Under the pieces are notes generated by a model. The model was not told the DNA's origin, did not search any database, and saw only the letters and a list, made by a program, of their open reading frames with translations. Positions 1 to 64,000 of a DNA stretch of 64,000 nt are shown here, one piece after another. The position numbers and the translations under genes are program-made. The stretch's first letter is position 1; each line of letters begins with the position of its first letter. The stretch is from Salminus brasiliensis (lineage: Eukaryota). The stretch covers positions 19,601,786 to 19,665,785 of the forward strand of contig NC_132885.1 of the NCBI RefSeq assembly GCF_030463535.1. Direction: 5' to 3'.

Positions 1-646
1 TTCTCCAACTCTCTGCATTTCTCCACATACTTTCACTCAAATTAGCATTTTTTTTTCTCCTCAAGGGTGATGGGGGAAACTCCACTATATGTGATTTCAT
101 CAGAAACCTGGTGTGACTGTCCTTTTTTCTCTTTTTTTCCACTCTGTTTCTCTCTCTGTCTTTTTTTTTATTTCACTGCAACATTACAGGAGATCGAGCA
201 ATATATTTTCTCATTTTGGAACTCAACTTCATATAAGTCGTCATGGGTGAAGCCGTTGTTGCTCTCTCTAAATATGAATATTAGATTTTTTTTTCCTTTT
301 TTTTTAATTTTCACCCCATTGCATTTGAGGGGGGTTTTATGACGTATAAGAAATGCAATAAGAGGAAACACATGTTCAGTCCTGCAGATCTCAGGGGAAG
401 TTCCCTGCTCCCTCCATCTCTGTGACACAATCTAATATCTGCAGTAATAATGCTGGATCTGCCCTAATGGAGCCATCTGCAGCCTCAGATTAATGATGGA
501 CTCTGGAATGGAGATATTAACATTTTCTCATTAGTGTCTTTTCCATGGAATACAGAGGGATACTGAGAACGAGGCAGGGAGACAAATGAAACAGAACCAA
601 AATAAGATATGGCCTACATACACTGTACAGAGCTGGAGCAGGCCGC

Positions 647-647
<1 letters not shown>

Positions 648-719
<72 letters not shown>
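648..719. repeat. (CA)n microsatellite, about 36 units.
   Basis: Perfect dinucleotide run. Confidence 0.95.
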
Positions 720-721
<2 letters not shown>

Positions 722-3700
722 TACAAAGCACATGCTACCTACACACAGAACGCATACAGCTTACAAACAACACAGCCTACACACATACAGAGGGAGTCAC
801 TGCCCCCATCATCCGAACACTAGTGAACTTGACACAGTCAAACAGCTTGTATTCCAAACTGGGTCATCTGACCTGTTTAATGCTAGCTTGTTAGGAATTG
901 CCGCCAGTGGTTCCAGCAGGCATTCACACCCTGATCAGTACCTTTTTACTCTCTTTTACTTCTCTCTTTTGACTTTCTGTGGTAAAGTTGAGAGCTCTAT
1001 CAGCTGTGTTTCAGCTGCTGAGTGTGGGGGAATCGAGCTGCAGAGTGTCTTCTGCTTCTGGCACCAAATATGATGGGTTTTTCATAAGCAACCATTAATC
1101 AGCCATGACTGGATAAAAACAGCCATTGCTATATGTGGCACTCTGTCTGTAAGTATGTGTATATCAGATTATATACTTGTTAAAGCGAAACAGTGCTTTT
1201 CAGCTCTGACAGCTCTGATGGTCTTTTCTTTTTAAAAGAGTTAATGGTATATATATTGAGACGGTGGAGTTGGTTTGAGTTCCAGCGATGTTGCAACCAA
1301 AAGAAAGTAGTACATTACTGATTAAAAAATCATAGATTATATTGCTGAGACTGATAACGCCCATAGTTATCAACATCAGTAAGTAATATGAGCCAGTCAA
1401 GCTTTCAGTCAGATTTGTGTATACATATCGTAGCTGTCACACAAAAACCTTGCATCTCCATTTTTGCCGTATTTCATTTTTCCGCAGAATTCAAATCTGG
1501 CAGTTGTTTTTTTTTACACTGTATCATAATGCATAATGAATGGACCAGTAGACTTGATCCAAAATTACTTGAAGTAAAGTCTTTGACTTACATTGGAAGT
1601 TCAGAAGCAACTTCTTGTCCTGTATTTTAAGGAAACTTCTAAACAAGTCCAACAATATATAGTTGGAAAAGATTGGCTAGCCCTGGTCAAATTACATTTT
1701 TATTGATTGTCTAATGAAAGTAAGTTAACAAATCCACTACAGAGAAAACACCATGAAACATTTTAATACATGTAAAACACAACATGTAAATGTATGAATT
1801 TATTTATTTGTTAAATGCCCTCTACCCCTGATACTTCTGTGGTTAACAAAACATATGGTCCCAGGTTCAAATCCCAGACAAGCCTAAAATCTAAAATGCA
1901 ATGCTTTTGATCCCAGAGTATGTTAGGCCAATGGTGGGATCATAACACTATTCATTAGTGGTTTATTCACTCTTTATTCTATTTTTTTTGTTGTGTTCTT
2001 GTTTGATTGTCCAATGTCAACCAGAGAAAGATGGGTTCCCCTTGGTTCCTTTGCTTCTTCCTTTTGCCCTGAGGGACTTTTTCCTTTTCCAGTATGTTCA
2101 ATTTGTGTTTATTTGCAAACCATTCCAAAATTATTTCATTTAAATGTTCACTTAAAAATGGACAAAACTGACCCATTTATTTCTGTTACTGAGGTCAGTA
2201 TTTTTTGGGTTAGATTAGGACATAAATAAATCTAGTTACAGATAGGTACGTACGAGTACTTATGTAACCCTATAGGACGGTTATGCATTCCCCCACATGG
2301 TTGCGTTGCACAACAGAAGCCAGAGTATGCTATGTCTACATAAGTGTAGTGCAGGCTTTAAAACATCAGCTACTTATTTAAAATTAAGTACAACACACTC
2401 CTGTTTCTAAACATCCATTTAGTTAAACCAAAGATATTCATTACTGGCTTTTAAACAAATCAGAGGAGTGTGCTCCTCACTCACGAAACAAAGTGTCGCT
2501 GTCCAGCTACTAATTAAATGATAATTAAAGGCAATCAATAATGGCCTATCTCTTGTGTGCTGTGAGGCATTCTCTCATTAATATGCCGCTGTCCCAGAAC
2601 TGCCCGCTCTTCTGTTAAGTGCCTTGTACATAAATGGGTCCTGGCTGTGACTGATCAGAGTACTGCCTACCTGTCATGCCTACTGGGTACCAGCCAGCCT
2701 GGCGCCCCATAACTCTGAAGTCTGTGGTCTGCTGACAGACTCAAAGCTTTAGCGTCTCCATGGAAACCGGTATCTTCCTGTCTCCTGTGAATGCAACACA
2801 ACTGTCCATCTTCATTAAGAGTGGAGTTCTCCACCACAGTGTGCCACAATCTGCCTTCAGGGCATCACAGTCATATCAGCTGTCCTTTTCACTCTCTCTG
2901 TCTCTCCTCCTCCCTCTTCACACACTCACTTTTTCCACCCACTTTTTTTTTTTTAACACCTCATTGTTTTCCTCACTTACCTTTTCTCTTGTTCATCCAA
3001 ATTGCTTAAACAGGCCAGGTGTGCACTGCAGAACCCAGGTGTATATTCATCCCCCTAAATGGCCCATGTCCTTAGGCCCAGCACGAGAGTTAATGAACCT
3101 CTTTGGCTTTTGATACGTCAGATACATGATATTTTTGTGGCTTCATTTTATGGCAGCATGATACGACCCAAAGACTGCCTTCAGCACCAATTCTGGAGCC
3201 TACCTCCACTGAGAACCTTATCTCCCTCTCAGAATGGTGCTCTCAGCTCCTAATTTAATCACTTGTGCTTTGTCTGATGCCTTATTTTCCATCCTGCTGC
3301 CGAAGCAATAGACCTTGCTCTCTGACATTCACAGACACACAATGGAAGATGGATGAACTGTGTGCGCTTCTAAAGCATTCACATGGAAAATCATTTCATA
3401 AAAGCTCAATGATTAATTGGCTCTGAGGAGATACACAAGGTCAGGCCTGAGCCCAGATCAGAGCCTCTTCAAACTACACACACACTTAACATTTACACGT
3501 TTGGTAACACACTTCCTTACTTACAGCCCTATTTCGAATCCTCTCAAGTGCAGATTTGCACAAATGCCTTCAGAGATCACTCTATACATTCCCAACTAAA
3601 CCAGTTAGGTGTTATTTACATAGTCAGGTTCTTTCCCCACAGCTATCCATCAAAGCATTCAAGCTAATGCATACAACTCACTTTATAAAGTTTTCTTCAG

Positions 3701-5272
3701 CCGAGCAGGTTCATATTCCTTTCTGTTAGTCATAGTACAATAGAGAGAACTCTTTAAAACCATCTAAAATACCAAAAAGAAATTCTATCAGTAGTCTTTT
3801 CTGTAAACTCTTCACCAAAAAACAAAGTCTAGTGACCACATGAAACCCTGAAAGTGGGATGATCCAGTTGTAGGTCAAACTTGTAGCCTACACAATATTT
3901 CCGGATGCCCACTGCTTGGTGAATCAGATAAATCAAAACATAGTTCACATAGTTCCACTCACTTTAGAGGGTAGTTCGAAAGACTTGCATCGGTAAAGTG
4001 AGTCATAACGCCCATCATTACAAAACCAGAATCACAAAGAACGACCCAACAAACCAAAAACCTGACAAGTGAACTTTGGTATAAGTAATTTCATAACCAG
4101 CTACACATTGAGTCAGGTCAGTGTTGCTTCCATAGTATTTTTTATTTTTATTATTTTTTTTTTAAACTTTCTTGTGCTTCTTAACTTGAACCTGCACATC
4201 ATAGTCTGTGTTCTGGTCTGACTGTTATGAGGATTGGAAATCGAACCAAACCAAACCGAATGAAAGATGAACTCCTCCCTGTAGACTGTATAGCATGCTA
4301 TTTTGACAGTCTGAAGGGTTATGACATCACTTTTCTGTTTTCACTCTCAAATTCCAGTTTTGTATTAAAAAAAAAAAAAGAGAGAATTTTTATAATTATA
4401 AAATTAAAAAATAATAAATTATTTCTGTGTGGGGTGTAGGCATAGTGTTCTATCACTGTTTAATAAAAAAGGTTTCAACTTGTGACCGGGCATCTGGGGC
4501 ACTCTGCTTCCCATTGTGTCCAACACCCATAACCATGATAAACACTGTTATTGTGTTACAAAATCACAGTGTAATAGATATATAGATACTTTCTTACCTA
4601 CACTATATGCCAATGTTTGTGAACACTGTTTGTGTAACCGTCTAATCAATGCATTTAGCTGCTTTAAGTTGCACCCATTCCTGACACAGATACGCAAACA
4701 GCTTGTCTAGTCCCTGAAGAGAAGTATTGCCAATTGAATAGTAAAGTAGGACACTCTGGAGCAGATAAACATAAACCTTTGGCATCATGCCTAATGCCAG
4801 GCCTGAGCTAAAGGGGTATAAAGCCCCTCAGTATTGGACTGTGGAGCTGTGGAACTGTGGAACTGCATTCTCTGGAATGATGGTGCTCCATTCAATGCTT
4901 TTAGGAGGGTTGGGAAGTGGTAATCATCCAACATCCTGACTTCACTAACTCTTTTTACTAACAGCATTGCTCCAAGTAGAAAGTCTTCTCTGGTGAGCAG
5001 AGACCGATATTCCAAAAATAACAGGATAAACTCTATTGTACCCTTAATTTCAGAAGAAACAATGAATTGGAAGGGTGCTGATGCTTTCGTCCATGTAGTG
5101 TGTTTACTTACTGTTTGCCTGGATAAATAGTGCTGTTTTTTAATGAGCAAAGGAGTTAAATCATTTAAAGCAGTTTTTAGTGGGAAATTACATGAAAGAA
5201 TGGTTTTCACAGCTTTTTAGCGCCATATCTAGCACCCATTACGTTCATTTTACTTACCTGTATTCCTGAATC

Positions 5273-5372
<100 letters not shown>

Positions 5373-8300
5373 CCCAGTGTTCTTAGTTAAGTGCAGTGGT
5401 GCATGAGGAGGCAGCTCACCTGATCCCTCATAGCTCTTTCACATGTAGATGAGGCTGTAAATGAAAGGTGGCTCAGAGGCACAGGCTCACACTCAGTCTC
5501 TCAAACGCTGCGCACACACAGGTTTGAAAACACCTGCTTTTGAATAATGACTATAAATGGGTTTTGTGTATATTGATTGCTACACGTCTATGCCACGCCG
5601 TCCACCCTCATGAATAGCTCTCGGGGGACTAGTTATTTCCTATCTGTGTCTCCACTCAACCTTCCAACAGCATTTTACCCAGAGTTTCCTGACCTCACAG
5701 AGTACCTCTCTTTCTGTGTCATAGAGAAGGATGAGCGCACTCATGGTGACTCCCCGGCCAGGCGGAATGAGAGGACACGCGTCAGAGGATGTAGAGGAGG
5801 AGTGTGTGTGAGGGGGGGGGCACGTTGAGGGATCTTTTGCAGACTCCCTACCCGAGCGTAGATCCACATAATTACCCCAATCTTAATTACATTGTTGAAG
5901 AAGCCTGGAAATCTTCCACTGACACAAAAGAATCAGAGATGTATTGGACTCATTAGCATAGATATTAGGCTCCCATTCTGCTTCCGTAGCCTGAGCAGGG
6001 CAGCAGCGCCAAAGCCACCCCCCCCCTCCCTTCCCTCGTTCAGCAGCAGCAGCAGGATCCGCTCAAACTGCTCTCTTGAGAAACTCCCCTCCAAAGCAGG
6101 ACTTGGCTGCACGAAGCAAGGCTTTTCAGCAGGATTAAAAGCATTTCAGAGTCTTTAAACTGACACATTGCAGACTCCACTGCCTGGATTAACAGCTGCT
6201 AAAGCTAATGGAAGACCGCTCGAGTTTGAAGCACTAAGCTGCCCATCCTTCGTGGTGGTTGGAAAGGCCCACTCAGTATGACCCCGTTTTACTTCCCGCG
6301 TCAAGCTGCTGCTCTGCCATCCAACAGCCAGCCTTTCCCTTTTTCTGTATTCCTTCCCGCTTTCCATGTTTGCTTCTCCGGTCATATTTACCAACCACAT
6401 CCCTCGCCTTTTCTTATCTCTCCTCAAACAGCTTCTCTCTGTTCTCCTCATGGCGCTGCTCTCCTTCCTTGCCCCCACTGTTCTCTTTTACCTGCTTCCT
6501 CCTGTGTGCACCGTCATTTTTAAAAAATGTACTACAGCCAAAAATCAAATTGACTCAGTTTTCTCCAGGCGATCAGACAAGACATGTTCAGTGTCCAAAG
6601 CTTGCCTCCTTCATTTTGCAAGCAGAGCTACAAGGCTCATAACGCTACCTAGTAATACAACTAGTAGCTAGTTCTTACTCAAGCAACTCACACTGGACAG
6701 ACTACAGAAGTCGAAGTAGACGTGGGGTCCGACACTGTATAGTATGCTATTAACATGGAAAATGTACCGTACTTTTGTCCTATTTTATATTTCCTCACTT
6801 ATAATATTTGTATGGTTTTATTGAGCAAAAACCTTTTTTTAAACCGTTTTGTCCTCTAAAATTAATCACATATTTCCTCGATATTTTAGTTACTGTGCCT
6901 TAAAGGATGACCTCTGCAACAGAGCTCTGCTCTGACAGACTGTTCTGTACTGTAACCGACAAACACTCCATATAACTTCAGCATGAAGAGAAGTGGTTAA
7001 ATTGCTGTAGGCTAAGTAGGTGGATATGTGTCCTGTAAATGTGCTTGGTTTTGTGACATTACTTAATTTCTAAATATAGACAAATGACACAGTGTTTACA
7101 GACCACATTGTCTGAATAATTGATGAGCCCTTCAACAATTACAAAGTGCTACTTTCTCAGGTTTACGCTTCCTTTACTAGTGTAGATGTAAACAGTAGAC
7201 ACCAAACAAGTGCTGGCTGATAGAGCACATTTCAGAAAAAGGGAAGAATTGTGTAAATTAGATTTTTCGCCAGACAATCGCGCTAACTCTCATTACTTGC
7301 TTGCTTCTCACTTGTTCTTCTGTGCCTTATTCCTTCTTCTCGCAGTATTCCCTCTTCTCCTTTAGCTCCATTCAGTTCAATCCTGCCCCACCTCCCCAAC
7401 CCCTCATCCACTCTTCAGCAGCTCCTCACGGCTCCACCTTCACCTGTCACCACTCCAGTCGAATCCACTTACAATCTGCAAGGCTGCAAATGAGCCTCCC
7501 CTCTGACAGCTTCAGAGAAGAGAGCACACCAAAGCACAGTGTGTTTACCAGCAGACCTCCTCCACCACTCCTGCCTCTGCCTGCACAACGCCAACGAGAT
7601 GAACTCCTCATGCTCCTGAATATGCAAGTGGGACACAGTTTAGATTGTGGGTGATTGGCAGTCCTAAGGACCCCTTCATCTGTCAGTTTGGGTTGGAATT
7701 AGCAGCTAGCAATTAACTTATTCAGCCCTAATGAGTGCTCATGATTTTGTGTCATCAACAGGGCCTTTGAAAGATTGCCATTCTAATAATGGAATTGGAA
7801 GCGCACAGAAAAGCATGGATCTCACTTCATTTGCAGCTCACATGTATTTTAGTGTGGCATATTTTTTCAGGATAGAATATGGCAGGCTCTTGTCAGAGTG
7901 AAAAAATAGCCCTGTTGGCGATGCTTCCCTACTGCTGGAGGAAATACGCCTGTACTTTCTCTGAAGACTTGAGAACGGCCCACAAAGAGTTTGCATTCAT
8001 CATTTGCCTTGAAAATGTCAGTTGATCTGTTTGTTTACATGAGTGAAATTAACAGAAATAAACCAGTTTGATTTTGTATTTGCGAGTTCTTGGCAAAAGA
8101 ACTGAATTATCTGGAAACAGTGTGCTTGTTGCATCAATAAATAAAGCGAATGAAAAGCAGCTTTATCTCGGTACAGCAGTGCGGTTTGGCAATTAAGCGG
8201 GGCTAACGACAAATTGGACACACTCAGCAGGGGTGGAAACTCGCTGTCTAACACAGCCTCTTAGAAAATCACAAACGCACTCTAATCATTTTCTGTGTTA

Positions 8301-9289
8301 ACGTTTTCGTCCCTGCCCCCCATCTCTCTCTCCCCTCATGTCTATCAGAGCTGCTGCTGCTGCTCAGCAGCCCTCATCCCACCCTGAGCTCTCGGCTGCC
8401 TGATTTGCTTCATTTTGGACTCGTCTCCCTTGTTGCTCTCGCTCTTTTTTCTTTTTTTTAATCATTTTATTGATTTTCATTCAATTGTCAGCTGAAGAGA
8501 AATGCTCTGCAATTTTATGGTGAGTGTGGTAGACCGTGGTTTAATTAGCTTATTTAATCATGCCTGGTAAAGTCAGGGAGGATTCTGTAAGCTTTTAATT
8601 GGGTCTCTTTTTTTTTTGTTGTTTTGTTTTTGAGCCACAGTGAGGTTCCCCCAGGTATTCAGACCACACCTTGTGTTGTCTAGGGAAACAGGGTAACCCT
8701 GGAAACCATGAAGATGGTGGAGCAGTGCTATGGCTGTATTCATGTACAAGGCTATTAAAAAATTACATCTTCCTACACATTTGCCTTGGGCTACAGTTTA
8801 ACCAGTGATACCAGCTCAGGAACTGACAGGGAAAAGTGGTCCAGAGGGACACAAGGCACATGGAGGACAGACTTGCGAATGCTCCTTGCGAATGCTCCTG
8901 ACCTGACAAAATTCTCCTGACACTGCTTTTTTTTTTTAAACCTCTGTCAACACACCTCCCCCTCCACTTGCTGTTTCCCTCCTTCTTTCTCGCTCACATG
9001 TGCTATATATAAAAGCTCACCTGACACAAAAATTAGTCACATGCACTACTTCTTTTCTAATACTTTGTTACATGTCTCTTTGCCTTAATAACAACACCAG
9101 TCTTATCAGGTAAGGATTACACTGGTTCTTTTCAGCCCACTCTCCCATGGACTGGGTGCACACTTCAGCTAGAGATGCTCATAGACCAAATCAGAATGCA
9201 TGTAAGCATGCAGGTTGGCGGTACTTTTGGGCGGAGAAGTAGCGACTGGAACAGACTACACTAAAGACGTTTACATAAAAACAAGGTGA

Positions 9290-9690
9290 AATCTTGTTGT
9301 GTTTCGGGGCTGTAATGCCTGATATCCCACTGTATGTAGTGGATCAAGCTTCACCTCTCAAAAGCAACCACAGCTGGGGTCAGAGTGTTGGTGTTCCAGC
9401 ACCTTTGCCTCATGCGAAGGCAACAGCAGACAGGGATGTTGAGCTTCTTCACAAGGTCACAGGTAAGGTTCTCCTTTAATGTCTCTTCCATGAAGATTGT
9501 TTGTGCAAGTAGTGATGCACTGTGGCAAGGTGCATCTCCACTCTTGACTCAGCTAAAACTTCCCACAGGTTCTTGGCAGCCATATGGGGGTTTTGATCTT
9601 GTAGATCATCTCGACCTCCACTGTTTTCCAAAGCTGCCATATCTTTAACCTTCCACATTTTGATATTGCAAGTTGAACACACCTCGTTAG
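9290..9690 (-). mobile_element. Tc1/mariner-like transposase relic.
   Basis: The - strand ORF 9476..9682 reads ...LQDQNPHMAAKNLWEVL..., a degenerate version of the Tc1 motif SPDLNPIENLW. Confidence 0.4.
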
Positions 9691-10854
9691 CTTGTGCCTT
9701 GGCCTTGTGAAACTTTAGTTGTAGACCTGTTTTCAGATCTTTCTACAGTTGCATAGAGGAGCTCATATTTGAGTGTTAGTAAAATGTTTGAAGAGAAAAT
9801 TCCTAAAGCTTGGATATCTGATTCAGCTGACTTCCTCATTACAGTTGGTTGCATGCCTCAGGCCTGATTTGCTAGTCAAGTTCTGAGACCTTGCAACACT
9901 TGGGTTGTACGCACTTTTGTACTGTTGATTAGCAACAGTGGTTACGTTCACTGGGCCAAGGGGTCCAAACTTTAGCATACCGCTATACATAGATGAGGAA
10001 AGAGCTTGCTGTGAATTAATTAGCCTGACCTCTTTGTGGTTTACCTACCATTAATTCTGACCTGCCCACTGCGCAACCTTCTAATGGATCTTTCTCTCTC
10101 TATATCTCGCTCTCTCGCTTGATCTCGCATGCACAGAAGCACTCGCAGTGATCACCATTTGAACGTCTGCGGCTCTGTATCTGTGGGTACTGAATCTGGC
10201 TGCCACTGTTACCATGTTTTGGGACTTGCGTAATGCAAAACTAAAAGTGTGTCTGGTCATTTGGCTGTTTTTCTCACTTTGCACTTTTCCCCAGAGACTA
10301 ATTAAATATACACAAACTTACAGCAATGCAGAGTCTCAGCCATCGCTCAAACAAGACAGCACCCATACATGATGTATGGCACTGGCACAGATGTATGATT
10401 GAAGAGGGCTTTATATGCATGCCACAGTGCATATACTCTACATAATTATCCACAAAGAATCGACTGTGAGCCGCCGCAAACCAGGCCCACGCTGCTTCAG
10501 CTGCTTAAATAAATTACCTAATGAATGTAAATGAGTTTGTCGGCCACAGTTGTGTCCCTGTGCATTAAGGTTAAGGGCTTTAAGAAAATCAAGTATGTGC
10601 ATGTAAGCAAGGTGTCGATAAACGCTGTCTGAGGTAGGTCAGGTAATAAGCTTGACTCTATAAAAGCAATCAATAATAAGGATTCATTTGTTGCCAGAAC
10701 ATTTATTTTATGTAATTATTTTTCATTTTTTGTAAAAGAGTTGTTGCTAGGCCTAAGTTGTTGGATTGGTTTTTTGTCACAGTTTGTTTCCCCAAAGCCC
10801 CACCTATTAATAGTTAGCTTAGTAAAGCTATGGGTGGACAGTGATTGTGGTGTG

Positions 10855-10946
<92 letters not shown>
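10855..10946. repeat. Compound (GT)~16(AT)~29 microsatellite.
   Basis: Perfect runs. Confidence 0.95.
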
Positions 10947-10950
<4 letters not shown>

Positions 10951-11589
10951 TTAGGGCTGCCCCCTGAAAGTTGAGGAGTTGACTCATCAGGCGGAGACCT
11001 GTCAGTCAACTGAGATTCTTTATGTCGAGCAGTCAAGAAGGTATTTTTTGGTAAAACAGACACAAGCTTACAAACATGCACACGGATTACATTTTTATGA
11101 AAAATCATGAATAATGGTTATCATAAATATATTTGTATATTCTATGGGGAGTATCTGGCATGCTTACTAAAAGAATATGTACATGATATGAGCTTGATAG
11201 AAGCTAAAGCTGAGAAGCTGGCGCAGTGGGAGTGGTAAGTTAGGCTAGCAATAATGATGTTTCAGAAAAGGTCAAAAGTAGGAGAATTCTCACAAACTTG
11301 AATGCAAGCTCTGTATGCCAGAATTCCCTTATCATTCAACAACAGTGAACACGGCAAAGCACTTAAAATGAGTAAGGAGCTAATTCTAAACATATGACAG
11401 ACCCAGTAGAGATATACATAACATTGGAAAGTATGACCATGCATCAGCCTTGTGATTTATCTAGGCCAGGCCAGTCCTTTTAGACTTGTTAGCTGTTTAT
11501 TGTGCAGAAAAAAGAGACTGAGGACAAATACAGATACTAGTCACTGGTCTAGATACAAGTGAGCAGGTGTAAACAGGGTTCTAGTTCTT

Positions 11590-11880
11590 TCTCCGTTTGG
11601 CCATATGCCATTAAGGTTTTACACAATGTGTGCCTTGCGTTAGGACACCATTTCTCATGTACTTTTGGAGTGAGTTGGAGTGAGCGTGAGTTAGTGCTTG
11701 ACAATGTGTTCTCAAATCAATGCTGCTATTAATGAAACATTTTACCTGGATTATGGTTAATGAATGATTGTATAAGCTGCAAGAGCTGCTCAGTTGGCTC
11801 TGTGTTTGGTAGTATGTTTTTAAGGGGACAGTACATAAACACACACAATGGAGAAGTACTAACAGAATGCTGAAAAACAA
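11590..11880. repeat. Unclassified interspersed repeat, family R2 copy 1.
   Basis: It shares ...ttttaaggggacagtacataaacacacaca.tgg.gaag with 22556-22610. Confidence 0.35.
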
Positions 11881-13793
11881 TTAAATAATTACCATATAAG
11901 ACTTCAGATCCGATCCAGAGTTTCTGAATGTTGGATTTGCTTTTCGATTAATTGTCACACTGCATTACTGTTGCACGGATAACCGAATACAATACTATTG
12001 TACGTTTATCACCTCAGCTTAGTTGTAGATTCTTGTATGATTCATCGCTTCACAAAGACCTTGCTGATAGAAAACAACACGCATTCAACCCAGCTTTCGT
12101 CTTTTAATTTCTGTGGCTCAGCCGGCAAACTCCAAATTAGAAGGAAACTCGGCAGACGCTTTGGTGTGTGCCAATCCAATCTGATAGTGGTTCCAGTCTA
12201 AGAGATTCTGCAGTAATTCTCTGGCAAATGATTGCAGCATTCCAGGAGTAATTCCCTGTGGAATAGCTGTCAGGGGCAGAAGAGAGTCCCCTCAGTGTGT
12301 AGCCAGGCAATGATGGCTCATTTCAGAGTGTAGGCAAAATTCCATTGTGCTTTTATAGCGGAGAAGAAATGCCTGTTAGCTGTGAAAATGTGTCTGAAAA
12401 GCTCAAGCAGAGTGCTGGAGACACACACACCACACAGAGACCTCTCAGGCCATCCTTGTGCTCTCACCAATCTGAGAGAAGGGGTGAAATTCTGCCGACA
12501 GATGGTCTCGACTTGAGGCAGCCCCATATATAGAACCATGGTGTTCTCACAAAAGAACTGAATACACTGAATAATGACTTTCTGATGCTTTTCATTTAAT
12601 GGTTGAAACGTGCATTCTCTTTTGTTTTGATACAGCAGATACAGCAAATCTTGTTTCATGCGGCACTTTGCACAGTTAGTGTACCACTGTGATGAACTGA
12701 ACGCTGATTTGTGCCATTTCACCTCTCGGACGATCCGTAATTTACTTTCTGTCTGCCACTTTGAGGATCGCTGCAGAAGGCTGAAGGTACTTTGTGAGTT
12801 GAGTGACGCTCCAGTGGTGTTGAAATGGTTCCGGCATGTTGAATGTTGTGCAGGGTGACCACATCAGAACTGTTCAGGGCAGCAGATCATTCTAGTCTAG
12901 TTTACTTTGACAGTGTGTACAGTATAAGCCTGTTATTGGGCTGCTGTAAATCTTCAGCTTACAGCATGTCTTGGAAAAGAAGCAATACAAACTGCCCACA
13001 GTTTGAAATTATGCAGTGACCACAACAACCCTTACTGAAGGTCAACAGCTTATATTGGCCAAGAGTTCAAATTACTCTAAAAACGCAGTTTTTACTGCCT
13101 CATTACAGTGGTAGTTTTTACTGCCTCATTAGGTGGTAGTAATCATTCGGCATCCTGAACCTACTAATTCTTGCTGCTGAATGCAATCAAATCCTTTTAG
13201 CACTGACGTACCTTTGCTGACAACAGGGAAGAGGCTGGCCTGTGTGTTAGGACCATGAGGGTATGTGCTGCTGCCCCTGGCCTGCTGGAGAAGCTCCAGG
13301 CTTTGGCCTGCTGCTCAGGCCCTTACTCCAGCTACAGCCAGAGATGTGCTGCAGGGATTATGGCACCAAAGTGTCAGTGGAAAATTGGATTTTTAGCAAA
13401 GAGCCATTAAAGCATGAAAAAAAGAGAAAATGTTAAGTTTTGCAGCTGCTCATGAATTTTTAGGTATTAAAAGACACGGGTGGGGGGGCTTTGCACATTC
13501 ACAGCTAATCCCTCCAATTTGGTACTTGCTCGATAAGAGGTGCCGTGTTTGTGCGCATGTGGTTGCATGTGTGTGTGTGTGTTTGCACATGTGCTTGTGA
13601 GAGTCGCTGAGTGTGAGAAAGTGTGCAGTGCAGAACCATATGGTTAATATGTGTTTAGATGACTGTTAGGTCTGCTTGCACAAGGCTCTGCCTGTGCCAG
13701 AATAGCAGATATGCTCATGTAGGACATCAGCTCGGTTTTCTTATAAGTTTAGACGTATGTCTTTATTAGCAAATATGTGCGTATTAGCTGCGT

Positions 13794-13794
13794 G

Positions 13795-13866
<72 letters not shown>
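13794..13866. repeat. (TG)~33 microsatellite followed by GCGCGC.
   Basis: Perfect run. Confidence 0.95.
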
Positions 13867-13867
<1 letters not shown>

Positions 13868-14873
13868 CACGCTCCTGCTTACTTAAGAGTTGGCTTTTCT
13901 AAATCCTTTCATGGTGTGAAATGGCAGGCTGTGGCTGTGGCGGTCACACCTGATGCACCTGTGCGTAATCCAATCTAAGCACTGTGGGAGCCTGCAGCTC
14001 AGCTTTCCTCGACTGCTTCCAACAGACATCTTATTCTCTGTCCCAGTGCAGCTCCTCTATCCTGTACAACAACTCCTTTCCTGTCCACATTACAGGTGTC
14101 CTAAGTCTACCGTACCCCCATATAGAAGTATAATCCATAGATTGTACATCCAAATGATTGTAGGCACAACTTCTAATAAGTGAATCCACCATCACTGAAG
14201 GGCACCTTGAGCCTGACGTCCCCTAGCTGAATGCCATTAAGGGTAAAAATCATTTCATAATATTACCCTTGATTGTGGATAATATGACATTTTGAATCAG
14301 GATTCTTGCGTTTAATTTGAACTGAATTAAATAAACATGCTATTTTGCACCCCGTTGGAAATTACTGGGGTCTTGAACTCCATATGGTTGACCATTACAG
14401 CAAACACTGAAACAGGCATATGTGGTTTCCTTGTACAGCACCACTGATTTATCAATGTAAAGATTCCTGAAGTTGCTTATAATATGTATTGAAGAATGTA
14501 CTGATTTTTGGGGAGCAAGGTTTTTCAGGTACTTTTTTTTGTATTTCCAAACTTTAAAAAGCAAAATGTTTTTCAATGTGTAGTTTTTTTTATGTTGTGG
14601 TTTATTTAAATTTGTAATTTCAAGGTCAAAGTTGAGTTTAGCGACAAAGACGTGCTGTTGTGATCTCAGAAATAAACCAAAAAATGATTGAATGTTCTGT
14701 AATGATGTATAAGTGAAGGTGATGGTTATATAGAATAAGGATCATGTTTAAATGGTTCTTCATGTAAATGGTAAAGAAACTGTGTATGGTTATTCATGGT
14801 AAGTTTGGTACTATGTATAACTAGACTTGTAGAAGTGTAAAGCAATTCTTTTATCTTTTTGCATTTTCTATAG

Positions 14874-15284
14874 TGAGCAAGTTGCGGGTGCACAAGTCCA
14901 ACCAGAGCCTGCAGTTTTTGGAGGACAGCCGCGTGCGTGTCAACTGCTCCATCGCTTCCCAAACCAGCGGGGAGTCCCAGCATGCTGTTCTATGGTATGC
15001 CCGGAAAGGGGGAGCGGGTGAGCCAGATGAGCTGCTGCTGAAGATAGAGAGGACAGGGGCATTTGAGTACGGTGTGTATGCAGAGGAGGAGCGTCTTCGA
15101 AGTCGTGTGCAGTCCGAGCGCCTCTCACCCCGTCTGTATGGCCTCACCCTGCACCGCGCCGAGACCAGCGACTCTGGGACATATTACTGTCTGGTGGAGG
15201 AGTGGCTCATGGATCCAGATGGCACGTGGTACCGCCTGGCCAGAGATTCCTCCGGCTTCACACACGTAGTGGTGAGGCAACCAG
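14874..15284 (+). CDS. Ig-domain exon of an EWI-family IgSF gene (cd101/ptgfrn-like). It is phase 1 at both ends and translates ...LQFLEDSRVRVNCSIASQTSGESQHAVLWYARKGG...YGLTLHRAETSDSGTYYCLVEEWLMDPDGTWYRLARDSSGFTHVVVRQP.
   Basis: ORF 14873..15367. The acceptor is a pyrimidine-rich ...ttttgcattttctatag| and the donor is CCAG|gtaaga. The translation shows the Ig hallmarks C...W...Y.C and an EEWL (EWI-type) motif. Confidence 0.75.
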
Positions 15285-15369
15285 GTAAGAGATTATCAAG
15301 GAATGTTCTGCAGATTGACCGACCAGCCACTTCGTTAAAACCACTGACAGGTTGTAGTCTCTTGTAGCT

Positions 15370-15770
15370 TCTCTGCACACTTTGTTAGCCTTTCACCATG
15401 TTCTCCGGTGGTCAGGACACCACAGGAAAACCACGTAGCGGGTAGTATTTGGGTGGTGGATCATTTTCAGCACTGTAGTGACACTGACGTGGAGGTGGTG
15501 TGTTAGTGTGTGTTGCGCTGGTCTGGAGTTTTTAAACAGTCCACCAACCAGAAATATCCAGCCAACCGCGTCATGTGGGCAGCATTTTGTGACCACAGAT
15601 GAAGGACTAGAGAATGGCCAACACAAACTGTGCAGCAGCAGATGAGCATCTGTCTCTGACTTTGCATCTACAAGGTGGACAAACTAGAAAGATGTGTCTA
15701 ATAGAGGGAGCAGTGAGTGGACACTGTGTTTAAACACTTCAGCCGCAGCACTGTGTCTGATCCACTCGTA
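15370..15770. repeat. Unclassified interspersed repeat, family R1 copy 1.
   Basis: It is about 75-80% identical over about 400 bp, in the same orientation, to 29860-30320. Shared blocks include ccaccaaccagaaa.a.ccag and caacacaaactgtgcagca.cagatgagc.tctgtctc. Confidence 0.5.
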
Positions 15771-16825
15771 GGGTGAAAAGAGGCTAATATGCAGAGAAAC
15801 AGATGGACTACTGTCTGTAATTACAGAACTACAAATGGCTCCTATATAGAAAGTGGAATTGATAAAATGGGCCATAAGTCTAGAAACAAGGAGGTGGCTT
15901 TAATGACGTGGCCGGTTGGTGTATTCTTTTCCCCCAATTACCACAGGTGGCCCAGGGTGATAAATCATAGCATTTACACATCAGCTACAATCGATATTAC
16001 AGTAAATAACTTTACAGTAACGGCTACTTTTTCACCAAAAATGTCGTATTTCCCAGAACACCTGTACAGATGATATAACTGTGTGAAGTAGTGCTCCATT
16101 TTCACAATATAGCTCATCTTTCAGCAACCCAAAAATGTTGTTATCATTATTATTAAGGTCAGCTTAAACAGAATAACTGAGAAATCTCCAGGTTCAGCAA
16201 ATTACACAAGGTGTAATTTTATCGTTTAAAGCTACAATAAGCAACTCGCTGTGAAATGATTGCTGTCAGTCTTGCAGAAGTTATGGATTTTGCAGATTCA
16301 TTCTGGAGTTCAATGACAGATCCCATCTGTAATCACTTAAATTACAGGTAGAACTGGTCATATTTTTCACGTATTAACGGGGTAATGATTGAGCACTTTA
16401 TGTTGTCATCTGGCCAGCACTTAGCTCAGCACTTAAGGCAGGCTCAGGGTGGTGTTTGTCATTCACAATCAGTAGTAGATGTGTGTTCCATTCCCATGGG
16501 CCTATGTGGCCATCTGCCTCCCCTGGCACAGAGAAGATTAGAGCGAGTGGCCTGAAAACATCCCTCCCCAGAGACTGGCATGGAGCTGAGCCACTCTGGG
16601 TCTGCCTGCTATGGCTGAATCATTCATTAGAGTGTGTATGTGTGAGAGAGAGAGATGGGGGTGGGAAAGGAGAGGCTCCTCAAAGGCATACATACATCAG
16701 CTGTCACAGGGAAACTCCCCATATGAGGCCCAAGCCTTAGGGACACTCCAGTGGTCTAATCCAGCCCATGATGGGGACATGGCAAAAAAGCCACTCTGCT
16801 GTAAATGACAGGTAGTGCTGCTCCA

Positions 16826-16858
16826 GCACCAATCCTTAACCCTTAACCCTTAACCCTT
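16826..16858. repeat. (CCCTTAA)x3-4 heptamer repeat.
   Basis: aatccttaacccttaacccttaacccttatt. The unit is a 7-mer, not the canonical TTAGGG telomere hexamer. Confidence 0.7.
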
Positions 16859-17574
16859 ATTGTCCTTATGTTTACTTTCTTTTTTAATCCATCTGTGGTT
16901 CACAAGAAGTTCTTACAGTCAAGTCCCTAAGCATTTGGACAGTGACACTTTTGTACTCCACCTCAGTGGATTAGAAGCAGTCAAGCAAAAGAAGAGGATC
17001 CAGATATGATTAAAGTGTAGAATTTCAGCTTTAATATTACAGGCTCAAAAGTAATTGGACAAACCAGCATAATTACAAATATAAGAATTGTTTGTAATAC
17101 ATGGATGCAAGTCTTTTGCACTCAATGGGTGTCTGAAGTCTGGAACCCAAATGCTGAGTTTCCTCTCTTGAGATGCTTTGCCAGGCCTTTATTGCAGCCA
17201 CCTTCAGGTTACTGCTTGTTTATGGGTCTTACTGCCTTTTAGTTTTGTCTTCAGTGAGTGAAATGCTGCTCAGTTAGGTTGAGGTCAAGTGACTGACTGA
17301 CTAAGCAATTTAAGAGCATTCTATTTCTTTGCCTTGAGAAGCGGTATGTTTTGGGCCATTATCCATCATGCACCCTTCCCTTTGTTCTTAGTTCATCTTG
17401 CTTTAATCAGTTCAGAGAAAGAGGTAGGCCTTTTAGATGGGTTCAAGCACTCTAATCTGCCTTTTTGATCTACATCTACACACCGGTGCATTCATATATA
17501 AAGGTGCACGTATTCGTCACTGTACAGTGTGGACTGTACAGCGAAATGTGTCCTCCGCATTTAACCCATCTGGT

Positions 17575-17790
17575 AGTGAACACACACTCACACACACACA
17601 CGTGTTAGGGGCAGTGAGTACACACACACACCCAGAGCGGTGGGCAGCCAACTCCAGCGCCCGGGGAGCAGAGAGGGTAAAGGGCCTTGCTCAAGGGCCC
17701 AACAGTGGCAGCTTGCCGAGCCCGGGAATCGAACCCACAACCCTGTTATCGATATCCCGGCGCTCTAACCGCTGAGCCACCACTGCCAAC
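17575..17790 (-). mobile_element. tRNA-derived SINE.
   Basis: The reverse complement has a tRNA-like head, GGCAGTGGTGGCTCAGCGGTTAGAGCGCCGGG...GGTTCGATTCCCGGGCTCGGCAAGCTGCCACTGTTGGGCCCTTGAGCAAGGCCC, with A and B boxes, followed by a body and a CA-rich tail. Confidence 0.65.
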
Positions 17791-18465
17791 TTCCATCTTT
17801 ATAAAAATGAATCTTTCTTAGCCTATTGATGGCCCCATTCATTTACATTGACCCATCTTTTGACTGCATTTTGAGAATAACACTGAGCTACAGCTACCTA
17901 ATGCAAATACATTACTTGGAATCAGTTGCAGACCTTTTATCTACTTCATTTGTCATGAAACAGTGAAGGAACAGGCCACACCTGACCAGATAACTGCTCA
18001 TCAATCAATTGTCCAATTATTCTTGAACCTGTGAAAATGGAGAGGTTTTGTTAAAATGGCTGTAATTAAAATGCAAGAATTTTGTTAAACTTTTGAATTA
18101 AAGCTAAAAGTCAAACATCAGTCACATCTTGTTTTCCCCTTTTACATTTCAAATTCACTGAGGTAGCGTTTTGAAGAGGCAAAATAAAAAAAACAAAAAC
18201 TTTTTTTAATTTTTTTTTGGATTTAACTATGTCTGCGCAATTTCCCCTGAAATCTTTAGTTCATTTAATGCGACATCAACAAAGTTCCTAAATGTATTCT
18301 ACATACAAGCTAACTGTCCTGCAAACCAGAAAAGCTTTGTCAAATATGGTAAAGTAACTTTGGCAATAGAAGGCTACAAGCTGGTGTTGGTAATTTGAAC
18401 AGTTTTATCATTTAGAAGACTGTGACATTTGGGGAAAAATGTATATAGGACTAAACATATCAGTC

Positions 18466-18552
18466 TTGTGATAGCAGTGTGATAGCAGTGTGATAGCAGT
18501 GTGATAGCAGTGTGATAGCAGTGTGATAGCAGTGCGATAGCAGTGCGACAGC
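18466..18552. repeat. 13-bp minisatellite (gtgatagcagtgt), about 6.5 units.
   Basis: Tandem near-perfect 13-mers. The last units carry a T to C change (gcgatagcagtgcg). Confidence 0.9.
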
Positions 18553-18884
18553 AGTGATTTTCAGAAACTCATTTGTTCAATACTAAACAGCGACTTACAC
18601 CCAGGGATCCTTATTTGGGCATGTCACTAAGTGCAAACTGATGCACAACCTCAGAGCTCTATTCATCATCCTCCATCCCAACAGATTTCCTCACCACCCT
18701 TGCCAACCTGCTTGGGCAACCCCAGGGCATATGTATTTGCTGGGCTCAGGTGACTGTTTGAAAGGGCCTGCGCTGCTCTGCCTCATTGCCAGCTGGGACA
18801 CATGGAACCATAATGTTACCACCCTTAGGCTCAGAGACACCTGCCCTATCCCAAACATTCACCCTCTCCCGTTCAATCACCCCC

Positions 18885-18895
18885 CCCCCCCCCCC

Positions 18896-18940
<45 letters not shown>

Positions 18941-18946
18941 CGCTTT
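18885..18946. repeat. Poly-C (14) followed by an (AC)~24 microsatellite.
   Basis: Perfect runs. Confidence 0.95.
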
Positions 18947-20817
18947 TACATTACTGCCCTACACAAAGGTGCCCACCTCACTGCTGTTCTGGAGCAGCGG
19001 CCTGTTGGACAGCTTCTCCCTGAGGTCATTTAGCATGCAAGGCGAAGTGTGTTCGGCATCTGCTGCTCTGAAACATGGCAAGGGCAGAGAAGGTTGTAAG
19101 GCCTGTACATAAGTTTTTAGTTTGTTTTTCTTTCAAAGATAAAGAAACAGCGATAGATAACACGCATATACTAACACATACACCTGCGCTGTCAAAGTTA
19201 ACACGTTAATAACACGTTTCAATGCAACATTTTAAAAACCTTTTTAACAATATTAACACATTTCCCCATTGTAATCTTTCAGACGGTCCACATATCTGAC
19301 CCGCTGCAAATGCACTGCAGGTATAATAGAATATTGAAAATACACATACCAGAGACAGAAATGACGTATTTTTATTCGTCCCACATTTCCAAATGTAGAA
19401 TACTGATTAAATTAATAACCATTTAGTTACTTATTCCATTATTTCATGGTCTTTAATATCCAAATACAGCAAATGTTAATACAGTATCGCTGCATTTACA
19501 TTTTTATATTCAGGAGGCTTATGATAAGTCATGAAAACACAAATGGTATGAATACACTGCTGCTTTTATGTGGGTCCCCTGGTGCATTTAGCGTTCCACT
19601 TTTGCTGAGTTTGCCAAGAAAAAGAGCAAGAAGCAGAGCAGGATTATAATGTAGACAAAAAAATTAAACAAATCCTTAAACTTACATATTTAGCAAAAGT
19701 TGTGTTTTGCCAAGTAGACAAATAACATGTAAAGCATACTTGCTTTTATGCAGAGCGGCTCACAGTTGACAGATGTATGTAATGTTAGGAGTCTCACGCA
19801 GTGACTTGTTGGTATATCATAGTGGGTGGTATTTCTAAAGCACTGCCTTGTTTACATTCATACGTGATCTGATGAAGCCCACTTGGTTTTCCTCCAGTTG
19901 TCCCTCCGACTTCACTGGTGCTCCGCTGGTGCTCTTCCTCACTAACTAAACTAATTGGTGATTACTTAGGGAGCAGCAGCTCAGCATGGTAATTCTGAGT
20001 CCTTCATTTGATGTTCTGCAGTACAAAGGCATTTAGGGTGATAGCTGCAGAATACACAATCTAACCCCTCGTTTCAGCACAGTGCTACTGGAGACGCCTC
20101 TGCCCGCTGGGGAATTATAGTTATTATCCAGCATCACATCATGAAGCTCACATTTCCCTCATATTATATCTAAATATGTGCTGAAATCTCTAACCTAATT
20201 TCCCCTGGGATGGAGGGGAGGTTCTCATTAAACTGCTTGGGTGCACGGCATCCTGGGATAGCATCCAGAAATATGTCTTTAAAAGCAGATGTAGATGAAA
20301 AGTTCACCAACCGTTATCTGCTGTCTCTTAAAGTGAAAGTTCCCTGCTTTTTCATGAGGAGGAAACACGAGGGGGGCCTGTGAACTCAGGCAGGAAAAAA
20401 ACACTTGGTTGTCTTATTTTTAGTCTGATCACAGCTTAGATGCTGCGAGAAAAACCTGTGAGTTCTCATGCAAGGAGTGTTAATCCACACTCTCATGTGG
20501 GACTGCTGCGCTGTACAGAAACAGCCCGTTCTCCTACTTCTAAGGTGTGACGTTCTCTGTAAGAAACAACTTCCCCATCCATTTAAAATAGTTTTTGCAT
20601 AATGTGTTTTTGCAGACATGGCCCTGCTTGTTAATGTTTCATTTGGCAACACATTTGGGATCAGTCCACTACTGAGTTCAGCCTCCTGCATGGTTTCTGA
20701 GAATCTCTTAAAAAGATCAAATGTTCTCAAGCTTCAAAGAGGAGGCTGCTTGTCCCAAAAAATTGAAAGTGCTGTCTTTCACTCCCTTTATATGGGAACT
20801 CGGCAGCTTTGTAAATT

Positions 20818-20818
<1 letters not shown>

Positions 20819-20880
<62 letters not shown>
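20819..20880. repeat. (CT)~31 microsatellite abutting the acceptor of the Ig exon at 20890.
   Basis: Perfect run ending about 8 nt before the AG. Confidence 0.95.
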
Positions 20881-20882
<2 letters not shown>

Positions 20883-20889
20883 ATGGTAG

Positions 20890-21312
20890 AGGTCAAATTG
20901 CAGGTGGAGGAGCTGGAGTCTAACATCACGTTACCAGAATCTGGATCCATCCGTTTGGGCTGTCGTATACCTTCCCAGTCCTCCAAAGACTCTCGCTTCT
21001 CTGTGTCGTGGTACGTGTCCCGCTCTGAGAGTGACGAGGAGGATGACCAGGAGTGTGTGTTCTCTATTGGCCATGACGCTGTGTTCGGTAACGGAAACTG
21101 CAGTCCTACAGAGGAGCCAGGTCCCAACTCACGTCTGCAGTTTGAGCGCACCGCCTCAGACCTGTACGGCTTGACCATCCAGAGAGCCAACCCTCGAGAT
21201 GCAGGCAGGTACTACTGCCACGTGGAGGAGTGGCTGCTGAACCCACGCAACGCCTGGTACTGCCTGGCCACCAACAATTCTGGAGTCACCATCGTTAATA
21301 TTTTGGAACAAG
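20890..21312 (+). CDS. Second Ig-domain exon of the same EWI-family gene, phase 1/1. It translates ...IRLGCRIPSQSSKDSRFSVSWYV...YGLTIQRANPRDAGRYYCHVEEWLLNPRNAWYCLATNNSGVTIVNILEQ.
   Basis: Frame of ORF 20721..21422. The acceptor is the end of a (CT)n tract, ...ctcttcatggtag|, and the donor is CAAG|gtatgc. It is paralogous to the exon at 14874 and shares the YGLT..R....D.G.YYC.VEEWL..P...WY.LA motif. Confidence 0.75.
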
Positions 21313-22429
21313 GTATGCCCAGTTCTTGTGTTGGTAAGGGAAAGGTTTGTGAACCCTTGCATGTAGTACTTAGTAGAGGCACTTTTTGGACAGTAGTCCC
21401 AATCAAATGCTTCTATAGATGATGAGTTGGGAGGTATTTTTGCCCTTCATTACCTACATTACCTTTTTCTCATTTATTTGGATCATTGAAGAGTTGTAGA
21501 TAATGGACTATTGCTCTGACAGTCTGCTGTTGAATTTTCTGATGCAATCTGAAATTCATTGATCCCACAGTGTAATCCATCCAGGACCTGAGGCAGCAAA
21601 GCAACTCCACACTTTATACTAGGCCTTGGTGTTACCTGCTGAAAAGGATTAGAAACAGCTGTTTTTGCTATCTAACAGTTTGAAAACCACTGGTCACAGG
21701 TCCCTTGGCAAGTCCTTAAGACAATTTATACAGTAATATCAACCCACCAGAAAAAAGCTCAGTAGTCCTATGTAGCAAGGTAGTCTTAAGAAAACGTAAG
21801 GTAGAGATACATGTATATTTCTTTGTTTATTGCTTTGTTTAGGGAGCATTATTTTTCTCAGTTGTAACCTTCTATACACAGCACTGTTGTTTGTTATTTG
21901 TCTTATGCGAGACTCCTGAACACAGGTGTCATCAACTGCAGGAGATGCCTGCAGACCCTTACCTGACACCTCTTTGCTGTCTGTTTGAGGACTGTATAGT
22001 GAGCATTGTCACTTTTTGAAGATCACACCTAGACGAATTCTGTTTGTAATCTGCCTGAATCTGCACTGATGAAGGCCCATTTCATTGCAGATCCCTTTCT
22101 AACATTTGATCAGGCTATATTTCACTTGAACAAAATTGTGTTAAGAAGAGCAGGTGCGCAGAATTGTGCAGGGCAGGTCGAACCCAGGTGTAAGTGGAAT
22201 CGAATAATTACCCTCTTTACAAGACTGGCTCCAATTACCCTCTTCTCCAGAGTTCAGTTTGCTAACAGCTCACATGCCTTTTCTGTTGGAAAGCAGTATT
22301 GTTTAAACCATTGTGTTCAGGAAATATATGGCTGTAAAGAATGTTGTGTGGGGTTTGTTAAAGGAACATTATGTAGCAAATTTAGCTTAATTTAACATAA
22401 TGCTGGGCTGTATAACCTCAACTCAATGC

Positions 22430-22625
22430 CACGATTAACAATTATGTTAGGTGCTTGAGTTGCTCGGTTGACTCACTGATTGAGCTCTCCTCCATGTTGC
22501 TTCCATGTCGCAGACTGGGTGGGGCGGAATCATGTGACCACATGACTGTAGTACACTGTAGTACATTTTTGAGGGGACAGTACATAAACACACAGTGGGG
22601 AAAGAATAAAACAGAAAAAATATAT
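22430..22625. repeat. Unclassified interspersed repeat, family R2 copy 2.
   Basis: See 11590-11880. Confidence 0.35.
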
Positions 22626-23334
22626 TTTTAATACATACGTATATTTTTTTTTCAATAATCAACATGGGCAAGGTTACATTGTTTAGAGTAGTGGAATTAC
22701 AGTTACAGTTGAGTTACAGTTTCAAGTAATTTTCAATTTATTGCCTGGCTCTAACATAACAGCTTCAGAATTATTTTGTAATTGGGAGAATAGCATCTCC
22801 GTCACTGCCAATCCGGACCTGAAACGCCTGCTGCTGCACTATGTAAATTTGGTGGAGCGTGTGCAAGACCTCTAGTAAGATCTGTGGAACACTGTAATTC
22901 TTCTTTATTTGTGTGAAATGCTATAATTTTTCTGCTGCATCAGTGTGTGCATACTTTCACTTCATATGCTGAATCTTTCTCAGCATGTCAGCAAATGCTT
23001 ATAGCTAGCTGTCAATTAATTGTGCTGCAAAACCTGAATTGTTTTCACAGCAGTGGTGTAAAAGTGAATGGCCCAACATTTGTATCCAACTCCATCTGTA
23101 AGTGGAACCCAAGAGCAAAAACTACCAAACCAAACTCATAAAATGCTGCTTATGAATGTTAGATTGTCTTTCCGGAGACATCTGTGCTCCAGATAATCTC
23201 GATAATTCCAAAGGGTTCACAAACTGTTCTCACAACCTTGTGCACTAATGTATGTTGCATTTCTCTTCAAGTCTCCTAAACACTGCTGACGTGCTGACGG
23301 ATTCATAAATCTTTCCTCTTTATTTTCCCCACAG

Positions 23335-23585
23335 TCTCTACCCTGCAGTCAGTGGTGTGCTCCAACAACTCACTCTTCTACTTTGTATTCTTCTACCCCT
23401 TCCCCATCTTCGGCATCCTGCTCATTGCCGTTCTGCTGGTGCGCTACAAGAGCCGCAGCTCCAACAAGAACCAGGAGGGCAAGAACGGCGCCCCCCTGCT
23501 CTGGATCAAAGAGCCCCATCTGAGTTACTCTCCCACCTGCCTGGACCCACCTGCTCTCAGCCTCCACCCCGGGTCTGTGGAGTAA
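23335..23585 (+). CDS. Terminal coding exon of the EWI-family gene, encoding a transmembrane helix, a short basic cytoplasmic tail and the stop codon: ..SVVCSNNSLFYFVFFYPFPIFGILLIAVLLVRYKSRSSNKNQEGKNGAPLLWIKEPHLSYSPTCLDPPALSLHPGSVE*.
   Basis: ORF 23352..23585. The acceptor is ttttccccacag|. The phase-1 start matches the phase-1 end of the 21312 exon. The hydrophobic about 22-aa stretch followed by R/K is typical of a type I membrane protein. The TM/tail resembles what I recall of the CD101 C-terminus. Confidence 0.65.
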
Positions 23586-25110
23586 CCGAACACCACCCTC
23601 TCTCTCTCAGCCATTCACTCTCTCTCGCTGTCTTTCTTGCTCTCTCTCTCTTTCCCCGTTCCTCATCCACGACAAAGCCACCAGGAAGCATTCTGGGCTC
23701 CTGACACGGCCATGTCAATCCATCCATATGGCTGAACTAACCCTTCTTCAGTTTGGTGTTGCCATGGCTACAGTGACTGCCAGTGGAAAAGCCTAGACAT
23801 TCGGTTTGGTTGTTTATTTAGGGGGTTTTTGTCTTTCTACTGTTTGATCATAATCTCACATTACCCTCTCCTGAGCAGAAGTGCCTGTGGGTCTTAGTAC
23901 TTTAGTTTCTTTGACACACATGGTCGTCTACGCCACCCTTGCCACCCTTGTGGCTACACTCCTGGATGAAGAAAGTTCTTTGTTGTGTTGTTTGGTTTTA
24001 TTCTCTATTTTAAATGTGTGCTAGGAACCTTTTTTTCTCCAATTGATGAAGTCTGGTGTACACCTCTTAATGAGTATTATTTTTTTTTTTAGTTTGTTGT
24101 GTGTTTTTTTTTGTTGTTGTTTTTTGCCAGTGGTTCTATGTTTCAGAAGACTAGCTGGTTAACCCACTGGCCTGTGAAAGTCTGAAGAGGGAATATCATG
24201 CAACCAAGCTTTGTGCGACCCCTCCAGATGAAATCTTTTCCTCCAGAGAAATCTCGGAGGCAGAAGAAAGGCAGTGGTCATGAATTCTTGAATGGGAGTG
24301 TGCCACAGAACTGATCTCAGACCTGTCTCTTTTTGGACTGATAAAACAGAGACCAGGGAGAGCCCTCGCCTCCCACTGAGTCTAGGAACGCTTTATCGGA
24401 CTCATCCTCACTGCCAAAGACCCACTAACACTTGGCCAAACTCTCATGCTGATTTGCAGCCACTGATGACTGATGAGCTTGCCCGTGCAGAAACTAGTGA
24501 CTTGATTAGGGTCCATTACATTCCTCTCTACGAGCCTTCTGGATATCAGGAAGGTGGACATTACGCAACGAGATCATTGTATTCCTGCTCTGATCTGCAG
24601 TTTCATCATTAGTGTTCAGGTGCTCCTGCTAGCGGATATGTTTTTGCTTTGTTTAACATTTGTGCTTTTTTTATTGTTGTTGTTATTCTTATTCTTCTTA
24701 GACTTCACTCGAACTAGGGTAGAGGAGGGGGTTTCTAATTACTCCTTCATTACACTTTACTCCAGCGTGCTGGCCTGTGAGGTGTCGAAGCGAAGTGCGT
24801 GTACAGTAAGCACTGTCGCAATGCCTTGCCTCCTACTGTGAATATTTCATCTGTCACCCACCCACTTTTGTAGAGCTAGGTTGTGTGCAAGACATGAGTA
24901 AGAGGGCTTTTAGGAGTCAGGGCCAAGCATGAGAATTTAACACAAGGGCATCTTTCCTTCCCCATTGTTCCTTGTTTTTAACCTTCCCCTTATTAGTAAG
25001 CCAGGGATGATTTGGAGAGAGCTCCCAAAGCCTGCTGAGAAGACACTTCTGATACGAGGGACAATCTTGGTGCCAAGGCCTTTTTTTTTTTCTTTTTTTA
25101 TAATAATAAA
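23586..25110 (+). other. Putative 3' UTR of the EWI-family gene, with a candidate AATAAA near 25103-25108.
   Basis: It follows the stop codon, no further ORF continues, and an AATAAA lies in an A/T-rich context. The extent is uncertain. Confidence 0.25.
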
Positions 25111-28100
25111 TTGGTATCTGTGCTCTGCAAGACTGAATAGCGAAAGTCGTCAGCAAAACGTATTGGCTTAGGGATACTGTGTAAATATGACTGCCTGGCT
25201 CCTGCCAGGGGCTTTTGGATATGTAGGCTCATGAACAGCAGTTATTCACTAAATCTACTTAAACTCTAAGACACAGCGGAAATCGTCCCTGTAGTCCTGA
25301 GGGGATATGTTTTTGACATGGTTTTGATCTGTTGCCCATTCCTTTCATTTGTATTATTTACAGCTTCAAAATGCTTAAAAGGTTCTTTACATTATCAAAT
25401 ATTTAATATGCTATCTGCAGCCTCACAAGGGAAATGCTTTAAAGGGAAATTCCAATGCAAACATATTTTTAGAGTCTTCTGCTGTGTTTGAGGTGATTGT
25501 GATACTTTAGTTAAGTGCAGTGCATAATTACACAAGAGAGTAAATGCATCTCCCCCAGGCAGGCTGCTTAGCTTGTTAGCTTGTGCAAGATTACACTGAA
25601 TTTCACCTTTGCTTGCTGAAGCAACGAAATTAATTGTACAATCATTCACGGACATGAACATACTGAAATGCCATTAAGCTCGGCCCATTTTAGATGCCAA
25701 AAGCCTACAGGAGGTGGGTCCAGTCTATTAAATTAACGTGTAAACACCGCAAAGGAATCTAAATCTTGTAATGCTGAATACTTTTTTTTAAATGCCAGCT
25801 AATTATATATATGCTTTTATCTCTTAAGGTGTGTAAAACCAACCTGGAATAATGTTTATTTCACAGCACTGCCAGATGATGTTGACAATGAGGACAGAAG
25901 GAGCAGAGCTGTTTTGTCAGAAGGAATTACAGATTGAAGCTGGATTGCTTGAACAAAGATGCTGTCTTTCAATCCAGCATTCATGATTAAATTGAATCTC
26001 TCAGCTTAGCAACTGCATTGGACTGCAGTGCAAAAGAGACTTTGGTTGCATTTCTTTCAGCATTTTTTCCATTTCCCTTTCCCATTTTTTTAAATCTTCA
26101 ATTATACTGAGCCAGATCATCTGTTCAGTTCTAAAAACCTTGTCCATGGAGTGTCACACAGCATGTTTAGTAAGAGCTACATGCAGTTTTTAAAAGGCAA
26201 TCTCCATACACACAGAAAAACAGACTTTGTTCTCCAGAAATGAAGTGCTCTGCTTTTATTTATTTCACTTTTTTGTTTTTTAATATAAATATGTTTATTT
26301 AGTTTTGGCCTGGTGTCAGCATTTACAGGTGATTGCCACAGCTGTCTATATCTGGTACTGGAAGCATTATATAAACATCACTGTAAAGGCACACAAAAAG
26401 ACAAGAGTCACAATATTGAATCCACTTGAAGTTTGTGGTGGTCTTGTTTATTTATTGAACTGTTACTGTAAAACATTTAGTTAGATTATGTGAACTTTCT
26501 AAAGTTGCATAGTAGATAGGCAGACTTTGCGCGGACCTTGGACAACAAAGCCACTGTTTCTCCTCTGTGAGTGCTGGCAGAGGGTATTATGGGAGGTGGT
26601 AGGTGAGTGATGCAGACTGTGTGTGGGCTTCGAGCGATCATCCACACAAAGCTGTCAGCTCTCTCTATTTCTCTTCTAAATCGTGTCAAACTGTATAGTG
26701 CATGATGAAGAAGGAGGCATTTTGATGTTTTGAACTTCTGAGCGTTGTGATTTGTGGCATCATGCCAGGCTGCTGCCACCTCTCCATCTCCTGCGGGTCG
26801 TGCTGTTCAACGGTTTTGTTCCCGAAGGCCACTCTGACACCCCACAGGTCCACATCTCCTCCACATCTATAATCTACAAGAAACTTGGCCAATAGTATCC
26901 TGTGATTGTATCAGTCTCTGAAATTGGCAGACCCATGCTCTGCCCACAGATGCATTCTTTTGTAGCAGCTGTTGTCGAGTTGGATAATCTATACAGAATC
27001 CCATTCAGCCTAATGCAGTTTTCTGTGTAATATTGTGCTTCATTGCTGAGCTATGTTGTTGTGGCTAATCAAAGCTAGACAGGTTGAAAAAAAAACAAAC
27101 AGCAGTGCTTTCGCTGTCATGCTAACTATAGCTTAATTACACAACACAAAAAACTACACCTGACCTGTCTCAACAGTGTGGCCTTGTACACACATACACA
27201 ATAAAATCTATTTAAAATGAATGATTCGCCAGGATCGTAAGTTCGAATCCTGGGTCATACTGTTTCGCCATCAGCAGCCAGAGCCACAGAGAGCTCAATT
27301 GGCCATGCTCTGACTGGGTGAGTAGATAATGCTCTCACCCCTCATCACTCCTATTGTGATGCTGGCCAGCCTAGGCATATGTTGGTTGACGTATCAGAGC
27401 TGGGGGTCTTGCGCATAGTGGCTGCCTAGTGATGCTGCATTGGCGGTACTCTGAAAAGAGGTGGTGGCTGAAATGTTCACATGTATCAGAGGAGGCATGT
27501 GCTTGTCGTCACCCTCCCAGTGTTGTATTATTGCAAATGATAGGGGCAGTCTATTGAGTTAATTGGCTCAGCTAAATTGGGGAGAAATTGGGGGAAAATA
27601 ATACTAATACTTTCAAATGTTAAAATGTCGACATTTGAGAAAATTGAGTGTGCTCCACGGTGGTGGTGGCTGATAGCCTAGTAGCAAGAGAGGTGAGCCT
27701 GCAAACCATTGTATCTGTGGGTATGGCACTGAAACTCCCTGCCCCATGTGTTGCAGCCCCACTGGAGACACTGTGAAGCTTCAAGGCAGGGCAAAGACTT
27801 GAATGAATGACCAGTTTCTGTTGTAAGCGGTTAGCAGTGTAAACCTTGCTGCTTGAAGTAATGGTTCAGTAAGACATCAAATGGTACTCTCAGATTTGTA
27901 GCTACACAAACTGTAAATGGATTTGTCTAGATGTTTTGCTTCTTTCGGTTTAAACTGGAACTGTGAAACTACATTTTCTAACAAGAATAGCGTTTTTTAC
28001 AACCGGCGTTGTCACAAAGTAGCTTTACAGAATCAGTTATCAGTAGGTGGACAAGAGATCAACAAGACATAAAACCTAAGACCCCCAGTGAGCAAGCCAA

Positions 28101-29400
28101 AGGCAATAATGCCAAGCAAAAACTCCCTCAGAGCTAAAAAAAAAAAAAAAACCTTGGGAGGAACCAAAACTCACAAGGGGGACCCATCCTCCTCTGGTCA
28201 GAACTATTTATAAATTATTGATCAAAGTCACCAAACCACCACAAAAGACTGTTCTACTGCTCTGGTGTGCAAAATAATCCTAATATAATCATGTAATACA
28301 ATCTTAATATATATAACAAATATAATCATCGTGACCGTAAGAGTAATGAGAGTAATGGTGATTAACTGTGGTAATAATAATAGTAGCATGTCCATGTAAA
28401 TTTAGGGATTCGTTTGGCAGGTGGCAGTCACAAACACTAGACGTCAGTGGTCACCCAAAATATTTTCTCTAAATGCATGCTTAAAGTTACAGCTAGTTTT
28501 TGTTCTTTTTATAGTTCACAATAATTAATATTGTTCTGTGAATCACATTGTCATGTGCCACCTTAATTTGGTTGGAGTGGCTTTGGTTTAGAGACAAGCC
28601 TGTGTGTGTATATTTAGTGTTACAAGCCCCAGGAACCACCAGTATGACATTATGGAAAAGATTTGGGTGACTATTGCCTTCTAATCTGCAAAATCTGGAC
28701 ACCAAACATGTAGTCAAACGCTGTGTAATGTGGACTTTCATCAAACCATTCCTTTAACTTAATTTCTCATTATGGTTGAATGGGGATTTTTGCCAGCGCT
28801 CACAACGGTAGCACATTTGTGGGCGGAACATGGGTCAGTAGTTTTCTGTTTGCTGTGCCTGTGCCTTGTAGGCTGTATTTGAGACACTATACCTATAACA
28901 ATAGCTGCACAAACTGACAGTTACACATGCCTACAGGCAACATTTATCTCCCACTAGTTTGCAATATGATGCTATCCCACTGCAGGTGTGTCTGTCCGGT
29001 GGTTTTGCCCAGGGCTGCTCTCTCGGAGCAGGAGATGGAGGGTGTGGCACTGCTGTGTGATGTTACAGTGCTGCCGCCGTTCGAGCTGTACAGAATTACT
29101 CTAAACTCGACTAGTGTTTTTGTAGATCAGCTGACCCATAACATCCTCGCAGTGTTGTAGATGTATTCTGAGGGCTGCATGTCATGGCTGTGTACTGACT
29201 CCAGATTAGCTGTGGAATTAAAATAAGATAATAAAAAAACATTGTGGTGATGTGTGTTCAGTTCAGCCAGTGATGCTTTTTTAAGTGACGTGTTTTTATG
29301 TTTTTTATTTTTTCAATTACTGAGATGTGCACTGAAATAAAAAAAGAAGGCCATAGCTTTTTTATGCTTTTCTGTGTTTTGTTGTAATGTTTTCTTTTGG

Positions 29401-29448
29401 TTGTTTTTATATATATATATATATACATATATACATACATATATATAT
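29401..29448. repeat. (TA)n/(CATA) compound microsatellite.
   Basis: tatatatatatatatacatatatacatacatatatatat. Confidence 0.85.
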
Positions 29449-29859
29449 TTTATTGAACTGTAGCAATCGCTATCATAAAAAGGCACTTTGCTATTCTGTC
29501 AGTTTATTGCAATAAAAACATATTCAGTGCACAGTGTTTTAAAATGTGTTGATGTAACTTTATCGTCTGTCCTCTTATGCATTTGCCGTGCTGTTGTTTG
29601 AAAAAACTGCAAATAAGACAGGGAAAATACTGTGATGCAAAACTGGCACGCAAAGACCTTGTATCTCCATCTTTTTAGATCATTTGAATCTGGCAGTTAT
29701 AGTTCTTAACATTGTCAAAGTTTCCTGTTAAATGGACCAATTGAAATGGTCTAAAATGCCAGAAAAAAAAAAAAAACATTACACTTTTATATAACTTTAA
29801 TTGAAAGTCAACAGGGTTTCTGCTTTCTGTTGTTGCTGTAATTACACGCTGTAGTCCAT

Positions 29860-30320
29860 CTGTTTCTCTGCATACTTTGTTGGCCTTCTTTCACCCTGTT
29901 CTTCAATGCTCAGGAGTCCACAGGACCACCACAGAGCAGCTATTATTTGAGTGGTGGGTCATTCTCAGCTCTGCATTGACACTGACGTGGTGGTGTGTTA
30001 CTGTGGTGTGTTGCACTGTTACAAGTAGATCAGACACAGCAGGTGGACTGAGGATAGTCCACCAACCAGAAAAAGCCAGACACCAGTGTCCTGTGGGCAG
30101 CGTCCTGTGATCACTTATGTAGGATTAGAGGACGACCAACACAAACTGTGCAGCAACAGATGAGCTTCTGTCTCATCTACAAGGTGAATCAACTAGGTAA
30201 GAGTGTCTAATAGAGTGGACAGTGAGAGAACACAGTGTTTAAAAGCTTCAGCTGCACTGCTGTGTCTGATCCACTTGCACCAGTGGATCCCCTGCTCTGT
30301 GGTGGTCCTGGGGGGTCCTG
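29860..30320. repeat. Unclassified interspersed repeat, family R1 copy 2.
   Basis: See 15370-15770. Confidence 0.5.
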
Positions 30321-30647
30321 GGCATTAAAGAACAGGGTAATAGGGGGTTAACAAAGTCCATTGTTTTACTCTTTTAATCTAAATCTAAAACTTCAATTAA
30401 TTAAAATTATGGACAGAGAAGTACCTTTATAAAAACACAATAATTGGCACCTCTTAAAATTCTTATAAACAAGATCTTATTAATCACAACTGAGGTTTTT
30501 CTACTGTTAAGTAGTGAGAGGTGACCTTCTGTTTTGTTGGTATATGAATGTTATGACAGACCAAACTGCCTCATCATAGAGAAGACCAGAGAGTCTACAA
30601 AATGTTGACCTTCATAAATGGCCTTCTCTGACAGGAGGCTAGCTGGC

Positions 30648-30650
<3 letters not shown>

Positions 30651-30680
<30 letters not shown>
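30651..30680. repeat. (CA)~15 microsatellite.
   Basis: Perfect run. Confidence 0.9.
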
Positions 30681-30682
<2 letters not shown>

Positions 30683-30969
30683 CCTCTGTGTGATATGAGC
30701 AATGCAGCAGTGTGGCTGCTATAGCTCAGATGTACTGGGCATTCACACAAAACATTTGTGCTACAAAACACGACTGCAAGCTTCTTTGTACGGACTGTTT
30801 GTACGTTTGACTTTTTTTTTCACTGTTTGTACGAAATAGTTCCAGACAATCTTTTTCAGAACAGATCAAGTCAAGTCAGTCACTTCGTAAAAGAGCACCA
30901 TTTACCAGTTGGTGTAGTGTAGTGGATAACAACAATTACAATACTTGGGCAAGACTCCAAACGGTATAT

Positions 30970-31335
30970 ACACTATATTGGCGAAAGTATTAGGACACCT
31001 GCTCATTTATTGTTGCTTCTGAAATCTATTGGGTATTTTTATCCTGCTTTTGAGTAGCTTTGAGTAGCTGTCTCTACTGTCCAGAGAAGGCTTTCTACTA
31101 GATTCTGGAGAATTGCTGTGAGAATTTGGTTGCATTAACCAACATGTTGGATGATCCACATCCCAAAAGTCCCCAACTCATCCTAAAAGTATGGGGTTGA
31201 GCACCATTATTCCAGAGAACACAGTTCCTCTCCTCCGCAGCTCAATGATGTGGGGGGCTTTATACACCTCTAGCCCACAAATATTTGGACATCTAGTGTA
31301 TGTGAGTCACTCTGAATAAGAGCGTCAGCCAACCA
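30970..31335. mobile_element. Non-autonomous Tc1/mariner-like element, family copy 1.
   Basis: It begins cactatattggcgaaagtattaggacacctgctcatttattgttgcttctgaaatc... and ends ...caaatatttggacatctagtgtatg, which reads as terminal inverted-repeat-like ends. Its internal sequence is shared with 42895-43110 and 50818-51262. Confidence 0.5.
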
Positions 31336-34300
31336 CCATAATAAAATGTAAGCACGCAGATCTATGACAAAACAAAAAATGGATAGAGCAACAATGACTA
31401 GTATTAACTGCAGTGAACTGTATAATTATTTGTTGCATTTTTATTTCATTGTATGTATAATTTTCATTGTTTCTGGCAAATTATTTCACAGTTTTATGCT
31501 GTCTAGCATGTTTGGCACATGAGGGGGGGAGGGGGGAATTAGGCACAACACCTGTTCTCTAGATTCTGTGCCAGTTCTGGGACACTCTGCTGCACTCCCA
31601 CGCAGGCAGTGTGAAAGCAATAACCTGGTAAAACTGGTGCTGAAATGGAAAGTAAGATGTTCCGGGTCACTCATGCTGCGCAGGAACAGCATGTGTGAAA
31701 CCAGTCTAAAACTAGTGGTGGTTGGATCTTCCAGCAAGGCAGTGATGCAAAGCTTTACTTGAAAATCACACCAAAAGGAGTCAGTGTCAACAAAATAAAG
31801 CTTTTGTAGTGGTCCAAATGGAAAAGCCTGTAGAGTGAGGAAGCACAAGGATAGTTTATTTCTGAATAATTGTACATGGCTGAGCGGGGGTATAGGCAGA
31901 AACACACTTTTTGGTGGGCCTTTGAAAAAGATGTAGAAGTAGATGGTGGTGCATCTTTTCAGAATGTATTTATCAATCGCCCCCAAGGTCTTACAACATC
32001 ACATCATCAGTCATTCACTGTTCAGTCGTTCTGCTTAATCTAATGCATCTTATCTGGTGCACTGTTTAGAGTGGGAGGCAAATCAGATAGCTTCATCAGA
32101 AAACAGAATACTGTGAAATGCTCTGTTAGGGATGGGCTTTCTATTTTACAGTTCCCCCAGGTGCATCTTTTGAGTTGGTGGAGATTCCAGTTCAAACACC
32201 GGCATGCTGATAAATAAATTAAGGCTTAAGGCAATTTGCAAAGTGTGTGTATGTGTGTGTGTTTGCACAAAAAACAAAAACCTTGTATCTCAATTTTAGT
32301 AGTTTTAGTAGTTTTGGTAGTTTTTAGTAGTCACTTTTTGACATAACTTGAAGTTGTCTTTAACGTTGTGTCCCTTTAACGTTTAACTCGTACATGAATC
32401 TGGTGTTTTTCGTCACGTATATGTTCCCATACCTGCATCCTTCCTGTGCCTTTAGTGTAGCAGGCCGAGGCAGATCCAGGTACACAGTGAGGTGAAATGA
32501 GCTATCCTATCTCTTATCATATTCATTTGGACAATGTTGGCTCTCTGTGTGTGAACTGTTGTATGTGTGTTGAGCTGCTAGTGAGCAGTGAGGAGTGAAC
32601 AGGGAGGGTTGAAAACCTCCTGTTGTGCTACTGCAGCTTTCTTCATATGGAAGGGTCCAACTTCCACAGTGATAAATAGCGTTTACACACACTTTTATAA
32701 ATGCTGCTCAGTCTGACTGAAGGGGGTGAAAAGCACAGTTGAACGGAGGGACCTCCAGAATCGAACCGGCGGATAAAATTGCGTTTTATGGCTACTGTGA
32801 AAATGTGATCGTTTCAGTCTAAAATCAAATTGATGAACTTAGACATTTTTCATAGCTTTTATTTCTATTCATGCTCCTCAAGGGTACCAGTACTCGGCGG
32901 GGCAGTGTAGCTAATGAAAGCAAAGCACTCCCAGAAAACTCACTTACACACTTGCAATCTCAGTACATACACCAAAGGGTATATTACACGCTCTATCAAT
33001 ATGTTTGTATAACGTCACAGCCGTGCTGCAAACGCATGGAGTATCTGGTCTACGCTGCACATGCGTAGCTGTGTTAAATAATAGATCTGTGAGTCTGCGC
33101 TATCATTTAATGTGCAGATCACGCTTGCATGTCCCCCAGTCACAAAAAAAAAAACTGAAGTAGAAAAAAGAAAAAAGAAGGAGACATAATGTTTGCAGAG
33201 GCAGCTGATTAAATGGGAAAATGGGGTGTGACACTCATTTGGGTCTGTGTGATAGTCTGAGGGCTCAGGTGGAGGAGAGCAGTGGGGATGGAGGTGAATA
33301 AGTGTCTGAATGCAGTCTGCTGGATTTACAGACCAAGACTGCTCCCATTAACCTCCAATGCAGGAGAGGTGGTGGTGGGGGGCATTCGGTGTGCTTTCTT
33401 TGCCTCCTGCTGTGGTGACACAAGCCTGGGAATGGGTTTTAACGTGATCTGTTCTTTAATACGTTGCTGGCATTCAGTTGCGTGTTGTGTGGGTAGTGTT
33501 TACGCAATGGGTTACTTGTGTTTTTCAAAATGCATCTTTATGGATTCATAGGCATTTATTGTACAATTTTCTTTATCTGTAAACACGTCTGTGCATACGC
33601 CCTTTCATTTGGCACGTGAATGTCTTATCTTGTCTGGATGGTAATTAAGATGTCTGTCTGTGATTGTATGTGTTTGTGGAGGAGCTGGGGAAAGCCTGCG
33701 GTATGCTGTAGCACTTGAGTGTCTGTCAGGGGCAACAGATGATGCTGTCCACAGTGGCTGTCCTGTCTGCTAACTGAGAGCAGCGTGACAACCAGGGGCC
33801 ACAACCAAATCACACAACACAAATCATAACTCTTCCTGACACTGCTCACCAAAAAACAACAAAAAAAATCCACTCATGAAAATTCATATTTTTTACCTGT
33901 CACCATGATGTATGCCTAAGTGTACATATTATTTTTCAGCCTAGTAAGGGAAAATCTCTCTGATCATTAAATCTCTTCTCTAATCTTCTCATCAAGAAGC
34001 ATCATGTAGCAATGTGGCTCTTGTGCTCATTAAAGCCATCATTGCTTTTGCAGGATCCTTTGAGCCAACAGTAGGCCTTAATGATTCACTAAGCATTGTG
34101 TTTACATTCTGAGACCTGCACATATTTACATGCAATAGCTATCTATCCAACTGAATGTGTGGTCCTGAAGGCACTGGGAGCAAACCCAGTTTGGCGTTTA
34201 TTTCTCAGAGCAGTGCTTACATTACAGGCCAGTTTCCCAGATTAGTCTTACACTAAAAAGAATTTCCAATGGGGCTTAACCGGTGGCACTGCAATTGAGT

Positions 34301-34603
34301 CCAAGACTAGGCTTTATCCATGTCTGGGAAACGAGCCCTGAAGGTCTACTGATTAATATAAGGATCAGAAAGGGGGATTTTAGTAGCTCTCCTGAGGGCA
34401 TAAACAATGTTCTGTTTGGGAGTGAGAAGAAACTCTGGGAAACCTAGACTGGAGTATGGGAAGCCAAACCCCACCCAATCAGTCAATCAGTGACAATGAG
34501 AGCAGGTGTGGAAGAGGGGCAGAAGACGTGGACACGTGCACACATAGTTGTACAGATTTATCATGGAAGCTAAAAAGATATGGGAGAATTTATAGTGTGT
34601 AGG

Positions 34604-34633
34604 CTGAAGAGGAGGAGGAGGAGGAGGAGGAGT
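34604..34633. repeat. (GGA)n trinucleotide repeat, about 9 units.
   Basis: gaagaggaggaggaggaggaggaggag. Confidence 0.85.
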
Positions 34634-37600
34634 TTCAGTCATTGTTGTCCTCCTAAACATGGGTTGTTTCATAGCTCAATTTAGTGGCTTAGTTTTGGTT
34701 GGTGAAAGATTATTCCTTGCTCAGTATGCTTGTTACACAAGAGAACATTTCTTAGCACAGGGATGTGAAAACCCTGGCTTGTGGGTTTGCAGTAAAGACT
34801 CTGGGGTGAGAATGTGCAATAATGATGCTAGGGCGAGAATGGAGGGGGACAGTGCATTTATTGTCTTTAAAGTAAGCCGGCAGATACCATGCCTTTCAAA
34901 CCCGTTTTACATATTACACACTTCTTTGGGTTTGCAATGAGTCTGGCTCACCTCAAGGACTTCAGGATGACCCTGCAAAATGAGGGCTTAGAATTCTGTC
35001 CAAGAGACGTTGGAATGCACATGACGTCTAGGATGCCTTGGGGCTGCCGCCCATGCAATAATTTGAATGGAGAAAACCCAGTGAAGGCTTACAGGACCTC
35101 TTGCACTGCAAACAACAGGGGTTTAAAACACTGGTATCAGTTTCTAGCATCTTCATATGCAAACTTATAAATCATATTCTGAGCGTCTGATCAAATCATT
35201 GAGCAGGCCATTCATTCAGGTTGGTAAACAACAGGCAAGACTCTACATCATGCATCAGAGGCATGCTGGGCCGGCAACTAGAATAAACAAAAATATTTGT
35301 AAAGATATTAGTGGGTGTTAAACATATTATCTGTCCTATACTGTACTGGTATACTAATATCAATATAATATAATAAATATTTTATTTGCTTTGTTTGTGC
35401 AGTGAGATTTAGCTATAAAACACCATACAGTAATACAACCTTTATTTTTTATTTTAGATGTGACGCACCTCATGGACATGGCTTTTAATACTCTCACTCA
35501 TGTTTAGCAGGCTAAAGATTCTTCACGAAGGAAGCCTATTGGTTTGCGAATAGCTTTCAGTTCTTTGTATAATTGACACTTCATATCCTTGTTTTAAGAA
35601 ATTAACATTATACAGTTTATGCATAAAGAACCCTAAAAATATTTTCGAGTCATATTTATGTAAAATCTGGAAATATTACTTGTCTTTTAGTGATGGCTCA
35701 AAGCACAAATCATGCTTTTCGGCTGTATTGGGAAACTAGGAGCAAAAAATACCAAATCTTACATAATGCTGCTTTAAAAGGGATTGTTCCCTAAAGGCTG
35801 CTTGCAGCTTTTACATCCTGGAGTTGATTATTTACCGTTGCATTTTATTAAAACTTTTCTATCCTTATGTTTTGGTACTTGTTTTTAGGAGTGTATCTCG
35901 CTGTAAATGACTAAACTATTATTTTAAAACAGTAGATTCAATTCAACAAATTGCTGTGGTATGTAAAAATATAGTGACCTACAAAAATCCTTAAAAACTG
36001 AAGCACAAAATAAAACTGAGCAAATGATACTACAGTAGTTACAACCCACACATGCTCACAGAATCTCATTGGTTCACACCAAACTGCTAAAGGTTTCAGA
36101 CCACTAAGTGCTATTTCTGTTTCTGTTGTTATGTGAACACCCACAGTTTGGAGATGAAAACACAGCATGCTTATCAATAATGAACAAACTCTAAAACCTG
36201 CTTGCCTGTATGAGCTTGCACAGCTTGGATTCATTCTTCACAACAGACTTGTTGTAGTGCTGGGAATGGGTTACTGTTATCTTAGCCGTCAGCCATAGTT
36301 GTGTAGCAAGGTGATGTGTTGTGACGTACAGGGAGCAAACCTGCACAAAGATACAATCCCACATTTCTGTGACATTTTTTCTTGAAGAGAGCACATACAG
36401 ATGCCTCCATTTTCAGGCAGAACTATCACAAGCCTTCATAAATGAATTGACCTTTGTTTCCTGCAGACCTTGACTGTGTTGTATCATAACCAAATACTCT
36501 ATCAAGAGCTGCAAGGTCTATAGATATTTGTCCCAACCTCCACAATGTTATATCCCACTTTTAATATTCCTATAAATCCCTTGTGTTCTGTAAGATTCTA
36601 AATGTTTTCCATTGATTGCCCTTGGCCTGGTGTATGCCACAGTCCTTAGCTGCCTTTAGAAAGTAGGTTTTCTAAAGGCGGGAGTCTAAATACTGCACGT
36701 CCACTACTAGAGGCACTTTCTTTGTATACTGCTCTTTCCCCACAGCAACCCCAGAGCTTCATGGGCATCAGCAGATGTTCATCTGGGTCACAGTGCCAAG
36801 GTAATTGGAGTTCTCCCTGCAAATTCCCACCTTATAATCAAACACTCTGCTAGTCACTGCCCTAGACGTAGACAGAGTGTATAATAGCACCTCTGTCTAG
36901 TCTTGCAGAATGGTCTTTTCATTGAGAAAATCCTTTATTCTAGCTTTTTGTGGATTAATAGGTTTCAGAACCCTGAATCAGAATTCCCTCAAATCCGAAC
37001 AAGTCTGGAGCTGCCAAACGTACTCATGCAGTGGATGTGTAGAAGTGCTGAGGCTAGGGGAAAGACTGACTTGCCTCGTACAGAGCTGCTAAGATTAGAC
37101 AATGTGTGATGAAGCAAGTGTATAATTTTCACCCCAGGAGTGAAGGAAAAGCTTGCGTCAGAAACAGTGAGGTTCACTTCACTTACTTCTCTTTGTCTAA
37201 GTGTATGCGCTGCAAGCCATGGGCATTCTTATCCGGCCATAGCCTCTCTTTAAGTTTAATTACCACTGAGTCTCTCGTCTATGTACAGTTCGACCACCTA
37301 GTGCCTGATTTTATGAGTTTACCCCTCAGCAGGCCAGGGCTGACCTCACATTTTGACAAATGACATCTGAGAATCAGAGCATTTGTGTGGAGTACTGCTA
37401 GCCGTCCTCTGTTTAACAAGCATAATCAAACAAGACAAATCACTTAAAGGGCTGTTTGAGACAGAAAGTTCTGCAAAGAAAATGATGAGAAAATGAGTTA
37501 GAGCACCACAGCTGCTCTTTCACTGAATCAGCTGCTCTGCTGCTCTCTCCAGAATACAGTGCAAATTTGCTCGCTGTTAAAAGCTGTAATGTTACTTTAA

Positions 37601-38639
37601 GCAATTAAGGGAGTTTTGCTTAATTTTGTGCCTTTAGCTTGATCAGATGTAACCTCTGTGCATAAATAAATGCTGTCATAACAATGCACTAATTAGCTGT
37701 GTTAGCTAGCGCTCTCTCTCTCTCTTTCATTTTCTGGTGCTAAGTAATTATGAATTAAAATGTAATGTGGTTTTAATGCACTCTAGGTGCGGCATTGGCA
37801 GATCTTATGGAGAGCCGCTGTGTGTATCCCGTGCAGAAAAGAAACTGTCACAGATCTTCATTAATGGCAACCAAACGCAAATTGTTGCAGACGTCATGTT
37901 TGTATAATGGGCTTCCTTTATATGATGATTCAAACCTAAACTGACACATCCAGCCTTATTTCAATGACGCATTTTCAGCCCTGTTATGAACTACCACTAA
38001 GCTACACTAACCGAGTTTGAATATGCAACTGCAAGCACACAGCAGAACATTAGCAGAACATCAGCTGTGCTGCACACCACAGAGCGGATTATTCAGAGCG
38101 GCTGGGTTGCCATTTTGAAGCAGTCTCCATGTTCAACAAGCCTCTTATAATGGCAGGCAAAATGCAAAATGTTAAGACTCTTGCCCAAGGATTCCTGTTA
38201 TAGAGCAGTGGCATTTATTGCATTGACAGACCAATCCAGGCCTCTTATCCTACATGTGCTGGGCAATGGTGGTGTTCACTATGCTCTTACAACACCATCA
38301 TTTATCATCCATCAGGCCTGTGAGCTTACCCTCTTCAGAGCCTAATAGGCAATTCACAACGGACATGTTTCTGAAGCATTTATTAATTATCTGTCTGGCA
38401 GAACAGATACACTCCTAGTATAATTAGTGTTTCAGTCCACACCGGCTGCACTAGATGTGCAACTTATGTCCATTTTAAAGGACAGAATCAGAAACAGATT
38501 ACCAACCGGTCCTACTGGACACATGCCCTCAGGCCACTATGAGACCCTAAACCAATATAGATTTATATCATATATATATATATATATATCTTTTTCACAC
38601 AATCTATGAAAACAGCGGTGAGTTAATATAACACAAGGC

Positions 38640-38990
38640 AACAAAAGTTCACAACTTAAAAGGTCTCGTTAAAAGCAGGTAAAATGGGTAAGTGTAAGGA
38701 TCTGAGACACTTTGACCAGAGCCAACATGTGATGGCTGGACAAACATGTCCAAAACATCAGGCAGGTCTTGTGGGTTTTTTTCTGGTATGCATGAACCAG
38801 CAACAGGGTCATGAATACCACGCTCCCACTGATGCGATCCATGGAGGCCCCACCTCACAACTTACAGGACTTAAAGGATCTGCTCCTGATGTCTTGGTGC
38901 CAGATACCACAGGATACCCATGCCTCAATTGGTCAGATTTGTTGTGACGGCACAAGGGGGACCTACTGAAAATTAGACTGGTGGTATTAA
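38640..38990 (+). mobile_element. Internally deleted Tc1-like element (PPTN/Tc1 family). The N-terminal (MGKCKDLRHFDQSQHVMA...) and C-terminal (...LKGSAPDVLVPDTTGYPCLNW) transposase segments are fused.
   Basis: ORF 38684..38947 matches the start and end of fish Tc1-like transposases (MGKCKDLSEFDRGQIVMA... / ...LQDLKDLLLTSWCQIP), with the middle missing. Confidence 0.5.
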
Positions 38991-41269
38991 TGTAAATCTG
39001 TGTATATATTTGGCCTCCTGAAATCTGTGTTTTATTAGGGCTCAGAATTAGCCAACATATCTGCCTTTACTGCACAGGGACATGACCGCAACACAGTGAA
39101 CAGCAGATCTTTTGATTTCACTGTGATGAAAATGTCACTCTCAGTCCTTTCTTTTCAATGTTCACCACAGCTTTACTCTCAAAGTGGTGCACTGGCTGAT
39201 GGCCTGGAGGTGTGTATAATAATATGTTAAGATGACCAGCACATGGCAATACAAACAGCTCTAGCAAACATGTCCAACATCACAAGGCTGAAGGCTTTCT
39301 AATGGCCAGCTTCTTATCTGAGTTTTACATTCCACCTTAAGAGGTGTTTTTGTTACTTTCATTTAAGGTGGAATGGGAAATTAGAATAAAAACCTCAGCT
39401 TCATCTTTTTGCATGAGACTGGGGGTGGGGATGCTGCAGAGGTTTGTATCTAGGGGCCCAGGATTTATTAATCTGTTGCCGCGTAGCTTAGAAGCATGAT
39501 TGTTAATGCATCACTGATGTTACGCTTGCATGATACAGGCGTTACATATCTGGTCTGAATAGGACGACTCTGAAAAATATGGGCACAATATTTTAGTGTA
39601 TTTTTCTTCTACTGACTCCTATGTTTGCTTTTAGGAATAAAATGATAACATAGTGCCTCTTTAAAAACCCACACTCTCCCTCCTCTGCCCTGCTTAACAA
39701 AGGATAAATTGCTTTGCACAAGTGTATTGTGAATGGGCAATCAGAAGCGGCCTATTGAGAGCTAGTTAACACATGTACACTATAATGTCTGGAAGTGGTG
39801 GAGGTAATCATTTTCTCTGCGTGTGTTGCATACTAGGTTTGTGATTGTATATTCGTCATGTCTGGGTTATGATCATCCAAGCTGCTGATGTGCTTTCTAT
39901 GTGTGTTTAAATGTAGATATCTTTACCCCTACCAGTCGTAGCCATTAGATTGACAAACATATATAGAGACAGTGGTAAACATGATGCAATTAAGTACTAA
40001 TTAATTAACAGTTTCATTCACTGTATGTACATTTCTACTGCTTTCTTGCACCCCATTTCATATTTCTTTACCTTCTTTCTCTCTATTTGTATGTTTATAT
40101 TTGCTCAGCTCATCCATTCCTTAGTATCCTTAGGCATTATTTAGTTTCTTCTTTCTGAGTGTATATACCTTTAACATATCATCATTATGTGTAAACTGTC
40201 AAGAAACCAACAGTAAAAATAGGCCTGAATTCTTACAATGGCACATCCTATTGATATTCATAAGGTGAGCTCAGGCTTGTTAAACTCGACATGTTGCTAC
40301 AAACAAATCAATTTTTGACACAAAATGCACTCTTGAGGGCTCAGGAGAGACATAAGACACAGATCCTTCCTATACTTGCAGGGAGATGACCTTTCAATTT
40401 GTTTTCTTGTATCAGATTTGTAGGAAAGGAAAGAAATATATCTCTGCCTTCTCTCTCCAGACTGTTTTGAAGTTTTTACAGTGCTCTGAGATTGGGGAAA
40501 GAGAAGGGCACGGTATAAACACACACACGCAGACAATGTTTTTAGCTTCTAACGAGAAAAGACCCGCAAATAATGGAAAAAGTGCTAAGCAAAGAGAAAC
40601 ACAGGCTTAATCCTACTGAAGGATGACAATGTTGCTTTTGCTATAGCCGATTATGGTGATGAGCTTGGTGTCAAGATGTCTGCTGTATTTGCTTGGCAGG
40701 AGTAATCATATAGAAGAATACATTATTGGAAATCACAGTAGAAGTCTGGTCTGGAGGCAATATAAATGGCAATTAAAGCAAGCAGTAGTTATAGAAATAC
40801 TGAACCAGCCTTCTAGCACCAACTAGCATGCCACACTTAAAATCATTGATGTGGTTGATGTGAACATTACCCAAAACTGCTGGCCCATATCTGTATGATT
40901 TTATACACTTCACTGTTGCAGCATGATTGAAGTAGATAAATGCATGAATATTCCTAATAAATTGCTCAGTCACTGTACTTGTTGATTGTACTAATTTTAA
41001 AGTATGCTATATTGTTATTGTTGGAGCAAATTGGTGCTTTTTTTTAAAAAAAACAACACATTTTTTACATTGTGTCAGAATGAATAGAAATGGTCCAGAG
41101 AGACAAAATGTACATCACATCAAATCTATTTACACTGAGTTCTGTTTAAAACAGGAGTATATTTTGCTCCTTCTTCAGTCTGTCTGTTTATGTTTCTACA
41201 GTTGTAATCAAACCTATTCAACCCTCATTGCAAATTTTGTTTATTAGCTAAACATAACTAATAAAACTA

Positions 41270-41760
41270 GTGCCTTCTTTTTTTTCTCAAAAATTCTTCC
41301 TCCTCCAGACAAACCGCCGATCCAAACATTTTCACAGTTCCACAGTTTCACAGTTAGAGGAAACAAAACTGGAACTTTTTGCAGCGCGTGGAGGGCAAGA
41401 TGGATTCAATCAAGTATCAGAAAATCCTACAAGAAAACATCCTGCCTTCGGTGTTAAAGCTGAAGCTTGAGTGTCATTGGGCATTTCAACAGGACAGCAA
41501 AGTTTGGCTTCAGAAGAAGTCCTGGAAGATTCTGGAGTGGTCATCACAGTTGCCTGACTTGATCCCCATAGAAAATCATTGTTGGGATTTGAAAAAAGCG
41601 TTTGCAGCAGCAAACCCAAGAATATTAGAATAATTAGGAGGCCATTGCTCATGAGGAATGGGTTAAGATTTCTCAGGAACGCTTCCAGAAGCTAGTGTCT
41701 GGCTATGCATTATATTTGCAGCAGGTCATAACAGTACTAAAGTACTAAAGACGCTTGTCG
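41270..41760 (+). mobile_element. Tc1-like transposase C-terminal fragment (KMDSIKYQKILQENILPSVLKLKL..WAFQQD......WSSQLPDLIPIENHCWDLKKAFAA).
   Basis: ORF 41379..41633 carries the DDE-region motif FQQDN...EWPSQSPDLNPIENLW. Confidence 0.7.
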
Positions 41761-42894
41761 TAAAGCGGTGTGTACCAGTGTTTGTGCACTTTGTCTACTG
41801 CTGATCACATTATATTGACAATTTGTGTTACTGGCCTATGCAGCATTTAGCAAAACTCATGTTTAGTCATGTTAGAGAAGCAGGCAGAATGTAGCATTAG
41901 AAGTCTTTCCAAAATACTCTTATTGGTGCAGTGTGGTAAGACACGCTTGCCTGTGAGGGGAATCAAACCCCAGTCTGCCTCACGGAGTGTATCAGCAAAT
42001 ACCATCCCAACATTGTTGTCCTGGGCCATGTCTTCTTTTCCTTAATTTAGTCAGTGATATACTTCTCTGGAGTTAAAACTCACACTTCCCTGCAGTGTGT
42101 TTTCCTCCTCAGCCCTCCCTCAGTGAGCTGTGGCACCTCAGGGGAAGCACTGATTGAAATATCTGAGGCCAGTGTGTAAAGGGGGAGAAAAGTGCTGTAA
42201 GCGAATGGCACTTTCCATAACAGGATTAGGCCTCAGTTAAACGTCTGTCTCAGCACAAAAAAAGCATATCAAAGTATTGATAAGTGTGTGTTACCTCATC
42301 TACACTGTCATGCCTCAGGTGATATTTATGGTGATGTGACAGCAGGGGGTTCTTGCTGTCCTACTTTAACTTGGAAGCATCTTACAGCAGTTCAGAGGCT
42401 TGACCTGAGGGCTACATGTGCGTGACCAACGTGGGTAACAAAATCAGAATCAGTGGTAAAAATTCAGCTTAACACAACTTGCTCTTCATCTATGAAAGGT
42501 GGATGGTACAGATAGCACTGTTCACGCCACTGTTCACAGCCCCAGAGCTGTGTGCTGTATTTGGTGTGTGTGCGGTGATGATGTAGGGTCCTGTGAGGCA
42601 GGGGGCAGGACTGAGTGGCCTTCTGCCCACAATAGTTTCTCCATCACTGCTAGTCTGCCCATCCTCTCCAAGTTTACATTAGGGCTGTTCTCTAGATTAT
42701 TAAATGGCTGTACAGTCATATGCAAAAGTTTGAACACCCACATTGATTGTCATGTTATGGTTTGTTGATTTAAGTCAGTCAGCTACTGAATATCATAGAG
42801 AAAATGAACAGTAACAGTCAGAACCTTCACACTACACAATTCTATTGAAATTTATTAGAAATTAAAAGTTTTCCTGTGCCCTGTAATAATGCAT

Positions 42895-43110
42895 AATGCT
42901 GCTGTACTAAAGTATTGAGACATCTGCTCATTTATTGTGTCTTCTGAAATCAAGGGTATTAAAGAGTTCATCCTGCTTTTGTTGGAGTTACTGTCTCTAC
43001 TTATCAAAGGAAGGCTTTCTACTAGATTTTGGAGCATTGCTGTGAGTGACAAGACCATTAGTGAGGTCAGGGTGTTGGACGATCACCACCTCACCTCATC
43101 CTTATTCTAA
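42895..43110. mobile_element. Truncated copy of the same non-autonomous Tc1-like family.
   Basis: gtattgagacatctgctcatttattgtgtcttctgaaatcaagggtatt...aaggctttctactagattttggagcattgctgtgag... is homologous to 30990-31140. Confidence 0.45.
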
Positions 43111-43559
43111 AGGTGAATGGACAGAAGCATAGTAACAGGGATTATTTTAAATAATTGGAAACTTGCAGTCTATGACCACCTAAAATTCATAACTCACTGT
43201 CCAAATACTTATAGCCCTAAGTGAATGAGTATGTTTTCCTCTTTCTTCTGTGTATGGCACTTTGGTTTTATATATGCCCTATAAATATACACATATGTAC
43301 CTGCTCATTCACCATGAGCATATATGATACCAATAAAATAGTGATGTTGCCAACTGGTTTCTTTTCTTAATTGGTTCATTCTATTTTGCATGCTTAACTA
43401 TCCCTAGACCAGGCAGTTAAACACTGTAAGCAATGTAAACAATTAGTCTTTTTCTAGGTGCTAAAGATTATTCAGAGTAAACAGACAAATGTTAGCAGTC
43501 TTACATAGTAGCATAGTCGTAACATAGTAATCTTCCTCTCTAAGAAAGATATTTAGTCT

Positions 43560-44560
43560 GGTTGATCTTGCCATCTCCTTTGAGAATTCACTGGCCACTC
43601 CTTCTACAGAAGCTCAAAGCCTTGGTGTAGTCATGGATGATCAGTTATTGTTTTCAAGCCATGTTGCAAATGTGACTCGGTCATACAGACTTCTCCTGTA
43701 CAACATCTGGAGAATCGATCCTTCCTCTCTAGAGAGGCTGCCCAGGTGCTCGTTCAGTCTCTCATCACTTTGAGACTTGACTACTGCAACTGTCTGTGTG
43801 GTGCAACAGATAACACCACTACCTGCCAGTGAGCTACCACACCACGTGGTCTGGGTGACTATGCTGCGCTACACCAATAACAGTCCTTGGGCAAGACTCC
43901 TAACACTACACTGGCCCACCTCTGTAATATGAGTAACCTTGTAAGTCGCTCTGGATAAGAGTGATTAAAGTTCTGTTAACTTCTGTTCCATAAATTTCTT
44001 CTGGCTGGTCTCCCTCTGTGTACCATCAGGCCCCTGCAACTTATCCAGAATGCAGTGGCACGGCTTGTCTCCAACGCTTCTAAATTCAGCCATGTCACTC
44101 CACTGCTGCGTTCTCTTCACTGGCTACCTGTAGCTGCTGCCTACATCAGATTCAAAACCCTGACGCTGGCCTACAAAGCCAAGAACAGACCAGTCCCTCC
44201 GTACTTGATGGCAATGGTCAAAAGCCGATCTGCACCTAGAGCCCCTTGTGCTTTGAGTACGGCTCGCCTCGACCCGCCATCCCTCACAATCCACAGAAGA
44301 CAAGCGTCCAGGCTTTTTTCTGTCCTGGCACCAAAGTGGTGGAACGAACTTCCTCTGGGTGTCCGAACGGTCGCTCGCTGTCTTCAAACGCAGACTGAAG
44401 ACCCACCTCTTCAAATAGTAGAGTGATCACCTTATTGACTTGTGTTTAACAGTGTCTAAACTTAGAGGTATCTTTGAAGCTGAGGTTATCCTTGGGTAAA
44501 TAGCAAAGCACTTTTGTAAGTCGCTCTGGACAAGAGCGTCTGCTAAATGCCTTAAATGTA
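43560..44560 (+). mobile_element. LINE (L2/CR1-like, a teleost family) 3' terminal fragment with a typical tail.
   Basis: ORF 44055..44426 reads ...HVTPLLRSLHWLPV...FKTLTLAYKA.N...P.YL...LAPKWWNELPLGVRT......LKTHLF, the conserved 3' end of the fish LINE ORF2. It is followed by ...ttgtaagtcgctctggacaagagcgtctgctaaatgccttaaatgtaaatg. A shorter related tail lies at 43900-43980. Confidence 0.6.
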
Positions 44561-44639
44561 AATGTTTTATACTTTGTTGTGAACGACAAGACAAGACACA
44601 TTTTTTGTTATAGACAGATGGCATTATCCACGCTAGTGA

Positions 44640-44800
44640 TCAAACACACACTGTGGACAGTGAACACACTTGCCTGGAGCAGTGGGCAGCCATTGATGTG
44701 GCACCCAGGGAGCAGAGAGCAGGCCTTGCTCAAGGGCCAAAGAGTGGCATCTTTCCAAGCCTAGGTATCGAACCCACAACCCTGTCATCAATAGCTGGGT
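44640..44800 (-). mobile_element. Second, diverged and truncated copy of the same SINE family.
   Basis: ...gcaggccttgctcaagggccaaagagtggcatctttccaagcctaggtatcgaacccacaaccctgtcatcaatagctgg is homologous to 17680-17770. Confidence 0.55.
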
Positions 44801-45089
44801 TGTTTTTTTTTGTTTGTTTTTCTTACCAGCAGTAGTCTCCAGTAGATCCGAGTGGTCTTCAGTTTAATACTGTGCTATTTCTGGACATTGAATTTAATCA
44901 GTACAGCCCAGGACTGATTCAGACATTCTAATTATTAGCTCTAATTTCAGGACATGCCCTGACTGCGTCATGAAAACTGCCATTAGACACAAGTCATTAT
45001 CACTGTATGATGAATTTACGTCATCCGAAAGCAGAAAGTGTGCGATGGTAACCAGTAGCCCCAGTATGAGGTAATCCTGCCATCTGCTG

Positions 45090-45257
45090 GCTGTGAGGCA
45101 GAAGCGCAGCCTGTGGTGTCCCCTGACTCTGTTGGCTCGACAGAGAGAAGACGTCATCAAGACGGTGACGGGGAGTCATGCATTCTGACTCAGTACACTA
45201 AGCGGCTAGCCGGCTAGCTAAACCAAGGAGGATCCAGCAGTTTCACCCGTTTACAAA
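45090..45257 (+). promoter_or_regulatory. ttf2: Putative ttf2 core promoter and 5' UTR.
   Basis: It lies immediately upstream of the ttf2 ATG. It contains CRE-like GACGTCA and TGACGG motifs around 45150-45165. No CpG-island calculation was done. Confidence 0.3.
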
Positions 45258-45285
45258 ATGCAAAGAGTTCTTTGTGATAAACACG
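45258..45285 (+). CDS. ttf2: ttf2 exon 1 (MQRVLCDKH + G), the start of the GRF zinc finger.
   Basis: ATG followed by the donor G|gtcagt. It aligns to the human TTF2 N-terminus MEEVRCPEHG. Confidence 0.7.
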
Positions 45286-45538
45286 GTCAGTGGCGCTTTT
45301 AATTACAGACAGACTTTCTGACACACTAGGCTTAAGTTTATGAATAAACAGGAGTTAGCTAGCTAGCACTAGCTAAGTTGGGGAGGGTAGTGGCGCTGTG
45401 TGGCTGCACGCCAGTGTTTTAGCAGCTACTGTCTCTGATACGAGGAACGCTGTATTTTATATTAAAGCTGATACGTTTTTAACCTGCTCGGAAGGGATTT
45501 AACTGCTACGCCAGTTTAACATTGTACTTTTCTTTCAG

Positions 45539-45650
45539 GCGGGTTTTGCTTGTTGAAGACCGGGGTGAAGGAAGGGCCGAATAAGGGCAAGAGTTTCTAT
45601 GTGTGCACTGCGCGGGATGAGACGCTCTGCAGCTTTGCCCAGCCTGCTGA
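45539..45650 (+). CDS. ttf2: ttf2 exon 2 ([36 protein letters not shown].).
   Basis: The acceptor is tctttcag| and the donor is CTGA|gtgagt. It carries the GRF-type zinc finger motif, matching human [28 protein letters not shown]. Confidence 0.85.
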
Positions 45651-45815
45651 GTGAGTGTTTCCCGGCCTTTCTTACAGTACACGTCCCATTACCTGTTTTA
45701 TCACCTAGAAATGACCGAGCACGGTTTACCAGACCTTATGCATTAGTGTGAGTGGATGGCTCTGTGTTCTACACTGGATGTTTGTGTGCTAATATGAGGT
45801 TCCTCCTAATGTCAG

Positions 45816-45902
45816 TGTGCCGCCTTCACACTGTCTTCGTCATGAAGATGCGTTGGTTGAACTTCAAGCCCTAATTCACAATGAAAAACAGAGTAATTAC
45901 AA
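45816..45902 (+). CDS. ttf2: ttf2 exon 3 (DVPPSHCLRHEDALVELQALIHNEKQSNY.).
   Basis: The acceptor is aatgtcag| and the donor is ACAA|gtaagt. It matches human IPVSHCLLHEDFVVELQGL. Confidence 0.85.
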
Positions 45903-46011
45903 GTAAGTTGTGTTTAATCGTGTGTGTGTTCTATATTAGACGACATGCATTTCGATTCTGACTGAAGCTTTGAGCCTAATTATGTAATAAAATGATTATT
46001 CTCAACATCAG

Positions 46012-46081
46012 GTTGTTGTATCGCTGCGTAATAGGAAAGAAAGAGGGACAGAAGTGGTGTGGGAGTATTCCATGGTCCGAG
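46012..46081 (+). CDS. ttf2: ttf2 exon 4 (KLLYRCVIGKKEGQKWCGSIPWSE).
   Basis: The acceptor is aacatcag| and the donor is CGAG|gtaacc. It matches human [25 protein letters not shown]. Confidence 0.85.
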
Positions 46082-46225
46082 GTAACCCTTACTTTTTAAG
46101 TATCCACTGTGCTAAACTCATGGATGTTAGTTTTCTATATATAACCAATGCCTTCTCTGTAGCAGACCCTATCCATTATACATGCTGTTCAGGATTTGAT
46201 GTTGATTTGTTTTGTTATTTTACAG

Positions 46226-47185
46226 AAAGATACAGAAAGGAGTCCTTTGACCGAGACAAAGAATCAGCCTTCCATTCTACTTCCCGTTAGGAACCCCTTC
46301 AAAGCCCCTAGCAAAGTAGACCAAACCTCAGAATGGAGAAAACTTCAAGAGGGAAGTGCAGAGAAAGGGGAAGTGCCACAAGAAAACATGAGAAGCACTG
46401 AGGGTACTGCTGTCGTGGACAGGAAGGTGACCAGTTCAGCAGAGCCAGAGTCCTGGAGAAATAAGAAACTTCCTCATGGAATGAAAATAAAGAAGCGAAC
46501 ATCTGATGAGGAGAGGAAGAACAGCGGCAGTGGTGAAGGGACTGTTGGTGGAGCAGAGGACACTGAGGGTTCCCACACTAGCAGAAAGTGTGAAAGTATA
46601 GAGCAGCAACAAATTGGGGAAAACGCTAAATCATGCACCCCAGGAGCCCATGGTGAAGAAGGAAGGGAGAGAGCAGCCGCAGCGACTGTTCAGTCAGACG
46701 TCTCAGAACAAAACCCCTCTGAGGATTATAGTGATAAAACTACTGCTGTAGACAGCGTGAAGCTAAACAGCACCTCTAGCAAGACGGTTACATCAAATGT
46801 AGACTCGCAGCGGCAAACTTTCACTAAAAAGACTCCCAGTCCACAACATGCCAAAGCAGACAGCCAAGACTCTACATTAGCATCTGTTTCAGCTTCTGCA
46901 AAGGCTGTTACAAATAGTGCCCAAGGTACAGTGTCAAGTGAGAGTCAGGAGAACACTCAGAAGAGCACATTTAGATCCCCTTTTGGAGAGTTTAGTGATG
47001 ATGATGATGATGTGCAGCTGGTGTCCGTGCAGCCAGGCACTGGGCAGGCTTCCCAAGCCCCAGGTGGACATGTGCAGAAAACCCTCACGTCCTTCCCAGG
47101 CTTCCAGCCTGCCTCAAAAGTCAAGGGTCAAGAAGACCCCAGAGCTCTCCATAGCCAGCTTACAACCCAGCTTAAACAGAAGAAG
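46226..47185 (+). CDS. ttf2: ttf2 exon 5, a large low-complexity Ser/Glu/Lys-rich linker exon of 320 codons, from KDTERSPLTETK... to ...LTTQLKQKK.
   Basis: ORF 46196..47275. The acceptor is ttattttacag| and the donor is AAG|gtagtg. RNPFKAPSKVDQTSEWRKLQEG matches human RNPFKVLDKNQEPALWKQLIKG, and the C-terminal YLTTQLKQKK is conserved. Confidence 0.85.
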
Positions 47186-47966
47186 GTAGTGCTGTGTTTT
47201 TCAAGTGCTTTCTGTTGTTCATTAATTTATTCTTTTTACACTGTATCTGCTGCTGTTTGTTTCCTTTTCAAATGAGCTTGTTTACCCTTAGCAACGTCAC
47301 ACATGATGGACTGATTGAATAGCTGTCTGGTTTTGAGAGGGGGAAAAAATGTAAATGCAATCACGATGCACTGGTGACTGATTGCTATTTCACCACAGCC
47401 AGACTATTTTAGGAGTGGTTTAAGTGTAGAGTCTTTTCAAGGCGTGTATGTCAATTTTATCTCACCTCATCACCACCACGCCTGAACTGAACAATGTCAG
47501 TTCTGTACAGAGAAGTACATGGGGGGGAATTTATTGCAGATGACAAAATAAATGTTGCATAAATCAGCTATGGTTGGTTTTTACACCACGTTGGAGAACG
47601 TTAGGCCTGTTTCTCCTTTTAGTTATTCATAAATACATGCAACAGAATATCAGTGGTGCCTGGTATCATCTTTTGCATGGAATGAGGGGAAAGCAAAGTT
47701 GATGTTGATATCTGAATTTTGTCTGCGAATCATTTGTGTGACCAGGTGCAAATCAAATGTTGATAGCCTCAATCTTGCCTGCATATTATCTGGATATGAG
47801 ATGCATGAAATGGTATGTAAATAGGCTCACATTGGCTTCTGATGATCTGATTATGCAGGTGTGCCCTTAGTGTCATGAGTTTGGAATCAAAGCAACCATT
47901 TTCCTATGCCTTTGTTGTACTAATCAGCTTATCCTGTGTCTTTTTCTCCACATGCCCATCGTTAAG

Positions 47967-48087
47967 GCCACTCTCTCAGCAGTAAACGTATCTGCACTTC
48001 CTGATAAAGGAGAGCGACTGAAGAGTCAAGTGAAGCAGCTGGAAGACGCGCTGGAGGCTTTAAGTCTGACTAGTGCTGCTCTCACTG
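47967..48087 (+). CDS. ttf2: ttf2 exon 6 ([40 protein letters not shown].).
   Basis: The acceptor is catcgttaag| and the donor is CTG|gtaaaa. It matches human [35 protein letters not shown]. Confidence 0.8.
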
Positions 48088-48412
48088 GTAAAATACTGAC
48101 TTGGACACTTCAGTCTTCAAATTAAGCTTCTTAAACTTCTTTTTTTGGATGGGATTAGTTTTACATGTTAGTCACACATGTTATACTTGGACTAAACATT
48201 TTACTACAGGATGTAGTGAGCTGGGGCTGCTTGACTTACGATCTGTCGTTATCTCAGAGAGACATAAAAGTACTAATTACTTTACCCCACCTCCCCATGT
48301 AAAACTATTCATGTCCAAATAGGGCCTTGGATTGCAACGTTAGAAAAAAAGTGGTGTGTGTAATACCTTACTGGTTTATGTATTTAGTAAATGTTCTTGG
48401 ATCTGTTTATAG

Positions 48413-48595
48413 AGTGTCAGGATGCAGACAGCAACAAGCTGCAGAAGCCTGCAGAAATCTCCAGCCAGTCCAACCCTTTTAGCCGACCAGGAGGCACCAA
48501 GCTTTTGGCAGAAGCACCAGTACATTTCCAGCAGAAAGCACCTGCTAGCTCCTTAGACTTGCATCTCAGTCAGGGTTACACACAGATGTTTGGAG
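48413..48595 (+). CDS. ttf2: ttf2 exon 7 (ECQDADSNKLQKPAEISSQSNPFSRPGGTKLLAEAPVHFQQKAPASSLDLHLSQGYTQMFG.).
   Basis: Frame of ORF 48391..48675. The acceptor is tgtttatag| and the donor is GGAG|gtaatg. The phase is consistent with its neighbours. Confidence 0.7.
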
Positions 48596-48720
48596 GTAAT
48601 GCATTTTCACTCTCTTCATGGCCTGCACATCTTCTATCTTGCAGCATGAATAGATTGTCTTGTCATTTTTTCTGATCTTATTGGTTTATTTTCATGAGAT
48701 CTCTGACACATTCTTCCCAG

Positions 48721-48878
48721 TGAATCCCCAAAACCAGGCGTTCTATGGCGGGAGGATGACTGAGAACAGGCTGCTTGCTGTCCGCAACGCCACCACTGAG
48801 GCAATCGACCACCTTCATAACTCACTGGAGTCCTGCCCTTCTGCAGACGCAGAGGCACAGGACCCCAAAGGAATCAAG
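48721..48878 (+). CDS. ttf2: ttf2 exon 8 (VNPQNQAFYGGRMTENRLLAVRNATTEAIDHLHNSLESCPSADAEAQDPKGIK).
   Basis: Frame of ORF 48660..48908. The acceptor is ttcttcccag| and the donor is CAAG|gtgaga. It matches human [30 protein letters not shown]. Confidence 0.85.
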
Positions 48879-48983
48879 GTGAGAGACTTGAGTGCTAAGA
48901 TGGTGTGATCAGTTTGGACTGAGGGTTAACAGATAAATGAAATAGAAGTACTTGATGTACTTAATTCCAGCTTGCTGTTTCAG

Positions 48984-49065
48984 GTCCAGTTATTGCCTCA
49001 CCAGAGAAAAGCCCTGGCATGGCTGCTATGGAGGGAGACTCAAAAACCATGTGGTGGTATTCTGG
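48984..49065 (+). CDS. ttf2: ttf2 exon 9 ([27 protein letters not shown].).
   Basis: The acceptor is ctgtttcag| and the donor is CTGG|gtaata. It matches human [27 protein letters not shown]. Confidence 0.85.
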
Positions 49066-49356
49066 GTAATACCTGATTTTTTTTTTTTTCTTCTTCTCTC
49101 AAATTTGCACTAGGAAGAGTACTGCAGAAAGTTTAGTCTTAGGTTGAGCGAGAGACACGTATCTTGTGTATCTTGAGAGACATGTATCTTGTGTCACTGC
49201 AAAGTAATTCATGAGTTGGTGAATGAAATGGAAAAGTCAGTTAGACTTAGTCTTGTCCTTTTTTTTATGGAATAGTCAGAAGGTGCTCACATTTACAGAG
49301 ATACTGTAAGACAATGTTCTTTTTTGTGGCTCAATTTGTTTGCTTTACTGTTTTAG

Positions 49357-49467
49357 CTGATGACATGGGTTTGGGAAAGACCCTCACCATGATTGCTCTC
49401 ATTCTGGCCCAGAGGAAGAAAAAGGACGTAAAGGACACCAAACTGGAGGGCTGGCTCTCCAAAACTG
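49357..49467 (+). CDS. ttf2: ttf2 exon 10 (ADDMGLGKTLTMIALILAQRKKKDVKDTKLEGWLSKT.), carrying SNF2 ATPase motif I (Walker A).
   Basis: ORF 49314..49547. The acceptor is ctgttttag| and the donor is ACTG|gtaaac. The DxxGLGKT motif is present. Confidence 0.9.
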
Positions 49468-49674
49468 GTAAACGCCTCTTTTACAATGTTGCAGACGGTA
49501 GTATGCTTGACTTTAAAGCTTGTGGGTGGGTCTGCAAGTCTGTGTAAGTGTCCGCCTGAGCAAGCGGAGTGGTGCATTTCTATTAATGTATTTGCTATGA
49601 TATTGATAAAGTTAATGTGATGCTCAAGCTCAATTACATGCATGTATTTAATTAATTTGCTTGTTTTCTGTTAG

Positions 49675-49825
49675 ACTCCTCTTTGGTGGCATCTGAGGGA
49701 ACTCTGATCATCTGCCCTGCCTCTCTGGTGCATCACTGGAAGAAAGAGATAGAGAAACACGTAAAAAACAGTCGACTGAGTATATATCTCTACCATGGGC
49801 CCAACCGGCAGAAAAACTCAAGCGT
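49675..49825 (+). CDS. ttf2: ttf2 exon 11 ([50 protein letters not shown].).
   Basis: The acceptor is ttttctgttag| and the donor is GCGT|gtaaga. It matches human [37 protein letters not shown]. Confidence 0.85.
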
Positions 49826-50166
49826 GTAAGACCCATAATGACACGAGCACTGTTGCTTACACGCAAGCCATATGTCAGTCTCTTTACAGCGAGCTCAAAA
49901 GATTTCTCAGTGATAAGTCCAGCTGTCAGCCACTGTAATTTCTTGATGGCTCTTGTGAGGCTGGCAAAGATGAAACTGAAATCTCACATAAAGCATTGCT
50001 CTTTTGCATGTCTGTGTCAGGTTAGGAGCATGAGCTGTTTAGCCAAACGTCGCATATAGGTCACATTAAAAATATAGTATGAATACAAATCAGATCATCA
50101 GATTTGGTGAGAAAATGGGATATGGGCTTTACCTGCTGTGTCTGTCTCTTCTGCTTTTTCCCCTAG

Positions 50167-50272
50167 ACTAGCAGAGCATGATGTGGTGGTCACCACATAC
50201 AGTCTGGTCTCTAAAGAGATCCCTGTTCAGAAAGAAGATGCAGAGCGTCCAAGTCAGGACCCTGAGCCTACG
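50167..50272 (+). CDS. ttf2: ttf2 exon 12 (VLAEHDVVVTTYSLVSKEIPVQKEDAERPSQDPEPT).
   Basis: The acceptor is ttttcccctag| and the donor is TACG|gtatgt. It matches human YDIVITTYSLVAKEIP. Confidence 0.8.
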
Positions 50273-50559
50273 GTATGTCAACAGACCATCTGATGTATGT
50301 TGAAGGCACTTTAACAACAATAAGCCTTTCAGAGATGTAAAAACGTGTTTCTGAATTGAAAACCGTGGTGAAATTCGCCATCTTGGTAGCCACCAAACAT
50401 TAAGTACCCCTTAGTTTCATGAGACCTGTTTGCCTTAATGGAGCACACTAAAGTGGTATGTAATCAGCGATTTTGAAAAGATCTTTCTTTACAGTTCTTG
50501 GCAAAACTGAGCAATTAAACATTTCAGTTTAGTATGTGGTCAATCATCTTTCTGCTCAG

Positions 50560-50744
50560 GTATCAGAAATGGCCCCTCTCCTGCGTGTTGCCTGGGCTCG
50601 TGTGGTTCTGGATGAGGCTCACAACATCAAGAACCCTAAAGTTCAGACCTCCATGGCTGTGTGCAAGCTCCGGGCCAGAGCACGTTGGGCTGTCACTGGA
50701 ACCCCAATTCAGAACAACTTGCTGGACATGTACTCACTGCTGAA
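50560..50744 (+). CDS. ttf2: ttf2 exon 13 ([62 protein letters not shown]), carrying SNF2 motif II (DEAH box).
   Basis: Frame of ORF 50536..50793. The acceptor is tctgctcag| and the donor is TGAA|gtacga. It is near-identical to the human segment [31 protein letters not shown]...[16 protein letters not shown]. Confidence 0.9.
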
Positions 50745-50817
50745 GTACGACACCACTCTTCTACTTCTACTTCTAAAGTCTTGGCTCCTTTAAACATCCT
50801 TCACTTCATTTAAAGAT

Positions 50818-51262
50818 GCACTATATGGACAAAGGTATTGGGACACCTGCCCATTCATTGTTGCTTCTATAATCAAGGGTATTTAAAAAGATAATGTCTT
50901 GGAACATTGTAAGTTTTGGAACAAGAGTGTTAGTGAGTTCAAGGTGTTGGATGATCACCAGACCACCTCATCCCCAACTCATACCCCAACCCCAAAAGTA
51001 TTGGATGGAGCACATGGCAGAGAACACCATCCCACTTATCCATGGCTCAAGGGGGCTTCATACCCCTCTAGTCCACACCTGGCATTAGGCATGGTGCCAG
51101 AAGGTTCATGTTTATCTGCTCCTGAGTTCTGTTCTATTAACAGTACAACTGTACAAGAACTAGGCAAGCTGTGTGTGTGCATTTGCACATATGTGTCAGC
51201 AATGGGTGCAACTTAAAATAGCTGAATGAATTCATCAGAAGAGGTGTCCATAAACATTTGGA
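50818..51262. mobile_element. Complete copy of the non-autonomous Tc1-like family, inside ttf2 intron 13.
   Basis: The 5' end is cactatatggacaaaggtattgggacacctgcc... and the 3' end is ...gaagaggtgtccataaacatttggacatatagtgta, an imperfect TIR pair flanked by TA. It has no transposase ORF. Confidence 0.55.
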
Positions 51263-51363
51263 CATATAGTGTATGCTTCATTTATTTACTCTTTATTTTA
51301 TGACTAATTCAGCTTTAGGTGCAAGATGAGATTGTGTGAAGCCGTTAATGTGTGTGTCTGTAG

Positions 51364-51517
51364 GTTTTTGAGGTGCTCTCCCTTTGATGAATATAAGTTG
51401 TGGAAGGCTCAGGTAGACAATGGTTCAAAGAGAGGAGGAGAGAGACTTAACATCCTCACCAGGTCCCTGCTGCTCCGTAGGACCAAGAACCAGCTGGACT
51501 CCACAGGCAAGCCTTTG
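51364..51517 (+). CDS. ttf2: ttf2 exon 14 ([51 protein letters not shown]).
   Basis: Frame of ORF 51326..51601. The acceptor is gtgtctgtag| and the donor is TTG|gtgcgt. It matches human [51 protein letters not shown]. Confidence 0.9.
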
Positions 51518-51735
51518 GTGCGTATCAGTGGGCCATATACAGTCTTATTAAAAGTTCAGGCAGTGCTGGTCAAATTACATGTGTTTGTGATGAGTGAATA
51601 GAAGTTTACATTTTCCACAGAGAACATATTAAACATATTGCAAAAAAGGAGTAGCTAAACTTTTGCATAAAATTGTACACTAGTACTGTTGGCTAACACT
51701 GTACAACATATATCTATTGTGTTTTCCTGTGGTAG

Positions 51736-51827
51736 GTATCTCTGCCTGACAGAAGCTGTGAAATTCACAGAGTCAAGCTGTCTGAGGAAGAGCAGTCTGT
51801 TTATGATGTAGTATTTGCACAGTCCAG
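51736..51827 (+). CDS. ttf2: ttf2 exon 15 (VSLPDRSCEIHRVKLSEEEQSVYDVVFAQS.).
   Basis: The acceptor is tcctgtggtag| and the donor is CCAG|gtaaag. It matches human [30 protein letters not shown]. Confidence 0.8.
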
Positions 51828-51907
51828 GTAAAGTATTATGTTACGTTGGGACACACAGAGACCTACAGAATGTACAGAGTTCATCAGTGAGCTGTCCTCT
51901 TTTCCAG

Positions 51908-51987
51908 ATCCACCCTACAGTCCTACCTGAAAAGGCATGAAGGAGGAGACACTAAACAAGGAAACAGTGGCAACCCGTTTGAGAAAG
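51908..51987 (+). CDS. ttf2: ttf2 exon 16 (RSTLQSYLKRHEGGDTKQGNSGNPFEK.).
   Basis: The acceptor is ctcttttccag| and the donor is AAAG|gtgggg. It matches human ALQSYLKRHE...NNPF. Confidence 0.8.
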
Positions 51988-52739
51988 GTGGGGAAATTTT
52001 GTGTATAAAAAAAAAAAAAAGTGTCATTGGCTAGCAAGTATATTATTAATACAATAAAATCAGCGGCGGTTATAAAGTCTGCCACAACAGAATATTAAAA
52101 TGTAAGGGGGGGGGAAAACACAGGTTGGCCCTTAATGCACACATTTACCTTTTGCCAGTTAAGCTTCCATCAGTGTAAATATTGCAGTCCTTGCAGTCTG
52201 TAACTTTAATGTATTTGTGATGTTTTAAAAAACATTTTATGCCTGCTCTTCAGTAATTGCAATCAATCATACTGAAATTCTAAGGAGTGTTCAGCTCAAA
52301 TAGTTTTTTGAATGAAGCAAGATTCATGTAAGCCAATCAGAAAATAACTCTTTTACATAATCTGTTTGAAAGGTGCAGTAATCAAAATAGTATGTTGTAC
52401 ATCTAAGAGATAAAAGTGGAAAGTTAGTTAGGTCTGTTTTTGACACATAAAAGCCCACAAATGACATGAAATTGTATAATTTACAATACAACAGAATTAT
52501 CTAGGATATGGAACCTGTAAAGGTCAATTAGTAAAAGCAATTAGTAGTAGTGACTTTAGGAATTCTGGGATTTTGTAGAAATCTGGGGAATATTAAAATC
52601 CCCAGCTAGTAACACTAATAGTCATGGATGACACAACTTTTACATTAACAGGAGCTAGGTTTCTGTGTGTTGCCCTTTTCCTTGTTCTTTGACCTTTAGA
52701 GGATCACATGTTCTGTTTTTTGATGTTTGTGTGTTTTAG

Positions 52740-52876
52740 TTGCGCAGGAGTTTGGGATGTCCCAGCAGGAATCTCAGTCCTCAACTCAACACTCTCAGGG
52801 TTCCAGCACCATTCACATCCTGTCCCTGCTGCTGCGCCTCAGACAGTGCTGCTGCCACCTGTCTCTGCTTAAGAAG
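52740..52876 (+). CDS. ttf2: ttf2 exon 17 ([46 protein letters not shown]).
   Basis: The acceptor is gtgttttag| and the donor is GAAG|gtatat. It matches human [23 protein letters not shown]. Confidence 0.85.
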
Positions 52877-52936
52877 GTATATTTCTAACACCCAGACACG
52901 CCCTGTGCTCTCATGATCAGTTTCAGCATGTGCAGT

Positions 52937-52940
<4 letters not shown>

Positions 52941-53033
<93 letters not shown>

Positions 53034-53034
53034 A
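52941..53034. repeat. (TG)~46 microsatellite in ttf2 intron 17, ending about 22 nt upstream of the exon 18 acceptor.
   Basis: Perfect run ending ...gtgtgtgtttacag|ACG. Confidence 0.95.
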
Positions 53035-53058
53035 CAGACGCTGGATCAATCAGAGCTG

Positions 53059-53208
53059 CAAGGTGATGGGATAGCTCTGTCTTTGGAGGAGCAGTTGTGT
53101 GCTCTGTCTCTGTCTGAGCCCTCTGACTCCAACCACAAGGCCACCGTCTCCCTCAATGGCAGTCGCTTTCGTTCAGAACTCTTTGAGGAGAGTCGTGAGA
53201 GCACCAAG
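53059..53208 (+). CDS. ttf2: ttf2 exon 18 (TLDQSELQGDGIALSLEEQLCALSLSEPSDSNHKATVSLNGSRFRSELFEESRESTK).
   Basis: Frame of ORF 52930..53298. The acceptor ...(TG)n tttacag| lies directly 3' of a (TG)~46 microsatellite, and the donor is CAAG|gtgagc. It matches human ELKGEGLVLSLEEQLSALTLSE...TVSLNG..F..ELFEGMRESTK. The start coordinate is accurate to about 1 nt. Confidence 0.8.
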
Positions 53209-54136
53209 GTGAGCAAGAATTTTCAAATTTGTCATATTGTCCTCAAAAGTAAAAAGAGGGGACCACAAAGTGGAGATTACACAGAACAAATAAACTGAAT
53301 TTTTACCATCTGCAATTTTTTTTTTGTAATATTATTTTTATTTTTTATTTTTATTTTTTTTTGGCCATGATTAGAAAGTCATACTTATAAAGAAGTGATT
53401 CAGTGTGTCTTTAGGAATAATTCTTAAGCCACTAAGCTAGAGTGGATTCAGAAAGTATTGAGAGCCTTTTGCTTGCTGCACACTTGTTGTGTTGTGGATT
53501 TGATTCTAACTGGATTTTTACCCATCAGTCTACACTCACTCATAATGACCAAGTGTAACCATGTTTATAGAGAATTAAAAAAACAAAGAATTAGAATGGA
53601 AAACTGAATTCTCTTACAGTAGTATTCAGAGGCTTTATTTAATTCTTTGTAGAAGACCCTTAGTCAGCAGTTGCAAGTCCTCTTGCAAACCTGGATCTGG
53701 GCAATTTACCTTTTTCATGGCAGATTCTCTCAAGCCCTGTCGGATTGGATGGCAAGAGCCTGTGAACTGCCATCTTAAAGTCTCTCCACAGATGTTCAAT
53801 AGGGTTCTGCGACCAAAATCTTACTGCCACCTCTTTCAAGATAGTACAAGTACTGATTTCATTTTAAAGCAAGCCTTTTCAGGTAGTAGTTCATTCTGTC
53901 AAAAAAAGAAAATAAGACATGACACACAAAAACACCACTTCCTAGAGATGTGAAAGTCAGACAAAGAAATTAATGAGTGCAAACATTCTCATGACATGTT
54001 TTTTATTAATAGATTTAATCACAGATCTTTTTTTTTTTTTAAACTTCAAAACTTCTTATCTATAAAGATCTATAAAACTACCATCCCCTACTGCAGAGTT
54101 TTATTTGACGTTTCTGTTGTGTTTCTTTTTGTACAG

Positions 54137-54189
54137 ATTTCAGCCATTCTTTCAGAGTTACGAGAGATCCGTAAGAAAAATCAGAAAAG
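54137..54189 (+). CDS. ttf2: ttf2 exon 19 (ISAILSELREIRKKNQK.).
   Basis: Frame of ORF 53996..54379. The acceptor is tttttgtacag| and the donor is AAAG|gtacac. It matches human ISSLLAELEAIQRNSASQK. Confidence 0.8.
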
Positions 54190-54304
54190 GTACACCTCTC
54201 TGTTTATATACATTGTGGTTGGAGGGTGGGGGCTGAATTCAGACGTTAACTGCATGTTTAAAATTGCTTTCTTAGAAGTTTGGTTGTCTGGTGTCTGTTG
54301 GCAG

Positions 54305-54458
54305 TGTGATTGTGTCCCAGTGGACAAGTATGCTGCAGATTGTAGCAGTTCATTTGAAGAAGATGGGTGTGCACTTTGAGGTTATAGATGGCAAAGTCAA
54401 CCCAAAACGACGCATGGACCTGGTGGAGGAATTTAACACCAACCCTAAAGGACCACAG
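54305..54458 (+). CDS. ttf2: ttf2 exon 20 ([52 protein letters not shown]), the start of the helicase C-terminal domain.
   Basis: Frame of ORF 54291..54500. The acceptor is tctgttggcag| and the donor is ACAG|gtattt. It matches human [45 protein letters not shown]...GPQ. Confidence 0.9.
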
Positions 54459-54860
54459 GTATTTAGATACACCAGGAGGAATGAAGCTTCAGCGTTCTAG
54501 ACTGCATGATTCAAAAGTATATGGACACCCCTTGTAATTAGTGGATTTAGCTATTTTGGCCACATCTGTTGCCACTTTTAAACTACCTCTGGAAATAACA
54601 GAGGTAAAGAACTGTTCCTTGGGAGCTTCATAGACTTGGTTTTCATGGCTAAGTAGTAGTCCAAGATCACATATGCAGTATGCTAATGCTCATTGTTTTG
54701 GAATGAGATGTTCAGTAAGTACATATGGGTGTGAGATTCAGTTGGACCATGTTTAACTGCAATTGTGAGTAACTAAACAATAAATACCATTTACCTACTG
54801 ATAAGTTGATTAACTCTAAATTAATATGTGATTAAAAAGGAAACTGAATTTGTTCTACAG

Positions 54861-54943
54861 GTAATGCTGGTGTCTTTATGTGCTGGTGGAGTGGGCATTA
54901 ATCTGACTGGTGGAAACCATCTTTTCCTCATAGACATGCACTG
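54861..54943 (+). CDS. ttf2: ttf2 exon 21 ([27 protein letters not shown] + W partial).
   Basis: The acceptor is tgttctacag| and the donor is ACTG|gtgagc. It matches human [28 protein letters not shown]. Confidence 0.9.
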
Positions 54944-55082
54944 GTGAGCCCTTTAATAATGCAACTAGATCTCTAATACTTTAGCTGCAATTAGGATATT
55001 TTGATAATAAATTACTTAATTACTTTACAATGGATGCTTTGAAATAGATGTGGATATGTCTAAGCTGAAGTTGGATTTACAG

Positions 55083-55157
55083 GAACCCAGCACTGGAGGA
55101 CCAGGCCTGTGATAGAATCTATAGAGTGGGTCAGCGCCTGGACGTTACTATTCACAG
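55083..55157 (+). CDS. ttf2: ttf2 exon 22 ([24 protein letters not shown] + R partial), carrying SNF2 motif VI.
   Basis: The acceptor is tggatttacag| and the donor is ACAG|gtgagg. It matches human [25 protein letters not shown]. Confidence 0.9.
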
Positions 55158-55584
55158 GTGAGGGGTTGGCAGTAGTGAATAAGTAGTTAAGTTAAGTGCA
55201 GAGCACCACTATTATGAAGTACAAAAGCTAGTTGAGTGCTAATAGCACCTCCTTGTGAATAATCTTCAGCTTGCTTAAACGTTTTCACATCTTAACCAAA
55301 CAACTACATTAACCTTAACCATGCATTTCACATCCTGAAGAGAAGACTGAAGCATTGTAAAATGGCTTTATACAGTTATTGCAAGAAAGGGACACATGCC
55401 CAAATATCTGTATCTATATGTTTGTGTATTTTTGCTCAGCTAAACTTTGTGTGGTTTACCATCACAGGTGCCATGATCTAAGTTTATTTTTCAATCTCAA
55501 ACCCAAAAGCTTTTATTGTATAGCAAAACTCGAACTTGCTGTTCCAAAGCATTAATCGTCATCCTTTGGCTCTTTACTCTGTAG

Positions 55585-55729
55585 GTTTGTGTGTGAGGGC
55601 ACAGTTGAGGACAAGATCTCCTCTCTGCAGGAGAAAAAAAAAGAGCTTGCCCAGAAAGTCCTGTCTGGAACTGGCTCCTCCTTCACCAAACTCTCCCTTG
55701 CAGATCTTAGGGTCATCTTCGGTGTGTAA
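55585..55729 (+). CDS. ttf2: ttf2 exon 23, the terminal exon ([47 protein letters not shown]).
   Basis: The acceptor is ctttactctgtag| and the stop is TAA. It matches the human C-terminus [48 protein letters not shown]. The summed CDS is 3477 nt, giving 1158 codons, against about 1160 aa for human TTF2. Confidence 0.9.
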
Positions 55730-56300
55730 TGGAGATGCGTGAGCATACATTTAGAGGCTTAATATCCATTCCATACAACAATTAAAACATTCATGTAGTT
55801 CAAATTCTGTATTATGCATTGTAAACAGTTAAATACTAAAGTGGTTTCATACTGAGGGACTGCATGGAACTCATTTAATGAAAAATGCCTTATGTTAAAC
55901 TGCTGTGGCGTGTAATTGTGGTTACTTTGCCAAGGCTGGTGTTAACTAGACAACAGCACTCTATTTGATCATTACTATGGTAATGATAGTAATTCTTTTG
56001 ATCCAGAAGGGGTGCATGAATTCTGGTTGTTTACACTATACTTCACTGATGTATCCTTCTTCTTCTGTGTTTATTGGTGATGTATAAGGCTGAACAAATG
56101 GCTGTTTGCAAATACCTTACAGCTTTTTAAATACTGCTGGATAAAAGTGTCTAATAGTTAGAGCTGCTACACATCATAATGAAACTTTGCCTGATAATCT
56201 GCCATAATTATTTTTGTTGTTTGTTTGATTGTGTATTTTTTTTTGTGTGTGTATTTTTAAGGCACTTCAAACTTTGATTTTATAAATAAAACAAGTACTT
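55730..56300 (+). other. ttf2: ttf2 3' UTR with a candidate polyadenylation signal AATAAA near 56284-56292.
   Basis: It follows the TAA stop. An ATAAATAAAAC motif precedes a T/GT-rich stretch. The extent is uncertain. Confidence 0.35.
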
Positions 56301-56699
56301 GACACATGAGGCAAGACATCTTTATTTGCATTTTCTAATGAAAACAATAGAATAAAAAGCTGAACAACACAAACTAAGCACAATCTGAAAGAATGTTACA
56401 GGCGACATGTTAAACAGTCCAATTAAGCCTGGACAAAACACATATGAAAAGATCCCTTCATGCAGGAACAGGTTGTGGCTAAAGTGACTTTGCTGAAATA
56501 TCAGTGCAGCCTCAGTGTATTATTCAGAAATTACGCTCCTTAACTGAAATGGGAATGCTGTACAAAGCTAGTTTTGTTACCTTTCATTCACCACTTTCCA
56601 TAAAAATTTCCATAATATCTAAACCTAGCTTTGAATTTGAGTAAATCCATCTTTCAGAACTTTGCTGGGTCTTTTGCTTCCTCTTTGGCCAATTCTTTA

Positions 56700-57290
56700 A
56701 GTTCCAAGAAAGTTATCTGTCTCCTCCAGTACTTACTCCTCATAGACAGCTTTGTTAATAATTTTGTATCCTTTGCTTTTTGAATAGCACAGACCTAGTG
56801 TCCACAAAACAAATACCAGCCACAAGACAGCCAGTCCAGTGACCTTAAAACAGTATGTTTGGAAACAGGAAACAAATTTTTTGTCAGAGTAAAGCTAATA
56901 GTAGCTAAATTTGTGATGGTCTTTATTAATAGAATACTTACACGTCATAAACTGTTAGTATGTGTGATTGATGCAAATTCTTCACTTGTGGGCTCCTTCT
57001 TACAAGCTGGCTGCTCACTCCTAACCGTTATGTCTGATGATGTTGTTTCCAAGCACACCCAGCACTCTCTATCCAGCAATACTGGATTATCTGAATCTTC
57101 AAACAAATGTTGTCCGCCACAACAAGAATCAGGAATAAAATGAGGAAGGGTACAGTTATGTAGATCCCACAAAACCACTTGTTTTCCTCAGGGTCGCATA
57201 TACAGACAAACTCCACTTTGAAAATGTACTCAAAGGTAGCAAAAAACAAAGACACCGCCAGCCAATGCCAGCAGTTTTGACAGTGCATCA
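56700..57290 (-). pseudogene. CALHM-like copy A, a disrupted paralogue of copy B, with exon-1-like sequence at 56945-57290 and exon-2-like sequence at about 56700-56880.
   Basis: Two overlapping - strand ORFs (57028..57288 and 56945..57178) together cover the copy-B homologue but in different frames, so there is a frameshift between them. An in-frame TGA lies 2 codons before the conserved GTAAGT donor. The exon-2 homologue (VTGLAVLWLVFVLWTLGLCYSKSKGYKIINKAVYEE*) contains several stop codons. Confidence 0.55.
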
Positions 57291-57654
57291 GTGGAGAGTT
57301 CTGGATGGCTCATTGCTGCTGCTTAGACTGCAACCTGCCTATGAAATTGCTCACCCAGAGTGTGTTGGACACTTAGTGCTAATGGAAAAAAACGGGTGTA
57401 GAGGGAGGAGTCAGAACACAAGCTGCCTTCGCTACCTGTGTTTGGTCTTGGCCTGTTGGTGATCTTATTGTAAGGTAGATTTTTCATGGCTTTGTGGAAG
57501 CAATTTATGTTTTATGGAGATTATAAAAGTTAGTGCTTGTGTGTGAGGGAATCATTTTCAAGTGTATTAGCTTTTCTGAGGATGAGTGGTAAAATAAGCT
57601 GAGAGCTGATATGGAAAATGAATTTCAGAAATAATAACAGTGTTGTGGTACAAT

Positions 57655-57800
57655 GACGTTCATCATGTATCCATTGTTTAACACGGTTTCCATGATATTG
57701 CTTAGTGGTTGCTATTTTGTTGCTTAGTGGTTGCTTTGGTATTGCCAGTTGGTTACTATGGAATCCCAGGTGGTTGCTAGATGGTTGATTAGTGCTTACT
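57655..57800. repeat. Imperfect minisatellite of about 22 bp (ttgcttagtggttgctatt.gt, about 6 units).
   Basis: Repeated ggttgct.t...ttgc..gtggtt blocks. Confidence 0.7.
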
Positions 57801-59506
57801 AGATGAGTGTAATAGTATTGCAAGATGACTATTATGGTATATGTATACAGGTGGTTTTTATGGCGTTGCAAAGTGATATATGATATAGGTGGGTTTTTTG
57901 CTGGGTGGTTGCTATGGTGTTTCGTCTCCTACAAACAATGAAAAAAGCTTACAACTAAGCCCAAAACATCTATCTAACATCTATCTAGCTGGAACATCAA
58001 GTAATTACTGTGTGTGACCATATCCAAATAAACTTGCATATTATGATTTACATTTAGAAAAAAGAACTGACTGAAAAAGTCGCCTCAAACTTTGACTACC
58101 AGGACATAGATATACATCCAGGCCAGAATGATGTGTATTGACTCAAACTGCCTCCTTGTGGTTGAAGATAATATAGCGTGCTACTTATCTTGCCACAATT
58201 TGTCAGTGATTTTCTTTTCTCTTTCTCCTACCAGGGGTCAGGCGTCATTCACACATCATTTATTGATCTGTCTGAAAATCACTCATGGATACGTGTTGCT
58301 GGGTTGTTGTGGGTGAAGCTTAATGCAAGTGGGAAACTCTTTCAAACACAACGGCTCATAAGCAAAAAAACTAGATCTTCTCCTGCTGTATCTTTATAGC
58401 TGGATTGTGCAGCTCTGTGCATGAGCTGACAGCAGTTAGTAGTTTCTCTGCATTGCCATGCACTGGTGTCTGCTGTTTGTCTACACATACGTACAAAATT
58501 GTTCATGCAAATGTCACCTTAAGGCCTCAGTATATTTCCAGCAACACAAAGCTAACAAGGGCTGCTAAAAGTATACTGTAAGCAGTTGGTCTTTTTTGTT
58601 TGTTTGTTTGTTTGGTTTTTTTTGCAAGAATGTGTGTGTTAATAAAACCAGGCACTGGTATTGATTTGTAGGTTGTAGGCCATAGTTTATAAGTATTACT
58701 TTCAGATTCACTCACATGCATAACATCTGTTTTATGAACTGTCAAAATTATTTATTTATTAGTTATATATATTATATGTGTTTACCACACACACATTTAC
58801 TATAGCAGAATAGTACAAAGCTCAACTTGTGTGTGGTTCAGAAGGCCTCTCGTGCCCCAGTGTCTCTTGCTTCTTTCTGAGTACTGGATTGGCGCCCTCC
58901 TTCGTTTTGCCACAAGGAAGTGTGGTGTGTGAACGCTGCATAGGGGGTGATAAGCACCCGTCTGGCTGGTCAAAGCTGGTGCACCATTCTAAATGTTAAA
59001 CAGCACATTTTTGTCCTTTCTTCTACAACACCTCAGCAATGGAAAAATGTCTAGAAGCCTGAGAACTGAAATTGTGTTTTGTGAAATTTATGCAGAAAAT
59101 ATATTTTAGTGTTTGTTTAGGCTCAGGCTTGAGGGCCTTAATTTGATGTGATATGGATGTTAGTGAATTAGTGAGTCACTTGTATATGGTTTGATTTTAT
59201 AAACAATTTAAAAAAACTTGTAAATAAATGTAAATAATGGAAATAAATGTACCAAATGCAAACTGTAAAAACTTAAGAAACAAACATAGTTGAAGCAGTT
59301 AAAGCAGTTAAAGAACATTCAGGAAAACAGCCTAAACAATCAAATTAGGCCCAGACCAAATGCAAATTACATGAAGAGACATGTAGAGGCACTGAAATCC
59401 AGGTAGGATGGTTGAAAAAGGACACTCCAGTAGATGGTAGCAATACAGTGTTTCTAGACTGGCATTACACAGTTAGCTTTCATTCACCACCTCAGAATAA
59501 CATCAT

Positions 59507-59746
59507 CTAAACAGTATGAATGACTGGTTGCAGCTCGCATGTTATTTTTTTCAGTTGGTCCTTTACAGCGGACGTTGCTCTCTCTCTGGCCAGTTTTGTG
59601 ATTTCTTCTTGCAGAAGGTTCTCAGTCTCATTGAGCACATAGTCATCATAAAGAGACATATACATCTTGTGGCTTTTGAGTTTTGACCAGCATATGCCTA
59701 TTGTCCAAAGCATTAATACCAGAAACAGGAGACCCAATCCAAAGCC
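59507..59746 (-). CDS. CALHM-like copy B, coding exon 2 (GFGLGLLFLVLMLWTIGICWSKLKSHKMYMSLYDDYVLNETENLLQEEITKLARERATSAVKDQLKKITCELQPVIHTV*).
   Basis: ORF 59507..59770 on the - strand. The acceptor is ttttttaaag|GGC in phase 0, joining exon 1. It encodes a TM4-like helix plus a C-terminal helix as in CALHM proteins. The predicted protein is only about 229 aa. Confidence 0.5.
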   Translation of the reverse strand, partial: GFGLGLLFLVLMLWTIGICWSKLKSHKMYMSLYDDYVLNETENLLQEEITKLARERATSAVKDQLKKITCELQPVIHTV

Positions 59747-59900
59747 CTTTAAAAAAAGTATGAACAACACAATCTTAAGTTACCTAAGATGATATTAGTG
59801 AATAAGTGACTCTTTACAAGTGATACACTGCTGTACAGTCACATATAAATAATGATTCTTTGATGGATGATTTTTATTGGTTAAATATGAATTTACTTAC

Positions 59901-60350
59901 ACGTGAAATGTTTTTCCAGTCTATGATGGATGCAAATTCATCTCTGCTGGGCTTCTCTTTACAAGCTGGTTGCTCCCTCCTGACTGTTATGTTCCGTGAT
60001 GTTGTTTGAATGCAGACCAGCCAGTCTCCGTCCATCAGTGCTGTGACGATCCATAATGAGCCCACAGTCAAAACTCTCATGGCACGCTTATACACTGCAT
60101 AGGACTTACAGGAACATAAAACCTCAAAAAAGGTGTTGTCCACAATGACGAAAATTAGGGAAAAAATTAGGATTGGGGAAAGTATGTATAATAAGCAAAA
60201 CCATATGTTTGTTTTAGGGTCGCATGGACAAAGAAATTCCACTTTGAAAATGTACTGGAAGATAACAAAAAAGAAGAAAATGCCAAATGTACCACCAGCT
60301 GATGTCAAAAGTTTTATTAGCATGTCGGTGGAGAAGTCTGGATGTTTCAT
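59901..60350 (-). CDS. CALHM-like (calcium homeostasis modulator family) gene, copy B, coding exon 1 of 150 codons: MKHPDFSTDMLIKLLTSAGG...FQYIFKVEFLCPCDPKTNIWFCLLYILSPILIFSLIFVIVDN...LWIVTALMDGDWLVCIQTTSRNITVRREQPACKEKPSRDEFASIIDWKNISR.
   Basis: ORF 59874..60350 on the - strand. It carries the F.F.CPC.P motif followed by a TM2-like hydrophobic helix, and a LMDGDWLVC segment resembling CALHM1 ...TLLDGKCFLC.../...DGDWLL... The donor CGT|GTAAGT lies on the - strand at + strand position 59895-59900. Confidence 0.6.
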
Positions 60351-60479
60351 TGCTATTGCTCAGTCTGCAGCCTGCCTTGTGTTTTGTGAAAGTGGTGGTT
60401 GTGGAAAGGCAGCCTTGAGTATGAAGAAGCAACAACAGCAAAAGCCAGCTGATGTAAAAAAGGGAGGAGTCAGAACTGT

Positions 60480-60640
60480 AGGTTTGTGCATGAGACAAGG
60501 ACAGTCGAGGATAAGATCTCCTCTCTGCAGGAAAGCAAAAAGGAGCTGACTCCTCCTTCACCAAACTCACCCTCACAGATCTCATGACAGAGTCATCTTT
60601 TTGCCTAGATGTGTGAGCATACTGAGGGTCAGAGCATAGC
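60480..60640 (+). pseudogene. Degenerate duplicate of the ttf2 terminal exon and its flanks.
   Basis: The sequence ctgtaggtttgtgcatgagacaaggacagtcgaggataagatctcctctctgcaggaaagcaaaaaggagctgactcctccttcaccaaactcaccctcacagatctcatgaca... is about 80-85% identical to 55578-55735 (ttf2 exon 23), with an internal deletion of about 25 nt. Confidence 0.6.
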
Positions 60641-63284
60641 CAGCCCTTACGCTGCTTACACCACCCAACCTTCCCCATATAAACACTTTACCAGTGTCTC
60701 TGACAGCTCTCGCTCTGTGGCCGGGTGTTTATGCTGCAAGTTCTCCTCTGTGACTCCACCTTTTTTCTGTCACAGTACCCAAAATATATGACTTAAAATA
60801 TAAACACAATAATTTGGGATAAATCTAACAAGAAAACCCTTCACACTGTCAGAAAACAACATTACAAGGATGCTGTGAGCAGGAGTTATTGAGGGAGACA
60901 TTTTAGCCCCTCTGAACTTTGAAGAGAACTCATCCCCCTCCCAAACCTACACATATGCCTCGAGTACATATTTATAATAACACAGGTCCCCAAAAATAAA
61001 AGAAGAGGCCAGTCAACATCCAAGCTCTAAGCATATCACTATAGGCTCTGTGTGGTACTCAATAGCCCACCCCAGGCTACAAGAACTAGACAAGGCATAG
61101 AGCCATGCAGGTCACAGGAATCGAACAGGAACCAGATAAACCCAATGTGTTGGAACTGGATCGACCTGGAAAGCTGGAACTGGAGTGAGAAACTGGCACA
61201 GGAACTGGCGATCCATGTAGCTGGCACAGAGTGGGGAACTGGAACCGGAGGGACCCAGCTAACAGAAACTGGAGCTTTTTTAAAGCAGGAACAGGAACTG
61301 AAATGCTCTGAATGAGGTAGCTAATCCCGTACTCTCCTGTTCTTACACAGTGAAAGCAGACATTAACCCCTCATGTATTATCCCACAGTACAGTAAATAT
61401 AAACATGTATATGCTGTGATTTTGTATGTATAAAAATCATCAAAATGTCTTTTAATAAATCGATTATAAAATTGAATGAATAGAAATGCAATTTTCTTGT
61501 AAAGAAAAGGTCGGTTACACTTTTCCTAGAACCATCTACAAGCCTCTAACATTGATTGGGAGAATTGCTGTTTCAGTGTTACTTTCAATGAACAGCTTAA
61601 TGTTAAATGAAGAACCTAAATGAAGTACAGGATCCAGGTTCTGTACTGAAATTTGGATCATTATGGATAAGAATATCAATCTGATTGATTATACAGTTTT
61701 GCATGTATGCAAATGTGGCATTTGCAAGTTTGATAAGAGAGAATAAAGTTACTGTTACCAATTAACATTGGAGGTGAAGCTTGACTGGCTAGTGAAACAT
61801 GTATAGATTAAGGCCATGATTTCATTTACTGATGCCTTAACCTTTCCAACATGTTCTGTTTATGAACACCAGTGCTCTTTGCAAGGCTGTGATTTTTATA
61901 ATCAACATGATCAGTCAAATTTGTTTTGCCGTGATTATGCATTATCTAAATTAGAGAAAGTATACGTGAACAAGCCATAATAATAATAATAATAATATTA
62001 ATAACCCCACTTAATGTTTTTTCAGTTTTTCAGTCATCACAGAAGCCTGCGACATCCCTCAAACACCAACCAAATTAGCTGCTTTACATCCAGCATTGCA
62101 GTCCAAATCAACTGTCTGAACAGCAGGATTTCTTTTCTGAAATTGTTTGTTGCTGTTGCTGTCAACGGCTCTGGCATCCAACGGCTCTTGCATTTAGCGC
62201 CGCAAAAATTTATCTCTAATATCTAATTCTCTTTGTTTGATTCAGCAGCAATACCTGACTTTATATGATCGCAAATTGTGTAGTTTACATCAAGGCTAGA
62301 AACTGAGCTAGCTGCAGCTAAACCTTTCTAGCGTTTTCTCTTGTGCAGAGGCTGCAATGGCTTAAGTCAGCGTTGGATCTGACAATCCAATTTGGGGATC
62401 TTTTTAAGCAGCTCATGGTTACACTGGTCCTTTATTTGAATTGGGCAGAATTCCCGTTGAATAGTTAACCACTGTTTGTGACCCAATTAGTAGAGCTCAA
62501 TTAAATTAGTTGGTTTAGCCTACAGCTGTTAAAAGGCAGCACATCATCCTCATGCAATCTGCCATGATTCAGTAAATTGAAATATGAGCCATTTTCTCAT
62601 TTCACAGCAGCGAGAGAGAGAGAGAGGGTGCAGGAGGGGCAGATACGGTACTGGAAATGGGCCTGTACTCACCAGTTTACAGTACTGGCATTTCTACATT
62701 TGACTCTTGGTAGAACTTTCTTCTGCTCTCGCCATATCAGGTACTGTGTGATTCATAATGATGCTATAGAAACTGTTTTACCCAGGGGGCACCACACACT
62801 GTTACTGTTCTCTTTAGGGTTGACAGGCATAGTGAGTGCACTGAACTGTGGCGGTTCAGTACATATACCTGCACAGTTACACTCCTAAAACTTACATATT
62901 TGTTTGAACTTGGATTCTGCAGTTGGTATAAATCTGCAAATATCCTTCATATATCTGCTCTGAGCTTCTTGGATTTTCACATTGTAAAGTGCGTTGAGTG
63001 CTGCCAAACAAACTCTTTTTATGTGGACACGGAGATGCTACAAGCTACAGTCGATCACGATCAGTAAGAGAAAGTTACCAAACCTTGGTTTTGGTAAAAA
63101 GTTCCATTCACTCATTCTGCTCCAGAAAAGAATAGTTCAAAGAGATCATGAAAAGTGCTGCACTCCGACTGAACCTTAATGTTAGGAGAACCAGTTGTTG
63201 TCAGTAGAGTCGAAAATTTTATTTGAAAAGATAATGAAAGGTAACATCATCTGCCATCGTCTGACGCTAGTAGTTCTGTAAGCA

Positions 63285-63440
63285 TGTTAGTGCTGAAGTT
63301 TCATTTCTGCTGCTCGGGCTGTAGCCTGCTTCATGCTTTGTGGTATTGGCTTTGTTGTGTGGCAGTCCAGAATATGAAGGCACGACACCAGAAAACCCCT
63401 GCTTAGGTATAAAAGCTACAGAGGAAGGAGTCAGAACTGT
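63285..63440. repeat. Partial third copy of the CALHM-upstream/ttf2-tail duplication unit.
   Basis: It is similar to 60330-60500 and 57240-57430 (...agcctgc.t...aggaaggagtcagaactgt...). No CALHM exon is recognisable next to it. Confidence 0.4.
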
Positions 63441-64000
63441 GCTTTTGCACCCAATAACTATGCTATACTAAATTAAAACATTTCAATTCAAATATCTTTG
63501 AAAAGTGCTTGACACAAAGCAGCTGTACAGGAATCCAGGTCAAAAGCTCTTTTGAACAACCAAGTGGCAACAATGGCAAGAAAAAACTCCCTCAGATCAA
63601 GATGAAGAAACCTTGAGAGGAACCAAGACTCAAAAAGGGAACCCAACCGTCTCTGGTCGACACCAGATAGCAGAACAAAAAGTCTAGTTACAAGAATGAA
63701 AGCAGATGAAAAGTAGAGTAATGCCTGGATAAAGAGAAATAATGAAGATATAGGACTAATGTGACAGAAAGACATCCCTATTGAGGATCCCACTACGTGT
63801 CTACTTGCATACCTATCAGGTTACTTGCTGTTAAGTACTGTATACATGAAAACTGGTCTGTTATACCTCAGTGACGGCTGTGTTCATGTATGTTATAAGC
63901 TGACTGAATATAGCTTTATGTCCTAGCACATTACATACCTCTGCACCTTATCCCCACCATACACATTCAGTACAGAGTGTGTCTGTGTTACAATGTCCTG

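What the first reader, a model, noticed from the sequence alone, without database searches (positions are those of the whole stretch)
56700..63440. Lineage-specific tandem segmental duplication downstream of ttf2 carrying CALHM-like genes and a copied ttf2 terminal exon
Three partially overlapping copies of a unit are arranged head-to-tail. The unit is [CALHM-like exon 2 - exon 1 on the - strand - about 150 bp upstream block - ttf2-last-exon-like block]. Copy A is about 56700-57440, copy B is 59500-60640, and a truncated copy C is 63285-63440. The genuine ttf2 exon 23 (55585-55729) sits just upstream of copy A. The array therefore looks like repeated tandem duplication of a segment spanning the ttf2 3' end and its convergently transcribed CALHM-like neighbour. 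In mammals, as I recall, CALHM genes map at 10q24 and 6q22, away from TTF2 at 1p13. A CALHM-like cluster tail-to-tail with ttf2 would then be unusual and possibly teleost-specific.
Basis: partly seen in the sequence, partly recalled or inferred. Interest (0 to 1): 0.6.

Follow-up and report, generated by a model that had tools for sequence, protein, structure and literature searches.

The report
Decaying CALHM-like gene duplicates beside ttf2
Downstream of the fish gene ttf2 lies a small, old tandem array of a CALHM-type channel gene (one intact copy, one pseudogene, one stub) with a dead copy of ttf2's last exon marking a duplication junction; this is ordinary gene birth and death, not a new kind of element.

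Summary
The repeats are real, with corrected limits. Copy A is 56243-57421, copy B 59157-60480 and copy C 63184-63448, all on the - strand. A ttf2 last-exon copy lies at 60476-60656 (+) and begins exactly where B's promoter block ends.

Only B is intact. It has two exons with GT/AG splice sites and encodes 229 aa. It passes Pfam Ca_hom_mod (42.7 bits, cut-off 25). Its AlphaFold model (pLDDT 86) matches only CALHM structures, CALHM6 best.

A is a pseudogene with several frameshifts, about 66 bp deleted and in-frame stops. C is a promoter plus about 50 decayed codons. The ttf2-like block is demonstrable only beside B. It keeps the intron's last 6 bp, so it was copied as DNA and is not a retrocopy.

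The CALHM-like/ttf2 tail-to-tail pair is not peculiar to this genome. It also occurs in Danio aesculapii, Labeo rohita and Colossoma macropomum. All 30 named relatives I sampled were teleost proteins, mostly labelled "uncharacterized".

The copies are old (57-76% identical) and about as far from each other as from characiform orthologues. "Lineage-specific" is therefore unproven.

Verdict: a real but ordinary tandem duplication with decay. Low interest.

The parts
55585..55729 (+). Genuine ttf2 terminal coding exon ([47 protein letters not shown]). It is the source of the copied block.
   Evidence: tblastn self-hit. 96-98% aa identity to the last exon of Danio, Labeo and Megalops ttf2. A concatenated set of exons hits proteins named transcription termination factor 2. 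SNF2-rel_dom at 128.7 bits; Helicase_C at 21.2 bits, just under its 23.5 cut-off.
55730..56290 (+). ttf2 3'UTR up to the AATAAA at about 56285-56290. It abuts the 3' end of copy A on the other strand.
   Evidence: Read from the sequence. 56250-56286 is 89% identical to Colossoma L001 11781-11745, downstream of its CALHM-like gene.
56243..57421 (-). Copy A, a CALHM-like pseudogene. Exon-2-like part is about 56600-56850, exon-1-like part 56942-57313 (ATG at 57313), promoter block 57314-57421.
   Evidence: nhmmer vs B, E 6.5e-72. Alignment to the B CDS shows deletions of 11, 1, 1, 21, 3, 42 and 5 bp and insertions of 1, 2 and 3 bp in exon 1, in-frame stops, and further indels plus a stop (YEE*) in exon 2. 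Pfam 17.4 bits, below the cut-off of 25.
59157..60480 (-). Copy B, an intact CALHM-like gene. 3'UTR-like part is 59157-59506, exon 2 is 59507-59746 (including the stop), intron 59747-59900 (GT..AG), exon 1 is 59901-60350 (ATG at 60350), conserved promoter block 60351-60480.
   Evidence: 229-aa ORF. Pfam PF14798 42.7 bits, E 4.8e-11, profile positions 32-246 of 252. AF2 pLDDT 86. The Foldseek top 10 are all CALHM. 49-50% aa identity to the Colossoma and Prochilodus proteins, with the intron at the corresponding position. dN/dS 0.51-0.65.
60476..60656 (+). ttf2 last-exon pseudo-copy. It holds the last 6 bp of the intron with its AG, the exon with an internal deletion of about 25 bp plus other indels, and about 60 bp of 3'UTR. 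It starts at the end of B's promoter block, which is the duplication junction.
   Evidence: blastn 82% and 91% blocks. nhmmer E 1e-18. Alignments. The reading frame is broken.
63184..63448 (-). Copy C, a decayed 5' stub. It holds the promoter block (63305-63441), the ATG at 63304, and about 50 codon-equivalents with 8-, 17- and 11-bp deletions. The CPC motif is lost and the rest of the gene is missing.
   Evidence: nhmmer vs B, E 1.7e-21. blastn vs Colossoma L001 10059-9873, 67%. Alignments.
57422..59156 (.). A-B spacer. It has no detectable homology to the unit and contains a 22-bp tandem repeat at 57685-57761.
60657..63183 (.). Spacer between the ttf2 pseudo-exon and stub C. No CALHM or ttf2 homology was detected here, so the body of copy C has been deleted or replaced.

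Best explanation
An ancestral convergent gene pair, ttf2 (+) and a short CALHM6-like channel gene (-), underwent DNA-level tandem duplication. The duplicated segment ran from the acceptor site of the ttf2 last exon to the distal end of the CALHM-like promoter block.

Shown: joining the end of the unit to its start produced the junction now seen at 60476-60480, where the promoter motif ...GGAGTCAGAAC is followed by TGTAGGTTTGTG..., the intron end and exon start of ttf2.

Inferred: at least one further duplication or unequal crossover gave three CALHM-like copies.

Shown: the copies then followed the usual birth-and-death course.
- B kept an open two-exon reading frame.
- A accumulated frameshifts, deletions and stops.
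- C lost everything but its promoter and first codons.
- The ttf2 exon copy has no upstream exons and decayed as a functionless by-product.

Inferred: B is under purifying selection, though only weakly, and encodes a four-helix CALHM-fold membrane subunit. By analogy with solved CALHM proteins it would assemble into a large-pore oligomer. Oligomerisation, channel activity, expression and timing are not shown.
For: - Copies are in the same orientation with significant similarity.
- The junction is exact. B's promoter block is alignable to Colossoma, Prochilodus and Astyanax up to 60477, and ttf2 homology starts at 60476.
- The pseudo-exon retains the intron's CTGTAG and has no exon-22 sequence or poly(A) tail, so it was copied as genomic DNA.
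- B is intact, whereas A has at least 10 indels and stops and C has 3 deletions within about 115 bp.
- B passes Pfam Ca_hom_mod and has a CALHM fold. Four cysteines (C41, C43, C113, C130) plus P59 and W100 are invariant or nearly invariant in a 45-sequence alignment. These correspond to the CALHM shared pattern described in PMC13183375.
- dN/dS is 0.5-0.65 against the characiform orthologues.
- The same gene pair occurs in Danio, Labeo and Colossoma.
- Comparable independent duplications exist. Prochilodus has two 95%-identical copies. Danio has a partial ttf2 copy beyond its CALHM-like gene.
Against: - A single tandem duplication predicts the ttf2-like block after the copy nearest ttf2, which is A. 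It follows B instead, so extra steps must be assumed.
- The copies are separated by 1.7 and 2.5 kb of unrelated DNA of unknown origin.
- The trees do not resolve A+B as a clade (bootstrap 16%), so the number, order and date of the events are open.
- dN/dS of 0.5-0.65 shows only weak constraint, and no expression data exist for B.
Confidence: 0.8

Rival explanations
1. The duplications are ancient. They predate the split between this fish's lineage and the Characiformes, and the characiform genomes later lost copies. On this view the array is not lineage-specific.
For: A, B, Colossoma/Prochilodus and Astyanax exon-1 sequences are about equidistant (JC 0.34-0.44), and A+B has only 16% bootstrap support. 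In the promoter and 5' region, each window copy is at least as close to Colossoma as to the other window copies. Polarised ttf2-exon sites give 0 derived states shared by the real and pseudo exon.
Against: No ttf2-like block was found within 10 kb of the Colossoma, Prochilodus or Astyanax genes (weak matches only). Pseudogenes evolve fast, which can by itself produce a star-like tree. The pseudo-exon scores higher against the window's own ttf2 exon (63 bits) than against Colossoma's (45-47 bits).
Confidence: 0.3
2. The ttf2-like block arrived separately from the CALHM-like duplications, as a retrocopy or a fragment captured by a transposon. It merely happens to lie next to copy B.
For: The block is found only once, and the unrelated DNA that follows it (60657-63183) could be an insertion.
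Against: It keeps 6 bp of intron with the splice acceptor, has no upstream-exon sequence and no poly(A) tail. It lies 4.9 kb from its source, in the same orientation, and abuts exactly the end of the duplicated CALHM unit. No transposon-like repeat or inverted repeat flanks it.
Confidence: 0.04
3. The array is an assembly artefact, or the similarity is due to chance or low complexity.
For: None beyond the general possibility. One low-complexity match (56211-56257 vs 58590-58644) is of this kind.
Against: E-values are 1e-18 to 1e-72 within a 10-kb search space. The copies are only 57-79% identical with many private indels, unlike mis-assembled haplotypes. Each copy aligns independently to characiform orthologues.
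Confidence: 0.01

Closest known systems
Characiform orthologues: Colossoma macropomum LOC118801414 (P0001, 248 aa), Prochilodus magdalenae NFI96_015376/015374 (P0002, P0003), and Astyanax mexicanus 'CALHM2-like' (P0004)
   Same: 49-50% aa identity to B over 95-98% of its length. Two-exon structure with the intron at the corresponding position, and an alignable promoter block. The Colossoma gene is also tail-to-tail with ttf2. Prochilodus also has tandem copies.
   Different: No ttf2 pseudo-exon was found upstream of these genes. The Colossoma locus shows one short-type copy plus a 301-aa CALHM gene. The Prochilodus duplicates are young (95% identical), whereas the window's copies are old and mostly dead.
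Human CALHM6/FAM26F, and CALHM4 and CALHM5 (PDB 6ytv, 6ytk, 7d60)
   Same: Same fold: four transmembrane helices plus a C-terminal helix. Foldseek probability 1.00, TM-score 0.57-0.68. Same CPC motif and cysteine pattern.
   Different: Only 15-21% identity. B is about 229 aa against about 315 aa. The mammalian genes lie at 6q22, not beside TTF2 (own knowledge). Orthology to any single mammalian CALHM was not established, and channel activity is untested.
Danio aesculapii ttf2/CALHM-like locus (L007) and the Labeo rohita locus (L008)
   Same: A CALHM-like gene convergent with ttf2. In Danio, a partial ttf2 copy (73-79% identical, about 2.7 kb) lies beyond the CALHM-like gene, the same layout as ttf2 - CALHM - ttf2' in the window.
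   Different: The Danio copy covers internal ttf2 exons and introns, not the last exon, so its breakpoints differ and the event was probably independent. The cypriniform proteins carry long C-terminal extensions (500 to 1229 aa annotated) and share only about 33-41% identity with B.
Generic tandem segmental duplication with birth-and-death evolution of vertebrate multigene families
   Same: Head-to-tail copies, a recognisable end-to-start junction, one survivor and decayed siblings, and a truncated piece of the neighbouring gene carried along.
   Different: Nothing unusual. The spacers of unrelated DNA and the position of the junction after the second copy imply more than one event.

Membership tests
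CALHM / Ca_hom_mod (Pfam PF14798), copy B protein | Match to the family HMM above Pfam's gathering score | tested here: met
   42.7 bits against a cut-off of 25, E 4.8e-11, profile positions 32-246 of 252. Sequence hits to CALHM2, CALHM1 and CALHM6 chains in the PDB are weak (E 0.007-0.9).
CALHM / Ca_hom_mod (Pfam PF14798), copy B protein | CALHM fold: four transmembrane helices followed by a C-terminal helix | tested here: met
   AF2 model pLDDT 86, pTM 0.70. Foldseek against the PDB: ranks 1-10 are all CALHM6, 5, 2/4, 4, 2 or 1 (E 2e-4 to 0.2, TM up to 0.68), and the next hits have E above 2.
CALHM / Ca_hom_mod (Pfam PF14798), copy B protein | Shared-pattern residues: the CxC motif after S1, two further extracellular cysteines (disulfide pairs), and conserved F/I/P in the S1-S2 linker plus W (PMC13183375) | tested here: met
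   B has F39, C41-P-C43, I56, P59, W100, C113 and C130. C41, C43 and C130 are nearly invariant, and P59, W100 and C113 invariant, in a 45-sequence alignment. C41/C43 and the linker residues align to CALHM2 C46/C48; the equivalence of W100, C113 and C130 to CALHM2 W117, C130 and C162 is inferred, because that alignment stops at residue 84. CALHM2 Y56 is F51 in B.
CALHM / Ca_hom_mod (Pfam PF14798), copy B protein | Assembly into a large-pore oligomeric channel, with ATP or ion conductance | not testable with these tools
   Needs expression, cryo-EM and electrophysiology.
CALHM / Ca_hom_mod, copy A | Open reading frame and HMM match above cut-off | tested here: not met
   17.4 bits, below 25, even after manual frame correction. 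At least 10 indels and in-frame stops. It is a pseudogene.
Orthologue of one particular mammalian CALHM (1-6) | Reciprocal closest relationship and conserved synteny | tested here: inconclusive
   The best structural hit is CALHM6, at 21% identity. Some relatives are auto-named CALHM6-like and one CALHM2-like. Synteny is with the ttf2 block, not with the mammalian CALHM loci. No full phylogeny was made.
Tandem segmental duplication | Copies in the same orientation, and a junction joining the unit's end to the unit's start | tested here: met
   All copies are on the - strand. The junction of promoter-block end and ttf2 intron/exon start is at 60476-60480.
Tandem segmental duplication | Complete units lying directly adjacent, each with all parts | tested here: not met
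   The ttf2-like block is shown only after B. Spacers of 1.7 and 2.5 kb have no homology. C lacks most of the gene. This is compatible with decay and later insertions or deletions, but it is not a clean array.
Processed retrocopy (for the ttf2-like block) | No intron sequence, continuity with the upstream exon, poly(A) tail | tested here: not met
   The block keeps the intron's CTGTAG. It is preceded by the CALHM promoter block, not by exon 22. There is no poly(A) tail.
TTF2 (identity of the + strand gene) | SNF2-type ATPase and helicase-C domains, with best hits named TTF2 | tested here: met
   SNF2-rel_dom 128.7 bits; Helicase_C 21.2 bits, just under its 23.5 cut-off. The top hits are all named transcription termination factor 2. 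The last exon is 96-98% identical to Danio, Labeo and Megalops TTF2. The N-terminal GRF zinc finger was not looked for in the window.

The most novel reading that the evidence does not exclude
The short (about 230-aa) CALHM-like genes beside ttf2 may belong to a teleost-restricted, fast-evolving branch of the CALHM family. This branch would turn over repeatedly by local duplication, with independent events in the window species, Prochilodus and Danio, sometimes dragging pieces of ttf2 along. That pattern is typical of immune-type multigene families. It would make this an uncharacterised group of large-pore channel subunits worth naming and testing.
Probability: 0.4. Interest if true: 0.35.

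Novelty: new member of a known kind. Interest (0 to 1): 0.2.

Why it matters
The result mainly matters for annotation.
- It separates one probably functional CALHM-like gene from a pseudogene, a gene stub and a ttf2 pseudo-exon. Any of these could otherwise be mis-called as genes or as an alternative ttf2 exon.
- It shows that a CALHM-like gene convergent with ttf2 is a conserved feature of otophysan fish.
- It shows that the gene belongs to a large teleost family. All 30 named members I looked up are teleost proteins, most of them labelled "uncharacterized", and the family is prone to local duplication.

No new mechanism or new kind of element is involved.

Tried and rejected
- Searched for further ttf2-like or CALHM-like remnants in the two spacers and after copies A and C, using blastn with lenient scoring, nhmmer, tblastn, and Smith-Waterman with mono- and dinucleotide shuffles. 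There was nothing after A. After C there was only a weak 31-nt match (3 of 500 shuffles as good).
- Searched for a ttf2 pseudo-exon upstream of the characiform genes. Only short, non-collinear matches at chance level were found.
- Tried to date the duplications with an exon-1 NJ tree and bootstrap, promoter/5' pairwise identities, and polarised substitutions in the ttf2 exon with cyprinid outgroups. All were unresolved.
- Tried to identify the species from the long, fast-evolving ttf2 exon. There was no close hit, so the window species or its annotation is not in the protein collection.
- Rfam scan of 55000-64000: no RNA family.
- The bacterial promoter/terminator scan is irrelevant for a eukaryote and was ignored.
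- A microhomology origin of the junction was considered. Colossoma has GAACTCTGTGG upstream of its gene, and the ttf2 intron ends ACTCTGTAGG. This is kept only as a speculation.
- ttf2 adjacency outside Otophysi was checked. Megalops cyprinoides has a PRY/SPRY gene, not a CALHM-like gene, within 10 kb downstream of ttf2. The Salmo trutta and medaka family members sampled lie at other loci. The Sparus look-up failed.

Full report
**Setting**

The window is fish nuclear DNA. On the + strand, exons between about 46163 and 55729 encode a SNF2-type ATPase: SNF2-rel_dom scores 128.7 bits, and Helicase_C 21.2 bits, just under its 23.5 cut-off. A concatenate of these exons hits proteins named transcription termination factor 2 from many vertebrates. 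The last coding exon is 55585-55729. It is 96-98% identical at the protein level to the last exon of Danio aesculapii, Labeo rohita and Megalops cyprinoides ttf2. An AATAAA lies at about 56285-56290. Further upstream, at 14825-15364 and 20712-21419, are V-set Ig exons with an EEWL motif. From my own knowledge, this resembles the EWI-type Ig genes that flank TTF2 on human 1p13.

**Checking the observation**

A self-comparison of 54000-64000 gave the following same-strand matches (blastn; the repeat finder; nhmmer):

| Pair | Coordinates | nhmmer E |
|---|---|---|
| A vs B | 56243-57421 vs 59157-60480 | 6.5e-72 |
| B vs C | 60194-60487 vs 63184-63448 | 1.7e-21 |
| ttf2 exon and start of 3'UTR vs block after B | 55579-55783 vs 60476-60657 | 1e-18 |

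The limits differ somewhat from those given.
- The two spacers, 57422-59156 and 60657-63183, match nothing in the unit, elsewhere in the window or in the fetched loci.
- The ttf2-like block is clear only after copy B.
- After A, the best match is a 13-mer that 34 of 500 dinucleotide shuffles equal.
- After C, a 31-nt match to the ttf2 3'UTR (63453-63482 vs 55761-55791) is reached by 3 of 500 shuffles. That is a hint, not a finding.

**The three copies**

Copy B is an intact gene on the - strand.
- Exon 1 is 60350-59901 and exon 2 is 59746-59507. The intron has GTAAGT...AG ends.
- The product is 229 aa. It matches Pfam Ca_hom_mod at 42.7 bits (cut-off 25) over profile positions 32-246 of 252.
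- An AlphaFold2 model built on a 45-sequence alignment has mean pLDDT 86.
- In the PDB its ten best Foldseek matches are all CALHM6, CALHM5, CALHM2/4, CALHM4, CALHM2 or CALHM1. The next hits have E above 2.
- B carries the CPC motif, two further conserved cysteines, and the conserved F, I, P and W positions. A recent survey lists these as the pattern shared by all CALHMs (PMC13183375).

Copy A aligns to the B coding sequence at 75% identity in exon 1 and 69% in exon 2.
- It has deletions of 11, 1, 1, 21, 3, 42 and 5 bp and small insertions in exon 1.
- It has in-frame stops, and further indels plus a stop in exon 2.
- It is a pseudogene.

Copy C keeps the promoter block, the ATG at 63304, and about 50 codon-equivalents.
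- It has 8-, 17- and 11-bp deletions and has lost the CPC motif.
- The rest of the gene is absent.

**The junction**

A block of about 110-140 bp upstream of the ATG is alignable among A, B, C and the orthologues in Colossoma, Prochilodus and Astyanax. At its distal end is the conserved motif GTTCTGACTCCTCCC, read in the CALHM sense.

In B, this block ends at 60477-60480. Homology to ttf2 starts at 60476, with CTGTAG|GTTTGTG: the last six intron bases, the acceptor AG and the exon start. The copy runs through the exon with an internal deletion of about 25 bp and other indels, so the frame is broken. It continues about 60 bp into the 3'UTR.

It retains intron sequence and has no exon-22 sequence or poly(A) tail. 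It was therefore copied as genomic DNA, not through an mRNA. An end-of-unit to start-of-unit junction is the signature of a tandem duplication. Here the duplicated segment ran from the ttf2 exon-23 acceptor to the end of the CALHM promoter block.

**Comparison with other fish**

- A word-indexed protein search found only characiform relatives (Colossoma, Prochilodus, Astyanax) at about 50% identity.
- A full HMM search found 267 representatives with E of 1e-3 or better. All 30 named ones I looked up are teleost proteins, from Scleropages and Megalops to percomorphs. Most are labelled "uncharacterized", and a few are labelled CALHM6-like.
- In Colossoma, the gene lies 7 kb from the ttf2 last exon, on the opposite strand and tail-to-tail.
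- In Danio aesculapii, a CALHM-like gene is 2.8 kb from a convergent GRF/SNF2/helicase gene whose last exon is 96% identical to the window's.
- In Labeo rohita, the gene convergent with ttf2 starts with a CALHM-like N-terminus.
- In Megalops atlanticus, two family members sit next to a gene with RING, B-box and filamin domains, a trim45-like architecture.
- In Scleropages, a family member sits next to a long V-set Ig gene.
- In Megalops cyprinoides, no CALHM-like sequence lies within 10 kb downstream of ttf2.

The convergent pair is therefore at least as old as Otophysi, and the family is an old resident of this chromosomal neighbourhood. It is not a peculiarity of the window's genome.

**Other duplications at this locus**

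Local duplication here is recurrent. Prochilodus has two copies 95% identical, with a DDE_3 transposase gene nearby. Danio aesculapii has a copy of about 2.7 kb, 73-79% identical, of internal ttf2 exons and introns on the far side of its CALHM-like gene. That is the same layout as in the window, but with different breakpoints.

**Age and order of events**

- Exon-1 distances among A, B, Colossoma/Prochilodus and Astyanax are all 0.34-0.44, and an A+B clade has 16% bootstrap support.
- In the promoter and 5' region, C is 57% identical to A, 67% to B and 70% to Colossoma.
- The ttf2 pseudo-exon is 79% identical to the real exon. It scores higher against the window's own exon than against Colossoma's.
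- Sites polarised with cyprinid outgroups show no derived state shared by the real and pseudo exon.
- No pseudo-exon was found near the characiform genes.

I conclude that the duplications are old. Whether they postdate the split from Characiformes is open.

A single duplication would place the ttf2-like block after the copy nearest ttf2, which is A. It follows B, so at least two events are needed, or a three-unit array in which the blocks after A and C have been erased.

**Function**

- B's intact frame stands among two heavily damaged siblings. Together with its conserved family residues, conserved intron position, conserved promoter block and dN/dS of 0.51-0.65, this argues that it is a functional, fast-evolving gene.
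- By homology, it encodes a four-helix membrane subunit of the CALHM type that would form a large-pore oligomer. This is inferred, not shown.
- A, C and the ttf2 block are relics.

**Verdict**

The interpretation needs three qualifications: only one gene is alive, the ttf2 block occurs once, and neither the adjacency nor the family is lineage-specific. This is a normal example of tandem duplication and decay in a vertebrate genome. Interest is low.

Noticed in passing
window 14825-15364 and 20712-21419 (+): V-set immunoglobulin exons with an EEWL motif lie upstream of ttf2 (Pfam V-set 29-35 bits). They look like an EWI-type Ig gene (ptgfrn/cd101-like). From my own knowledge, that would match the human 1p13 gene order around TTF2.
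   Followed up: partly
L007 (Danio aesculapii) 1357-3070 and 7203-8115 vs 16603-19281: A partial copy of internal ttf2 exons and introns, 73-79% identical, lies on the far side of the Danio CALHM-like gene. It appears to be an independent duplication of the same gene pair with different breakpoints.
   Followed up: partly
L002 (Prochilodus magdalenae) 10001-10916 and 18163-19085; 8215-8724: Two CALHM-like genes are about 95% identical in the promoter/5' region, with a DDE_3 transposase gene just upstream of the first. This looks like a recent local duplication in another lineage.
   Followed up: no
window 57403-57418, 60462-60477 and 63423-63438; L001 about 9876-9890: The motif GGGAGGAGTCAGAAC (written on the + strand) lies about 115-130 nt upstream of the ATG. 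It is nearly invariant in A, B, C and three characiform species and is followed by a T/A-rich stretch. It is probably a core-promoter or transcription-factor site. The factor was not identified.
   Followed up: no
window 63553-63658, 28089-28199 and 2015-2086: An interspersed repeat (71-77% identical copies) lies just beyond copy C. It is probably a transposable-element fragment.
   Followed up: no
window 57685-57761: A 22-bp tandem repeat (3.5 copies, 75% matches) lies in the A-B spacer.
   Followed up: no
L001 (Colossoma) 18022-18148: The Colossoma ttf2 last exon matches in two reading frames around its poly-A run, and it carries many private substitutions. This is either an assembly error or a real change at the C-terminus.
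   Followed up: no
P0008 (Danio aesculapii, 500 aa), L008 gene 24523-31952 (Labeo, 1229 aa), P0017 (Hypomesus, 492 aa): Members of this CALHM-like family in the two cypriniforms and in the smelt Hypomesus carry long C-terminal extensions. The two named ones have misleading automatic names (samkC kinase, golgin-like).
   Followed up: no
window 520-740, 10870-10970, 13780-13860, 18900-18960, 52900-53050: Long (CA/GT)n and (TA)n microsatellites, one of them inside a ttf2 intron. They were seen only as poly-His/Thr/Cys/Val open frames in the six-frame listing.
   Followed up: no
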